This document shows, in pieces, positions 1 to 64,000 of a DNA stretch of 64,000 bases (positions within the stretch are counted from its first letter, which is position 1; every line of letters starts with the position of its first letter). The notes under the pieces are model-generated. The model had not been told where the DNA came from, searched no databases, and saw nothing but the letters and a program-made list of their open reading frames with translations. The position numbers were made by a program, and so were the translations under genes. Origin of the DNA: a virus; IMG/VR virus record IMGVR_UViG_3300025682_000001, positions 1 to 64,000 of that record. One strand, written 5' to 3'.

Positions 1-122
1 CGCTCTATGATACTCCCCGCGATGAGCTCGTCCAGCATACCGCGATTACACTTCACGTGCGTTGCCATAAAAAATACACCAATAGCTATGGCGCATATCA
101 GCAGGATGCGCTTAAGCTTCAT
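1..122 (-). CDS. Hypothetical protein, N-terminal fragment only (continues past the left edge); hydrophobic N-terminus
   Basis: ATG at 122-120 (minus strand) opens a stop-free frame to position 1: MKLKRILLICAIAIGVFFMATHVKCNRGMLDELIAGSIIE. The start is signal-peptide/TM-like. Absent from the ORF track because the window edge truncates it. Confidence 0.4.
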   Translation of the reverse strand, partial: MKLKRILLICAIAIGVFFMATHVKCNRGMLDELIAGSIIE

Positions 123-145
123 CGCGCCTGGTTTACCAAACCTGC

Positions 146-1411
146 CTAAACCACAGCAGGGTTGGAAGGCTGCCTTTCTTCAGCCATATTTTCACAGTTC
201 ATCCAAGATCGCCCGATTACGGGTCTTACATCCTGTCCCTGTGCGTTTAGAGAGTCCGTGAACCCACTCCGGCCTCTTATGATATTCAATGCTTGCCGTT
301 CTATATTCAAAGCCGCGTTCAAATCTCGATCTACAACATAACCGCACTCACAAATGAATACTCGATCATTTAGCGTCAAGTCATCTTTGATAGCTCCACA
401 CGCAGAACACAGGCGACTGGATGGGAAGAAGCGGTCAACCTCTACCAATTCACCGCCGTACCATTCCGCCTTGTATTGCAACTGTCGCTTGATCTCACCA
501 AATCCGGCATCTGCGATTGACAGAGCCATGCGATGGTTGCGTAACATTCCTGCCACGTTGAGATCTTCTACGCCAACAATTCGGTAGGTTTTCGCAATCT
601 CGGTAGTCATCTTGTGCTGGTAGTCTAATCGTCGGTTTGCTATCTGCCGGTGAAACCTTGCCAGCTTTCGTTTAGCGCGATTCCATCTACCGCTTCCCTC
701 TTGACGGCGAGATAGCTCACGATTCAAGCGCCTTAGCTTTCTAAGTTCTGATCTCAAGAGCTTTTGGTTTTCAAACTCTCTCCCATCACTCAGTACAGCT
801 AACGTCTTCACGCCTAAGTCTACCCCAACCGACTTTTGCAGATGCTTGTGTCCTGGCGGCCCTCCCTCTACGTTGATAGCGGCATACCAACAACCTGCAT
901 CTTCGGAGATCGTAACCGACTTAATCTCGCCATCAAATCGCAGTTCTTCTGCCATATTGATTGGTTCATTTAGCTTTTCCAACTTGAGCCAATGACCATC
1001 GGTGCTAACCCGTGACCCGTCCATTCTGAAAGATAACTTTGACCGCTTCTTAGATTTGAATTTGGGATAGCCCTTTTTGCTATCTCCGTTTTTGCACCGC
1101 CGAAAGAAGTTTCTGAAGGCATTATCAAGGTTGCGGAAACCGGTATCAACCGCACACTTGGTTACTTCATAAGACCAGGAAAACTGTTCGTGTCGAATGG
1201 CGTTGAATTGCTTTTTCAGAATATAAGCCGATGGCCTCTCCCCAGATTCGTATTGACGTTGCCATTCATCCAGGCCCCAGTTAAAAACAAATCTCGCCGT
1301 CCCACAAGCCTGGCGCAGATATTTCTCCTGTTCAGGCGTTGGATTCAATCGAACCTTATGCGCTCTCTGCATCGGAGTTTTCCTTGCGCTTGCGACCGCC
1401 TCGCGCTCCAT
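146..1411 (-). CDS. tnpB: TnpB (IS605 OrfB family, RuvC-type RNA-guided nuclease)
   Basis: RuvC triad motifs VGVDLGVKTLAV, IVGVEDLNVAGM and DRDLNAALNI. Zn finger CSACG...CECG. N-terminal KVRLNPTPEQ...FVFNWGL is typical of OrfB_IS605. Start may be the internal Met at 1372. Confidence 0.9.
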   Translation of the reverse strand: MEREAVASARKTPMQRAHKVRLNPTPEQEKYLRQACGTARFVFNWGLDEWQRQYESGERPSAYILKKQFNAIRHEQFSWSYEVTKCAVDTGFRNLDNAFRNFFRRCKNGDSKKGYPKFKSKKRSKLSFRMDGSRVSTDGHWLKLEKLNEPINMAEELRFDGEIKSVTISEDAGCWYAAINVEGGPPGHKHLQKSVGVDLGVKTLAVLSDGREFENQKLLRSELRKLRRLNRELSRRQEGSGRWNRAKRKLARFHRQIANRRLDYQHKMTTEIAKTYRIVGVEDLNVAGMLRNHRMALSIADAGFGEIKRQLQYKAEWYGGELVEVDRFFPSSRLCSACGAIKDDLTLNDRVFICECGYVVDRDLNAALNIERQALNIIRGRSGFTDSLNAQGQDVRPVIGRSWMNCENMAEERQPSNPAVV

Positions 1412-1967
1412 AGATTCTCGAACTAAAACTTACAATGATAGTTAAGATGTCCTCGACCAATTCTTCGTGTTCACTTTTCCCTTCTACTTGTTCAAGGACT
1501 TCTATCGTGCAACCCACACCTTTGAAAAAACGCTCAATGGTTCGGAATCCGAAGCGGGTGAGCCTATCTCGGTGTTCGACTACAACCTTTTTAACTTCGC
1601 CCTTGCAAGCAGCGTCTATGACCTTGAAGAATTGGCGGCGGTTATCGTTCAGGCCAGAGGCAATCTCAGAGCAATCGAGAACGATGCGGTAGCCACGCTC
1701 TCTGCAAGCCTCGATAAGTCTCTCGTGTTGGCGGGTAAGATTCTCCGCTTGCTTTTGCGTGCTAACTCTTGCATACAAAGCTACATCTTTCTCTGTGACA
1801 GTAACTCCATCTGATACAGACAACAGGGCCTCAATCTCTGCGCTGTCATATCTACGGTGCCCACCAACAGTGCGATGGTCAGTCAGCTTTCCATCCCTGA
1901 GCCACCGATGCAAGGTGGTCTTGGAAAGTCTGTAGGTCTTCTCTACTTCCGATTGCCTTAACAGCAT
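1356..1967 (-). CDS. tnpA: IS607-type serine recombinase transposase (MerR-like HTH + resolvase catalytic domain)
   Basis: N-terminal HTH (YRLSKTTLHRWLRDGKL...GGHRRY). Catalytic-serine motif VALYARVSTQKQ. Resolvase core VVVEHRDRLTRFG. Confidence 0.85.
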   Translation of the reverse strand: MLLRQSEVEKTYRLSKTTLHRWLRDGKLTDHRTVGGHRRYDSAEIEALLSVSDGVTVTEKDVALYARVSTQKQAENLTRQHERLIEACRERGYRIVLDCSEIASGLNDNRRQFFKVIDAACKGEVKKVVVEHRDRLTRFGFRTIERFFKGVGCTIEVLEQVEGKSEHEELVEDILTIIVSFSSRIYGARGGRKRKENSDAESA

Positions 1968-2100
1968 CCGTCATTACCTCATTCAGCCAGTTTTCGTAGT
2001 CCTGTTTGTCAGGCAAGGTCTCAAACGGTGGATCAACTTCAAGCCGTTCGCCATTGACCACCACGAAATCCTCACCAATCTCGTCTACAGTATACATCAT
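1879..2100 (-). CDS. Small IS607-associated ORF (73 aa), function unknown
   Basis: Strong RBS (AAGGAG, 6 nt before the ATG). Its 3' end overlaps the tnpA start. Homologous ORF in the same position in IS607 copy B (NGERLEVDPPFETLP...W versus NDGRIYQHPFELDEVP...W). Confidence 0.5.
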   Translation of the reverse strand: MMYTVDEIGEDFVVVNGERLEVDPPFETLPDKQDYENWLNEVMTDAVKAIGSREDLQTFQDHLASVAQGWKAD

Positions 2101-2150
2101 TTTTATCTCCTTGTCAAGTGGTTTGTTCAGGTTTTAGGAAGAAAAGTCAA

Positions 2151-3896
2151 TTATTCAGAAACTGCTCGCGCCTCCTTGACTAACGCAACGCTGATGTAAC
2201 CACTGGCATAATACTCCTCACCCTCAGCACCGTCAAGGCTGAAGGTAATAACATCATCAGCGGCTAGGGGAATGAGGGGCGGGGATTGAGTCCTGCTATT
2301 ATTATACACAAACTTCACCCCCACCGCCGTTGCCTCGCCGTTTTTGGTTGCTGTTATGTAAGCTGGTTGGCTAGGCTGCGGTGCCACGTATCTATTGACA
2401 AACACCACTTCGGATAGCATCCAGCCGTCTCCCGGGGCGCGGAATGTGGCTATCTCAGAGTTATCCCACCACGTCTGTCGGCCGTAGTTGGGGGAAATAC
2501 CACCACTCTCATGAGGATAAGAGTAGTAATGCCACCAGGTGTCGGTGGTAGTAAGGTCCGGATGATACCACTCATACGTCTCCGTCCACCCGAAGTCTGG
2601 GCCGAGGTTGAGGTGTATCCAGGTCACACCTGTGCGTGTCAGCTTGCTCGATGTCATCGACGCGGTTACCCTGCCGGGCAATACCGTGCGTGATCCCAGG
2701 AGGATTAAACGGCTCGAGCCCATCGGGGTGTAGCGCACTCGCGGATAACACCCGCCATCATCAGTACCCAGAGGGGTAAGGTCACGCTCTGCGTGTGGGG
2801 GTAGAATCGCCGGATCAAGGCCGTGGCTGATGCTGCCGTCACGCGCCCAGATTTGCGTGTAAGCCCTGGCGGTGGCTTCTTCCACGTCTGCACCCTCACT
2901 ACGACTAATACACGCAGCAATCAACACTCCATGCGTGCCCGGGTCGGCTACCGCCTCTAGAGTAGTGTCAATAGTTGCGTCCAAGACGCCAACGGTTAGC
3001 TGCCCCAAACCCTCTCCAGCGGAGGCAATGCGACTATCGTTGCGGTCCTGGGCGACACCTGCTCCGCGCACGTTATCCCCTGCGAGGCCAGGGACGAAGA
3101 CATGGCCCCTGCGTGGGCCCCAGTGGGCTGAAGAACGCTCACGCCAGCCGAGGCCCGACCTGAGCAACAATAAGTAAACAAACGGGCTAATCTCAGGCAT
3201 GGCGCTAAAACTTAGTCCCATCCCGGCTGAATCGTCGTTGTGTATCGCGGAGCGGCTTGCATTGCCGCATGGCTGAGTTGAATCGTCGATAAAGCCGTGA
3301 TATAGAGTCTTCATGGTCGCCAAGCCGCCGATACGCGGATCTAGCGCAGAAGACGAGCGATATTGCCTAGCCGACGCACGGCGATCTATCAGAACTGGAT
3401 TACCGTCAAGCGGGTTTTTTATCTCTGCTATCAATAGATCATTAACGGCCACAGACGTTGCGCCGGAGTCTATTAGATACAGCCTAACTCCATCGCGGCG
3501 GAAGCCATATGCTGCATCATTCTCGCCATACCCATCCGCCTTATCTAACCTGACGTGCCGCAGCGGTTGATAAGCTAACATCAAAAACTGAGCATTATCG
3601 CTGCGCGGGATTGCAATCGACACGGTAGAACTATCGCCGCGGAAGACTTCTCCATTGGGGAAGATTACGTCACCCGACAGCATGGCCACCATGCATTCCC
3701 CCGAAGAGCTTGTCGCGGCAGAAGTAGCCAGATCGGGCTTAAAGGCATTGCCGATAAATCCGCCGCCCAACATAGCAACACGCAATGTATCCGCCACGTT
3801 AGCGTTATTGAGCGATTGCAGAATAGACAGACTATCCGGGATGGATATCGCTAGCTTGTTTACATGATTGTATCTATTCATGACGCCCAATTCCAT
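2151..3896 (-). CDS. Large hypothetical protein, probable virion (fibre/receptor-binding-like) protein
   Basis: 581-aa ORF. Its start overlaps the stop of the upstream gene within a co-directional block. Ser/Thr/Gly-rich beta-type composition. No recognisable motif. Confidence 0.6.
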   Translation of the reverse strand: MELGVMNRYNHVNKLAISIPDSLSILQSLNNANVADTLRVAMLGGGFIGNAFKPDLATSAATSSSGECMVAMLSGDVIFPNGEVFRGDSSTVSIAIPRSDNAQFLMLAYQPLRHVRLDKADGYGENDAAYGFRRDGVRLYLIDSGATSVAVNDLLIAEIKNPLDGNPVLIDRRASARQYRSSSALDPRIGGLATMKTLYHGFIDDSTQPCGNASRSAIHNDDSAGMGLSFSAMPEISPFVYLLLLRSGLGWRERSSAHWGPRRGHVFVPGLAGDNVRGAGVAQDRNDSRIASAGEGLGQLTVGVLDATIDTTLEAVADPGTHGVLIAACISRSEGADVEEATARAYTQIWARDGSISHGLDPAILPPHAERDLTPLGTDDGGCYPRVRYTPMGSSRLILLGSRTVLPGRVTASMTSSKLTRTGVTWIHLNLGPDFGWTETYEWYHPDLTTTDTWWHYYSYPHESGGISPNYGRQTWWDNSEIATFRAPGDGWMLSEVVFVNRYVAPQPSQPAYITATKNGEATAVGVKFVYNNSRTQSPPLIPLAADDVITFSLDGAEGEEYYASGYISVALVKEARAVSE

Positions 3897-5635
3897 CCGT
3901 CATCGACATAAAGCATCACCGACATCAGATATGGGCGGCACTCATTGCCTTCTATCTTAAGCTCGAGCAGATTCGCCGCAGGGACAGCCCTCACTGGATC
4001 AAACACGACATAAGCCCTACCGGTGTTGCCGAAATTAAGCAAGGGAACCGTCGCGCCATCACGCACCAGGCTAATAGTGCCACCATTAGGAATTAGGTGA
4101 TTGTCGTCAGGATCTGAATTCCCCCACATCATCTCGCCATCCGCGTTACAGCCCTTAGGCATGCAGCATGATACTCTCGATATGTTCATCGCATGCGTGT
4201 CGGTCCAGGAGGCTATAACTGTCGAAGTCGAGCCGTTGGGGATTATCATGTTGGTGGCGTTAATTGTAATGATCCTTTCCGCGCCTGAGCTTATGCCGCC
4301 TGGAGAACCGCTGCCCCACTGGCGCACGCTAGGCGTGGTGTCGCATAACACTATTTGGCCTAGCCAGTCGATAACCCTAACCTGCACCATGTAATACGGA
4401 TTGGTCGGCACAATGGTGTGATATACCGCATTAGCTGGCCCTTCGTAGATAAGATTACCGCGCTCGGCAATTGTGTCGGCCGGAGATGAAGGCTGACTGC
4501 TCCACTCGCGGACAAATACTTGGCAAATATACGGCCCCTCAGTGAGTCTGCTTATCACGGGGCGTATTTTGATTACGTTTTTTGCCGAAAACGGCTGCGA
4601 TATATAGACATCGAGAGCGGGCCTGGTGGACTCGTCTATTGTCTCACGACGCGCCCCGCCGCGGATTGGCGGCAGCGTGACGGGAAGAGCGATTCTCTGC
4701 GCTATTGTGTCGTCAACCTCTGTTATCGAAACCTCATATCTAGTCCCATTGGCACACGGCAACGCCACCTTAACACTCGCCCCATCAGTCGCGGGGTGAT
4801 GAAATACTTCAGTATCTATGGCCCGCTCGGGTATGGGCTTGCCGCCCAAACCAAGAGGGGTGGCGCGTACCTTGTAATATGCTATCCCGCCCACGCGTTC
4901 GGCCTTCTCTACAGAGGGGGCTAGCCAGCTTAGACACAACACCGCGCCGGATACGTCACATGCAACGTTACCCTCATGGTCGAGGGGCACGCTAGCGCCA
5001 TTGAGTATGTAATTATCCGGCCGCAGCTGCGCTAAGCACGTGGTGCGCAAATTAACGTCGTCAAATGCAGATAGCGCAACGTCGTCATTGTAACAGCTGC
5101 TAGTCAGCTCAAGGCGGTAGTTATTGCTGACGTTGGTCATCCGCCACGCGCCAGCGACATCCTCCAGCTCGCATATGACCAGTTCCCCACCACTAGTATC
5201 GCGGATTTCAATCGCCGCAGTATCGCGAGTGGCTACATCAACTGAAGTGACCGCCCCGCTGCCGGCTTTGTGGTCATAGGGATGCGAATCGACAGTGGCG
5301 TGGGTCAATACGACATATAAGCGACTTGTTTCGCCAGGCTCGGGAAGCTCCATCTGCACGACTTGATTGGTGATGCGTGGGATGAAGACGCTGTAATCCT
5401 TAAACACCGCACTGCCCAAGGTGATATACAGCGTATTGGCGTGCAACTTAGTCTCGAATGCCCCACCGGAGCACCTCAAGCCGGGTTTGCGAATCAACGC
5501 CCGCCTGAGGGCTTCCGCGTTACGCCCTAGAGCGACTTGCAGGTTATCATACAAATCCCCTAGCGTAGTCATCAACCCATCGCTGATGTGCAGCGTACAC
5601 AGAGCAGGCCTGACCGGAACGGTAACGCTACTCAC
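3878..5635 (-). CDS. Large hypothetical protein, probable virion protein
   Basis: 585-aa ORF. 4-nt start/stop overlap with the upstream gene at 5632-5635. Beta-rich composition. Confidence 0.6.
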   Translation of the reverse strand: MSSVTVPVRPALCTLHISDGLMTTLGDLYDNLQVALGRNAEALRRALIRKPGLRCSGGAFETKLHANTLYITLGSAVFKDYSVFIPRITNQVVQMELPEPGETSRLYVVLTHATVDSHPYDHKAGSGAVTSVDVATRDTAAIEIRDTSGGELVICELEDVAGAWRMTNVSNNYRLELTSSCYNDDVALSAFDDVNLRTTCLAQLRPDNYILNGASVPLDHEGNVACDVSGAVLCLSWLAPSVEKAERVGGIAYYKVRATPLGLGGKPIPERAIDTEVFHHPATDGASVKVALPCANGTRYEVSITEVDDTIAQRIALPVTLPPIRGGARRETIDESTRPALDVYISQPFSAKNVIKIRPVISRLTEGPYICQVFVREWSSQPSSPADTIAERGNLIYEGPANAVYHTIVPTNPYYMVQVRVIDWLGQIVLCDTTPSVRQWGSGSPGGISSGAERIITINATNMIIPNGSTSTVIASWTDTHAMNISRVSCCMPKGCNADGEMMWGNSDPDDNHLIPNGGTISLVRDGATVPLLNFGNTGRAYVVFDPVRAVPAANLLELKIEGNECRPYLMSVMLYVDDGWNWAS

Positions 5636-7476
5636 GATATCTGCTCCAGCGTGATGGTAACCTCACCAGCAATCATGATGATGCAACCGTGATAACCCGA
5701 TGGATGTGCCGTTTCGTCAATATCAAACCCTAAATTAATATCTATCGCCCGGTTAGCGTCGAATGATTGCTCCGACAGCATATTACCGGCATAAGATTTA
5801 GACGCAGGCGTGACATACCAGTGGCGGTGGTATTTATCATAATCAGCCGTGGGGGGACCATTATTAAAACCGTGCTTATTATTTTGCCACCCGTAAATAT
5901 CAAGCTCGAGCTTGCCGTCGATTGAACAGTGAACTTTAGATGTATCCGGCACCGAAGAGCTGTCTGCTGGGATAACCTCAAGCCACACCTTGCCGGCGGG
6001 GGTCCATGGTATTCCGTTTATGTTATTGACCTTTCTCCGCTCGTACGATCCGTGTGAGATGAAGTCTATTGCCACGATCCTTGCACCTGGAGCTGGGGGG
6101 TAAAACGTCCCGCAGTAAACGCTGCCGCTTGCGTTGAATGTATCACTACTCGCATTGATCTTCACCGCGATGGGGAGCGATATCGTGCTGCGCGTGATGT
6201 TGTAAGACGCAATGGGCGGCACGCCCCATGGCACGGATTGCCATTCGGAGTACTCCGAACACAACATGCCGGGGGACACCACGCGAGCGCGGAATTGCGG
6301 GCTTTCAGACGATTCCGCCATGATCTGCACGTCACCCGCCAGGCCTTCATATACCAAGACCTGCTCTTGATAGCCTATCTCGAATAACGTGCTACTGCGC
6401 TTGAAGATCTGCACCTTATACGGCATCGGTATGCCGGCCTCGATCTCAACGCGGAGGTTAACTATTAGCGGGTCGTCAAGCACCCTCTGTATTTCTAGAC
6501 TAGGAGCGGCGGGACGCTTGAATACCAAATCCGCCCCGGCTAGGATATCACCCGTGGAACACCATTCTCCTGGAAGACGATTCGCACGGATTGATATGCT
6601 GCGCACGTCAGCGCAGTATCTTACACCATGCACTGCCGGAAAGGATACTAGATATGGCGCGTTATCGTGTCTGGGCAGGATCAACTCGCGGAAGATAACC
6701 GTATCCGACACCTCTCCGGAGGGCTTGTAAGGCCTGCAGCGCACGTCGTAGGCCCATATCTCCGTTTCGGGCTGCGCCGGCTGCCATGATACGTCTAACA
6801 TAACGTGACTAGCAGAAGCGTTGGCTAGCGACGAGATGGTGTTAGAAGCTATCGCAGTACTACTGCCAGGCTCAGCGCTCAGCGCGGTGCGGCTATGTAT
6901 CTCCAACGCACGCGGCGCTGGCGGCGGAGTTACGGCCTCGTCTTGTATCAACGTGAAGCTGTTTTTGGATCGCAAGTCCCACAAGATCTCCACCGCGCCA
7001 CCCAGGTCGATGGTTAACTCATAAAGCGGTATCGAGTGCGGGCCGTAAGATTCTGTCGTGCTTAACTGCAAGCCCTGCATCACACAAGACCTGGTATTGT
7101 CACCCTGCGGGCCTGGCTCGGGATGATAATTCGGCGCGTATTCACCCGGAGCTTCGTAGTGCATCCTCTTGATTAGCAGCAGGTATCCCTTAAACGACCG
7201 CCCCAGCTGATACTTCAGCGTGATCTCTTCCTCGGGTAGAGACATCTGGAAGTCAGGCCAAACCACACCGGAGGCGTTGCGGCAGATTAACAGCAGCCGG
7301 GTCCCAACCTTGATGCATTTTAGCTCATACGAGTCTGCGGAATCCATCAAGATTCCCGGACTGCGCGTCAGCACGCGGAGGCGCTTGTCGACATTAGCCG
7401 CATGCGCCTCCTGCACTGACATGATATCATCAGCCAGGCTGGCTACTACCCCTGGCTCGAGGACGTACTTTTCCAT
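5632..7476 (-). CDS. Large hypothetical protein, probable virion protein
   Basis: 614-aa ORF directly abutting the upstream gene (7477). Same block. Confidence 0.6.
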   Translation of the reverse strand: MEKYVLEPGVVASLADDIMSVQEAHAANVDKRLRVLTRSPGILMDSADSYELKCIKVGTRLLLICRNASGVVWPDFQMSLPEEEITLKYQLGRSFKGYLLLIKRMHYEAPGEYAPNYHPEPGPQGDNTRSCVMQGLQLSTTESYGPHSIPLYELTIDLGGAVEILWDLRSKNSFTLIQDEAVTPPPAPRALEIHSRTALSAEPGSSTAIASNTISSLANASASHVMLDVSWQPAQPETEIWAYDVRCRPYKPSGEVSDTVIFRELILPRHDNAPYLVSFPAVHGVRYCADVRSISIRANRLPGEWCSTGDILAGADLVFKRPAAPSLEIQRVLDDPLIVNLRVEIEAGIPMPYKVQIFKRSSTLFEIGYQEQVLVYEGLAGDVQIMAESSESPQFRARVVSPGMLCSEYSEWQSVPWGVPPIASYNITRSTISLPIAVKINASSDTFNASGSVYCGTFYPPAPGARIVAIDFISHGSYERRKVNNINGIPWTPAGKVWLEVIPADSSSVPDTSKVHCSIDGKLELDIYGWQNNKHGFNNGPPTADYDKYHRHWYVTPASKSYAGNMLSEQSFDANRAIDINLGFDIDETAHPSGYHGCIIMIAGEVTITLEQIS

Positions 7477-8712
7477 TTAATCCCTGTAACGCCTATTTGT
7501 GCAAGGATACGATAGCGGCGATTCCGCACCGGCAATGTTGCCTATCGTCATTGCATACACCTTGTCTCGAGTAACGTAAGATTCCACCCATACCAGGTTG
7601 GGGTCTTCAGAGGGCTCGACTCCGAATTCCCCGTTTGTCACACGCGCCTGCATGGAGTAGACCTTGAATGACGACACCGTATCGGTAGTCGATGCCCCGA
7701 CTTCGGTTATCTTAATCCAACGCGCCACTACGGGGATGGAGATCTCATCATCAAACGCCCCCGCGGTGGTGTCATTCCAGTAAATAGTCTCCCATCCACT
7801 GATGGGAGCTGTACTCTGATCAGCATCGCTGTAGGATACGGCTATACCCCCACCCGTGGCGATTGTTCCCGTAATCTCCATGCGATGCACGGCGCGCACG
7901 CCAAAAGAGGAGTAATCCGGGAATTTATTCTGCCTATGCCATGGCTCTTCAGGCTCGAGGCCGGCGCCTAGGTCGATAACGATAGCCGCGCCATTACCGG
8001 CAGTGCTCGTTGCAGAAGTAGAGGCATCGCCGTCATAGATATTGCCAGGATTGGACCATGTACTTGAAGTACAATAAGAAGCATCCTGCCAATCCGTTTC
8101 AGGGCCACTGATGGCGCCGCCTTCTAAAACCAGGCTCCAATCTATGGGGGCATCAAAGGCCTCCGCCGACACCGCCGTCGGGCTTAGTGCAACATTAGGG
8201 TTAGTTGTCGGATTCCAATCAAAGAGGGACTCGGAAACAGCCCCACTGGTCGCTAGCGCGGTAGCAGCCCCCGTATCGAGCGTACAGGACAGCCTAACCC
8301 CGAGACAATGCACAGCCATCGCACACTCTGTGTCTGGGAAACTAGAGAAGTGGATCGGCTGCAGGAGTGGATAGGTGTACTCACCCGGCGAGAGATCGAC
8401 ATCGTCACTCTTTAGAAAGACACGCCCCACTCTAGTATACTTGATAGCGCTAGCACGCTTTTCCCAGAACGTAAACGTTAGCGTACAAAGCCCACTGCCT
8501 AGACTCGCTATTCTGTAGCGCAACCACGATATCGTGCTACCAGCAGAGGGACGCCACGACCTGCAAAACAGCGTTCTATCGTCAGGCATTAACTCGCCCC
8601 TGTCACGCACACCCCAGCCGCAAAAGCCACTATTGCCAACACCCTCATAGACCTTGATCTTGTTGTATATCTGCGTGTCCATGATGTTGTTAATGCCAAA
8701 AACGCTAGCCAC
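7477..8712 (-). CDS. Hypothetical protein with a discoidin/F5-8 type C-like carbohydrate-binding segment
   Basis: The segment NIYDGDASTSATSTAGNGAAIVIDLGAG...RMEITG resembles the N-x-DGD...W...IDLG signature of discoidin/CBM32 domains. GTG-type start with a GGAGG RBS. Confidence 0.55.
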   Translation of the reverse strand: MASVFGINNIMDTQIYNKIKVYEGVGNSGFCGWGVRDRGELMPDDRTLFCRSWRPSAGSTISWLRYRIASLGSGLCTLTFTFWEKRASAIKYTRVGRVFLKSDDVDLSPGEYTYPLLQPIHFSSFPDTECAMAVHCLGVRLSCTLDTGAATALATSGAVSESLFDWNPTTNPNVALSPTAVSAEAFDAPIDWSLVLEGGAISGPETDWQDASYCTSSTWSNPGNIYDGDASTSATSTAGNGAAIVIDLGAGLEPEEPWHRQNKFPDYSSFGVRAVHRMEITGTIATGGGIAVSYSDADQSTAPISGWETIYWNDTTAGAFDDEISIPVVARWIKITEVGASTTDTVSSFKVYSMQARVTNGEFGVEPSEDPNLVWVESYVTRDKVYAMTIGNIAGAESPLSYPCTNRRYRD

Positions 8713-8771
8713 GACATACCTCCTATATCTCGAAGCCTAAGTCAGTATAACATCTCTTTGGCTCGGGCAAC

Positions 8772-10178
8772 TTACCCGCCTAGACTGTACGGCCCGCTGA
8801 AGTCCGAAACGCCAGGGGCGATATTAAGCACGAAACTAGTTGTCCAACACGTCGCAATGCTAGGGGCAACACTCAGCGTGGCATTGCTTATCCTGAGATC
8901 ACCCACTACGGGGGCGGGTAGTTGAGCTAAGCCATAGCCCATGTATGTAACGCCAAACCCGCCCCGTGGATCCAATACCCCGCCGAAGTTTTGACTAATC
9001 ACCGGCGACCTTAGCGAGCGCAGCGTGGTTTCGTTGTACACTATGTCGACGATTGCATCAAAACGCACTACGTAATATGCCTTGTCGCCCATTGGCTTGT
9101 TGCGATTGATAAAAGCCACTACGCGGTCCCAATCAATGGCGAATTCTCCAGAAGAAGTATCGAAAGGAAGATCGCCGTTAAATGCACAAACGAAGGTATG
9201 ATGCGTCGCTGGATATCCTATCGGATAACGCGCCCACAGCCATGGATCAGTCACGCGGTCGATGATATCACACGCCTGGACGAGTAACTCACCCACGACT
9301 ATTTCATCGCCAATGGCTATGCCTTGCCAGCCAGTCTCGCCTAGCGTCTTCCACGGCAGACCTGTGTCGTTCTGCACGATAATAGTCCCACCGGGGATTC
9401 TCAGCGTTAAGCTTGAGCTATCCATGGCCTGAACTATCCCACTCGCGGGAGCTATCGGCCAGTCGTTGTGAATGTAAATACCGCTAGCTAGTGAAGGCAA
9501 TATCGGGCCGAGCAACTGACAAGCCCATAGCGTCAAGAGATCCCAATACGTCCGGCTTTCTTTTTTCCGCGCCGGGCCATAATCGACAAACTCGCCGAAA
9601 CGATCCACCATGGTGTCTGAATACTTAGCTCGCCACTGCGTTGCCCATAGAACAATGCAAGCCTTGCCATCTTCGTAGGATATCATGTCGGGATCCCAGT
9701 AGGATGCATCGTGGAAGCTGATTGTCCCGTACTCGTTGTCATGAATACCCGTCGTAAAACTGAACTGCCCATCCGGGGCAGGACCGCGCAGAAGCATGCT
9801 GTCGACTTTAGCTAGGGAGTCATCCAGCTGGTCAATCCTTCTGATATCAGGATCGACGTAGTAGCTATGATACGCAGGGTCAGAGGGGTCGTTGCTTACT
9901 CGAGTATCTTCACTGAGCACAACCAGGCGCGGAAATGGCTCGTTGGTATCACCACGATACGGCCCGGAAAGCAGCGTGAAGTCATGCTTATGCTGCTCGA
10001 ACCATACACTGAAAGCCGATAGCCATTTCTGCCAGAAGCGCCATATGGCGTTGGGGTATTCCCGATTAGCGGTTACCCAATCCCATATGTCGGCTAGACA
10101 GCTCCACACGGTAGAGAAATCGCTGCGATCCAGCGACTCTGAATGCCGAACGATGAATGGGGAGGGGGTGAGGGTCAC
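8772..10178 (-). CDS. Hypothetical protein (468 aa)
   Basis: Long ORF in the co-directional block, abutting 10180-11187. No motif recognised. Confidence 0.6.
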   Translation of the reverse strand: MTLTPSPFIVRHSESLDRSDFSTVWSCLADIWDWVTANREYPNAIWRFWQKWLSAFSVWFEQHKHDFTLLSGPYRGDTNEPFPRLVVLSEDTRVSNDPSDPAYHSYYVDPDIRRIDQLDDSLAKVDSMLLRGPAPDGQFSFTTGIHDNEYGTISFHDASYWDPDMISYEDGKACIVLWATQWRAKYSDTMVDRFGEFVDYGPARKKESRTYWDLLTLWACQLLGPILPSLASGIYIHNDWPIAPASGIVQAMDSSSLTLRIPGGTIIVQNDTGLPWKTLGETGWQGIAIGDEIVVGELLVQACDIIDRVTDPWLWARYPIGYPATHHTFVCAFNGDLPFDTSSGEFAIDWDRVVAFINRNKPMGDKAYYVVRFDAIVDIVYNETTLRSLRSPVISQNFGGVLDPRGGFGVTYMGYGLAQLPAPVVGDLRISNATLSVAPSIATCWTTSFVLNIAPGVSDFSGPYSLGG

Positions 10179-10179
10179 G

Positions 10180-11187
10180 TCAATTCTCCAGATAATGCTT
10201 CTGGGCGTATGGATGATTCCGCCACTGCCCGATCAGATCCCATAAGCGCTCGATGTCTTCCCAGGACGTATTGGAGATTAGATCTTCCGTAGACAACCCC
10301 TGCGTATCTAGCCCGACTTCCTTAAGTTGAGCGAGCATTCTATCCGTAATTTCGCGCTGTCTGCCCGTCTCTTGAGCCATGCGCAGATTAATCATCGGCT
10401 TTAGCGCCTCCCGCACCGTGGGCGGGCTCGTGCGATTGGAATGTAGATCGACTAATCCCACCACTGGATTGTGGTGTGAGGCGTCATTTGGCATCATGTT
10501 GGAAAGCTGATCCAGCTCGGTAGCTTCATGACGATTGATCAAGTCAGTAATCCACATGCGCGCCAATTGGGAGGCAATTGGATTGTTGCGAGAAGTTCCA
10601 AAACCATGCCCGATAGCATACGGCTGCGCGAGGTTCCTTAATACAGACATGGCTTCTGCCGACAGCACCTCGTTAGGATTAACCTCGCGGCGGGCTATTA
10701 ATGCATCGTTGACCCAATCATCTACCGAAGGATAGCCTAACCCGACCCCACTGCCGGCGTTGCTCTGCACTGCTAGCATATCGGTCCTGAACTTCGGATG
10801 CGGCATGAAGGCATTATACCGCGCATACGCCAGTGGATCCGACATCCCAGCAGGGCCGCCACCGGCACGATAAGCGCTTAGCGAGTCAGGATAGTAGTGC
10901 TTGGCTACGCTATCACGCAGTGTCATTAAGTTGCGCAAAGCATACGGACGGTTGTCTTCAATGCCATATTCCACACGACCAGTCGGGGTGGGAGCTTCCA
11001 TCGCGCCGGAGAAAATACTGCGCAGGGAGTCTAGAGAGGAGGCGGGCAAGTTACTGACACCAATCGGAATAGCCCTCGTGCTGTCATCGCCTACAGCCCT
11101 AGTCAACGCTTCGCGTGCGCTCGTGGGGGTATAGCGATTTGCCCCCGCGTCAGCCTTTTCGCCCAGCAGTATGCTTAGCTTAGCCAC
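10180..11187 (-). CDS. Hypothetical protein (335 aa)
   Basis: Long ORF, tightly packed in the block. Confidence 0.6.
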   Translation of the reverse strand: MAKLSILLGEKADAGANRYTPTSAREALTRAVGDDSTRAIPIGVSNLPASSLDSLRSIFSGAMEAPTPTGRVEYGIEDNRPYALRNLMTLRDSVAKHYYPDSLSAYRAGGGPAGMSDPLAYARYNAFMPHPKFRTDMLAVQSNAGSGVGLGYPSVDDWVNDALIARREVNPNEVLSAEAMSVLRNLAQPYAIGHGFGTSRNNPIASQLARMWITDLINRHEATELDQLSNMMPNDASHHNPVVGLVDLHSNRTSPPTVREALKPMINLRMAQETGRQREITDRMLAQLKEVGLDTQGLSTEDLISNTSWEDIERLWDLIGQWRNHPYAQKHYLEN

Positions 11188-11189
11188 GG

Positions 11190-12926
11190 CTAACCCCTAG
11201 TCAACGCAACATGACGCGCATCGGGGACTAGGATGAACTGCTGGCGTACTTCAATCGTTAAAACCCCGTCGGAGGCTTCAATCATGTCACACGACCCGTC
11301 GAGGTTGTGCCGCATGGCTGATAGCCGCGTAAGGGTGGCATTAGCCACCCCAGGGGCTGATTGTATCGACTCCTCCAGCATGTGCGCGTCTATGCGTTCC
11401 AACACCTGACCGTTGACCGCCCGCGATAATACGTCTCTGATGGTTGTAGGATGCGCCGCGCCAGTGTATTCCGCCTCGACGTATAGCTCGAATGGGGCGT
11501 AACTCTTGGCGAGGTAATCATCAGTCACGTTTCGCGAGGTATCGCTGTCGAGAATTGCCTGCGCACTCGCCACGGCAGGCTCGGTGTAGTAATTCACCCT
11601 GACGTTACTGCCTATCACGCCGGCAAAGTTGAGATAGCACGAGTCACGCGTGGAGAACCTCAGGCTAGGGTTTTTAACCCCGAATGACCAATGCTCGATT
11701 GGCGTGAGAATAATCCCCGTAGGCTCGCCCTGCGCGTCTAGTAGCTGAATGTTCTCTATCCACAGGATGGGCCACGCTATCTCTCCGTGGATATGCAGAT
11801 TGCGCGGCGATATGCTTTCCGTAGCGTCAACGTTGTAAATGTCAAACGACGCCGCCGAGGGATTAGAGCCCGTCTTGATGTAGATATCGCCCATACCGCC
11901 TACATGACCGCCACGCGAGTTCCAACTTTCGGCATAGATGTAATCCACGCCGATAGTGCTATCCACGCTATTGGTAAAAGAACTAGGATAACGCGAGACG
12001 AGCAATACCTGCGCCAGATTGGCTGAAGCTCCGGAGGCAACGCCTAGGTACTTAAGCGTGTCTAAATCATAAGCCTCAAGCATGATGTTATCCGCAAAGC
12101 CGCCCGGGCCGTTGGTATGACCGTCGAACCAATCCCATCGCGAGGCTTGATAATTCCACACATACATGTCAATACCGTATTGGGCATAAGACGTGTTTGG
12201 ATCATACCCCTCGGCGTAGGCATAAGCCCTAACGGCAAACGGCTGCTCGAAGTCTTTACACACCAGGCGGTAATAACTTACAGCATGCCGCGGGTCGTGA
12301 TAACTCACCCCGATGTCGTCCCAATCCCAGAAATAGCTATCAGTCTTGCTGCAGGAGACGCCGACGTAATCACCCTGCGATTGCGGAGTGTAAGCTCCAA
12401 AGGTCAGGCTGGGCTCCAGGGGCATACTACCGGATTCATCCCAAATCCAGAAAGTCAACGCATTGGCCGAGTTGAAGTCTAGCCTGAAGTTGTAAGTCTT
12501 ATCCGCCTCGATATTTACATGACGAGCGGCGAGGTAAGACATCTCGCCCCAGCCGGTGTGGGTGACGTTTTCAAGCACCACCGTGGGGACTGCTAGGGCA
12601 TTGTCCACCACAAACACGTTTAGCATATCAGGATTAGTCGAGGGCCTTAGGGCTATGCCGTATCCGTCATAATAATGCGCAATCGCCTTAGTTACACCCT
12701 GCGGGATATCACGATACGCCGTTATGAATGCTATGCTGGGGATATCCCTGTCGTCAGTTGTCTTAAAGCTCCCCGTGATAGTTGTGCCCAGGAAGGGAGC
12801 CGTGCCGGGCAATTGACGCATTGCAATCGGAGCGGTATAGGCAAACTCCTGCTCGATAGCCTCCGGGATAAGATCATCCGGAGCATATCCCTCAAGAGCA
12901 CCACTTTCGGATATGACTATTGCCAC
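11190..12926 (-). CDS. Hypothetical protein (578 aa), probable virion protein
   Basis: Long ORF, tightly packed. Beta-rich. Confidence 0.6.
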   Translation of the reverse strand: MAIVISESGALEGYAPDDLIPEAIEQEFAYTAPIAMRQLPGTAPFLGTTITGSFKTTDDRDIPSIAFITAYRDIPQGVTKAIAHYYDGYGIALRPSTNPDMLNVFVVDNALAVPTVVLENVTHTGWGEMSYLAARHVNIEADKTYNFRLDFNSANALTFWIWDESGSMPLEPSLTFGAYTPQSQGDYVGVSCSKTDSYFWDWDDIGVSYHDPRHAVSYYRLVCKDFEQPFAVRAYAYAEGYDPNTSYAQYGIDMYVWNYQASRWDWFDGHTNGPGGFADNIMLEAYDLDTLKYLGVASGASANLAQVLLVSRYPSSFTNSVDSTIGVDYIYAESWNSRGGHVGGMGDIYIKTGSNPSAASFDIYNVDATESISPRNLHIHGEIAWPILWIENIQLLDAQGEPTGIILTPIEHWSFGVKNPSLRFSTRDSCYLNFAGVIGSNVRVNYYTEPAVASAQAILDSDTSRNVTDDYLAKSYAPFELYVEAEYTGAAHPTTIRDVLSRAVNGQVLERIDAHMLEESIQSAPGVANATLTRLSAMRHNLDGSCDMIEASDGVLTIEVRQQFILVPDARHVALTRG

Positions 12927-12930
12927 CGCT

Positions 12931-13341
12931 TTACTCCTCTGATTTATGTAATTTAACCCACTCCGGCAGGAGCGTCAACTCATCGTCATATATCTTTTTA
13001 CGAATCAGCTTGGCCGTCTTAGGCGCCATGCTGGATATCATCTTAGCCACCGAAGGGCGATAACTCTTCGGCAGGTCAACCTCAAGACCAGCCCCTCCAC
13101 CTACGGGGGAAATGTAAATCCTGTCAGCATAGAGATGGATATTAAGCCCACCCCGGCGTATCGCTACATGCTCACCATAGGGGCCGACACCGTAATGCAC
13201 GTTAGAGCCGTATCTGACATGTGTGGATTCAGCTCCCCTCCGCGGCATGGCCTGCGGCAAGCTGTTGGACACCACCGAGGAAAGATCTCCGATGGTGTCG
13301 TCGAGCGAATAGGCCAATTTTATCAGATGATGCATCACCAC
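12931..13341 (-). CDS. Hypothetical protein (136 aa), first gene of the minus-strand block
   Basis: ORF with an RBS. It is followed 5 nt later by the next gene. Confidence 0.55.
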   Translation of the reverse strand: MVMHHLIKLAYSLDDTIGDLSSVVSNSLPQAMPRRGAESTHVRYGSNVHYGVGPYGEHVAIRRGGLNIHLYADRIYISPVGGGAGLEVDLPKSYRPSVAKMISSMAPKTAKLIRKKIYDDELTLLPEWVKLHKSEE

Positions 13342-13456
13342 TCCTTACTCGATTATCTTAAACGAACTTTGTGCTAAGTCAACGCAAAATGTGGTATAAA
13401 GAATCTGAGGTGTTGAAGTGCTGTTCGTTAAGTGTTACTCAAAAGGAGGAAACATC

Positions 13457-14035
13457 ATGTCGCATCAGTTCATGTGGTATCTCTCCCGCACCTCGCGGGA
13501 GAACGCGCCCCTCGGGTATAAGATAGCCTGGAGCCTGGCAATGTGCTCCATGGCAATCCTGCTCGGACTCCTGTGCGCCATCCTCGACATCGCCGAGGCG
13601 CCGACCTGGGCGCACGTCGCCCTCTGGGTGGCCAGCGTAGCACTCATCGTAGACGCGGGCCTCTACACCATCCTGCCTGGGGTGGTGATGGAGTCCTGCA
13701 AGCAGGTCACACGGGCTTGCGAGGAGGCATCCCGTTGGCCGAAGAGCGTCGCGGAATCCCTCAAGCTCACCAACGGGATCGCGGTCTTCCTCGCGTGCGC
13801 TACATTCGCCGGCTTCGCCCATCTCATGATGATGCCGGTATATTCCAATCCGCCTGACCGGTTTATCCTCTGGGTCATGGGCTCCCTGCTCATGATCCTC
13901 ATCTGCATACCGGGAGGGCACCACGTGGTAAACGCCAGCCTTTTGCCGTGGAAGAGCTACGGCATTAGGCTCAATATACAAGCCAACCTCACCGAACTCC
14001 TCGATGAGGCTCCGGAAGAGGAGGGATACTGGTGA
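13457..14035 (+). CDS. Multi-pass membrane protein (about 192 aa), moron-like
   Basis: ATG at 13457 preceded by AAAGGAGG. Several hydrophobic helices (WSLAMCSMAILLGLLCAIL, VALWVASVALIVDAGLY, IAVFLACATFAGFAHLMMM, ILWVMGSLLMILICI). Lone plus-strand gene among minus-strand genes. Visibly more GC-rich than its neighbours. Confidence 0.65.
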   Translation: MSHQFMWYLSRTSRENAPLGYKIAWSLAMCSMAILLGLLCAILDIAEAPTWAHVALWVASVALIVDAGLYTILPGVVMESCKQVTRACEEASRWPKSVAESLKLTNGIAVFLACATFAGFAHLMMMPVYSNPPDRFILWVMGSLLMILICIPGGHHVVNASLLPWKSYGIRLNIQANLTELLDEAPEEEGYW

Positions 14036-14077
14036 AGATCAGGAAAGGAGATGGAGACATGTACCGTTCTCCGATAC

Positions 14078-15358
14078 CTACTGAAATCTACCATGAGATT
14101 CCAAGCTCGGTTCCTGCATCTTCGAGGCTGCTTGCGATACTGCTGCAAGTCTTACGTCGCTCTCCGCAGGCGTTTGCCTTTCGGCCTGTTCCCGCCGAAC
14201 TGGCGGTACAGCCAAACTCTTTAGATTTAGCGCCGCATTCAAATCCCTGTCCAACACAGCGCCACAATCACAAGTCCATTCTCGGTCAGACAATTTCAGT
14301 TCCGAATTGATACATCCGCAGTGTCGGCATAGACGCGATGATGGAAAGAATCTATCCGCAAGCATCAATTCCGAGCCATACCAGACACTTTTGTATTCTA
14401 GTTGTCTACGAAACTCGGCGAATCCAACATCGCTTATTGCCTGTGCCAAACAGTGATTTGCCAACATACCAGACACGTTCAGGTCTTCCAGGACGATCAT
14501 ACTTGGTCGCTCGCTATCGGGCTTGGATTTCGCCACGATAGCCGATGTAGCCTTGTGCAAGCTGTCACGTCGGATGTTAGCTATTCTTTGGTGTACTTTT
14601 GCAACTTTCTTCCGTGTCTTTTCTCGGTTCTTGCCACCTTTCTTTCGTCTTGATAGTTCGCGCTGGAGTCGCTTTAACTTCGCTTGTGCTTTCTTCAACG
14701 GTTTCGGGTTCTCGAATCTTGTCTCATCACTGGTCACAGCCAAGTCTTTGATACCCAAGTCAACGCCTACAGGTTCTCTGGTTGCCTGAGTAACTTCTAT
14801 TTCCTGTCGGCATTGAACGCTAACAAACCAACGACCAGCAGATTCGGAAACCGTAACAGACAAGATATGGATACCGTCAATTGGAATGTAGCCATGCTCC
14901 TTTAGCCTCAGCCATCCAATACGAGGGAACTTGATTTGGTCATTCTCAACATGGATAGCTCCGGTAAGCCTAAAGCTACCAATACCGTTCTTGCGACTTT
15001 TGAATTTTGGAAAGCCCGGTTTCTCGCCAGCCTTCACTCGGCGGAAGAAGTTCTGATACGCCTTGTCCAAATCGCGTAAGGCTTCTTGGGGGGCTGCCTT
15101 GCTGACCTCGTACAACCAGGGGAAATCCGTCTTTTTTAGCGCGTTCAATTGCCGATGCTGCTCGATAGCATTGCTCGATTTGTTTGTTTCCTCATATTCT
15201 TGCTTTCGCCGTGCAAGTCCCCAGTTCCAGGCAAATCGAGTAGCGCCCGCGTGTTTCAGTAAAGCAGTTCGCTGAACATTATTTGGGTCAAGTTCGACCT
15301 TATATGCTCTAAGAATTTCCACTGGCCTTTTTCCTTCGCTCGGCTGAACGCTTCCCAT
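14078..15358 (-). CDS. tnpB: TnpB (IS605 OrfB family, RuvC-type RNA-guided nuclease)
   Basis: VGVDLGIKDLAV, MIVLEDLNVSGM, DRDLNAALNL. Zn finger CRHCG...CDCG. Confidence 0.9.
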   Translation of the reverse strand: MGSVQPSEGKRPVEILRAYKVELDPNNVQRTALLKHAGATRFAWNWGLARRKQEYEETNKSSNAIEQHRQLNALKKTDFPWLYEVSKAAPQEALRDLDKAYQNFFRRVKAGEKPGFPKFKSRKNGIGSFRLTGAIHVENDQIKFPRIGWLRLKEHGYIPIDGIHILSVTVSESAGRWFVSVQCRQEIEVTQATREPVGVDLGIKDLAVTSDETRFENPKPLKKAQAKLKRLQRELSRRKKGGKNREKTRKKVAKVHQRIANIRRDSLHKATSAIVAKSKPDSERPSMIVLEDLNVSGMLANHCLAQAISDVGFAEFRRQLEYKSVWYGSELMLADRFFPSSRLCRHCGCINSELKLSDREWTCDCGAVLDRDLNAALNLKSLAVPPVRREQAERQTPAESDVRLAAVSQAASKMQEPSLESHGRFQ

Positions 15359-15932
15359 AAATCTTGGCTGAAAATGACGAAAGCAAAGACAGCATATCCT
15401 CTACCAGTTCTGCCTCATAGGACTTTGGCAAAACCTCTTCGCACCACTCGATGGCAACTCCGTGACTTTCAAACAGCTTGACGAAGATACCAAAATTGAA
15501 ACGCGCAAGTCGATCTTTGTGCTCTATAACCAAGCGATTGATCTTCTGCTCAACGGCCAGGTCTATCAGCTTGTGCAGTTTTGGGCGGTTGTCGTTCATG
15601 CCAGACAGCGTTTCCTCGAACACATAGCCAACACGGTATTGTTTACTGGCACAATGCTCAAGGAGTCGTAACTTCTGACGTTCTAAATCGCCTTTCTGCT
15701 TCTGGTCGTGACTGCTAACGCGGGCATACACTGCAACGCAATCATTGGGAGGATTATCTTCTGATACCACGCCTTGAAGTTGCTCAATATCTTCAATGCG
15801 GTATCTCCGATGTCCGCCCTTTGTGCGTTCTGCCTTCAATGCGCCTGAATCATCCCACGCTCGAAGCGTAGAGATGCCAACGCCAAGAAGCTCAGCAGCT
15901 TTCGCTATCCCAATCAGTCTCTTGCTTGTCAT
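15309..15932 (-). CDS. tnpA: IS607-type serine recombinase transposase
   Basis: Trimmed to the Met at 15932 (MTSKRLIGIAKAAELLGVGISTLRAW...GGHRRY). Catalytic motif VAVYARVSSHDQ. Resolvase core LVIEHKDRLARFN. Confidence 0.85.
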   Translation of the reverse strand: MTSKRLIGIAKAAELLGVGISTLRAWDDSGALKAERTKGGHRRYRIEDIEQLQGVVSEDNPPNDCVAVYARVSSHDQKQKGDLERQKLRLLEHCASKQYRVGYVFEETLSGMNDNRPKLHKLIDLAVEQKINRLVIEHKDRLARFNFGIFVKLFESHGVAIEWCEEVLPKSYEAELVEDMLSLLSSFSAKIYGKRSAERRKKASGNS

Positions 15933-16089
15933 CCAATTCCTTCTCGAAAAGTTCTCGCCAATGGTCGTAGATACGCTGAAATTCCTCGTTGGTGGGAACC
16001 TCATCGAGTTCAAACGGGTGCTGGTAAATCCGCCCGTCATTAAGTTCAAACTCAGTCTTGGTTACTCGTGTGACCATCGCCTTTTTCAT
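15892..16089 (-). CDS. Small IS607-associated ORF (65 aa), homologue of 1879-2100
   Basis: RBS GGAGGTG before the ATG. Overlaps the tnpA start. Shares N(D/G)(G/E)R...PFE...P...W with the copy A ORF. Confidence 0.5.
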   Translation of the reverse strand: MKKAMVTRVTKTEFELNDGRIYQHPFELDEVPTNEEFQRIYDHWRELFEKELDDKQETDWDSESC

Positions 16090-16181
16090 CCTTCACCTCC
16101 AATTATACTAAAAGATTTTGATAGTGTCAAGTAGATTGTAGTAGGTTATCTGCTAACTGTTAGTACCCCCCGTTAAAGTGA

Positions 16182-16520
16182 TTAACCCAGGCTCCTCGGC
16201 CCAGGCACGCCAACACTAGATGCAGTAAACGGCCTCAAGGTATCTCGCAACGCGTCAAGCTTGCCCGCCTGCTCCGGCTGCTTCTGAGGCTGCTGCAATG
16301 GACTCGATTGCGCCGGTATGCTGTTAGGACCACCCGCGGATCGCTGTATCATCGCCTGACGCTGCTGAGCAGCACGCTCCAACAATAACTGCTGCAGCCG
16401 CTGATTCTGCATGTACATCGCCGAGTACGGCGTAGTAAAACTCCCCCCAACAGCATTGAGCGGAGACATCGCCCCCACTACGGCAACCTTCAGCATCTCA
16501 GATAGGCGGCTCATATCCAA
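16182..16520 (-). CDS. Hypothetical Gln/Met-rich protein; its N-terminus resembles the SxLxxLK/RAKLA family
   Basis: 112-aa ORF overlapping the stop of the upstream gene. N-terminus MDMSRLSEMLKVAVVG is similar to MGRLSGMLKVAQ at 53212. Confidence 0.55.
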   Translation of the reverse strand: MDMSRLSEMLKVAVVGAMSPLNAVGGSFTTPYSAMYMQNQRLQQLLLERAAQQRQAMIQRSAGGPNSIPAQSSPLQQPQKQPEQAGKLDALRDTLRPFTASSVGVPGPRSLG

Positions 16521-17571
16521 ACTCCTTCAGCTTAGCATCCGTGAGGTTGTACTCATGCGCAAGGTTAGACCAAAAGGTCTGTATCACCGTCGCACGATGC
16601 TCCGCATCATCCTCACCATGCTCTTTGTCCCAATTAATCATGCCACCATAGAATTGGTCAACACGATTCTGTATCACCTTACGCCTCATCTCTTCCTCAC
16701 GCGTTATCTGACCATCTATGTATTGCGGCCAATCCGTACGCAAAAACTCCGGACGCACCCACGTGACACGCCGCAACTTGTCCCGTACTTCCTCGTCCTT
16801 CAGCCTTAGTATAAAAGAACGCGAAATCTTGTCCATTGATACGTTGTGCTCTTTAGCCGCCACACCGAATACTTCAAGCAACGTGCGCGACCAGCGGTCT
16901 TTTAAGCCACCAGCTAGAGATAATCCTAAAGCCTTGCCCGTACTCGTTAGAGCACGCATAGCCCTAGATACCACGGCTATGTCTTCAGCATTCTGCTCAG
17001 TTAAACCACCACCGCCATGCTTCTCGAGTATCTCCTTCTCCTTCTTAGTCGTGCGGTGTGTTATCGCCGGCATAACGTCAGGACCGGATACTATCACGTT
17101 ATTCGCCTCGTCTTCATTGTCAATCAGCTCCTTTAACAGAGCAGCGCGTTCAGCCTCTTCAGCCGCTCTCGCGGCTTCCTTAGCTTTCTTGGCTCTAGCA
17201 CCCGCCTTGCCGAATTCAACAAGACGATTATGCCTAGCCAACTGCTGGTCATATATAGCAGCAAGTCTGGTTATGACGATGTTGTACATCAAGCCGTCAG
17301 ATGTCTTTTTCGTCTTCAGCTCGATTCTATTACGCTTAGCTAATTCAGCTAACCCGCGCTGCGCGCCTTCTGCATCACCACTGGCGATTACGCTTAACTC
17401 ATCCACGCTTATGTTAAGACGTCCACCGTGTTTCCACGCCTTACACATAAGGCGCATCAACAGCCCCTGCGCTTCTAAACCGCAAATCGCCAATTTATCG
17501 TCACTCATCCAATCGTTATGATAAAGCGGGAACCAATCCCATCTATCTACTCCTCTAAGCCGTGGTGTCAT
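16498..17571 (-). CDS. DUF1376/YdaU-like phage replication-associated protein
   Basis: N-terminus WDWFPLYHNDWMSDDKLAICGLEAQGLLMRLMCKAW matches the DUF1376 pattern (W-FP-Y--DW--D------L---G-Y--LL). Lies beside the iteron array. Confidence 0.55.
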   Translation of the reverse strand: MTPRLRGVDRWDWFPLYHNDWMSDDKLAICGLEAQGLLMRLMCKAWKHGGRLNISVDELSVIASGDAEGAQRGLAELAKRNRIELKTKKTSDGLMYNIVITRLAAIYDQQLARHNRLVEFGKAGARAKKAKEAARAAEEAERAALLKELIDNEDEANNVIVSGPDVMPAITHRTTKKEKEILEKHGGGGLTEQNAEDIAVVSRAMRALTSTGKALGLSLAGGLKDRWSRTLLEVFGVAAKEHNVSMDKISRSFILRLKDEEVRDKLRRVTWVRPEFLRTDWPQYIDGQITREEEMRRKVIQNRVDQFYGGMINWDKEHGEDDAEHRATVIQTFWSNLAHEYNLTDAKLKEFGYEPPI

Positions 17572-17767
17572 CTATCTGCCCTCGTTTCCCCATTCCCCTT
17601 AGTCTGGTTAGGGGCGCTGGGCATGAGAGGGGAAACCCATGCCCAGCATAGGTGGGTGACTTATGTCCACCTGCCCCAGCGCCTCGATAATGCAAAAGGT
17701 TCCTGGAGGTGTCAAGGGGGTATCTGTTCTTTTTCCCTTTTCAAAGCTGTTGCTAGGTCCGGAAGCG

Positions 17768-17793
17768 TTTCCTATTTCCTATTTCCTATTTCA
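17768..17793. repeat. Tandem heptamer (TTTCCTA) x3 plus a partial copy
   Basis: Read directly: tttcctatttcctatttcctatttca. Confidence 0.9.
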
Positions 17794-17836
17794 TTCTCCT
17801 TTCTCTTTTAGCAAAGCACCCCTAAAATGTATCGTC

Positions 17837-18334
17837 TTGAGGGTTTCAAAATTACGAAATCGGCTGTACGCAAAAATGGCGTCGTTTTTCGGGAGGAAAA
17901 TAAGAATAATTCTTAATAAGAAAAAGTCGGTCGTTTTTTCGAGCTTCGCGTTTTCCGCATAACAGATTGCGTTTTATCCACTTACAAGAATCTCGACAAT
18001 TCTCAAAATGCCAAAATTGGTCAAAACGCGTAACGCCTTGAGGGTTTCAAAGATACGGATTTGCGTCTTCGTAACGCCTTGAGGGTTTCAAAGATACGCG
18101 ATCGAGAAAAATCACTTTTTGGAGCAATTTTTAGAGGCCGCGCGCGTATCGTGTTGAGGGTTTCAAAGATACGTTTTTCGATGCTTGAACATGTTGCGGC
18201 AGTTGAAGATAAGAATTTGCAATCGCGTATCGTGTTGAGGGTTTTAAAAATACGCGATTTTAGAGGTTAACTCATTGTTGATTATGCATTTGCAAATTGC
18301 ATTCTCGTAGCGTGTTGAGGGTTTTAAAAATACG
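17837..18334. repeat. Six dispersed direct repeats (iteron-like), core TTGAGGGTTT(C/T)AAA(G/A)(A/T)TACG
   Basis: Cores start at 17837, 18038, 18079, 18154, 18235 and 18315 (spacings 201, 41, 75, 81, 80). Copies 4-5 are flanked by inverted arms CGTATC...GATACG. The intervening DNA is AT-rich and ORF-free. Lies between divergent gene blocks. Confidence 0.85.
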
Positions 18335-18483
18335 GATTTCGCATTTGCAATGTGTTGTCAGTTGACATGTTACAAAACGGATTTTGGGGCGTCGCCGGTC
18401 CAGAAAAACGCTTGTCGAGACGATGCTGGGCGGGGCGGGCTTGTAACTAGTTTGTAATCCATAAGATACCCAATCGTGAAAAA

Positions 18484-18510
18484 TCGAGAAAAATTCTGAA
18501 ATTTTCTCGA
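18484..18510. promoter_or_regulatory. Imperfect inverted repeat (operator-like) upstream of the plus-strand early block
   Basis: TCGAGAAAAATT-ctg-AAATTTTCTCGA. A half-site copy (ATCGAGAAAAAT) is also at about 18100. A TATAAA box at about 18584 follows. Confidence 0.45.
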
Positions 18511-18632
18511 CAAAAACGCGGCGGAGGAATGACGGGAAATTTCGACAAATGGCATCCCTCTCCCAAACCCTCCATTCTTGAGGTATAAATAACTCGATGG
18601 TGCATAGTCATTTACACAGAAGGAGGACTCCA

Positions 18633-18920
18633 GTGGAGGAAATTTCGTGGAAAGACATGAAACCGGGCCGTCACTATGTGGTGGTGAAGCCGAGCAAGGA
18701 CAAGACTTTTCGGAAGGGTGACCACGTAGAGTGGTGGCAGGGAACGCGTTCGCAGTATGGCATCTCTTGCCGTGAGGCGCAGGGGTGGATAGACGGTGAA
18801 GATCTCGAAGAAGCTGCCGAGGGTATGACAGTTACCCTTGACACAGATTGGGCGAAAGACAAGTTGGCTTCGCTCAAAAAGCAGATCACTTACCTCAAGA
18901 GGAATTACCCCGGGCTTTAG
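18633..18920 (+). CDS. Hypothetical early protein
   Basis: GTG at 18633 lies 6 nt after AAGGAGG. The ORF track extends to an upstream ATG at 18597 that has no RBS. Confidence 0.6.
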   Translation: MEEISWKDMKPGRHYVVVKPSKDKTFRKGDHVEWWQGTRSQYGISCREAQGWIDGEDLEEAAEGMTVTLDTDWAKDKLASLKKQITYLKRNYPGL

Positions 18921-18932
18921 GGAGGTCCGTAC

Positions 18933-19232
18933 ATGTTCATGGACAGCGTGTTACACCTCGTGGATCTGATATCGAGTGGAGCTTCGACTCTGGAGTTAGC
19001 CAGCGCGGCTGATTCCGTAGTGCAGGCTTGGCCGTTGGATGATCAGGAGGAGTTCGACACCGGCATGGCGTTCGTCTTTGCCGCCTGTATGAGTAACACC
19101 GACTTCATAGCGTTGGCGGCTCTAGGCGAGCTTCTCCAGCGAGTGCAGCCGGATAACCTCGTCAAGGTCTTAGAAAAGCTCAAGGAGGCGGCTGCAGCAG
19201 CCATTGAGGAGCTGGAGGGGAGCGATGTCTAG
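18933..19232 (+). CDS. Hypothetical acidic protein (99 aa)
   Basis: ORF with a GGAGG RBS, tightly packed. Confidence 0.6.
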   Translation: MFMDSVLHLVDLISSGASTLELASAADSVVQAWPLDDQEEFDTGMAFVFAACMSNTDFIALAALGELLQRVQPDNLVKVLEKLKEAAAAAIEELEGSDV

Positions 19233-19674
19233 CATCTGTAACAAGTGCAAGAGTGACGCCACGAAGGCCGATATGGAGCTAAGGAGTAAAGGTCACCGTA
19301 TCCACAGGTTCGTGCGTTGCGATGTGTGCGGGAATGAGTGGGAGGAAGTTCTCCGGTGGCATCCGATGGAAGACAATGATGCAATTGCGGATATGCCGTG
19401 TCCGAACTGTGGTGAATACGTGCCTGACGATGCGGATCCGTATATAAAGTATCATCCTGGGCTAAGAGAGGCCATAGTCATCTTCACGTGCAAGGAATGT
19501 GGAGCGCAGTGGCCTGAGGTCTTCGAGGGTGAGCGCGTGGTGATGGCTTCGGAGGCTATTGAGAGAATCCGGGCTGATTTCGTAGACGCGCTCGATACCC
19601 TCGGTGAGGCGTGCAGCGATCTTGATGAGGTAATGGACGCCGATGACTTGAGGGAGGGTTGGAATGTCAACTAA
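19225..19674 (+). CDS. Hypothetical double zinc-ribbon protein
   Basis: ATG at 19225 after GGAGGGGAG. Four CxxC pairs (CNKC, CDVC, CPNC, CKEC). Confidence 0.6.
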   Translation: MSSICNKCKSDATKADMELRSKGHRIHRFVRCDVCGNEWEEVLRWHPMEDNDAIADMPCPNCGEYVPDDADPYIKYHPGLREAIVIFTCKECGAQWPEVFEGERVVMASEAIERIRADFVDALDTLGEACSDLDEVMDADDLREGWNVN

Positions 19675-20152
19675 GTTCTACAAAACAACGCTCACCGTAG
19701 AGGTGTTGACGGAGGGTCCTCTTCCCGAGGAAACGGATGCGCGGGACATAGTTCTCAATCGGAAGTGGATCCACCTGAAGAAAGACAGCGAGACGAAGGA
19801 GATCAGCACGCAGCAGGCCCTCAAGGAGCTGAAGCTTGCCAAGATAGATCCCGCGCGCGCCGGGCTCTGCTCGGATGGAAGTCTAATAGCAGACGGTCTG
19901 AGGCTGGATTGGAGACAGATGCCACGTCGCACCGATATGTGGCAAACGGCACAGTCCTATGAGAATAAGCCGTTAGCGATAGTTGGCCGGTGGCTAATGG
20001 GCGACGACATACGCTACAAGATCTACATGAACAATGGGGAGTCAGCCCCGATTTACCACAGCAAGGAAGAGGCCATGTTCGCTGCAGAATCAAAGATCCG
20101 CGCCGCAGTCAGTGCCTTAGCGAACACACTAGGAGGGCGAAATGTCCAGTGA
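19664..20152 (+). CDS. Hypothetical protein, paralogue of the next gene
   Basis: 162-aa ORF. Shares F(Y/H)K..L.(V/L).(V/L)L.(E/S)...AK.D(I/P)...G(L)..DG..L...L.LDW with 20142-20546. Confidence 0.6.
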   Translation: MSTKFYKTTLTVEVLTEGPLPEETDARDIVLNRKWIHLKKDSETKEISTQQALKELKLAKIDPARAGLCSDGSLIADGLRLDWRQMPRRTDMWQTAQSYENKPLAIVGRWLMGDDIRYKIYMNNGESAPIYHSKEEAMFAAESKIRAAVSALANTLGGRNVQ

Positions 20153-20546
20153 CCGTAAGTTTCACCGCGCGAAGATCCAGCTCGACCTGTTGTCGAGCGA
20201 GCAGTTACTCTACCACAGCGTGGCGGACCTGATGCGTGCGGTTGAGAACGGCGTCGTGATCAGGTTACCCGGTGAGAACTTATACTCTGATGTCGATGCA
20301 AAGCAGGCGGCAAAGCTACTCAAGGACGCCGACATCTCGCCTGAGGTTGTCGGCCTCACTAAGGATGGGGCAGACCTGAACTCAGTGCTGGGGCTTGACT
20401 GGCATATAGTGGGCTCACCGGCGGAGTGCAACTGGGTGGCATTCGCTGGACTAGTCGATGGGGACACTCTTCAGATTCGTGTTCGCCCTATCGACTATGA
20501 CGATGAAGTCGGCGAAAAGGAGGCGTGCAATGCACGCATGGTATGA
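20142..20546 (+). CDS. Hypothetical protein, paralogue of the previous gene
   Basis: 134-aa ORF overlapping its neighbour by 11 nt. Confidence 0.6.
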   Translation: MSSDRKFHRAKIQLDLLSSEQLLYHSVADLMRAVENGVVIRLPGENLYSDVDAKQAAKLLKDADISPEVVGLTKDGADLNSVLGLDWHIVGSPAECNWVAFAGLVDGDTLQIRVRPIDYDDEVGEKEACNARMV

Positions 20547-20805
20547 TTCTGCTACCAACCCTTGGTGTGGTGTGCAAAACACCACACCATGGGACGGACT
20601 TCTCCCCCGGATGGGGGAGATTATATTCTTCTCCGCCCGCCCCCGGGCGGAGGCCACCCAATGGGGGTGGCTCTCCTGCGAAGTAGATGACGCAGGAGAA
20701 TATTACAACTTCGGTCCCGCAGGATGCGGGATCGAAGAATCTAGGAATCTAACCGAAGAAGAGGCCTGGCTCATCATCGAAACCCTCCGCTCCGTAATGG
20801 AGTAG
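20530..20805 (+). CDS. Hypothetical protein (about 91 aa)
   Basis: ATG at 20530 preceded by AAAGGAGG. The longer track ORF (20458) overlaps the previous gene. Confidence 0.55.
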   Translation: MHAWYDSATNPWCGVQNTTPWDGLLPRMGEIIFFSARPRAEATQWGWLSCEVDDAGEYYNFGPAGCGIEESRNLTEEEAWLIIETLRSVME

Positions 20806-20812
20806 GAGGGGG

Positions 20813-20855
20813 AAACCACCGACCCGATTGGGGGCTCCGGTGGTTTTTTATTTTC
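20813..20855 (+). terminator. Rho-independent terminator
   Basis: AAACCACCG-(16-nt loop)-CGGTGGTTT followed by a T-run. Confidence 0.8.
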
Positions 20856-20858
20856 CAC

Positions 20859-20888
20859 TTGACAAGACGGGTGTTTATGCGTTATAAA
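20859..20888 (+). promoter_or_regulatory. Sigma-70-like promoter (TTGACA-N17/18-TATAAA) containing the recurring ATGCGTTATAAAC motif
   Basis: TTGACA at 20859-20864. TTATAA/TATAAA at 20882-20888. Lies 41 nt upstream of the next start codon. Confidence 0.6.
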
Positions 20889-20929
20889 CATGGCGATGCG
20901 CGTGTTAGTCTTAAACCGAGGAGGAGCGC

Positions 20930-21166
20930 ATGAGCGAATACCTTAAAAGTGATTGCGTAAAGCCTTTAGGGTGTCCGGGGGTAAGGGCTGTCGCGCGGCG
21001 CGAAACTGCCTACACGAGAGAACGGGCTGATTGCGATAACGACGCCGACAAAACATCATTTATCGACGTGGCTTTTATACTTCTCTTGCCGGTGATAGCG
21101 CACCTTGTAGAGAGCCGCGCGTACCATAATGCCCGAAAGGGCATAAGCAAGGAGGGACCGCAATGA
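20930..21166 (+). CDS. Hypothetical protein with one hydrophobic helix
   Basis: 78-aa ORF with a GAGGAGG RBS. Hydrophobic segment FIDVAFILLLPVIAHLV. Confidence 0.5.
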   Translation: MSEYLKSDCVKPLGCPGVRAVARRETAYTRERADCDNDADKTSFIDVAFILLLPVIAHLVESRAYHNARKGISKEGPQ

Positions 21167-21249
21167 CGGCTGCTTTGTGGGTAATCGCTGTTATGCTTGC
21201 CGTGCTTCTCGCACCGGCAATATTATACCTACTGCTAACTAGAAAGTGA
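21163..21249 (+). CDS. Small hydrophobic peptide (28 aa)
   Basis: ATG overlaps the previous stop (ATGA), preceded by AAGGAGGG. Sequence MTAALWVIAVMLAVLLAPAILYLLLTRK. Below the ORF-track length cutoff. Confidence 0.4.
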   Translation: MTAALWVIAVMLAVLLAPAILYLLLTRK

Positions 21250-21256
21250 GGGCGGC

Positions 21257-23356
21257 ATGCAGATCAGACACTACGACGAACGCGACTTGCAACGGAAAAT
21301 CGCGCGGAAAATCTCCAGTGGCGACTTCACGTTTCAAGTATGCCCTAGCTCTTATTTCTGTGATATACGAGATAGCTTGCATGGCATTTTTATCGAGGTG
21401 AAACCTAAGGCGGGCGGGTATGCTCAATTGCTGTACGGCGTCTATCGAGAATTCGGAAGCGATGGAGAGCGCAACTTCACCCCGCAAATGCTAGGCGTGG
21501 CTAATGATAGCGAGATACAATTCTTCAACGTGCCTGAGTATGGCTTATTGCAGGAGTTCGCCAGATCAATAGATCCGTCATTAACACTAGCCCCATCGTC
21601 AGTGCCGCATAATCGCAATGCTGAAGCGCAGGCGATATTGGGCACGCCATTTGCCATTAATCATTACGACGAGCCACTCGATTTTCACTCGCCTTATGTA
21701 TTCATCAACGAGCGCAATGTCATGTATATCATGTCTAGGCTTGAGCGTTACGATGTCGATGTGCGAGAGCTGATCCTCAAGATCGCCGACGTATACATTA
21801 ATCAAGGCGAGATAGTCCTACTGCGTACTGGTGGTATTTCTGATAACATTGACGGCTCCACGGTGCGTGCCAAGAGGATACGCCCCGAGGATGAGTCTTT
21901 CGTTAAGGCGCTTAGAGTCACGCCGCGATCAGTTGAAGTCCTGCGCGCGCATTTCGATGAGTATGATCGCATTGAGGATCGCCGCGTGCTCGGCAAGTTC
22001 TACACGAAGCCGGAGTTGGCGAACCGCGTGCATGACATCATCCTTCAACATGTGGACCCGGACTTCATACTCGAACCCTATGCGGGGAGCGGGTCACTCG
22101 TGACTCCATTCGTGGACACTCCGGGGATAATGAACGATATCTCGCTGGAGGACATAGAAATCGCACGCATGACCTTCGAGGGGACTGCGTGGCGGGCTGA
22201 TAATATAGACTGCATCAATGCGTTTTCCGCCGAGGAGTTGATAGATCGTTGGGGCTTGAGAGACGTGTGGACCGAGCGGTCGGTGATATTCACGAACCCG
22301 CCGTTTGGCTCTAGTCGGAGTAAGAAAAGTCCGGTACATGATGACCAGCATATTGCCGGAATGCGTGTTGATCCCCCTGAGAATCTTAAGCAGTATGGAA
22401 GACAAGATCGTATGCTTCCCGCAATTGGACAGCTTATTGAAGTGATGAAACAATTAGGGACAGGGTATCTTGCCTTCTTCTCTCCTCTCGGACTCTTTCT
22501 CGGTCGGAGAAGTTACAACGCTTGCCTCTCAATACTGCTAGAAAACTTTGATTTCTATTCAGGTCTTGTTATCCGTGGATCGGAGTTTAATGAAGTAAAC
22601 TCGGACAAACCGATAGCATTCACAATCTGGAAGTTTGGAGGACGAACACAACACCTGGATATCGAATTTCGGATTGAAGGCCAGACAGTCAAACTCGGAG
22701 AAGGTACATTCTTGAAGGATGTTTGGAACGCATACGCAGAAGACTGTGATGGTCATAACCTTTTGGTGCGGTGTAGCACCGCAATGAATGACCCCTATCC
22801 AGCTATCTACTCGTGTCCCGAGTATCGTGAAGGAGCTAGAATGCCGGGAGCTAGGGTTTTGCCGGTTAATGTTACGGTAGAAGCTCTTTCAAACGGCGTT
22901 CCATCCGAGATTATCTACAGTCTGTGGTCAACACTCGTGGGCCAGCGGGCTATTGTTCCTACGCCCCTAGCTTTTGATAATGCCTATGTCCACATCCCGC
23001 AGGACTTCCGCTCTCCAGAGATGGAGCGCATTCTGGTGTATTCATTATTGTGGAACATACAGGTGGAAACCGTTTCTAACTACACCGGTGGACGCATAGG
23101 CTTCGTCGGCCTCCACCGGATTCTCGTTTTCGGCAACCCCGAGCAGTCAAGGGCTGTACGTGATCTCCTGGATCGCTATCGGGATGAGCCGTGCATGGAT
23201 GAAACCGTGGGTGCGGTACTCGAACACCTGCGCACACGGAACGAGACTGGGTGGGCAGATGATAGAGCTCTCCGCAAAGACCTGCGAGAGCGGCTGTCTA
23301 AATTATTGGACGATATTGGCTATTGGGACCACATCGTGGTTAAGCCTGTGAACTAA
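21257..23356 (+). CDS. N6-adenine DNA methyltransferase (gamma-class motifs), possibly fused to an N-terminal PD-(D/E)XK nuclease (Type IIG/IIL-like)
   Basis: Motif X FYTKPELA, motif I LEPYAGSGSL, motif IV FTNPPFG. The N-terminus has D-x10-E-V-K (CDIRDSLHGIFIEVKP). Confidence 0.75.
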   Translation: MQIRHYDERDLQRKIARKISSGDFTFQVCPSSYFCDIRDSLHGIFIEVKPKAGGYAQLLYGVYREFGSDGERNFTPQMLGVANDSEIQFFNVPEYGLLQEFARSIDPSLTLAPSSVPHNRNAEAQAILGTPFAINHYDEPLDFHSPYVFINERNVMYIMSRLERYDVDVRELILKIADVYINQGEIVLLRTGGISDNIDGSTVRAKRIRPEDESFVKALRVTPRSVEVLRAHFDEYDRIEDRRVLGKFYTKPELANRVHDIILQHVDPDFILEPYAGSGSLVTPFVDTPGIMNDISLEDIEIARMTFEGTAWRADNIDCINAFSAEELIDRWGLRDVWTERSVIFTNPPFGSSRSKKSPVHDDQHIAGMRVDPPENLKQYGRQDRMLPAIGQLIEVMKQLGTGYLAFFSPLGLFLGRRSYNACLSILLENFDFYSGLVIRGSEFNEVNSDKPIAFTIWKFGGRTQHLDIEFRIEGQTVKLGEGTFLKDVWNAYAEDCDGHNLLVRCSTAMNDPYPAIYSCPEYREGARMPGARVLPVNVTVEALSNGVPSEIIYSLWSTLVGQRAIVPTPLAFDNAYVHIPQDFRSPEMERILVYSLLWNIQVETVSNYTGGRIGFVGLHRILVFGNPEQSRAVRDLLDRYRDEPCMDETVGAVLEHLRTRNETGWADDRALRKDLRERLSKLLDDIGYWDHIVVKPVN

Positions 23357-23366
23357 GGAGGACTTG

Positions 23367-23933
23367 ATGAGTCGTCTACCGTTGCTGCCCGGTGATGTCA
23401 TCCTCACCTGGCGCGAGCCTGGCGGGGGATTCAAAGAGTTTTGGAACCGCTATTTTCATCGTGAGTTGATGCGCCTGTCGCGTAAGCGCTATCCTGGCGC
23501 ATTGGATAATGAGCTGAAGGCTGATCACGTTAGGCTGTGCGTAGAGAGTGATGCTGATAGGTGTATCGGTTTTGAATTCACCGGCCCGGCAGCTAGGCAT
23601 TTCTACGTCACGCAAGAGATGCTAAAATGGCCCGGGCTGAGGGTTTATCGCCCTAGGTTTTCGTTGAACAAGCTGCAGCACTCGATCATGGATGCTTCTA
23701 TGCGCTATGATGGCACGCTATATGATCTAGGCGAGTTAATCGCCTTCCGTTGGCCGTGGTTGCACAAGCTAGACTTTGGCTCGCGCAATCGCGTATGCTC
23801 GACGGGGGCTAGGCTATTGCTATCGCACTCGCTGGGGCGCGATGTGCTCCCCGGCATACCTGAGAGGAAGACGCTGCCTTGCGACTTTGCGATGCATGCG
23901 GATTTCTTCAGGATAAACCATCTGGAGGAGTGA
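23367..23933 (+). CDS. Possible permuted papain-like (YaeF/YiiX, NlpC/P60-related) amidase
   Basis: Pattern PGDVIL...ADHV...YD...VCSTGA has the His-before-Cys order of permuted NlpC/P60 enzymes. ATG at 23367 after AAGGAGG. Confidence 0.4.
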   Translation: MSRLPLLPGDVILTWREPGGGFKEFWNRYFHRELMRLSRKRYPGALDNELKADHVRLCVESDADRCIGFEFTGPAARHFYVTQEMLKWPGLRVYRPRFSLNKLQHSIMDASMRYDGTLYDLGELIAFRWPWLHKLDFGSRNRVCSTGARLLLSHSLGRDVLPGIPERKTLPCDFAMHADFFRINHLEE

Positions 23934-23934
23934 C

Positions 23935-24132
23935 ATGGAACGGAAATCACTCGGTCGCACCTTGTACAATGCGGGATTGACGGCGCTTTATACTGGTGGG
24001 ACACTAGCTGTAGCCAAGCTTATTTCTCCCGGCGTGTCGTGGGTGACCATTCCCGCCGCCGCCGTGGGCGCTTTTCTCGGCTATCTAATCGCGCAGTGGT
24101 TGCGCGGGAAGATATGGAGGTCAAGGTCATGA
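23935..24132 (+). CDS. Small membrane protein (65 aa)
   Basis: Two hydrophobic stretches (LTALYTGGTLAVAKLI, VTIPAAAVGAFLGYLIAQWL). Confidence 0.5.
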   Translation: MERKSLGRTLYNAGLTALYTGGTLAVAKLISPGVSWVTIPAAAVGAFLGYLIAQWLRGKIWRSRS

Positions 24133-24326
24133 CAGATTACGCAAAGATCGCATGGCGGCCGGGAGACGTTCAAAGCCTGGCGCCACAACTGAGCGATCAA
24201 CGGGCGGAAGAGTTCTTGCGGCGCAATGAGAAGCGCATACAGGACGCGTTGATAAGTCATGGCCATGTTGTTATCGAAGCCCTGCTGACTGAAGCGGGGA
24301 TAGCCACAGGCGACGACGAAGAGTAA
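24129..24326 (+). CDS. Hypothetical protein (65 aa)
   Basis: ATG at 24129 overlaps the previous stop (ATGA) and is preceded by GGAGG. Confidence 0.5.
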   Translation: MTDYAKIAWRPGDVQSLAPQLSDQRAEEFLRRNEKRIQDALISHGHVVIEALLTEAGIATGDDEE

Positions 24327-24391
24327 ACGAATTGCCCGGCGGGGGTGGTCTCCGCCGGGCGGGTGCGAGAACGACCAAAGCAACGAGTCAT

Positions 24392-24423
24392 GCCCGGCAG
24401 GCCCATCGCCTGCCGGGCTTTCT
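24392..24423 (+). terminator. Rho-independent terminator (second of two similar GC hairpins)
   Basis: GCCCGGCAGG-cccatcg-CCTGCCGGGC followed by TTTCT. A similar hairpin at 24333-24359 lacks a T-tail. Confidence 0.65.
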
Positions 24424-24454
24424 AAACGAAAACTCGGATGTGACAGGAGGAGAG

Positions 24455-24625
24455 ATGCCTGATCTATGGCAGGAGTGTACCTGTGACGACACGCTCAGAT
24501 GCAGTCTCGAAGACTACAAGCAGCTCGAGCGGAAGCTCGAAGCTAGTGCGGAATTATCCGGCCATGGCTTCGAGATAGGGGGCAATCACATTGAAGGCAT
24601 AATGGTCGGCGTTGGAAATACTTAG
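24455..24625 (+). CDS. Hypothetical protein (56 aa)
   Basis: ATG at 24455 after CAGGAGGAG. The upstream part of the track ORF covers the terminator hairpins. Confidence 0.5.
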   Translation: MPDLWQECTCDDTLRCSLEDYKQLERKLEASAELSGHGFEIGGNHIEGIMVGVGNT

Positions 24626-24723
24626 CTGGTTGAACGAAAAACAAGCAATACCGCCAAGGGTAAGCGGCGGCGCTGTTTGCCGTCCGCTTGACCCGCTGGT
24701 TATGCGATTTTTGGAGGTTACAC

Positions 24724-25032
24724 ATGAGACATTATCAAAACACGTTGACCGGTGAAGTAGTCAGCGAGGACGAGTACAGCTATGCAGCGGCCCAGAAAGG
24801 GAATTGGGTGCTGTATCCCAAAATACCGCGATACACGATAGAGACGCCGCCATATGCTGCCGGGAGAACCGAGTTTAACGAAGACGGGAAACTTTGTTAT
24901 TGGGACGATGTGAAAGACATCGTTCGCGAGTTGGAAGAATTAAAGGCCGCCGTGATCGCAAGTTTGATTCTACTCCCGAAAGATAATGACGGAAAGCGGT
25001 TGCTGGAAGACGCGCTTAAGTTTAGCGCATAA
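24724..25032 (+). CDS. Hypothetical protein (102 aa)
   Basis: ATG at 24724 after GGAGG. Confidence 0.55.
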   Translation: MRHYQNTLTGEVVSEDEYSYAAAQKGNWVLYPKIPRYTIETPPYAAGRTEFNEDGKLCYWDDVKDIVRELEELKAAVIASLILLPKDNDGKRLLEDALKFSA

Positions 25033-25041
25033 CAAGGAGAT

Positions 25042-25593
25042 ATGACAATGCAAGAAGACATTGAAGGCAACAAGCCGCATCTGTGCGTGCCGACGTTGGA
25101 CGGAAATGCCCACGTCATTCCGGCGGAAGTGTTCGACAAGATCGTTTCCGGTGAAATGAAGATCACCGACCTGGAGGATTGGGAAATAATCGTCCGGACA
25201 GCCTTTTCGGAATGGCTACGAGGACTGGAAACGGCAGCAAAAGCAAGAGTTTACAAAGCTGCTGTTGACCAATTGGCTGAATCAATGGCGGGCGGCGCTT
25301 GGCAGGACGGGCCCGCGCCGAAAGACGGGTCATGGATACTTGGCCTGTTTCATGGACTGCCCTATGTGGTTGCCTATGACTCGTGGGAAGTCGGCGGTGA
25401 AACCTTGCCTGACGGGTCTGGTTCGCCTCCCGATGGATATGAAAGCGGATGGTGTTTGGCAGGGGACAATCTCCATGTCATGGACAAGGACGAACCAGAA
25501 AAGTGGGCCCGCATCATCCACCCAGACCGGCATATGCCGGCGTCGTGGGACGGGCCCGGAGACCTCGGTTCGGAAGTACTACTACGAGCCTAG
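25042..25593 (+). CDS. Hypothetical protein (183 aa)
   Basis: ORF with an AAGGAG RBS. A +1-frame ORF with a protein-like tail continues to 25729 (see findings). Confidence 0.6.
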   Translation: MTMQEDIEGNKPHLCVPTLDGNAHVIPAEVFDKIVSGEMKITDLEDWEIIVRTAFSEWLRGLETAAKARVYKAAVDQLAESMAGGAWQDGPAPKDGSWILGLFHGLPYVVAYDSWEVGGETLPDGSGSPPDGYESGWCLAGDNLHVMDKDEPEKWARIIHPDRHMPASWDGPGDLGSEVLLRA

Positions 25594-25754
25594 GACGCAC
25601 GAGCTGATCCCAACTTGCGGGGAACGCTACCGCGAGCTTGAGCGTTACGGCAGCCATGAGATGCGGATGCTATCGTGGGAAATAGCGCGCCACCTGGGCG
25701 AGCTAGACGATGAAGAGATATCGGACTGAGTGGCTTTTAAAAGAACCAACCCGT

Positions 25755-25857
25755 GGGGGCTCTGGTTCTTTGCAAGCCCTTGCACTCTCCATGGCCCGCG
25801 CTGCCACGCGGGCTAATCTCGGGGCTGGCTGACAAGGTGTCGGCCGGCCCCAACCTC
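25755..25857. repeat. 103-bp direct repeat, copy 1 (upstream of the RCC1-repeat gene)
   Basis: Identical base for base to 26721-26823. Similarity extends about 15 nt further left with mismatches. Contains GC hairpins (GCCCGCG-ctgcca-CGCGGGC). Confidence 0.95.
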
Positions 25858-25889
25858 CTCCGCCATGGCAGGGGCGGAAAGGGGATGAG

Positions 25890-26699
25890 ATGGATACGAC
25901 CCTCGGCCTGAAGTCGAATGGTTCCATAGCCGCATGGGGGGATAACTACTCCGGCCAGTGCGACGTCCCCTCGCCCAACAGCGGTTTCAAAGCGGTTGCG
26001 GCGGGAGGGTTTCACAGCCTCGGCCTGAGGAACGACGGTTCCATAGTCGCGTGGGGGAATAATTACGAAGGCCAGCGCCACGTTCCCTCGCCCAACAGCG
26101 GTTTCATCGCGGTAGCGGCGGGAAGGTATCACAGCCTCGGCCTGAGGGACGACGGCTCCATAGTCGCGTGGGGGGAGAATGACGACGGCCAGTGCGACGT
26201 CCCCTCGCCCAACAGCGGTTTCATCGCCGTCGCGGCGGGAGCGGGTCACAGCCTCGGACTGAGGGACGACGGCTCCATAGCCGCATGGGGGGATAACTAC
26301 TCCGGCCAGTGCGACGTCCCCTCGCCCAACAGCGGTTTCAAAGCGGTTGCGGCGGGATGGGATCACAGCCTCGGCCTGAGGAACGACGGCTCCATAGCCG
26401 CATGGGGGGGGAACGAATACGGTCAGTGCGACGTCCCCTCGCCCAACAGCGGTTTCATCGCGGTAGCGGCGGGAAATGATCACAGCCTCGGCCTGAGGTC
26501 TGATGGCTCCATAGTCGCGTGGGGATGTAACGGCAACGGCCAGTGCGACGTCCCCTCGCCCAACAGCGGTTTCATCGCAGTCTCGGGGGGAGTGGACCAC
26601 AGCCTTGGCCTGAGAAACGACGGCTCCATAGCCGCATGGGGTTTGAACGACGAAGGCCAGTGCGACGTTCCCTATCCCAACAGCGGTTTCAGAGCGTAG
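25890..26699 (+). CDS. RCC1-repeat (seven-bladed beta-propeller) protein
   Basis: Seven 39-aa repeats of HSLGLR.DGSI.AWG.N..GQCDVPSPNSGF.AVAAG, with a 117-nt DNA periodicity. RBS AAGGGGA. Confidence 0.85.
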   Translation: MDTTLGLKSNGSIAAWGDNYSGQCDVPSPNSGFKAVAAGGFHSLGLRNDGSIVAWGNNYEGQRHVPSPNSGFIAVAAGRYHSLGLRDDGSIVAWGENDDGQCDVPSPNSGFIAVAAGAGHSLGLRDDGSIAAWGDNYSGQCDVPSPNSGFKAVAAGWDHSLGLRNDGSIAAWGGNEYGQCDVPSPNSGFIAVAAGNDHSLGLRSDGSIVAWGCNGNGQCDVPSPNSGFIAVSGGVDHSLGLRNDGSIAAWGLNDEGQCDVPYPNSGFRA

Positions 26700-26720
26700 G
26701 GGAAAAGCACCGACCCGATT

Positions 26721-26823
26721 GGGGGCTCTGGTTCTTTGCAAGCCCTTGCACTCTCCATGGCCCGCGCTGCCACGCGGGCTAATCTCGGGGCTGGCTGACA
26801 AGGTGTCGGCCGGCCCCAACCTC
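26721..26823. repeat. 103-bp direct repeat, copy 2 (downstream of the RCC1-repeat gene)
   Basis: Identical to 25755-25857. Confidence 0.95.
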
Positions 26824-26871
26824 TGGTGTATTTTTTACTAAACCATACCGTGCTTGTGTTATAAATATAAT

Positions 26872-27405
26872 GGAGACAGGAGCCGGCCTGACATGGTGTC
26901 AGGGATAGGGACTCCCGACCGGGTGAAAGGCCCGTCTCGGCAACCCGCGAGTATGTGTGAGGTGCTCCAGCCACACTGAAAGCGGGTATGGGCCGGTTTT
27001 AAGGTTGGTGGGCGGGCTGGCATACGCCAGCCCGCCAGCTGCCTCGGGGGCTAAAGTGCTCAAGCCCGAGGTCCATGTGGCACCACAAACTGCATGGATC
27101 ATCTGGAGAAGGCGGCGGGCCAAGCCGCGTGGTTTGTGGAGGAGCGACGGGGCCCCATCCCTGTTGCTCAAGCCCCATCGGCCCATCGGTATTACGCCGG
27201 ACCCGTCTGGGCGGGCAACCGGCTTTGAGCTGCGGCGAGACCTTAACCCGCAGACGGCGCGTCCGTTAAGGCGCTGCGAAAAACTTAACGGCGAGAGGCG
27301 GAGGGGCCACGGGAGCTCCCGCTCTCTCGACATCCAGGTTAGCCCCTACCCGTGGTGGGGCTAACCACCTCTTGGGGGGCCGGCTAATAACCGGCCCCTC
27401 TTTTT
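26872..27405 (+). ncRNA. Candidate large structured non-coding RNA (about 530 nt), class unassigned
   Basis: No credible ORF. Extended -10-like promoter TGtTATAAAtATAAT at 26857-26871. Intrinsic terminator at 27376-27405. Many long perfect helices: 27011-27021/27026-27036, 27337-27346/27357-27366, 27083-27090/27132-27139, 26881-26888/26991-26998. Confidence 0.5.
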
Positions 27406-27640
27406 ATAACCTAACGATTTCAAGAACGCTCCACTTTGGAGAGTAACGAATTAAGATGTGGATATGGTCTTTGTCTATCTCTTGTTCAATAATTTGCCAA
27501 CTATAACGATTAGATATAGATTCGATTTCAGTTTTAATATCATCACCAACTTTTAATAATAACTTTTTTCGATACTTGCAAACAAATATTAAATGGCACA
27601 TAAGCAAATGTTTGCTGTGGTTTTCAGAAATATATTCCAT
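27404..27640 (-). pseudogene. tnpA: Truncated IS200-type Y1 (HUH) transposase TnpA (78 aa, C-terminal part missing)
   Basis: HLIFVCKYRKKLL and HUH motif DHIHILI are present. The ORF stops after SVLEIVRL, before the region that carries the catalytic Tyr in full-length TnpA. The truncation point coincides with the GC-rich junction. Confidence 0.75.
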
Positions 27641-27774
27641 TACTTTTCTAAGCCTTTTCGAATTAGTTCGTAAACAGCACCTGAAAAACTTTCAATACTA
27701 TTCTTTTTTTGATATTCCTCAATCCTCACTACTAAATCGACAGGAAACTTAATTAATTTTGGTACACGTTCCAT
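27640..27774 (-). CDS. Small ribbon-helix-helix-like protein (44 aa) upstream of tnpA
   Basis: MERVPKLIKFPVDLVVRIEEYQKKNSIESFSGAVYELIRKGLEK. RBS GGAGTG. Its stop overlaps the tnpA ATG (TAATG). Below the ORF-track cutoff. Confidence 0.45.
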   Translation of the reverse strand: MERVPKLIKFPVDLVVRIEEYQKKNSIESFSGAVYELIRKGLEK

Positions 27775-27807
27775 TTGTATCACACTCCTTTAAAAAAGTA
27801 TATACTA

Positions 27808-27836
27808 TTGACATATACTAATACTTCATATATACT
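27808..27836 (+). promoter_or_regulatory. Sigma-70-like promoter for tnpB (TTGACA-N17-TATACT), embedded in GTATATAC-type palindromes
   Basis: Read directly. AGTATATACT / TATAGTATATAC repeats flank it. Confidence 0.6.
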
Positions 27837-27867
27837 TATAGTATATACAAAAAGGAGGTGAAAATCA

Positions 27868-28986
27868 ATGATAGTAAATAAGGCATATAAATTTAGAATC
27901 TATCCAAATAAAGAACAAGAAATATTAATTAACAAAACATTTGGTTGTTCCCGATTTGTATTTAATCATTTTTTAGCAAAACGGGACAATACTTACAAAG
28001 AAACAGGAAAATGTTTAACTTACAATTCTTGTTCTGCTCAGTTAACACAACTAAAAAAAGAATTAACTTGGCTAAAAGAAGTAGATAGTATTGCAATTCA
28101 ATCATCGTTGAAAAATCTTGCTGACGCTTATTCTCGTTTCTTTAAGAAACAAAACGATAGACCACGTTTTAAGTCCAAGAAAAATCCTGTTCAGTCTTAC
28201 ACGACAAAGCATACAAATGGCAATATTGCTATTGATGGTAATAAAATCAAATTGCCGAAACTTGGATGGATTCGTTTTGCTAAAAGTCGAGAAGTTGAAG
28301 GTCGCATTTTAAATGTAACCATTAGACGAAATCCAAGTGGTAAATACTTTGTATCTATTTTAGTTGAAACAGAAGTTCAAGAATTATCTAAAACTAATTC
28401 TGCTATTGGAATTGATGTAGGATTAAAGGATTTCGCTATTTTGTCTAATGGAACGACTTATGCAAATCCTAAATTTTTCCGTAAATTAGAAGAAAAATTA
28501 GCAAAAGCACAACGTATTCTTTCTAGACGTACAAAAGGTAGTTCTAATTGGAATAAACAACGAATTAAAGTTGCTCGTATTCATGAAAAAATCACAAACA
28601 CAAGAAACGATTACTTGCATAAAATCTCTACCGAAATTATCAAAAACCACGATATTATCGGTATAGAAGATTTGCAAGTAAGTAATATGTTGAGAAATCA
28701 TAATCTTGCAAAAGCGATTAGTGAAGTATCTTGGTCACAATTTAGAACGATGTTGGAATATAAAGCTAAATGGTATGGAAAACAAGTAGTTACCGTAGCT
28801 AAAAACTTCCCATCCAGTCAACTTTGTTCTTGTTGCGGCTATAAAAATAAAGACGTTAAAAATCTCGGATTACGTGAATGGGAATGTCCTAATTGTCATA
28901 CCCACCATGACCGAGATATTAACGCAAGTTTAAATCTTCGCAAGGAAGCCTTGCGATTAACCGTAGGAACTACGGGGATAGCCTAA
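27868..28986 (+). CDS. tnpB: TnpB (IS605 OrfB family, RuvC-type RNA-guided nuclease)
   Basis: [11 protein letters not shown]...[42 protein letters not shown]. Zn finger CSCCG...CPNC. RBS AAAGGAGGTG. Confidence 0.9.
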
Positions 28987-29049
28987 TCAATTAGAGTTCG
29001 ATAGAACTCTGTACTTAGGAATCCACTATGGCTTTAGCCTAGTGGTAGT
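28870..29049 (+). ncRNA. Putative TnpB omega/right-end RNA scaffold (extent approximate)
   Basis: By analogy with characterised TnpB systems, the guide RNA derives from the tnpB 3' end plus the right end. Hairpins seen at 28993-29010 (AGAGTTC-gata-GAACTCT) and 29023-29045. Confidence 0.35.
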
Positions 29050-29241
29050 TCAATTTACTCCTCCCAAACGCGCGCTAGGTATTACCTGCAATAGCGTGGG
29101 ACAATTCTCGTCGGCCACCAGCACCAGTCGACTTAGCAGCTCGGATGGCTGATTGCCACGCCATACCACAACATTGCCATCTGCGGACACTCTGATAGTG
29201 GTGTCGGTATCTTCAACCTCGATCGCTAGCTTATCGCTCAT
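29050..29241 (-). CDS. Hypothetical protein (63 aa), last gene of the baseplate block
   Basis: ATG overlaps the stop of the J-like gene (ATGA). Confidence 0.5.
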   Translation of the reverse strand: MSDKLAIEVEDTDTTIRVSADGNVVVWRGNQPSELLSRLVLVADENCPTLLQVIPSARLGGVN

Positions 29242-30374
29242 GATATCGTCGCCCTCTTCCAGTCTTCAGCTCCTAGGCGGAGCTTGCCCTCGCGTGTGAT
29301 GTAAATGCTGTTGCCGTATATCTTCTGCCCATAGGGCTGGCCGCTATCAGTCCATATCCATTTGCCGGGGTCGAAGCTAGCCTTGTTGGAGTCAAATCCA
29401 TCGAAGATGATCTCCCCGCCATGTGCAGTGGCAAGGACTAGATCCTCCACGCCTAGCGCTGAGTAGTTTTCTTGATCCGCCTCCTCCAAATCTTCGACTA
29501 GGTCTTTCGGATTTGGCAGGCCAAAGGAACCGGCTGGTGGTGCTAGCAGCGATCCGAAGTAAGCTTCGCTAGGATTGTATAAGCTATTGCCGCGTGTCTT
29601 GCGTGCGAAGTCAACCCTGACATATGGCAGTCCCGAGCCTGGCATGACTTCATGCATAAGGTCACGCTGCATTGCTGGATCGCCAAAACCGACGACGTCT
29701 ATCTCGAGAATCGTGGGCAGCGCGTCTCTCAGCGTGGTCTCTGCGCTAGCAGCGGTGATGATAAGCTGGCGGGTATTGACCGACTCGGTAATGCGTCTGC
29801 CGAATGCGGCGTTGTCTTCTCTTTTAACCCCCTGAGTAAAGGCGTGTTGATTAGTGATGCTAGTCCATGGCGCGTAGAATGCGCTCTCGATATCAGTAAT
29901 AGCCCCCACGCCGACATTGTACTCTTCACCAGAAGCTTCAGCCACAACGGTGATGTCACAGTAATAGCGGCTGCCCTCGCGCTGACTGCGCATGCGGTTT
30001 TCGCTGAAGGAGTACTCGTTATCGGCGACGAATCTCAAGCCATTATTGGATAGAACTCTAAAGCCGACCGGGATGGACACCGCCGTGGGCTCGCTGAAGT
30101 AGATGCGCACCCGGCCGGTAGCGATCCCTCCCGGAGAGCGTGATAGCAGCCAAATACTAGCATAGGCGTCTACCAGGCTGTCAGGCAGATCAACCCAATT
30201 GGACACGGCGTAATTGCCTAGATGCCGCGATAGTTTGCTGAATAAGTCATACGCCAGGATACAGAACGCCTTGATGAGCAAATCATACGCGCCAGTGCCC
30301 TCGCGGAATGCAACATTAGGGAAATACTCCTGTGCATATCGCGTGGCGTAATTTAGGATTGCATCGTATTTCAT
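29238..30374 (-). CDS. Baseplate J-like protein (P2 gpJ / T4 gp6-type family)
   Basis: LVDAYASIWLLSRSPGGIATGRVRIYFSEPTAVSIPVGFRVLSNNGLRFVADNE matches the Baseplate_J pattern (Ld-la--gl-R--g--A-G-v-f----v-ip-G--v----g--f). Start trimmed to the ATG at 30374 after GGAGG. Confidence 0.6.
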   Translation of the reverse strand: MKYDAILNYATRYAQEYFPNVAFREGTGAYDLLIKAFCILAYDLFSKLSRHLGNYAVSNWVDLPDSLVDAYASIWLLSRSPGGIATGRVRIYFSEPTAVSIPVGFRVLSNNGLRFVADNEYSFSENRMRSQREGSRYYCDITVVAEASGEEYNVGVGAITDIESAFYAPWTSITNQHAFTQGVKREDNAAFGRRITESVNTRQLIITAASAETTLRDALPTILEIDVVGFGDPAMQRDLMHEVMPGSGLPYVRVDFARKTRGNSLYNPSEAYFGSLLAPPAGSFGLPNPKDLVEDLEEADQENYSALGVEDLVLATAHGGEIIFDGFDSNKASFDPGKWIWTDSGQPYGQKIYGNSIYITREGKLRLGAEDWKRATIS

Positions 30375-30847
30375 GATCCTCCAATGGGCATTTGCCACAA
30401 GCTGGCCTCGCCGGCGACAGATTTTATAATTACCGGGATAATCCATTGCCCGGTTTTACTGTCGAAATAGATACTGTCATGAAGCGTGAGTGATTGCAGC
30501 AACTCGTCCTTTGGGTAGCCCTTGCCGAGTTGGCGTGCTATGATTTGCTGCTCAACAGCCTTGACGGCACGGTCGACGTATACGTTGGGCGAGCCTTCTC
30601 CCGTATCAAGCGGAGACATGCCTAGTAGTTGCAGCAATCCTCCCCCGTCATCGTTGATCACGTCACGCCCTTTAGTCTTCATCAACTCGACGAATACGAT
30701 CTGCACCAGCAAGGCGTAACCCCTCGGGCCGTAACATAACTCATCGCCGAAGGCTATCTCGCAACGATAGGCCTTAGTCCCCAGCTTGGCTATCGTGTCA
30801 TCGTCGGCTTCATGGTATTTTAGAACTGATATGTCTTTCATCCGCAC
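30371..30847 (-). CDS. Possible gp25/GPW-like baseplate wedge protein
   Basis: LVQIVFVELMKTKGRDVINDDGGGLLQLLG resembles the gp25 motif (i-qsi--iL-T--GeR------G--l--ll). Sits immediately upstream of the J-like gene, as in P2/Mu-type baseplates. Confidence 0.4.
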   Translation of the reverse strand: MRMKDISVLKYHEADDDTIAKLGTKAYRCEIAFGDELCYGPRGYALLVQIVFVELMKTKGRDVINDDGGGLLQLLGMSPLDTGEGSPNVYVDRAVKAVEQQIIARQLGKGYPKDELLQSLTLHDSIYFDSKTGQWIIPVIIKSVAGEASLWQMPIGGS

Positions 30848-32673
30848 ACCACGCCTTGCAGTTCGGTGATCTCTGCTATTCTAGCCTCGACTTCGCTGAT
30901 GCGATTAGTGATGGCCATGAAGGCTTTAAACTGAAATGCCGGCAGGCTAATAGCCGTGCGATTGGCCACCACATCCTCAGCCTCTACTTCTCCTAGTATA
31001 GCATTAACTCGTAAAGCGATAGAAGAGTCATCCAGCATACGCGCCACGGAATTACTTATACACTCCACGGCGAGGCTAGTCAGGCCTAGCTCTGTAACGG
31101 AAAGGTGCAGCAGCCCTTCTAGTTGACCAGTCTCTAAATACCTCACCGCGCCCATCCATCCGGCATTGGTGAGCAGGTCTTTGATGTAATAGTACTGCGG
31201 ATCCTCATAGTCGTGGAACCCGTCAAGCAGCTTGATGCAGCGCCTGTCGCTGCGCTTAACGTTGCGTATCATATTACGCAGATCTTGAAACCGACGATTC
31301 CATGATGCGTGGGCTGATAGCAGCTCTTCAAGATGCCCCACGGTCATGATAAACGTCTCCAGCATAATCCCCAGGCGGGTTATTGTGAAGTCATACTCGC
31401 TGAGTGATCTAACGCGATCGTTGGGCTGATGGGGGTATACTATATAGTTCAACTCATCCGAGCCCTGCATGGTCCCGGATACAACGTTAATCCCAAATGG
31501 GTCAGGCAGCGCCCCTAGGCCGGCCAGCATCAGGACGTTGGTCCTCAGATCATTGCGCCACTGCATGTTATACATAGGCGCAACCGCGCGGCGCTCGTTT
31601 TCAACTACGTCTTTCATCTGGCCAAATATGGTGAAGAGCGAGTCGTGCACGTGTTCGAGCACGGTATCGCTCACCGCGAAATCGCCACCCAGCCCCAGGA
31701 GTGGCGTGCTGGCGGACGAGGTGCGCATACGGTTGAGCGTTTCAGCGCCCAGGATGATAAACGTTTGCCATCCTTGAATGCGGCCGGAAATGCGGAATAG
31801 GCAGTTGTAATCTTCTTTTAGCTCGCCGAGAAGATCCGCCACGGCATGCAAGTCCTCCATGAAGGGCTCGCCAATCTGTCGCCGGAATGACCACTCGAAG
31901 GGGCGATTAGGCGCCTGGCCGGTTATGCCCTTGAGCTGATCGCCTATCTCGGTCATGAATTCGTTGAATACGTCATCGCTTGATAGCAATCTCCAGGCGA
32001 GCAGCATTTTGTTTTCAGCACGCCCTAGGCGTTGAGCATCCCATGAGCCGGCATTGGCGTCTATCCTGGCATTCTGGACTTCGCGGTCTGCATCACGCAC
32101 GGCCCTTGAAGCGGCTATGACATTCTCGCAGAATTTCTTCCACCAATCGTACTGCGCTAGGGCGTCGATGTGTGCTTGCAGCTCGGATAGCTTAAGCTCT
32201 ATCTGTTGCAGGAGCAGGGCTCTGTTATTGAGCTCGTCTTTTAGGTTGTTGACCATGTTCTGTATCGCGGCGAGTAGCAGTGGCTGGAAATAGCGTGATA
32301 TCTCTGCCTTGATGAAAACCCAAAGCGTGGATGCAAAGTCCCCGTGCCCACCTAGCGCGCCTTTTACATCCTGATAGCCGCCCTCGAGCAGGCTAGTCAG
32401 GCCGTCAACTATCGCACGGAAGATGCTCCCGCCGGCTTCTGACATGTCAACGCCTTGCTCGAGGACGTATCGCGCTAGCGCGAGGAAAGACCGCCCGGCG
32501 CTTTGTAGATTAGCCCTAAGCCCGTCATGGCGCAGGATGCTAGCATCTAGCAGGCTAGTAAAAAAACAGCTGTAGAAGCAGATATCGCCTGCAACTTGAT
32601 TGAACGACTCGAGTGTTGCTCTCCCGAGATACTTAGCGGGCACGCCAGAGTCGCACTGGATTCCTATTGGCAT
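30838..32673 (-). CDS. Hypothetical protein (611 aa), helical
   Basis: Long ORF. Its ATG overlaps the stop of the sigma-like gene (TAATG). Confidence 0.6.
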   Translation of the reverse strand: MPIGIQCDSGVPAKYLGRATLESFNQVAGDICFYSCFFTSLLDASILRHDGLRANLQSAGRSFLALARYVLEQGVDMSEAGGSIFRAIVDGLTSLLEGGYQDVKGALGGHGDFASTLWVFIKAEISRYFQPLLLAAIQNMVNNLKDELNNRALLLQQIELKLSELQAHIDALAQYDWWKKFCENVIAASRAVRDADREVQNARIDANAGSWDAQRLGRAENKMLLAWRLLSSDDVFNEFMTEIGDQLKGITGQAPNRPFEWSFRRQIGEPFMEDLHAVADLLGELKEDYNCLFRISGRIQGWQTFIILGAETLNRMRTSSASTPLLGLGGDFAVSDTVLEHVHDSLFTIFGQMKDVVENERRAVAPMYNMQWRNDLRTNVLMLAGLGALPDPFGINVVSGTMQGSDELNYIVYPHQPNDRVRSLSEYDFTITRLGIMLETFIMTVGHLEELLSAHASWNRRFQDLRNMIRNVKRSDRRCIKLLDGFHDYEDPQYYYIKDLLTNAGWMGAVRYLETGQLEGLLHLSVTELGLTSLAVECISNSVARMLDDSSIALRVNAILGEVEAEDVVANRTAISLPAFQFKAFMAITNRISEVEARIAEITELQGVVCG

Positions 32674-33632
32674 TACTGTACTCCGGACAGAGCTCTAGTC
32701 CACCTGCGCCGCCATGCGTAAATATCAGCGGCGGTAACGCCTAGGTCTTTAGCCAGGTCTTCGGCGAGAAGGTGTCCGCCGCGATGCGAGAATAGCTTAT
32801 CGAAAGCCTGCCGCTCCTTGCCCTCTAGCTGAGAGCGCAGATAGATGGCCCTGTCGTCTAGCTTAGAGCGCGCGTTATCTATAAACTGCTCTTCGTGTTC
32901 GGAGACATTGCTAGAAGCTAGCATGGATTGCGTCTTAGCCGCCCGGATACGCTGGATATGATTAAGCGGCATTTTCATATACTCGGCCATTTCGGCATCA
33001 TTTGGCGTACGCCCGAGATTGTCGGCCAAAGCTTGCTGTGCCGCCTCATAGCGCCCGAACTCCTTAGAGAGAAACTCGGGGACATAGGAGACGTTTTGAT
33101 ACTGCTTGACGAACCTGTCCAGCGGCCGGATTTGATTCATCACATACGTGCTCAGCTTGGACTTAGTCGGGTCATACTTACCCAGAGCATCCCGCGCCAG
33201 CATCATGCTTTTATGCATCAGTATATTGTACGGGATGGGGTATTGTGTATATTTATTCAATACGTGCTTGAAGAGTGGAGTCAGGGAGTCGAGCAGGTCT
33301 TCCACGTATTGGTCATTGCCCGTCTTCTGCCATTGACGCCATAGCTCAAGCTGACGCTCGTGCAGGCTCGCCGGCGCTCCGGCGGGCTCTTCGATGGGCA
33401 TATCCGGCATTAAGTCGTCGTCTAGGTCCATATTAAGCTCAGGCATGTCTAGGCCGGGAACGGGCTCGTCGGGCTCGTCTAGCAAGTCGTCATCGTCATA
33501 GTCTGCCGCCGTTTTGGTCAACCTATCGTAAAGCGCTTCAGCAATGGGCCGGACTATTTCTCCTGAGATAACTCCGCGCCGACCGCGGAATCCGCGCTTG
33601 ACTAAAGCATCGACGAAACTCTTCTTATCCAT
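32673..33632 (-). CDS. Sigma-70 family RNA polymerase sigma factor (group 3/4-like) with an acidic N-terminal region
   Basis: Region 2: LMHKSMMLARDALGKYDPTKSKLSTYVMNQIRPLDRFV. Region 3: LADNLGRTPNDAEMAEYMKMPLNHIQRI. Region 4: LEGKERQAFDKLF...LAEDLAKDLGVTAADIYAWRRRWTRAL. ATG at 33632 after GGAGAG (the track ORF starts at the GTG at 33644). Confidence 0.7.
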   Translation of the reverse strand: MDKKSFVDALVKRGFRGRRGVISGEIVRPIAEALYDRLTKTAADYDDDDLLDEPDEPVPGLDMPELNMDLDDDLMPDMPIEEPAGAPASLHERQLELWRQWQKTGNDQYVEDLLDSLTPLFKHVLNKYTQYPIPYNILMHKSMMLARDALGKYDPTKSKLSTYVMNQIRPLDRFVKQYQNVSYVPEFLSKEFGRYEAAQQALADNLGRTPNDAEMAEYMKMPLNHIQRIRAAKTQSMLASSNVSEHEEQFIDNARSKLDDRAIYLRSQLEGKERQAFDKLFSHRGGHLLAEDLAKDLGVTAADIYAWRRRWTRALSGVQ

Positions 33633-33633
33633 G

Positions 33634-35751
33634 TCACTCTCCACCTAAGATATCGGGATTGAGGCGTGTTAGCGGATTAACCTCCAGGTCTTCTGGGGAG
33701 ACTAGCAGGTCTAAAGCCTCCGTTGGCCCGCGTGCAATGTTAATGCCGAAGTACATGTTAGCCGCTATTTCAGTGTAGCATTCCTGGCGCTCTTTGCAAA
33801 ACGCCCCGGCAATGCGTGCGTCATTAGGAATAGTAGCGCCAACCTCTAGCCCTAGCTCTTCCATGTTGCGCAGGGTGACACTATTAGTTTTTAGCGAGTA
33901 ACCACCCGAGGCGATGAACTCGTCGCTAGACATATCCGCTCCGTGGAAGTCAACCATGACTTGCTTAACGCTCTGCGTGATGCGCTTGCCGTAGTTGTAG
34001 GCGTAAATCTCGGGATACTCACATCCGGAATACTCATCCCACAGCAGGTCGATGGCGTTCTTGATAGCATACTTGTCCTGCTTAGCCGCCTTAACCTCAG
34101 CCTCGGTCATCTCGGGGTCGTTGTAGAGGTGCTTGAGGATTGACATGTCATCCCGCTCTTCTGTGTTGATGTACTCTAGCGAGGTTTGATATCTCCCCAG
34201 CAGGGCTGGGTAAACGTATATCCCAACATTTTCCGGCTTATACATATCATCAAACCACGTATCGCTAGCATAGTCCGGCGTGGGCTCGTCATAAGGCCTG
34301 ACGTTAGTAATGGCCTGATAGAGTGTATAGCACCCCGAGTCAATATCTAGCACATGCCGGATGCTCTCCAGGAATCCTACATAGTGACACCCATTGCGCG
34401 CGAGTACTGCCACGGGAAATCCGGGGACAGGTTTAAGATTTAACGGACATCCATGCGCTCCACCGCCTATGGCTAGGGAGCATGATGCGTAAACCTGAGC
34501 CAGGAAAGACTGAGCACTGAAGGCCTTGACGTAATCAGAGCCCATGTCCTTGATGTACTCCGGCCGGTTATAGCTCAATGCGCTCATTACGATGCCGCGA
34601 TAGCACTCCTCCGGAGTGGCGTGCTGCTTCCCGTGCGCCCTGAGCCCTTCTCGGAAATCCTCCGGGAAATAGATGGCGTTGGAGTTATAGTTTTCACTTA
34701 ACGCGCCTGTCCCGCCTATGCGGCCTATACCTCGAGTTGGCCGTTGGGTAGGAGTATCTCCGAGGCTCAGCGTATCATATTGACTGGGCAGAATCACATT
34801 GCATCTCGGTGGCGGCGCGAATGGCATTTGGGGCATGAAGAGCATGTCATTCATGATGAGCTCATCAGGGTTATCAATAGACAACGACCCCACTCCCCCC
34901 TCGGGGGCGGTCATTTCCGTGGGGATAAACTCCGCATCTGGCTCGTCAATCCCGCCATACTTAGCGTTGATAAAAGACGGAGCTGGAACGTTAATGGCAA
35001 GGTATCTAATGAGATTCATGACGTGTAGCACTATCGCGGCAATAGGCTGACGACTCGATGATGCGCCTATGGTTTTATCTAGCAATACGCCCAGCTTAGT
35101 GGCGTCGAAATACCCCATGGCCTTTGAGTTGTCCTGCACGACAATGCTGTGGTCTAAGTTGAGCAGTTTCCATGTCAGATTGCAGGCCTGATTAGAGTTC
35201 AAGCCGGCGTCTTGCAGAAGCTCCTTAATCCCGCGAGCTAGTCCGTGCTGCTTAAGCTTACTGACTATTGAGCTAGTCTGACTTGTCCCGCTGCGGCTCC
35301 CCCAGTTTTCGCTGCTCATCGACAGGCCGCGGGACGTCTCGATCATATACGTCGCGACTTCTTGCATGAAGTAATTAGACCCCACGGCCATGATGACGGG
35401 GAAAGTGCCTTCTTTAGAAGTGACCAGTTGATACGAATATAGCCTTGCGGAGCCGATAAAAGATGTCTCGCCTAGCGCTTCATCTTCAACGAAGACATGG
35501 AATAGCGTCTTAGGCTGAATGCCCGATAGGGTATAGGTTGCCCTAATAGGTAATCCGGTCTCTTCATCCTTTTCAGAACCGTCAGCCGCCTTGATGACGC
35601 ATTTGCTAATCCAGCGCGGATCTGGGGGTAATACTATCTGAAAGACAGATTTACCGTTAGTGGCAAAATCGCATGTCACACGCCTCACGGGCATGCGCAC
35701 ACCCTCAACGTATACGATGGGGCGTTGTTTGCGGGCTATCATGCCTAACAC
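33634..35751 (-). CDS. Baseplate hub-like protein (gpD/Mu gp44-like), tentative
   Basis: 705-aa ORF positioned between the tape-measure-proximal genes and the W/J-like genes. The N-terminal beta-rich start (PIVYVEGVRMPVRRVTCDF) is hub-like. The call rests on position only. Confidence 0.35.
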   Translation of the reverse strand: MLGMIARKQRPIVYVEGVRMPVRRVTCDFATNGKSVFQIVLPPDPRWISKCVIKAADGSEKDEETGLPIRATYTLSGIQPKTLFHVFVEDEALGETSFIGSARLYSYQLVTSKEGTFPVIMAVGSNYFMQEVATYMIETSRGLSMSSENWGSRSGTSQTSSIVSKLKQHGLARGIKELLQDAGLNSNQACNLTWKLLNLDHSIVVQDNSKAMGYFDATKLGVLLDKTIGASSSRQPIAAIVLHVMNLIRYLAINVPAPSFINAKYGGIDEPDAEFIPTEMTAPEGGVGSLSIDNPDELIMNDMLFMPQMPFAPPPRCNVILPSQYDTLSLGDTPTQRPTRGIGRIGGTGALSENYNSNAIYFPEDFREGLRAHGKQHATPEECYRGIVMSALSYNRPEYIKDMGSDYVKAFSAQSFLAQVYASCSLAIGGGAHGCPLNLKPVPGFPVAVLARNGCHYVGFLESIRHVLDIDSGCYTLYQAITNVRPYDEPTPDYASDTWFDDMYKPENVGIYVYPALLGRYQTSLEYINTEERDDMSILKHLYNDPEMTEAEVKAAKQDKYAIKNAIDLLWDEYSGCEYPEIYAYNYGKRITQSVKQVMVDFHGADMSSDEFIASGGYSLKTNSVTLRNMEELGLEVGATIPNDARIAGAFCKERQECYTEIAANMYFGINIARGPTEALDLLVSPEDLEVNPLTRLNPDILGGE

Positions 35752-35933
35752 TAAGCCAACTCTCCCCGCCTGCCGACGAAGTGATCATCGGTTGCCGTAA
35801 ACTCTACGGTAATGGGTGTGTGGTCAATCACGGCGGGGACGTCAATGTGCTTGTATGTGTACGATGGATCTGCAAGTGGCATAGCGCTACCTCCCGTCTT
35901 AGTATGATACTCCTCGGGCGAGATCAAAATCAT
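35751..35933 (-). CDS. Small hypothetical protein (60 aa)
   Basis: Its stop overlaps the start of the hub-like gene. First gene after the inserted plus-strand island. Confidence 0.4.
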   Translation of the reverse strand: MILISPEEYHTKTGGSAMPLADPSYTYKHIDVPAVIDHTPITVEFTATDDHFVGRRGELA

Positions 35934-35987
35934 CGGTTTGCAGTTATAAAAACAGCGAAGTAAGTCTGCATTCTGAGGAGGACAACC

Positions 35988-36386
35988 ATGGCTAAAATAG
36001 CGATTAGCTTGACTGGGGATAGCATGACTATCTGGGAGTATCCTGCGGAGTGGAGCGAGGATATGTCTTTAGCCCCCACCAACTCTGTATTCGACAAGCT
36101 CGTTGGCAATATTGTTCTACCATCATTGGGTCCGGGACTTCCATACTGGATCAGCAGCGTTCATTATCGCGGTAATAACCGCCTATGGGGGCCCGGGGAA
36201 GCATGGGGAGGGGCATACTTGCAGGTAGGCCCGTGGTGTATTGGTAGACCATACCGCAGTGCCGATCATGACATAGAGTCACTTCGCCTGGTCATCACTG
36301 CGCTTTTAGCCATAGCGCGTAGAGATGGGCATGAGTTTGTTATAATCCCACACAGGAAAGGAAGCTACGAATGCCAGAGAGGATAG
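35988..36386 (+). CDS. Tandem paralogue family member 1
   Basis: C-terminal family motif ITALLAIARRDGHEFVIIP. RBS GAGGAGG. Confidence 0.65.
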   Translation: MAKIAISLTGDSMTIWEYPAEWSEDMSLAPTNSVFDKLVGNIVLPSLGPGLPYWISSVHYRGNNRLWGPGEAWGGAYLQVGPWCIGRPYRSADHDIESLRLVITALLAIARRDGHEFVIIPHRKGSYECQRG

Positions 36387-36727
36387 AGGTAAGCTTCACG
36401 AGGCGTGGGGCTGAGCTTGACTTCCGGGTACACGACCAGCCGTCAAGTTGGGGGATTGCACCGCCCCGCGAGACGGTCATAGCTACCCTGGTAATGCCAG
36501 GCGATAATGTTCCGTATGAAGTTAAGGTAATGTATTGCCCCCAGATCAGCCGTAATGAATGCTTCTTGGCGAGCGGGCGCCATCAATTTGATCATTACAA
36601 TGCTCCGGTGTATGGTGGGCACGCGAAGAAAGTGAGAAACATAAGGAAAGCGATAACGGCTTTATTCAATGCGGCCCGCCGCGACGGGCATGAGTTTGTC
36701 ATTAGAGAGTATAAGGAGGGGGACTAG
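36371..36727 (+). CDS. Tandem paralogue family member 2
   Basis: ERIEVSFTRRGAELDFRVHDQPSSW ... ITALFNAARRDGHEFVIRE. Confidence 0.65.
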   Translation: MPERIEVSFTRRGAELDFRVHDQPSSWGIAPPRETVIATLVMPGDNVPYEVKVMYCPQISRNECFLASGRHQFDHYNAPVYGGHAKKVRNIRKAITALFNAARRDGHEFVIREYKEGD

Positions 36728-37060
36728 ATGGAAGGCATCGTCGTTAGCATAAGAAAGCACGGTCGAGCGTTCGCGATACATGAACAACCCGAGGATTGGT
36801 TCAGGCCGAGGAGGGAAGAGGGTATCACGATAGGTATCATCAACATGCTGGGCTATATGTATCATGTATATGTGTGTGAATGGCCAGAGTTGCGTCCTGA
36901 CATGTGTTATGTGGCCAGAAGCAAGGGCCAGTTGGGTCTGGAGTTTGACTATTTCACCGTCAGGGAGCATCAGGCGTGGGTGAAGGCCTTGCGGCGAGCT
37001 ATTACTGCTTTAGTTAACATAGCCCGCCAAAACGGTTATGAGTTTAGGATTATACCGTAA
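36728..37060 (+). CDS. Tandem paralogue family member 3
   Basis: EGIVVSIRKHGRAFAIHEQPEDWFRPR ... ITALVNIARQNGYEFRIIP. Confidence 0.65.
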   Translation: MEGIVVSIRKHGRAFAIHEQPEDWFRPRREEGITIGIINMLGYMYHVYVCEWPELRPDMCYVARSKGQLGLEFDYFTVREHQAWVKALRRAITALVNIARQNGYEFRIIP

Positions 37061-37070
37061 GGAGGCCAGC

Positions 37071-37406
37071 GTGGAGCGTATCGCCGTTAAAATGCTATCG
37101 CACGGTTGTAGGTTTGTGATATACGAGCAACCCCGTGGCTGGTTCAGGCGGCCGTCATCTGACAGGGCCAGGCTGATGCGCCGAGTACAAGACACGCTAG
37201 GCGAGTACGAGGTAATCGTTTGCGATTGCCCGGAATTGCGCGGTAACAAGTGTTATGTAGCCGCCTATAAAAAACAGCTAGGCACGATGTACAACTCCCC
37301 CCGCATAGCTAATCATGCTGCGTTTATGCGTGGTACGCGCAGAGCTATCGCTGCGTTGCTTAACATAGCCCGTCGAGATGGTTACGAGTTCAGACTTATT
37401 CCCTAA
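37071..37406 (+). CDS. Tandem paralogue family member 4
   Basis: GTG at 37071 after TAAGGAGG. VERIAVKMLSHGCRFVIYEQPRGWFRRP ... IAALLNIARRDGYEFRLIP. Confidence 0.65.
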   Translation: MERIAVKMLSHGCRFVIYEQPRGWFRRPSSDRARLMRRVQDTLGEYEVIVCDCPELRGNKCYVAAYKKQLGTMYNSPRIANHAAFMRGTRRAIAALLNIARRDGYEFRLIP

Positions 37407-37416
37407 GGAGGACGGG

Positions 37417-37734
37417 GTGGAGCGCATTGTCATCAGCATACGAGCGTGCGATAAAGAGTTTGTGGTACACGAACAGCCTGAGAGTTGGTTTAGGCCGCGC
37501 TGCTTAAGGCGCATACGCGATAACCATGGAAAATATAGCGTAGAGACGTGCAGTTACCCGGAGCTGCGGACGGATACATGCTTTATGGCGGTCAGGGAGA
37601 GTCAGCTGGGCAAGGCATACTATATCCTGCAAGTTAGTACCCATAATGAGATGATATTCGCCGCGCGCCGAGCCGTTGCGGCGTTGTTGAACATAGCCCG
37701 ATGCGATGGTTATGAATTTGTGCTTAGGGGGTAG
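37417..37734 (+). CDS. Tandem paralogue family member 5
   Basis: GTG at 37417 after TAAGGAGG. VERIVISIRACDKEFVVHEQPESWFRPR ... VAALLNIARCDGYEFVLRG. Confidence 0.65.
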   Translation: MERIVISIRACDKEFVVHEQPESWFRPRCLRRIRDNHGKYSVETCSYPELRTDTCFMAVRESQLGKAYYILQVSTHNEMIFAARRAVAALLNIARCDGYEFVLRG

Positions 37735-37736
37735 CC

Positions 37737-37985
37737 ATGGAAGAGCGCATTGAGATCGGATGCTCGCGGGGAAACAGGCTAGCCTGGCGCGTGTTAGAGC
37801 TGCCGAGGGCGTGGCGCGACCGGATTTCATCTGTGTTCGACACCGCCTATGAGCTCGTGGGGCAGTGTGACTTTGGCGGCGATATCCCGGAGTATGATAT
37901 AGTCCTGCGGCCGAGTGACACAGGGGATATTGGCGAGGATTTCCTGCGTACTGCCCACGGAAGTGGAGCCCGCAAGGACCTATGA
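37737..37985 (+). CDS. Tandem paralogue family member 6 (short, lacks the C-terminal motif)
   Basis: The N-terminus EERIEIGCSRGNRLAWRVLELPRAW matches the family. The ORF ends at 82 aa without the ...ARRDGYEF motif. Confidence 0.5.
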   Translation: MEERIEIGCSRGNRLAWRVLELPRAWRDRISSVFDTAYELVGQCDFGGDIPEYDIVLRPSDTGDIGEDFLRTAHGSGARKDL

Positions 37986-38020
37986 GGTTTTATATAGGCA
38001 TTATATCGAGAGGTGGCCGG

Positions 38021-38347
38021 ATGAGTAACAAGGTTGTAATCAGGATCGAGGGCCTTAACGCGGTGGTGGAGGAGTTGCCAGACTGCTGGATGCACGGTCG
38101 TGAAATTGTCTACATTATAGATAACGACTATCCGCACTACGGTGGCTATACGTTATGCAGATCATCTAGTGACAGGTTTGGGTGGTTTGGGCAAAATAGA
38201 TGCTCACTTCGCCCGGGTGAACTGGGATTTCTTTGTGGCGGCCACGAAGGCGGGATAATCGCCAGGCGGCGCCTCGTCACAGCGCTAGTCCATGCAACTC
38301 GAAGTTGGGGGTGTGAATTAGTTATCCTAGGAGGTTATGATGAGTGA
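38021..38347 (+). CDS. Tandem paralogue family member 7
   Basis: ATG at 38021 after GAGGTGG. NKVVIRIEGLNAVVEELPDCW ... VTALVHATRSWGCELVILG. Confidence 0.6.
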   Translation: MSNKVVIRIEGLNAVVEELPDCWMHGREIVYIIDNDYPHYGGYTLCRSSSDRFGWFGQNRCSLRPGELGFLCGGHEGGIIARRRLVTALVHATRSWGCELVILGGYDE

Positions 38348-38732
38348 ACGAATAGTGGTTGGCTTCCACAAGGAAGGCAAGGAATACATCCTGGAGGTGG
38401 AGGAGATACCGCCTAAGTGGAGCGAGGTGCGGGGGGGGCTTGCAATAGCCAAATTAGTGATGGATAGCCGGTTGTATAGGTGGGTGCGATACGGGTCCCC
38501 TTGGCGGGGATGGGTGCGTTACATCGCATGGCCCTCGGAATACACCATATTGAGCACGGCGGACTATCCCCTTATGACGAGCTGTTTCTGCGCGTTGACG
38601 CCTGGCGTATCAATTGTGGAAGACGGCACAATGCATTCTCACCGATTTGCCGTGGCTACAGTCCGCAGCTGTGTTACTGCACTGCTTAATGCTGCTAGAA
38701 GGGATGGCTATGAGTTGGTGATCAAAGGCTAG
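38337..38732 (+). CDS. Tandem paralogue family member 8
   Basis: ERIVVGFHKEGKEYILEVEEIPPKW ... VTALLNAARRDGYELVIKG. Confidence 0.65.
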   Translation: MMSERIVVGFHKEGKEYILEVEEIPPKWSEVRGGLAIAKLVMDSRLYRWVRYGSPWRGWVRYIAWPSEYTILSTADYPLMTSCFCALTPGVSIVEDGTMHSHRFAVATVRSCVTALLNAARRDGYELVIKG

Positions 38733-38775
38733 CTGGTTGAGTTATAAATGCAATGCACCCAGATAGGCGTTTAAT

Positions 38776-39306
38776 ATGGTATACATGTATCTCGACGGAG
38801 GGTTCTGGTGGGAGATCGTTGGATACCACCGGGACAAGGGAAAGAGTTTGGAGGAGCTACTCAATGGGGTCTTCGACAAGATCGGCGAGACTCCAGCATA
38901 CATGGCGTTGTTCCAGGGTCGATTCCCTGCACGCAGCGCCATAGAGCACGGCGCGGTTGATACTGATCGCATTTACGAGGATCAGCTTCGTAAGTGCGGG
39001 ATCGAGATCCACTTCTACCCCATTGAAGCCAACGGACTCGAAGCTCGCGAGCGTGGGGTGGATGTTGCGATCGCGGCACACATCATGCACGACGTGTTCA
39101 CCTACAAGCCAAACACCATCGTGCTGGTCTCGGGGGATCAGGACATAGTCCCCCTTGTGCGCATGGTTCGCAGGTTAGGGATAAAGGTCATACTGGCAGG
39201 TGCGGAGTTCGACCGCACCACGCAGAAGGGCAGGAAAAAGCACGTAGCGACGTCGTCGGCGCTGATAAGCGCCAGCTCGTCTCACTTCATGATAGTGAGC
39301 GAGTAG
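38776..39306 (+). CDS. NYN-domain (LabA/DUF88, PIN-like) putative ribonuclease
   Basis: MYLDGGF ... RGVDVAIAAHIMHDV ... IVLVSGDQDIVPLVRMVRRLGIKVILAG matches the NYN pattern, including its conserved Asp residues. Confidence 0.7.
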   Translation: MVYMYLDGGFWWEIVGYHRDKGKSLEELLNGVFDKIGETPAYMALFQGRFPARSAIEHGAVDTDRIYEDQLRKCGIEIHFYPIEANGLEARERGVDVAIAAHIMHDVFTYKPNTIVLVSGDQDIVPLVRMVRRLGIKVILAGAEFDRTTQKGRKKHVATSSALISASSSHFMIVSE

Positions 39307-39315
39307 GAAAAATAA

Positions 39316-39344
39316 GGGGGGCAATGGGTGCGCCCCCCTTTTTT
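39316..39344. terminator. Bidirectional intrinsic terminator between convergent genes
   Basis: GGGGGGC-aatgggtgc-GCCCCCC, flanked by an A-run and a T-run. Confidence 0.75.
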
Positions 39345-40695
39345 ACACAAGGCCTGGATTGGTCACTGCGGGGATTTGCGGCGGAGAAGGCTCGTTAATC
39401 GACTCCGGTGTTGGCGTGGCTTGCCTGACATAGCCGTCGAGGTTGCTCACTCCGGAGCCTACTACGAATGTATCACCCTCCCAGGTGTATTCTCCCGTAG
39501 CGGCGTTGATGATAGTCATGTCCGGCAGAGGAACGTCATCGGTGATATACATCTGTATCATCAACTGTGCTAGCGGCTCTGCCGTTGTTGATTCAGATAT
39601 GGACATCCCAGTAGGATAGCCTCCTAATAGCGTCGCGCCATATAGTACATAGAGCCGGCTCTGCTGTGATGCCAATGCGCTACCGCGGAAGTAGCGCGTC
39701 CAGTTCATTTGAAACGCACGTAGCCAGTCAAAATTTTTAGTATTGAGCATGCTGAAGCCGAGTTGATAGATCGAGCCGCGCTCGCAGCGGAACACCAATT
39801 GCGGGCCGTCCCAGGTTGATATCATCTGGAATTTCTCCCCAACCTGCTTGGCTACCTTTTGCAACGCAAAGTCGGTAGTGCTAAATCTGACAGTGCCATC
39901 AATGTCAATGACGTGTATTGTGGCATACCGATGGGGATGGTCTACGATATACCCACCCGTACCAGGCCGCACCGCGGGGCCGAAGCCAGCCTTCAAAACA
40001 GGCTCTAGGGCAAAGGTCTTGCCCCTGAAGGCGGTCTCTGCCCACGGGCCACCGGCCACGAATGGCAGCGGCGTGGTGCCTCCCCCGCCGCGCCCGCCGC
40101 GCCCGCCTCCTCCTGAGGAGTCTCCAAGGTAGGCTTGGCGCAGGGCTGTATAACTTGACACTGGATAGGGGAGCCCCCTCAGCATCCGACCCGGAATTAC
40201 ACGATTAGGGTGGTCGGCATTCCACTCTGCCGTGGCATTTTGGCATATCTCGGTGGCTATGCTTTGGATTGTTCCTCGCGGCCTGTGATGCAAGTAATGC
40301 AGCGTGGCATCTTGAGCGAAGAATGGCAGTTGGCGCAATCTGTCGTCCACTGTGCTGTATTTTAAGGTGGTGGAGCCCAGTGTAACGTATTCAGCGTTTG
40401 ACGCAGCATTCTCCGCGGCTGTCATCCATTCTGATAGTGGGGCGCCCTTCCACATCCCGTTGTAATTTACGCTATCAGCTCGCGCTGATTCGTGCTCCCA
40501 CGCGCTAGGGTTTATCCCCCGTGCGTGCGACTCGCGGTTGATATAGTCGCTAATCCCGCCCCAGCTAGAGATGTCGTCGTAAGAGGCCCCCGAGGAGTCC
40601 CCTTCGGGGGCGCATTCAATGGGGTCTTTGCCGTTCTGTCGCCTGAGCTCGCGAAACATCTCGTCAATCGGGCTGCCACTAAATATGCTACTCAA
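39343..40695 (-). CDS. Hypothetical tail protein (450 aa) downstream of the tape measure
   Basis: TTG start overlapping the tape-measure stop (TTGA). Internal Gly-rich tract GGGGRGGRGGGG. Function inferred from position only. Confidence 0.5.
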   Translation of the reverse strand: MSSIFSGSPIDEMFRELRRQNGKDPIECAPEGDSSGASYDDISSWGGISDYINRESHARGINPSAWEHESARADSVNYNGMWKGAPLSEWMTAAENAASNAEYVTLGSTTLKYSTVDDRLRQLPFFAQDATLHYLHHRPRGTIQSIATEICQNATAEWNADHPNRVIPGRMLRGLPYPVSSYTALRQAYLGDSSGGGGRGGRGGGGTTPLPFVAGGPWAETAFRGKTFALEPVLKAGFGPAVRPGTGGYIVDHPHRYATIHVIDIDGTVRFSTTDFALQKVAKQVGEKFQMISTWDGPQLVFRCERGSIYQLGFSMLNTKNFDWLRAFQMNWTRYFRGSALASQQSRLYVLYGATLLGGYPTGMSISESTTAEPLAQLMIQMYITDDVPLPDMTIINAATGEYTWEGDTFVVGSGVSNLDGYVRQATPTPESINEPSPPQIPAVTNPGLV

Positions 40696-43600
40696 TCCGA
40701 CTCACCCCCTCGCATCCATGGCCCGGAGTCTCCCGGGGAGCCGGTTGTCAATCCAGTTCCGGTCCCGCCGGAATTGCCGCCGCCGACGTTGCCTCCTCCT
40801 CCGCTCGCTCCGGTGCCCTCGCTAACAATCACGGTGGTAGCGGTGACATTCATGGTCCCGGTGCTGATAGAGAAATCCTCACCCGCCCCACCAGTCCCGC
40901 CGCCGGTCTCTCTATCGTCAGCGCTAGATACGCCGCGCCTGCGTTGATCTTCAGCGATTAAGTCAGCTAGGGTTTCTTCGCTTAGCGTGTCCGTGGTGAC
41001 CACTGCACTAGCCAGGCGTCCTAGGTCCGTGTCGGCGTAACCTTCAGCGTATCTAAAGTCAACATTTTCGCCTCTGCGGTATGCCTTTAGCGCCTCCGCC
41101 ATGGTTACGCTGCGCCCGCCTATATGTGGGTCGAACAGATAACTAAAGCGTTCTAGGGCTTGTTGCGCCCCAGCCATTTGTATGTCATAGTTCTCCCCGG
41201 CAGCAATCACCGCTCCGCGTGCTGCGCCGCGCGTGCCGAAGATTGTCGCCGTGGCGTTGCGTATATCCTGATCGTCAACTCCCAACCTGTTGGCGGCTTG
41301 CGCTAAGCTAATCCCCTCGGCATAGGACATTATCATAATGTCAGAAACCGTTGACCACTCTTCTTCTGATAGATTGTATCTCGAACCCACCGCGCTACGC
41401 ATTCTGAGCTCTTCTTCGGTAAGGCCTCCGCCGGTACGCGCCCTGGCTGTTCTAAGCGCTGAGCCCAGATCGCCCTCCGCGTCGCGCTGCTGCTCCGATC
41501 TCGCTCCGGCTATGCTGGGGTAAACTATTGATGTAAAGTAGTCTAGCCTCTGGCGATCTTGCGGCGTGAAGCGCGGGCTGGCCATGTCATATCCGAAGAG
41601 CGTTTCGGATAGCCTGTTGGTGAAATCATAAACATCAGTTGCATCGCTGGCGTTGCCGGTGAAGCTCAAGCCGGAACGCCGGTATTTGTCTTGCACAGAA
41701 TAATACCATTCATCCATGGCGTCATTGTAGCCCATTGTCCCGCTAGTTAGTGAGGTACGAGCCTCCTCGGCTGTGGGGGCAGAGGCTATATACGATGAAA
41801 CATCATACGCGCGCTGGATAGCCTCAGCGCCTCTTTGTCCTCCGACGCCTAAATCATAACCCGCACGCCGTTGGAAGGCTTGCCCGTATAGTATCTGCGT
41901 GCGCGTGGGCATCATGTCAGTTACGCCAGACAGGATATCTGCGCGGCTTTGTGCTGCCAAAATATCTTCAGTTTCCCAATCCATGGCATCGGCAAAGCCG
42001 GCGACATCTATGTCTAGATTGCGGAAGGAGTACTCGCCAGCGTCCCACCAACGGCGATCAGGGTCCGTTCCGAAAGACGCCTCTATAGAACCCGTATCGG
42101 GATTGTATCTAAGGGTTATATTGTTAAGGTCCTCATTCGAGATGCGTGTAGCGGATCCGGTCGCAAATAAACCTAGCGGCGAGCCGATTTCGCTGCGCAT
42201 AAAAACCCACGGCTTCATCCCCAAGAACTTTTCCCGCCGCAGGTTGGCCGTTGCGGCGTCGGCAAATCTAGGGCCGTATATAGCTCTTTGTTCGGGGGTT
42301 ATTTGAGATAATACAGCCTGTAATGCATCGGCGCCCATTCTTCCGCCGGAAAGCAGCGACTGAAGGTCAGCGTTGAGGTATCGCGACATGGCGCTATCGG
42401 GATTAGAGGACTCCTCTTGTACCAGGGTCTCCCAGTCTTCGCCCGCTAGCAATCTGCTTATAAATTCTTGCCTAGCGTCATAGGGGTCTGCGCCGATGTC
42501 CCCGGCATCAACAGCCCTGCCTAGGCCGATTACTCTTTGCATTATTATGTTATGCTCGTTGATGGCTTGTGCCCTAGATGTCTGCGCTGCGGCTCGTGAG
42601 GCGTTGGCTACCATGCCTAGATTGGTCCTGGGGTCAAACATCAGCTCTTCGCGGCGCTCGAATTGCGTTGCTAGAGCCCGACTTATGCCGTAGCGCTCCA
42701 TAAGCATCTGACGCTGCGAGAATGGGTCGTGATATCCAGCATCCTCTAGGTTATCTATCATCCTAGATAACATCACGTCTGTGAAGAGCCCCGCGTGTTC
42801 GTTCAGCATGTCGCCAGATTGCCATCTGATCGCTGCGCGGTCTTCTGCCGATAGAGCGTTATATGCATCCATGCCCGAGGAGGGGAATGACTCTCCGGCC
42901 AACATCGCGCTAATGCCAGATGTGTTTAGCATGCCGTCGGCGGTCATTCCATACAGGATTCTCCGATTAGCCGGTGCCCTCCAATAACTCATGCCGAGTT
43001 GTGCAATAGTACTGCCTGCGCCCACTGCGCGTCCTGCGGCTAGATACTCTGCCTGGCTAACCGCTCCAGATTGATAGAGGTAGTCTTGGAATAGCACTTC
43101 GCGGTTAAGCGATGCTATCACGTTGGGCTGATTGCCGCCGAAGGAATACGGCTGGGCAAATCCAATGGCCAGCTGTGCGTATTGCGCAGCATCCATATTG
43201 GCTACGGCTGAAGTGTTGATGATACCAGTAGATACGCCGAGCAGGTCGCTAGAGGCTATCCCCGAAGCGGCCAACCCGGACGTGACTTGTGCAGCATCCT
43301 TAAGTCGCATGCCGGTGCGCTTGACGAAGTTGGCTATGGTTTCGATCTGTTTCTCAACCTTCTCCGTCAGCTCTTCAAGATTTGAGGATGAGTCTAGTAT
43401 GCCGCTGCGCATGAGATATGGAGCTATTCGGGTAATCTCCATACCCTGCAATCCCTGGCCTCGCATGAAGTTATACAGGTCAGCCCCCATCGTCTCGGCT
43501 TGATCTTTGGTTATTCCGGCTCGCCCTCCGGGGCCTAGGTCTCCCGCCATATAGGCCATGGCCATGACTTGCTCGCTGATAATGCCCTGAGTCCAGTCGG

Positions 43601-44060
43601 AGGCGGTGACGGCGGGGTTGATTTGATTAACCTTAAAGAGCGATTCCAGGGGATCGCGCAGTCGCTCAAACAACATAGAGGCGGCAAACCCGCCGACCAT
43701 TCCACCGATAGGCCCACCAACGGCCGATCCCAGCGCCATGCCGCCCATCCAGGCTAAACCGCCGCCGGCGCCCATGCCGACTTCAAACCAGTTGCGCTTT
43801 TCCTGATTAGCCCGCATCGCGTCTTCGTATATCTGGCCCATCTCTGCAGCGCCAGAGTAACGCATCAGCGATAGCTCAGCATTGAAGCCCTGCATCGGCA
43901 TCGAGGGGGGAATTAGGGCGGGGTTCATGATCTGCGCTGTGATGCTGCTATACCCGCCGTAATCACCAACATTAGGCGGCTGAGCGTACGACGCGCTGAG
44001 ATCGTCGCGTATTGCGCTAAGCTGATTATAGACGGGGTCTAGTCTAGTCTGATCACTCAT
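40692..44060 (-). CDS. Tail tape-measure-like protein (about 1120 aa)
   Basis: Largest ORF in the window. Glycine-zipper hydrophobic segment (GGLAWMGGMALGSAVGGPIGGMVGGFAASML), long helical regions and a Gly-rich C-terminus. ATG at 44060 after GGAGG. Confidence 0.6.
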   Translation of the reverse strand: MSDQTRLDPVYNQLSAIRDDLSASYAQPPNVGDYGGYSSITAQIMNPALIPPSMPMQGFNAELSLMRYSGAAEMGQIYEDAMRANQEKRNWFEVGMGAGGGLAWMGGMALGSAVGGPIGGMVGGFAASMLFERLRDPLESLFKVNQINPAVTASDWTQGIISEQVMAMAYMAGDLGPGGRAGITKDQAETMGADLYNFMRGQGLQGMEITRIAPYLMRSGILDSSSNLEELTEKVEKQIETIANFVKRTGMRLKDAAQVTSGLAASGIASSDLLGVSTGIINTSAVANMDAAQYAQLAIGFAQPYSFGGNQPNVIASLNREVLFQDYLYQSGAVSQAEYLAAGRAVGAGSTIAQLGMSYWRAPANRRILYGMTADGMLNTSGISAMLAGESFPSSGMDAYNALSAEDRAAIRWQSGDMLNEHAGLFTDVMLSRMIDNLEDAGYHDPFSQRQMLMERYGISRALATQFERREELMFDPRTNLGMVANASRAAAQTSRAQAINEHNIIMQRVIGLGRAVDAGDIGADPYDARQEFISRLLAGEDWETLVQEESSNPDSAMSRYLNADLQSLLSGGRMGADALQAVLSQITPEQRAIYGPRFADAATANLRREKFLGMKPWVFMRSEIGSPLGLFATGSATRISNEDLNNITLRYNPDTGSIEASFGTDPDRRWWDAGEYSFRNLDIDVAGFADAMDWETEDILAAQSRADILSGVTDMMPTRTQILYGQAFQRRAGYDLGVGGQRGAEAIQRAYDVSSYIASAPTAEEARTSLTSGTMGYNDAMDEWYYSVQDKYRRSGLSFTGNASDATDVYDFTNRLSETLFGYDMASPRFTPQDRQRLDYFTSIVYPSIAGARSEQQRDAEGDLGSALRTARARTGGGLTEEELRMRSAVGSRYNLSEEEWSTVSDIMIMSYAEGISLAQAANRLGVDDQDIRNATATIFGTRGAARGAVIAAGENYDIQMAGAQQALERFSYLFDPHIGGRSVTMAEALKAYRRGENVDFRYAEGYADTDLGRLASAVVTTDTLSEETLADLIAEDQRRRGVSSADDRETGGGTGGAGEDFSISTGTMNVTATTVIVSEGTGASGGGGNVGGGNSGGTGTGLTTGSPGDSGPWMRGGESD

Positions 44061-44146
44061 CGTTGCCTCCAACTAGCATTATAGAGGCTATTCTGGCGTG
44101 TCTATTTTAGCGCATTATGCGTTATATACAACACGGAGGTGTACTT

Positions 44147-44383
44147 ATGCCGAAGAGAGCAACAGTGTCCGAACGGTTAAAAGCGCTACAGGCCCTTCGC
44201 GCCGAACGCTTCAAGGACCTGCAACGCCATGCGGATGTAATCGAGGCTGAGTATCAGAAGATGCAGAAGTGCAAAGACGAAATAGACGCGCTAGACCGCT
44301 CGATTAAGAACGCTTCCTCTCGTCGGGGGGCGCAGGACGGATCCGCACAACCTTCCCGGAAGCGCGCGAGCGCCGGCCAATAG
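44147..44383 (+). CDS. Small coiled-coil hypothetical protein
   Basis: ATG at 44147 after GGAGGTG. Preceded by the ATGCGTTATATAC promoter-like motif. Its 3' end overlaps the convergent ORF 44304-44624. Confidence 0.45.
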   Translation: MPKRATVSERLKALQALRAERFKDLQRHADVIEAEYQKMQKCKDEIDALDRSIKNASSRRGAQDGSAQPSRKRASAGQ

Positions 44384-44624
44384 CTCCCTTGTGTATCTTA
44401 AAGGTCTTGTTAAGGAAATTGCTCTTCATCTTTTCGGCCAGGCGATGTTCAGCACGCACGCGTTTGGAGGCCCACGGAGTTAAGTGTTCCTCCAGGAAGC
44501 GTATGTGCTCTGGCGTCATGCGCGGGCCTGCTGACGTTACAGTCTGCAACAGCCTCGCCATCTGCTCGCGCTTGTGGTAAAACATCGCCAGGATAAACTG
44601 TCGCTCATCTATGATGTTCCACAC
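44304..44624 (-). CDS. Hypothetical protein, possible tail assembly chaperone by position
   Basis: 106-aa ORF between the 177-aa ORF and the tape measure. The basic C-terminal tail overlaps the plus-strand ORF, so the true 3' end is uncertain. Confidence 0.4.
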   Translation of the reverse strand: MWNIIDERQFILAMFYHKREQMARLLQTVTSAGPRMTPEHIRFLEEHLTPWASKRVRAEHRLAEKMKSNFLNKTFKIHKGAIGRRSRASGKVVRIRPAPPDERKRS

Positions 44625-44647
44625 GCCCCAATACAGGAGATGAGCGC

Positions 44648-45181
44648 TTAAGCTTCCTGCGGGGCGGTCGAGAAATCCACCAAGCTCTCGGGGGAGCTGA
44701 TTTCATCGACGTATCCCATCAAGACCTGAAGGGCGCTTAGCGCGCGAGTCCATAGCGCGGTGGGCCACAGGTCGACTAAGTCAAGGCGTGCCTTGAAGGC
44801 CGCCTCTGCTGTTTTGGGGTCGGCAGAGTCGAGATCCCCCAGGGGAACGTCCTCGCCGGCCACGCTGTAGCGCACGATGCTAAATGCCAGCTCGTATTTG
44901 GCCGCTGTGATGTTGTCATGTCCTGCGGTCTGGTTGGCGCCCACAAACTGAGACATGCGCCTGGCTGATAGGAAGTGGCGCGTCTTAACGTCGCGTATGA
45001 CCAACTCCGAGCGCGGGGCGATGATGACAGTGCGATAGATGTAGTCGTTGCGCAGGAGAGATGTAAGGTCATCATCCCTATGAGCCTGATCCTTCGGAGC
45101 TAGATGCTCCATAACTTCAGCGGGAAACAACACCGGCGGAGTCGCCATGGTGTCTTCGGTCTTGACATCTTGAGTATCCAT
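44648..45181 (-). CDS. Hypothetical protein (177 aa), first gene of the minus-strand tail block
   Basis: ORF with a GGGAGG RBS. Divergent from the plus-strand block that starts at 45241. Confidence 0.55.
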   Translation of the reverse strand: MDTQDVKTEDTMATPPVLFPAEVMEHLAPKDQAHRDDDLTSLLRNDYIYRTVIIAPRSELVIRDVKTRHFLSARRMSQFVGANQTAGHDNITAAKYELAFSIVRYSVAGEDVPLGDLDSADPKTAEAAFKARLDLVDLWPTALWTRALSALQVLMGYVDEISSPESLVDFSTAPQEA

Positions 45182-45240
45182 GATCCTCCCTTCGTTACAG
45201 ATAACATATCATTTACCAAGCATTCGTCAAGGGGGTATAA

Positions 45241-53770: not shown

Positions 53771-54043
53771 CTATGCGCGGGTTAGCCGCCTAGCCAGCTC
53801 AACCAGCTCTGATATGTCAGCCGGAGCTTCCTCTTGGGGGGCCGCCGGCGGAACGAGGGCAGGGAAGTTGCCCGTGAAGGCGCGCATCATATTCTGCAGT
53901 GCGTTGTTTAGCGCTTCAGTCTTCTGATAGTCCAACATCTCGTGCACGTAAGCATCCAGCTTATCAATGCTATGCGCGATGCGGTCAAGAAGGCGTATAA
54001 TAACGCCCATTACCGCTAGAGCGGCTACGCTCAGACCCAACAT
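53771..54043 (-). CDS. Small membrane-anchored protein (90 aa)
   Basis: ATG at 54043 overlaps the upstream stop (TAATG). N-terminal TM segment MLGLSVAALAVMGVIIRLL. Confidence 0.5.
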   Translation of the reverse strand: MLGLSVAALAVMGVIIRLLDRIAHSIDKLDAYVHEMLDYQKTEALNNALQNMMRAFTGNFPALVPPAAPQEEAPADISELVELARRLTRA

Positions 54044-54708
54044 TACGTATTGCACAACGTTCTCCTCTCGGGTTTGTGTACATAATACGCACGCGATGGC
54101 TTGGGCCCCCAAGCTTTACGCGTGGCGGCAAGAATGGCGCTCCTTAAGTAATCCAGCTCTTGTGGAACATCAAACGTAGAAACAACTATATGATGGTCTA
54201 GGTCGTGGGGGTATCTTGCGTCAAACTCCTGATCACAATTCTTGCAATAAGCCGTGCGCACCGCAACAGGGCCGCGGAAAACATCGTCAGTCATAGCAGT
54301 AGCCTCATCACCCAGCATCACCGGATTGACGTGTCTGATCCACAGATAGTTGATCGACTTTAAATAAGCGATATGTACGAACGGGAACGATAGCGAGAAG
54401 CACGCGTCGGGCGAACCTGTAGCGTGTTGTACCGGTACGTAGTACGGCACAAGCGGGCGCCCCGAGGTGGCGCACACGATATGGGCTACCCCGTTGACAT
54501 AAGCCTCTTCGTCATGCACGCTCATTGTCACCGTGGAGCGATCTATCCACGCCGGAATGGCTAGGCTATTGTCCGTGTGTCGGGACGACTCGTATATCCA
54601 CCTGCCATTACGTAATTTAGCCTTGAAGTCATCGTGGACTAATAGCCCGCCGATCTTGGCGCAGAGGTTGTCTGGCGGTCCATCGGGGGTCTTAAGTTGA
54701 ACGTGCAT
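54043..54708 (-). CDS. Hypothetical protein (about 221 aa)
   Basis: ATG at 54708 after CAGGAGG. Contains CKNC and His-rich segments. Confidence 0.55.
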   Translation of the reverse strand: MHVQLKTPDGPPDNLCAKIGGLLVHDDFKAKLRNGRWIYESSRHTDNSLAIPAWIDRSTVTMSVHDEEAYVNGVAHIVCATSGRPLVPYYVPVQHATGSPDACFSLSFPFVHIAYLKSINYLWIRHVNPVMLGDEATAMTDDVFRGPVAVRTAYCKNCDQEFDARYPHDLDHHIVVSTFDVPQELDYLRSAILAATRKAWGPKPSRAYYVHKPERRTLCNT

Positions 54709-54844
54709 AACTGCCTCCTGGTAAATGAGTGCTAAAGCATAATGAATTATGTTATAAACAACTCGGGACGTCAAGTGGTCGTTGGGTCATGGCGCTTTGG
54801 ATAGGCCAATGCGTTGTGGCCCTGCTTTTAATTAGGAGGCTACG

Positions 54845-55753
54845 ATGCCTGATGTGATGTGGAACTCCGGCAGACGCACCATGTTGTTAGACGAAGAGGA
54901 CCAGGTGTTGCATCCCGGCGAAATCAAGGATGCGATACCGCTGCTGCGCAACGGTCGAAGTCTCGTCGTGAGGGCTGACAGCGGCATGGTTGTCGGCACC
55001 TATACGACTGGGTGGGTTTCGTTCCCGCCGGTAGCAGACGACGCCCCCGGATGCTGCGTGGGCCTGAGGGACGAAAAGTTCGATCCCGAGAAGCCCATCG
55101 TGGTCATGCTGGACGGCAGCCGCATCCGGCTGCTCCCCGGAACAGCTACCAATCTCATCCGCGACGCGATCGGGGGGATGAGATTTGAGGGTGAGCAGGC
55201 GCGAACGATCGAGTTCTACGACCCGTCGGATCTCCGGCGTCGTTCCGTCACGGTATACGTGATGGGGGTTGACGTGCCGGGGGTCGACCAGGTGCGCTAC
55301 ATGGCTTTCGCGCGAGACATCCCGCGTCTGCCGTGGCGCGTCGAAGGCACCGAGGGGTGGAGGCGGTGGCTGAGCCTCCCGCGGGTCAATGGCACATTTG
55401 TCCGTGAGGATTTCGGGGTCATCCTCCGGATATTCGAGAGAGACCCCCTTGTGGACCCGGCGTTCGGCGACACTGCCATGGTAAGGCTACCATGGCCGGG
55501 AGCCCCGTGGCGTAGAGACCAGGACGGGCTCACCTATCTCTGGTACAGGGGTAGGGTCATGGAGCTGGAGGCGGAGGGCGGGATTGCCCAACTCCGCCGG
55601 CAGACTGGTCGCGTGGAAATGGTGTCGAGAGACGCCTTCCAGGACGCCGCGCGGCTCGCCGCGCTATTCGAGGTTCCTGAAGAGCCCGAGAAGCCGAAGC
55701 GGGTAAGCCGGAAGAAGGCCGCCGACGAGGTGGCAGAAGAGCCGGCTGGGTAA
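54845..55753 (+). CDS. Hypothetical protein (302 aa)
   Basis: ORF with an AGGAGG RBS. Followed by the hairpin GGGGGCGCC-ttcg-GGTGCCCCC (55764-55787). Confidence 0.6.
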   Translation: MPDVMWNSGRRTMLLDEEDQVLHPGEIKDAIPLLRNGRSLVVRADSGMVVGTYTTGWVSFPPVADDAPGCCVGLRDEKFDPEKPIVVMLDGSRIRLLPGTATNLIRDAIGGMRFEGEQARTIEFYDPSDLRRRSVTVYVMGVDVPGVDQVRYMAFARDIPRLPWRVEGTEGWRRWLSLPRVNGTFVREDFGVILRIFERDPLVDPAFGDTAMVRLPWPGAPWRRDQDGLTYLWYRGRVMELEAEGGIAQLRRQTGRVEMVSRDAFQDAARLAALFEVPEEPEKPKRVSRKKAADEVAEEPAG

Positions 55754-55806
55754 AGTCCAGGGTCGGGGGCGCCTTCGGGTGCCCCCACAACCCAGGAGGT
55801 GTGTTG

Positions 55807-56175
55807 ATGGTTGTTTGGTTGCTGTGCGTACTCGAGTTTTTTCTTACAGCGCGCGTGGACACTCACACGGCTAAGTGCTCATGGTATGGCATAGAATGTC
55901 ATGGACGCGAGACGGCCAATCAGGAGATATACAATCGCAAGGAGATGACGTGTGCTCACGTGAATGCCCCATTTGGCTCTATTATCATGGTGCAGCATAA
56001 TGGCAAGAGTATATTTGTGCGCGTGAATGATCGTATCCCTCGACACTATCGCCGGGAGATAGACTTGAGTGAAGTGGCGTTTTCCAGACTTGAAGACCTG
56101 GACATAGGGGTCATTGACGCCACGGTGACAATATGGTATGCTCCCAGGCGAGAATTAATTTTCTTCTGGCCGTAA
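55807..56175 (+). CDS. RlpA-like double-psi beta-barrel protein (lytic transglycosylase-like), N-terminal signal/TM
   Basis: AKCSWYGIECHGRETANQEIYNRKEMTCAHVNAPFGSIIMVQHNGKSIFVRVNDRIPRHYRREIDLSEVAF matches the RlpA pattern G-ASWYG--fhG--TAnGe-y----mTAAH--LPfg--v-V-N--NGksv-VrvNDRGP----R-iDLS. Confidence 0.75.
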   Translation: MVVWLLCVLEFFLTARVDTHTAKCSWYGIECHGRETANQEIYNRKEMTCAHVNAPFGSIIMVQHNGKSIFVRVNDRIPRHYRREIDLSEVAFSRLEDLDIGVIDATVTIWYAPRRELIFFWP

Positions 56176-56184
56176 GGAGCCGGC

Positions 56185-57114
56185 ATGATAATAACCAACA
56201 CACTAGGCCTGCCCGATGCGTTTGTTAAGGCAGCTAGCACCGGCGCATATCCGCCATCTCTATGGCGGCATAGGGTGAGTCAACTAACCGGCTCAGTCCG
56301 TATGCGCTGGTTTGAGCTAGCACGCTGGGATGAACTGAGGAGCGATGCTTCCGAGCGGCTATGGGCCATCATGGGCACCATGCTACACAACTTCATCGCA
56401 GAGCATTGCGGTGACAACGAGATATCAGAAGAGCGCCTGACCTATCATCATACGATAGGAGAGCGCTCCGTGGCGATATCCGGGCAGGCTGACCTGCTAA
56501 CTCAGATTGGCCCCGATAGCTACAGGCTGACTGACTGGAAGTTCTGCAAGGTAGCAGCGCTGTCTTATGACAAAACTAATTGGCTGATGCAGTTAAGATG
56601 CTATGCGTGGCTGTATAGCCTTGTGGGATTTCCCGTCAAAGAGGCTGAGCTTGTGTTGATCCTGCGTAATAGAGAGGCTTATAAGGCGGCGTTTACATTC
56701 GACTATCCACAATCTGACGTGGTGCGGTATCCTGTCGATCTATGGGATTTTAAAACGGTAGAATCATGGAGCCGAGAGATGTCCGAACGTTTAATCCTAG
56801 CCGATGAATTAGCAGTTGCCGGCGCGCCCGAGGACGAAGTCCCGCCGTGTTCTGATGAAGAGCGGTGGTACACCCCCGAGCGCTGGGCAGCTAAAAAGAA
56901 GCGCGCGACTCGTGCTTCTAGGGTATTTAATAATGAGGCGGATGCAGTGGCGTATATCGCCGCTCGCGAAAAGCCCGAGGATTATGTTATAGATCATAGG
57001 CTGGGTCGCTCCGTGCGTTGTGGTTATTGCGCGGCGCGTCATCTTTGCTCCCAATGGGCCGAGCAGCAGGTGCTGGAATCGGCCGACAACACCGAGGAAG
57101 GAGATAGTGAATGA
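56185..57114 (+). CDS. PD-(D/E)XK nuclease with a Cas4-type Fe-S cysteine cluster (phage exonuclease)
   Basis: GQADLL...LTDWKF (D...DxK). C-terminal C-x2-C-x5-C (CGYCAARHLC) plus an N-terminal Cys (EHCGD). Confidence 0.65.
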   Translation: MIITNTLGLPDAFVKAASTGAYPPSLWRHRVSQLTGSVRMRWFELARWDELRSDASERLWAIMGTMLHNFIAEHCGDNEISEERLTYHHTIGERSVAISGQADLLTQIGPDSYRLTDWKFCKVAALSYDKTNWLMQLRCYAWLYSLVGFPVKEAELVLILRNREAYKAAFTFDYPQSDVVRYPVDLWDFKTVESWSREMSERLILADELAVAGAPEDEVPPCSDEERWYTPERWAAKKKRATRASRVFNNEADAVAYIAAREKPEDYVIDHRLGRSVRCGYCAARHLCSQWAEQQVLESADNTEEGDSE

Positions 57115-57989
57115 GTTTCGTTGTCCGCGCTGCAGAGCGCAAGAAGGCCAAGCTACGCGTGGCCTTGATGGGACCGTCCGGATCGGGCAAGACTTATACG
57201 TCGGTGAAGATTGCTAAGGGTTTGGGCGAGAAGACCGTAGTGATTGATACAGAGCAGCATCGCGCCGATCTTTGCGCAGATATTATGCCATTCGGAATAA
57301 TTGACCTTGGCGAGCCGTATTCTCCCGAGCGCTATATCGAAGCACTGAAGGTTGCTGAAGAGTCTGGTGCAGGAACGATCATAGTAGACAGCTTGACTCA
57401 CGAGTGGTCGGGTATTGGCGGCGTCTTAGAGATACAGGCTCAACTGGCCAACTCTCCTAAGATGAATAGCTTCATGGCATGGGCTAAGGTGACTCCGCGT
57501 CACAGGGCGCTAATCGAGGCACTGTTGCGCAGCCCGGCTCATATCATCGTTACCATGCGGACGAAGACTAAGTGGGTGGTTAACGAAGAGGCTGGTCGCA
57601 GCAAGCCCGAGAGGGTTGGGCTCGACCCCGTGCAGAAGGATGACATTGAGTACGAGTTCATGGTGTCATTCCTGATGGACCATGAGCATAACGCGTATCC
57701 GGTAACAGATCACACGGGTCTCTTCGACTCGAGCACCGTGTTGAATAAGCCGGGCGAAGAGCTAGGCGAGCGCCTGTTGGCATGGCTAAACTCCGCGTCG
57801 GACCCCGAACAGCTAGCCGAGTACCGCACCCAGATGCGTCAGCGCATCATAGATTCGGGTAAGTCGTGGGAGGAGTATCGCGCTGACATGATCGCCAGTG
57901 GAGTAGAGCTGCCCGAGGCAGCGCCATCCATGTGGCGTCTCGATGATTACGTGGCCGTGCTAAACGCGCTTAAGGCGCGCGAGTCGTAG
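57111..57989 (+). CDS. Sak4-like / RecA-superfamily AAA ATPase (phage recombination)
   Basis: Walker A LMGPSGSGKTYT. VVIDTE. Walker B IIVDSLTHEW. 4-nt overlap with the nuclease gene. Confidence 0.65.
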   Translation: MSFVVRAAERKKAKLRVALMGPSGSGKTYTSVKIAKGLGEKTVVIDTEQHRADLCADIMPFGIIDLGEPYSPERYIEALKVAEESGAGTIIVDSLTHEWSGIGGVLEIQAQLANSPKMNSFMAWAKVTPRHRALIEALLRSPAHIIVTMRTKTKWVVNEEAGRSKPERVGLDPVQKDDIEYEFMVSFLMDHEHNAYPVTDHTGLFDSSTVLNKPGEELGERLLAWLNSASDPEQLAEYRTQMRQRIIDSGKSWEEYRADMIASGVELPEAAPSMWRLDDYVAVLNALKARES

Positions 57990-58101
57990 CGTGAGGTCGG
58001 GGGGTGTGAAGCGAATAGCGCTTTGCGCCCCCCTTGACCGCTTTGTTTTTTTAGTTTATACTATCAGCGAGGTACGATGTGGCCCCGAATGGCGAGGAGA
58101 G

Positions 58102-58926
58102 ATGATGATCGTACTAAACGGTGATACTCCAGCGTACCGCGTTGTATGTTTGAGCGATTTGCATACTGGGCACCCCATGGGGCTTGTGCCTAAGGATTCA
58201 CCGGTGGCTTCACCCGATTACACCCCACAAGGCCGGTGGCAGAACACTCTGCGTGAATTCTATTACGACCTAGTTAAGCGTTACGCTAAGCCGGATATGG
58301 TCATATGCAACGGAGATGCGCTAGACGGTCCGGGACGCAAGAGCGCCGGCATGGAGCAGCTGACTACAGACATGGCCATCCAGAGCGATATGGCATTCGA
58401 CGCACTAGAGGTATGGCAACCAGCTGATGGATACCGCATCTTGAGTGGCTCCGGCTATCATGTTGATGGATATGGCACGTGGGAGCGCACCCTAGCTGAC
58501 CGTTTAGGGGCTACCTACAATAACGAAGACTACTTTTACATTGAGGGAACCCCAATACACGTTCGGCATTATATTGGAGTGGGGGCAAATTCCGGCACGC
58601 AAGTCGGCATACTCGGTGGCGACGCCATCAAGATGCTGCTAGCGCGTGAAACCGTTAAATACCCCGAGGCTAAGGTGTTGATCCGCTCTCATGTGCATAC
58701 TTATACATTCGCGGGCACCTCTAAGTGGTTGGCAATGACGTTGCCTAGTCTACAGCTGCCCTTCACGCTGTATGGCTCTAGGATAGCCCCTAAGGCTTAT
58801 GACGTTGGCATTGTGATATTGGACTTTGACCGGAATGGCGGCGTGGCTTGGCATCCAGAGCTACTTGATATTAAGGTTACAGTTCCGGAAACCGATCATT
58901 ATTCAAGGGGGCGTAGGCGTGTTTAG
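58102..58926 (+). CDS. Calcineurin-like metallophosphoesterase
   Basis: VCLSDLHTGH (D-x-H), CNGDALDG (GD-x-x-D), GSGYH, IRSHVHTY. ATG at 58102 after GAGGAGAG. Confidence 0.6.
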   Translation: MMIVLNGDTPAYRVVCLSDLHTGHPMGLVPKDSPVASPDYTPQGRWQNTLREFYYDLVKRYAKPDMVICNGDALDGPGRKSAGMEQLTTDMAIQSDMAFDALEVWQPADGYRILSGSGYHVDGYGTWERTLADRLGATYNNEDYFYIEGTPIHVRHYIGVGANSGTQVGILGGDAIKMLLARETVKYPEAKVLIRSHVHTYTFAGTSKWLAMTLPSLQLPFTLYGSRIAPKAYDVGIVILDFDRNGGVAWHPELLDIKVTVPETDHYSRGRRRV

Positions 58927-59221
58927 GTCGCACAAGCGGCGCGCGGAGACGCGCAGCCATGGAGTCCCCGCGGGGGCGTTATGCGGAAGTACTGGTGGGA
59001 CACACACTGTCGAAATAAGCATTGACGACCTTGAAGCTATTGCGGCATCGCGTGAGGCTAAGATATTCGAGCCGGGAGAAGACGAAGTCATCATGAAGTA
59101 TTGGGGCCGCGTCCCAATTAAAACGCTCTTGCAGTATCTCAATCAGAACTTCAAGAAGAGTCACACGCTTAGCCAGCTAAAGCACAGGAGAATAGCGCTT
59201 ACGCAGCGTTCTAAAGACTAG
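58919..59221 (+). CDS. Hypothetical protein (about 100 aa)
   Basis: GTG at 58919 after AAGGGGG. Overlaps the previous stop. Confidence 0.45.
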   Translation: MFRSHKRRAETRSHGVPAGALCGSTGGTHTVEISIDDLEAIAASREAKIFEPGEDEVIMKYWGRVPIKTLLQYLNQNFKKSHTLSQLKHRRIALTQRSKD

Positions 59222-59346
59222 CTCGCCAACCACGTGTTGGTGGAGTAACGGGGCCGTCCTTGCTAGTCGGGGGCGGCCCCAGCCTTTATTCGCTTTTTTG
59301 ACGATAGTACTATACTATCGGTGAAGCATAGACTAGGAGGATTGAT

Positions 59347-59679
59347 GTGGCTCGCCATACAGTCGAACCGTATTGCGCTGAAGACCGGAGCGTGGGGTCC
59401 ACCGGCGAGGATGAAGTTAGGCTGCCTATGGCGTGCAGCAGCCTCATCTTGACGTTCGGGGGCGATGCTGCTGGTTATGACGTTTCGTTCAACAACGAAG
59501 ATACCTACGGCCCGGGAACGGACTCGCTGCGGAAGAAGCATTTCGAGCCCAACCAGGCGGTAACGATAACTAACTTCAAGGTGCGATCCATTAAGGTCTG
59601 CAGCGGTAATGGCGCCAAATGGGGATACCTAGGCTTTGTCAGCCCGCGCACGGGGCTGGCTATTAGCGTGGAGTCGTAG
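59347..59679 (+). CDS. Hypothetical protein (110 aa)
   Basis: GTG start after TAGGAGG. A TACTATACT -10-like box lies upstream. Confidence 0.55.
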   Translation: MARHTVEPYCAEDRSVGSTGEDEVRLPMACSSLILTFGGDAAGYDVSFNNEDTYGPGTDSLRKKHFEPNQAVTITNFKVRSIKVCSGNGAKWGYLGFVSPRTGLAISVES

Positions 59680-59681
59680 TA

Positions 59682-60095
59682 ATGGCAACGCCGCCATCTA
59701 AGCTCATAGCTAGGTTGCTGGGAGAGCCGAGCATCCCGCTTGCGGGTAATATCGGCATGCTGGACCGTCTACGCCTGAATCTGGAGCGCCACGCTCTTCG
59801 CAGGGGAACTGACGTTATGACGTTAATTGCAAAGGAGCTAGCTACGCCGCGAGGCAAGCGGGCGCTCCTAGCGGCCATCGCCGTCGGTGGGGCTCTGGGT
59901 GGGGGCAGTCTGGCGTGGACGCTAGCTAAAAACTCCCCTCAAGGCCCGTCACGGTTAGCCAATGCGCTAGAGCGTGCGCTATTTGCTGACGAACCGGAGG
60001 CGGTGCCGGACGTCATCCAGCCGGAGCCCGAGCCGGAGGTTATCACTCCAGCGCCGGAAGAGGAGATGCCATGGGGCCAATATGGGATGATGTAG
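59682..60095 (+). CDS. Hypothetical protein (N-terminal SKLIARLL motif family), one TM segment
   Basis: 137-aa ORF. LLAAIAVGGALGGGSLAWTL. Acidic Pro-rich tail. Confidence 0.55.
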   Translation: MATPPSKLIARLLGEPSIPLAGNIGMLDRLRLNLERHALRRGTDVMTLIAKELATPRGKRALLAAIAVGGALGGGSLAWTLAKNSPQGPSRLANALERALFADEPEAVPDVIQPEPEPEVITPAPEEEMPWGQYGMM

Positions 60096-60376
60096 AGCAA
60101 GACAAGACGGCTGGCATTGGCAGCTATTTGCAGGCATTGCGCTACCGAATGGGGCTGGGCAAGATGGCGCCAGGCTTTTTGGCCAGAGCCCAGCGCAACG
60201 CTCTCGAGCTCAACCAGGCCAAGCTAGACATTGACAAGCTTACCAAGAGCAACAACATGTTTAAGCTTCTCACCGCAGGCGGCATAGGGGCTGCGGTAAT
60301 GGCGCTGCTTAACTCCAAGCACAAGCGTGAATCTAAAGAAGGCGGTGCGCCTACAATCATAAGGTACGGTAGCTGA
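60071..60376 (+). CDS. Hypothetical protein (SYLQALRYRM motif family), one TM segment
   Basis: 101-aa ORF with a GAGGAG RBS. LLTAGGIGAAVMALL. Confidence 0.55.
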   Translation: MGPIWDDVEQDKTAGIGSYLQALRYRMGLGKMAPGFLARAQRNALELNQAKLDIDKLTKSNNMFKLLTAGGIGAAVMALLNSKHKRESKEGGAPTIIRYGS

Positions 60377-60660
60377 TGGATACATATCTCGGGACGCTAC
60401 GCGCGAAACTAGCAGCTGCGCCGTTTAAGCTAGAGCCCGGCAAGATCAACGCCATGGCGGAGTTGATGCAAATCCTCGGCGGGGGGCGTTACGGCGCGAC
60501 AAGCGGTGGGTTGATGAACTTTGGGCCTACTGTGTCTCAGTGGGCTAAGACTAACCCCGGCTGGGCAATAGGAAGCGGACTAGTGGGCCTGAATCTTCTC
60601 CCCGACCTTCTGGGGGGAGTGCCCATTATAGGCAACATGTTCCGCAGAAATCAGAGGTAG
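60376..60660 (+). CDS. Hypothetical protein (TYLGTLRAKLA motif family)
   Basis: 94-aa ORF. ATG overlaps the previous stop (TGATG). Confidence 0.55.
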   Translation: MDTYLGTLRAKLAAAPFKLEPGKINAMAELMQILGGGRYGATSGGLMNFGPTVSQWAKTNPGWAIGSGLVGLNLLPDLLGGVPIIGNMFRRNQR

Positions 60661-60662
60661 TC

Positions 60663-61610
60663 ATGCGACTAGCTGAACTACTAAAAGAAGCCGCATCTGC
60701 CACGGGGACCACGGCGCAGTCCGTCAAGGTGAGCCAGCCTCCCAAAGTGAAGACTCCCGCGCCAGTATTGCCGACGGCGGCTAAGATAAAGGCTCCTGCG
60801 GTAAAAGCCGTCCAGGCGCCTAAAATCCCCACCGTCAAGCCTCCAACCGCCTCTATGCCGAGAGTTGTCTCCGGCCTGGAGATCGCCCTGCCATCGGCGA
60901 ATGAAATCCTAGCGGATTCGTTCGGCGTAAACACCAAAGCGGCGTCTATGAAGAAAGAGGCGATAACCCCCGGATTGCTAGCGGCTGGGCTAGCTCTCCC
61001 CTTGCTTTTGGGGGGCGGCATGATGGCTGGCGGTCGCGCTGCTGCCACCAGGGGATACCCGCAGCGGCTAATCAACTTGTCTTATGAGCCAACGGTGGGA
61101 GGGTGGCTTGCCAGGAGACTGGTGGGCACCAATATCCCCACCCGCCAAGCTACATTCACGGGGAAGCGCCTCCCTGCCAGCGTGCTATCCGGGCTGACTG
61201 ATGCTCAACTTGTTAATGCCGAGGGATACCTGCCGGCGCATATTCGGAAGGGTATTCAGGCAGACATCACCAACTTCGGATTCAGCCCACGGGCTCAAAC
61301 GCTCAGGCTTAGCAATGCCGAGAACGCCATGAGGCGAGCCGTGGCGCAGGGGGTAGACCCCAATGTTGCGAATGTAACATCACTGCAAACCGCCGGTCTA
61401 CCGGAGCAGGCTAAGGAGATGCAACAGGCCATGTCTACGGCGGCTACTAAGCCCTCCGGTGGTTCTCCCTGGAAGTGGTTGCTTGGTGGCGCCTTGGCAA
61501 TGTCGGCTCTAAATGGGGGCTTGGGCGACATCCTTGGCTTGAATAGGCGAGACGACCGTCAGCAGACTCGCCCGATGCCGATGATGACTATGCCCATGAT
61601 GTATATGTGA
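60663..61610 (+). CDS. Low-complexity Ala/Pro/Lys-rich protein with a Met-rich C-terminus
   Basis: 315-aa ORF. The C-terminus PWKWLLGGALAMSALNGGLG...RPMPMMTMPMMYM is paralogous to the next gene. Confidence 0.6.
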   Translation: MRLAELLKEAASATGTTAQSVKVSQPPKVKTPAPVLPTAAKIKAPAVKAVQAPKIPTVKPPTASMPRVVSGLEIALPSANEILADSFGVNTKAASMKKEAITPGLLAAGLALPLLLGGGMMAGGRAAATRGYPQRLINLSYEPTVGGWLARRLVGTNIPTRQATFTGKRLPASVLSGLTDAQLVNAEGYLPAHIRKGIQADITNFGFSPRAQTLRLSNAENAMRRAVAQGVDPNVANVTSLQTAGLPEQAKEMQQAMSTAATKPSGGSPWKWLLGGALAMSALNGGLGDILGLNRRDDRQQTRPMPMMTMPMMYM

Positions 61611-61614
61611 TAAC

Positions 61615-62268
61615 ATGGGACGCTTAACTAATCTCAGAACGAAGCTGGCGATATACGGACCGTGGGACACGTTTGACAACGCAATGCACATACCCGGCAC
61701 ATACGGCGCCACCCCGCTACTCCCGCAAGGCCCTGAGGGGGCGTGGCTAATGAGCCAGGGCGGCGGTCCGCTTAGAGATCGGCGCTCCACATTCCAGCGC
61801 TTGCTAGGCGACGAACAGCGCAGAGCGGCAATAGCCAAGGCTAACGCCAGAGCTAGGGCGGCGGCTAGGCGTAATGCATCACAGCCCAAAGCTAAAGTGC
61901 CGCGTCCGGCAATAGATCCGTGGTCGACTATTGATCCCAAGAGCATCCCGGTGCAGAGGGCGCGCGCTACTGCCGGGGCACCCCCTCCGGCAGCGCCATT
62001 GGAGGTCCCACCGCAGATCCCCCCAGCAGCGCCGCAGAAAATCCCGCCACGGATTCCCCAGGCAGCAGCGCAGACGCCTAAGTCGGCTCCCGCGGCGCAG
62101 GCGGCGACTCAAGCCGCCACACAGCCCTCAGGCCCCGGGGGCATCCCATGGGGATGGCTGATAGGCGGAGCCTTGATCGGTCAGCTGCTCAATGGCATGG
62201 GCAGGCGCAGAGATGATGAGGGGTATTATCCCCCTCGGCGCGCTCCCGTGATGATGATGTATGGGTGA
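61615..62268 (+). CDS. Low-complexity Pro/Ala-rich protein with a Met-rich C-terminus (LTNLRTKLA motif family)
   Basis: 217-aa ORF. C-terminus PWGWLIGGALIGQLLNGMG...RRAPVMMMYG. Confidence 0.6.
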   Translation: MGRLTNLRTKLAIYGPWDTFDNAMHIPGTYGATPLLPQGPEGAWLMSQGGGPLRDRRSTFQRLLGDEQRRAAIAKANARARAAARRNASQPKAKVPRPAIDPWSTIDPKSIPVQRARATAGAPPPAAPLEVPPQIPPAAPQKIPPRIPQAAAQTPKSAPAAQAATQAATQPSGPGGIPWGWLIGGALIGQLLNGMGRRRDDEGYYPPRRAPVMMMYG

Positions 62269-62629
62269 CGACGTTAGCTACCTGGGCGCGTTGCGCGCTA
62301 AATTAGCGTGGACCAATCCAATGCCATCCGGTGGGTTTCCTGTCGCCCAAACTCCGGCTGCCGCTGGCGGGCTTAGGGGCTTGTGGGGGCGCATGGGGGC
62401 TGGAGGCAGGGCTGGAGCCATAGGGATGATTGCCATGTCTGTATTGCCATCAATCCTTAACATGGTAACTGGTAATCAGCAAGCCATGGCAGAGGGGCGC
62501 GCGGCCATGCAACAAGCCATGCCGTTGCCCACTGCCCCCACGATGATGCAGCCTAATATGCCCATGCAGATGATGCAGGATCCGATGACGTTCAACAGCT
62601 TTAGGATGCCCAATGTAAGTATTGGATGA
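62261..62629 (+). CDS. Met-rich protein (SYLGALRAKLA motif family)
   Basis: 122-aa ORF. Contains MQQAMPLPTAPTMMQPNMPMQMMQDPM. Confidence 0.55.
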   Translation: MGDDVSYLGALRAKLAWTNPMPSGGFPVAQTPAAAGGLRGLWGRMGAGGRAGAIGMIAMSVLPSILNMVTGNQQAMAEGRAAMQQAMPLPTAPTMMQPNMPMQMMQDPMTFNSFRMPNVSIG

Positions 62630-63545
62630 GATGGTGGAAGACAAGGCATCACGAGACGTTACGCACGAGCTGGAGGCCATGGATGGTATCCTGGCGCGGT
62701 TGCGCCCGTATCTCCTGCAGACTCGCGCAGAGCGCGCGCATGCGCAAGCCTTAATCAAGACACAGCTGGATATCTCCTATATGCTGTGTCGCTCGCTTGA
62801 CATTAATGAAGCGCTGTCTCAGTGCCTGGTGCGCATATCGCACAATACGCCATATGACGCTGGGGCGATTTACCTTTTAGAGCCCAGCGGAAGCTTTGGT
62901 CTGGCCTTGGAATACAAGATGCCGCGTCATCTTAGCGGGCGGTATCCTAGCTTTGATAGCGAGTCGTATGCGGTCAATTTCGCCTCGATAGGTGATGCTT
63001 ACTTCGGGCCGTATGTTACATTTATGGCCATGATTGACAAGACATCAGATCCCGAGAGGGACGCTGAGCGACAGATAGCGGTGCTGCCGATGACTAGCCA
63101 TCGCGGCACCGAGGGTGTGCTGGTTATGCTGTCAGAGGATGAGTTTGACTGCGACGTGGCTCTCCGCAATGCATTGTCGTCCATATCATCCAATATGGCC
63201 TCTACGATAGCGCGTATACGCACCATGCACGCCCTTAGGGAAAGCAGCGTACAGCTCCAGCTAATGTCGGATCACGCTAGCGAAGGCATAGCCATTACCG
63301 ACAAGGGCATTGTGGTGCGTGCCAATAGAACGCTCTCTAACTGGCTGGGCCTTGACGGAGAGGCCATACAGGGAGAGCCGATTAGTCGCTTTATCCGTTG
63401 CGTGAATGGCCAATCCTACAACCTAGTCGGATTCAGCGGCGCCGTGTTGCATCCCGCGCGCTGTGAGGTACACCACCTGAATCGCGTCAACGGCTATGAG
63501 GATTGCTCGGTATGGGTAGTGCGAGTGACATCACCAGAGGGGTAA
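62622..63545 (+). CDS. GAF-like plus PAS domain sensor protein without an output domain
   Basis: PAS pattern LQLMSDHASEGIAITDKGIVVRANRTLSNWLGLDGEAIQGEPISRFI. The N-terminal half is GAF-like (LDINEALSQCLVRISHNTPYDAGAIYLLEPSG). Confidence 0.55.
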   Translation: MDEMVEDKASRDVTHELEAMDGILARLRPYLLQTRAERAHAQALIKTQLDISYMLCRSLDINEALSQCLVRISHNTPYDAGAIYLLEPSGSFGLALEYKMPRHLSGRYPSFDSESYAVNFASIGDAYFGPYVTFMAMIDKTSDPERDAERQIAVLPMTSHRGTEGVLVMLSEDEFDCDVALRNALSSISSNMASTIARIRTMHALRESSVQLQLMSDHASEGIAITDKGIVVRANRTLSNWLGLDGEAIQGEPISRFIRCVNGQSYNLVGFSGAVLHPARCEVHHLNRVNGYEDCSVWVVRVTSPEG

Positions 63546-63548
63546 GGC

Positions 63549-63890
63549 GTGTCGAGCGATATACCTTGGCGCGAAATCGTCGAGTTTATGGCATATACCA
63601 AGACCGTGCTGGGCACTCTGGAGTCGCGCTTGACCGAAATCGCGCAGGCTACGGAGCGCTTGCGCGATCGCGTTGAAATGATAGAGCGCGAGCAGGTTAT
63701 TCACGATCAAGACCAAGCGCGCATCATTGCCCTAGAGGGGAAGAACCCCTGTGAGCAGTGTATGTTTCGCAAGAACTTCGAGACTTTCTATGCCAATGAA
63801 TGGCCCGCAGTGCGCAACAAGGTTTTGGTATGGAGCGGAATCATAGGCGCAGCAGTGGTTGCGGCCAACATACTTATTAAGGTGCTATAA
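63549..63890 (+). CDS. Coiled-coil protein with a C-terminal TM anchor
   Basis: GTG start. C-terminal helix VLVWSGIIGAAVVAANILI. Confidence 0.5.
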   Translation: MSSDIPWREIVEFMAYTKTVLGTLESRLTEIAQATERLRDRVEMIEREQVIHDQDQARIIALEGKNPCEQCMFRKNFETFYANEWPAVRNKVLVWSGIIGAAVVAANILIKVL

Positions 63891-64000
63891 TGGCAGACGT
63901 GCATAAACTCCCCGAAGAGCAGTTTATGATAACGGGCAACTTCGCCAATGTATTACGCGGAGATATTCTTGATCACTCCAAATGCGCTGCCATGGCCGAA
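63890..64000 (+). CDS. Hypothetical protein, N-terminal fragment (continues past the right edge)
   Basis: ATG overlaps the previous stop (TAATG). Stop-free to the window end (MADVHKLPEEQFMITGNFANVLRGDILDHSKCAAMAE). Confidence 0.4.
   Translation, partial: MADVHKLPEEQFMITGNFANVLRGDILDHSKCAAMAE

Follow-up and report, generated by a model that had tools for sequence, protein, structure and literature searches.

Results

A G+C-rich unit between an RCC1-repeat gene and an insertion sequence

The DNA analyzed here (the window) comprises positions 1 to 64,000 of IMG/VR record IMGVR_UViG_3300025682_000001, from an uncultivated digester phage, and the unit studied occupies positions 26872-27405 on the plus strand. 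The window is phage-like, with a G+C content of ∼53%, a baseplate J gene (29238-30374, minus strand), and a gene for a sigma-like factor (32673-33644). An earlier sequence-only reading had placed the unit in a phage context, and these two genes bear that out. Most of the window proteins scanned against PHROG had no family match, and a search of the 64-kb window for tRNA and tmRNA genes found none.

The neighbors of the unit are those named in that reading. Upstream lies an RCC1-repeat gene (25890-26699; Pfam RCC1_2, 2.5e-68), with a perfect direct repeat of 104 nt on both sides (25754-25857 and 26720-26823). The first hairpin of this repeat is bordered by A and T runs, and a bidirectional terminator is located here, at 26698-26735. 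Downstream is an AT-rich (∼30% G+C) IS200/IS605-type element (27408-29053), in which tnpA is shortened and the tnpB ORF has its full length. The G+C content of the unit is 65%, versus roughly 50 to 58% in the phage DNA on either side.

The unit has its own promoter at one end and its own terminator at the other, both recognized by consensus and conservation. The candidate extended −10 box that had been proposed, TGtTATAAAtATAAT, is present at 26857-26871 (TG at 26857-58 and TATAAA at 26860-65, followed by TATAAT). A conserved upstream element, a T run plus TTTTTTACTAAA (26831-26842), precedes it by 17 nt and occurs once in the window against 0.02 occurrences expected; the same element with the same 17-nt spacing is found at the syntenic site of a relative (L009) and in an extra cassette of contigs L017 and L023. 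The candidate −10 box is likewise conserved in L009, L017, and L023, is retained in two strains with a 63-nt deletion (L006 and L007), and is thus kept in three contexts. The predicted transcript, counted from the inferred start through the last U of the terminator run, is ∼534 nt long (26872-27405).

At the 3′ end, an intrinsic terminator (27374-27405) consists of a stem at 27374-27400 with 10 pairs, 9 of them G-C, followed by U5. The strong terminator noted earlier was confirmed, as this is the top-scoring terminator site across 20-31 kb. In strains that lack the insertion sequence, it directly adjoins the stop codon of a convergent 63-aa gene. On the minus strand, CCAAGAGG comes after the hairpin instead of a U run.

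Long mirror ORFs of the unit are not genes

Two long ORFs, 26957-27364 (plus strand) and 26899-27333 (minus strand), mirror each other across the unit. With a codon model trained on 28 long genes of the window, they scored −0.02 and −0.06 per codon, respectively, versus 0.21 ± 0.05 for real genes; neighboring small genes scored 0.13 to 0.23. Their translations had no match in Pfam or PHROG, and as probes against collections of 5.8 and 1.84 billion proteins they retrieved only same-locus relatives that were at least 94% identical. One further apparent protein match (P0011) was rejected because it derives from a translated 58-nt satellite repeat that is not similar at the DNA level.

Strain alleles break both frames. 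In L025 and L026, which come from independent samples, three 1-nt indels (net −1) split both long ORFs. In P0013 and P0015, different +1 insertions likewise shift the minus frame. All of these alleles disrupt both long frames. The sequence-only reading had found no credible coding frame in the region, and for the long frames this holds on codon usage, homology, and strain variation: they are not genes. A 28-codon ORF at 26893, whose ATG is the only one accompanied by a Shine-Dalgarno-like run, was discarded as well; its codon score is −0.12, its start lies in a hairpin loop, and it is deleted in L006, L007, and L027.

Helices and strand-specific folding

Every helix previously listed for the unit was found in the plus strand sequence. 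These are a perfect 11-bp hairpin with loop AUAC (27011-27036), which is the same in all aligned strains; a perfect 10-bp hairpin immediately 5′ of the terminator (27337-27366); a hairpin with a 7-bp stem and loop TGG (26887-26903); a helix of ∼11 bp (27082-27139) that surrounds a hairpin at 27112-27128 and has a perfect 8-bp core (27083-27090/27132-27139); and an 8-bp helix with one G.U pair (26881-26888/26991-26998). The last of these overlaps the hairpin at 26887-26903 by two bases, and the two are therefore mutually competing. Three more hairpins were identified on the same strand, namely, an 11-bp hairpin at 27142-27169, a 6-bp hairpin with a variable loop at 27230-27253, and a perfect 8-bp hairpin (CCGUUAAG/CUUAACGG) at 27263-27291. 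The first ∼292 nt (26872-27163) form a multi-helix domain that is noncoding under every hypothesis considered here. Within it, positions 26875-26937 make up a dispensable module that contains the hairpin at 26887-26903 and most of a predicted second hairpin.

The minimum free energy (MFE) of the plus strand was −278.9 kcal/mol, versus −239.3 ± 6.1 kcal/mol in dinucleotide shuffles (z −6.49), whereas the reverse strand reached a z of −2.58. The description of the unit as heavily structured is thus borne out for the plus strand, whose predicted fold includes 20 G.U pairs among 184. When 118 windows of 534 nt over the 64 kb were compared (mean z −1.0, SD 1.6), the unit ranked second, behind a window that covers the 3′ end of tnpB, in which a guide RNA would be expected. 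A z of ∼−5 is attained by two ordinary regions, and the value of the unit is unusual rather than unique. Seven perfect stems of at least 8 bp were observed against 0.20 expected, each stem being tallied once per permitted loop size in the unit and in the shuffles alike. A stem of at least 11 bp was found in 0.3% of 2000 shuffles, and the long-hairpin excess was significant at P<0.001. In the 3′ 200 nt, the number of base pairs in perfect stems exceeded that of every one of 678 phage coding windows. Folded alone, the 5′ domain (26872-27163) had a z of −4.0, and the 3′ part folded moderately (z −2.35).

The unit might instead work as DNA, for example, as an origin of replication, a site of packaging, or a target rich in hairpins for IS200/IS605 insertion. 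The IS200/IS605-type element is inserted exactly at the terminator end, and a group of relatives around L011 (67% identity in baseplate J), in which the site is organized differently, carries iteron-like repeats at about the same place in the genome. At the unit itself, however, there are neither iterons nor an AT-rich unwinding stretch, the insertion sequence is absent from most strains, and a promoter and terminator frame the sequence. The strong strand asymmetry of the fold, with its 20 of 184 pairs formed by G.U, also speaks against a DNA element, and we consider such a role extremely improbable.

Strain variation and maintenance of helices

All homologues found were at least 97% identical, and the unit is known from one narrow lineage, in which its sequence is nearly invariant over contigs from many samples. 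Contigs were retrieved via called ORFs and via proteins encoded nearby; most of the variants came from called ORFs, and frame-breaking alleles may be underrepresented among them. The collection of homologous regions that had been suggested in the sequence-only reading therefore succeeded in part: near-identical strains were recovered, but compensatory substitutions were seen in 0 of 173 predicted pairs (RNAalifold) because the homologues are all at least 97% identical.

The differences that do occur are nevertheless informative, and they suggest a structure maintained by selection. The clearest example is the hairpin at 27142-27169. L025 and L026 lack both G27146 and one T of 27164/65, the partners of one G.U pair, and the double deletion leaves a perfect 10-bp helix; the third change in these strains, an added G, sits in the loop of the hairpin at 27112-27128. 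Likewise, the hairpin at 27230-27253 has lost ACCTTA from its loop (27240-45) in L004, L006, L007, P0014, and P0016. In L030, the SNP 27289 C>T converts a G-C pair to G.U in the plus strand hairpin at 27263-27291. Three SNPs disrupt predicted pairs, at helix ends.

Larger deletions affect the 5′ end. L006 and L007 lack a 63-nt block (26875-26937) and retain the promoter and the remainder of the unit; the deletion takes the hairpin at 26887-26903 whole and leaves the last two bases of the second hairpin. In contig L027, a 128-nt deletion (26849-26976, with microhomology CCAYAC) removes the −10 box and the first ∼100 nt. Mapping of the SNPs and indels onto the MFE structure predicted from the window only gave a mixed outcome because the global fold is not determined. 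The divergent 3′ end of contig L029 proved to be a Nextera adapter chimera and was left out.

An accessory position among convergent genes

The insertion sequence is absent from L004, L005, L006, L018, L025, L026, L027, and L030, and the RCC1 gene is absent from L006, L007, L018, L019, L025, and L026, in each of which the 104-nt repeat is present once. On this comparison of contigs, the IS605-type element and the RCC1 gene are apparent strain-specific additions. In more distant relatives, the unit is missing or replaced. L008 (77% identity in baseplate J) has no unit, and a single bidirectional terminator hairpin is all that separates its upstream gene from its convergent homologue of the 63-aa gene; the terminator and the gene that flank the insertion in the window are thus directly adjacent in L008. 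L009 (70%) has the promoter (TTTTTACTAAA, 17 nt, TATAAATATA), and between it and a terminator stands a 350-nt unit of unrelated sequence.

Searches for more distant homologues of the unit were negative. An nhmmer search with the unit RNA gave no homologue in relatives with 67 to 77% identical baseplate J, and a DNA similarity search of 50,697 phage and 72,556 plasmid records found nothing. The 11-bp hairpin had no match in an exact-pattern scan of viral contigs, and the pattern of the terminator repeat was found only in near-identical strains among viral and metagenome contigs. Locus searches guided by baseplate J (viral and genome contigs) or by the plus ORF translation (genome contigs) yielded no relatives.

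Phage morons are accessory units, each made up of a promoter, a gene, and a terminator, that are inserted where related phages have two genes side by side; classical morons encode proteins. The unit resembles them in its own promoter and terminator and in its insertion site, where L009 has a different cassette; it would differ from them in its product, since no frame has coding-type codon usage and none has a usable start, although the 66-codon frame described below is open in all strains. Because it runs from promoter to terminator and separates elements that lie side by side in a relative, it fits the moron definition. Its insertion between the shared bidirectional terminator and the convergent gene implies that it would be dispensable for the basic phage cycle.

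The convergent geometry, with the terminator adjoining the stop codon of the 63-aa gene, also raises the question of antisense action. Lambda OOP RNA, which acts on cII, is likewise a short independent transcription unit that points at the 3′ end of an operon. By analogy, the plus RNA could pair with a 3′ extension of the late baseplate mRNA and set its stability, or the unit could be a buffer that shields the operons from each other. Since there is no U run on the minus strand at the terminator, late transcripts could run antisense to the unit as far as 26698-26735, where the first hairpin of the repeat corresponds to the sole element between the convergent genes in L008. This proposal, however, presupposes the putative minus strand read-through, and an OOP-like overlap needs it because the unit ends before the neighboring gene. 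The unit is also about seven times longer than OOP and far more structured. An antisense RNA needs no elaborate plus strand fold, and the G.U-dependent strand asymmetry and the helix-preserving deletion would be left unexplained; moreover, L008 copes without such an element. We therefore judge a cis-antisense or buffering role to be very unlikely.

A decaying cassette must be weighed as well. The unit could once have been a leader-plus-gene moron and have lost its coding part to degeneration; it might still be transcribed, but it would be functionless, its hairpins being remnants. Its restriction to a narrow lineage, its loss or replacement in relatives, the large 5′ deletions (63 nt and 128 nt, the latter including the −10 box), and the lack of any remaining coding signal all agree with decay. 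On the other hand, the compensated double deletion in a helix and the confinement of indels to loops point to ongoing selection. Both G+C content and perfect hairpins of 8 to 11 bp surpass those of the shuffles and of all 678 phage coding windows, and the near-invariance over contigs from many samples is also not what decay would predict. Degeneration is thus judged unlikely.

Sister cassettes under the same promoter and a possible small ORF

A scan of viral contigs for the promoter module returned L017, L023, and four AT-rich chance matches. In L017 and L023, the module lies within a 1.7-kb insertion at window position 20516-20685 and precedes a leader (293 nt in L017 and 291 nt in L023). Behind the leader come a ribosome-binding site and an ATG that opens an ORF of ∼100 codons, with an endolysin-like gene downstream. 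The small ORFs of the two contigs differ from each other and have codon scores of 0.27 and 0.23. The leader folds with a z of −5.2, and between L017 and L023, 9 of 87 pairs are compensatory and none is broken. The L009 unit contains a 60-codon ORF with a coding-like codon score of 0.16. Rfam searches of the sister cassettes gave no match for L009 and one chance-level match for L017 (E 0.64).

The unit and the L017/L023 leader share their promoter module exactly, and both begin with GGAGA. At 291 to 293 nt, the leader matches in length the 292 nt between the predicted start of the unit and position 27164, and both contain a hairpin of the type CUGRCA-NGG-UGUCAG; the version in the unit, CTGACA-TGG-TGTCAG (26887-26903), is also found in the L017 leader and within the 104-nt repeat. 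Beyond this hairpin, there is no sequence homology between the unit and the leader. The unit was considered as a structure of the L017/L023 leader type, and this was rejected when threading onto the leader consensus failed, with many pairs breaking. In addition, the unit lacks what comes after the leader in those cassettes, namely, a ribosome-binding site, an ATG start, and an ORF with typical codon usage.

What the unit does have at the equivalent position is an open frame of 66 codons (27164-27364, plus strand) with a TTG start, or GTG in L025. Its translation starts MLKPHRPIGITPDPSGR, and the predicted peptide is (M)LKPHRPIGITPDPSGRATGFELR. A leader-plus-peptide reading can be built on this frame. 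In it, the opening ∼292 nt (26872-27163) would act as a regulatory leader, and the last 200 nt would encode a 66-residue peptide rich in Arg, Pro, and Gly; the hairpin at 27142-27169 buries the start codon and would gate translation. On this view, the unit would be a moron of the usual protein-coding kind whose mRNA is ornate, and its first ∼292 nt would still be structured noncoding RNA.

Several observations fit this reading. A leader plus a small ORF is the layout of the sister cassettes under the same promoter (L017, L023, and the ORF of L009). The ORFs of these three cassettes are themselves highly structured (z −4.4 to −4.6), and hairpins are therefore no argument against coding in this cassette family. 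The frame is open in every strain, with its stop 10 nt before the terminator, and in L025, which has lost one T, a GTG stands in frame where the other strains have the TTG. All four indel events that could be placed in 27170-27333 preserve the frame (a 6-nt deletion, +AGA, +1/−1 in L004, and +1/+2 in L030). In the 5′ part, about six of eight indels break frame (+4, +1, +1, +1, the L025 set of +1/−1/−1, and the 128-nt deletion), versus zero of four in 27170-27333 (Fisher p ∼0.03), a comparison that is subject to a possible bias against frame-breaking alleles because most variants were found through called ORFs. Of the three SNPs there, two (27302 A>C and 27289 C>T) are silent in the plus frame.

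Other properties argue against translation. The codon score of 0.022 is typical of open noncoding frames (mean −0.02, or 0.03 if G+C rich); only 0.8% of real in-frame 66-codon windows score as low, with a density ratio of 0.06. The frame has no ATG, its TTG lies inside an 11-bp stem, and the only Shine-Dalgarno-like run (27139-45) is 18 nt upstream of the TTG, so that no ribosome-binding site occurs at a usable spacing. The peptide composition (17% Arg, 12% Pro, and 11% Gly) is that expected from translated G+C-rich noncoding DNA. No homologue of the product was found in the collections of 1.84 and 5.8 billion proteins, and AlphaFold2 predicted no fold for the 66 residues (pLDDT 54, pTM 0.13), a result that is uninformative. 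On balance, we regard the leader-plus-peptide reading as a possibility to be taken seriously, although a doubtful one.

Comparison with known RNA families

GOLLD and ROOL are heavily structured stand-alone RNAs of several hundred nucleotides, encoded by phages and prophages, that are often found near tRNA islands and form nanocages (PMC12286853). The sequence-only reading had likened the unit to these classes. GOLLD is often longer than 800 nt (PMC12286853), and ROOL is close in size to the 534 nt of the unit. The likeness did not survive the Rfam search recommended there. At gathering score, the whole window gave no match to GOLLD, ROOL, or another large RNA, and a search of the 1.9-kb region 25600-27500 at E≤10 gave only chance-level matches, such as asX1 and mir-1303. 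Unlike GOLLD and ROOL, which are often near tRNA islands (PMC12286853), the unit has no tRNA genes nearby. With neither an Rfam match nor a tRNA gene in the window, the unit is not GOLLD or ROOL. Both classes are defined by covariation across many genomes, whereas the unit belongs to one narrow lineage and has none. The Rfam and tRNA/tmRNA searches did agree with the earlier observation that signatures of RNase P, tmRNA, and group II introns are absent, and they showed no tRNA or other intron signature either.

Two other candidates were rejected. A TnpB guide (omega) RNA was considered; such RNAs overlap the tnpB 3′ end and the right end of the IS200/IS605 element and move together with it, but the unit lies outside the insertion sequence, on its tnpA side, and is present and unchanged in strains free of the element (L004, L005, L006, L018, L025, and L030); it is therefore not a TnpB guide RNA. 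A CsrA-type sponge was dropped when the ∼11 GGA motifs counted by hand equaled the number expected from composition.

Discussion

We favor, with about as much confidence as doubt, the interpretation that the unit is a lineage-restricted noncoding "RNA moron" of ∼530 nt that acts in trans as a folded RNA. Its anatomy, its strand-specific folding, the lack of a conserved long frame, its accessory position, and the helix kept by a double deletion are all accommodated by this reading. We infer that the promoter fires and that the RNA is stable, and the account of its action that follows is drawn in the same conditional terms. Transcription would start near 26872 from the extended −10 promoter (TGtTATAAAT, with TTTTTACTAAA 17 nt upstream), and folding would give the RNA a multi-helix domain at its 5′ end (26872-27169) and a row of hairpins toward its 3′ end (27197-27366). 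Polymerase would halt at the G+C-rich hairpin and U5 (27374-27405), which adjoin the stop codon of the last gene in the convergent baseplate operon. By analogy with protein morons, the stable RNA would then act in trans, most probably as a protein-binding decoy or scaffold for host takeover or counterdefense.

Large structured phage RNAs are rare and poorly understood, and GOLLD and ROOL are still without a known function (PMC12286853). If the RNA moron interpretation is correct, a new, unrelated RNA on a mobile cassette would suggest that phages trade RNA-only genes as they do protein morons, and the compact unit of ∼530 nt would lend itself to structural and functional study. Given the one narrow lineage, the lack of covariation, and the chance, appreciable if well short of even, that the peptide reading is right, the unit is a lead and not an established RNA class.

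A bolder form of the RNA moron interpretation would make the unit the founding member of a new class of large phage RNAs, one that acts purely through its fold, for example, as a decoy for a target in host defense or takeover or as a self-assembling particle like those of GOLLD and ROOL. The portable promoter, common to the L017/L023 and L009 cassettes, would then mark a family of modules that express ornate RNAs in this phage group. We think this form unlikely. The sole lead toward homo-oligomeric assembly is a palindrome of 10 nt, GGGAGCUCCC, at 27311-27320.

Terminator-promoter modules and cassettes at operon boundaries

The RCC1-repeat gene is flanked by a perfect direct repeat of 104 nt (window 25754-25857 and 26720-26823), which contains two G+C-rich hairpins. 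Because strains lacking the gene (L006, L007, L018, L019, L025, and L026) carry a single repeat copy, the RCC1-repeat gene looks like a cassette that is gained or lost via recombination at the repeat. The first hairpin of the repeat region is related to a terminator hairpin at window 20807-20890, which is followed by a promoter (TTGACA, 17 nt, TATAAA); between the two hairpins, both arms have changed and the pairing has been kept. Operon boundaries carry recurrent terminator-promoter modules of one family.

The promoter module that precedes the RNA unit (window 26872-27405, plus strand), an extended -10 box with a conserved element 17 nt upstream, was also found in related strains. In L017 (5300-5960, minus strand) and L023 (5760-6440, minus strand), it belongs to a cassette inserted in place of window 20516-20685. 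Behind it lies a structured leader of ∼292 nt (z of −5.2 for folding energy against shuffles), followed by a small ORF that differs between the two strains and then by an endolysin-like gene. Comparison of the two leaders revealed nine compensatory pairs and no broken pairs, and the stem surrounding a conserved palindromic loop, UGAUCA, covaries between them. The leader is possibly a new cis-regulatory RNA carried by a portable expression module.

The more distant relative L009, whose baseplate J is 70% identical to that of the window phage, has a cassette with the same promoter at the site syntenic to the RNA unit (11390-11800, minus strand). Its 350-nt unit is unrelated to the window RNA, folds with a z of −3.7, and has a terminator of its own. 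Within this unit lies a Cys-rich ORF of 60 codons whose codon usage is coding-like (0.16 per codon; real genes, 0.21 ± 0.05) but which lacks an obvious ribosome-binding site. In the L011 group (67% identity in baseplate J), short direct repeat arrays (ctattct..., ggctataggg...) lie downstream of the baseplate genes at L011 12340-12900 (minus strand). These look like iterons, and the region may be a replication origin.

Insertion element and contig artifact

An IS200/IS605-type element (window 27408-29053) lies directly behind the terminator U-run, immediately after TTTTTAT. Its G+C content is 30%, compared to ∼53% for the phage; most strains lack it, and its insertion produced no target duplication. 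With 372 codons, the ORF of tnpB has its full length, whereas that of tnpA spans only 78 codons and has a stop codon created at the junction; the stop codon of a phage 63-aa gene now lies within the IS end. IS605 OrfB/TnpB-type genes occur elsewhere in L025 and L030. Transposase-like genes number three in the 64-kb window, including those at 146-1411 (−) and 14078-15358 (−), which match phrog_506 (E values of 1e-122 and 1e-126).

Contig L029 (∼5880-6117) departs from the window after 27322 with CTGTCTCTTATACACATCT, a Nextera adapter. The contig is chimeric, and its divergent end was disregarded. P0023, a member of the protein cluster, is an artifact.

Self-complementary and well-folding segments

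Self-complementary runs within the RNA unit, GGGAGCUCCC (10 nt; window 27311-27320) and GCCGGCC/GGCCGGCC (window 26883-26890), could mediate RNA-RNA dimerization or could merely form local hairpins. In the background scan, two further 534-nt segments folded unusually well, at window 24201-24734 (minus strand; z of −5.3) and 56101-56634 (plus strand; z of −4.9); long ORFs run across both.
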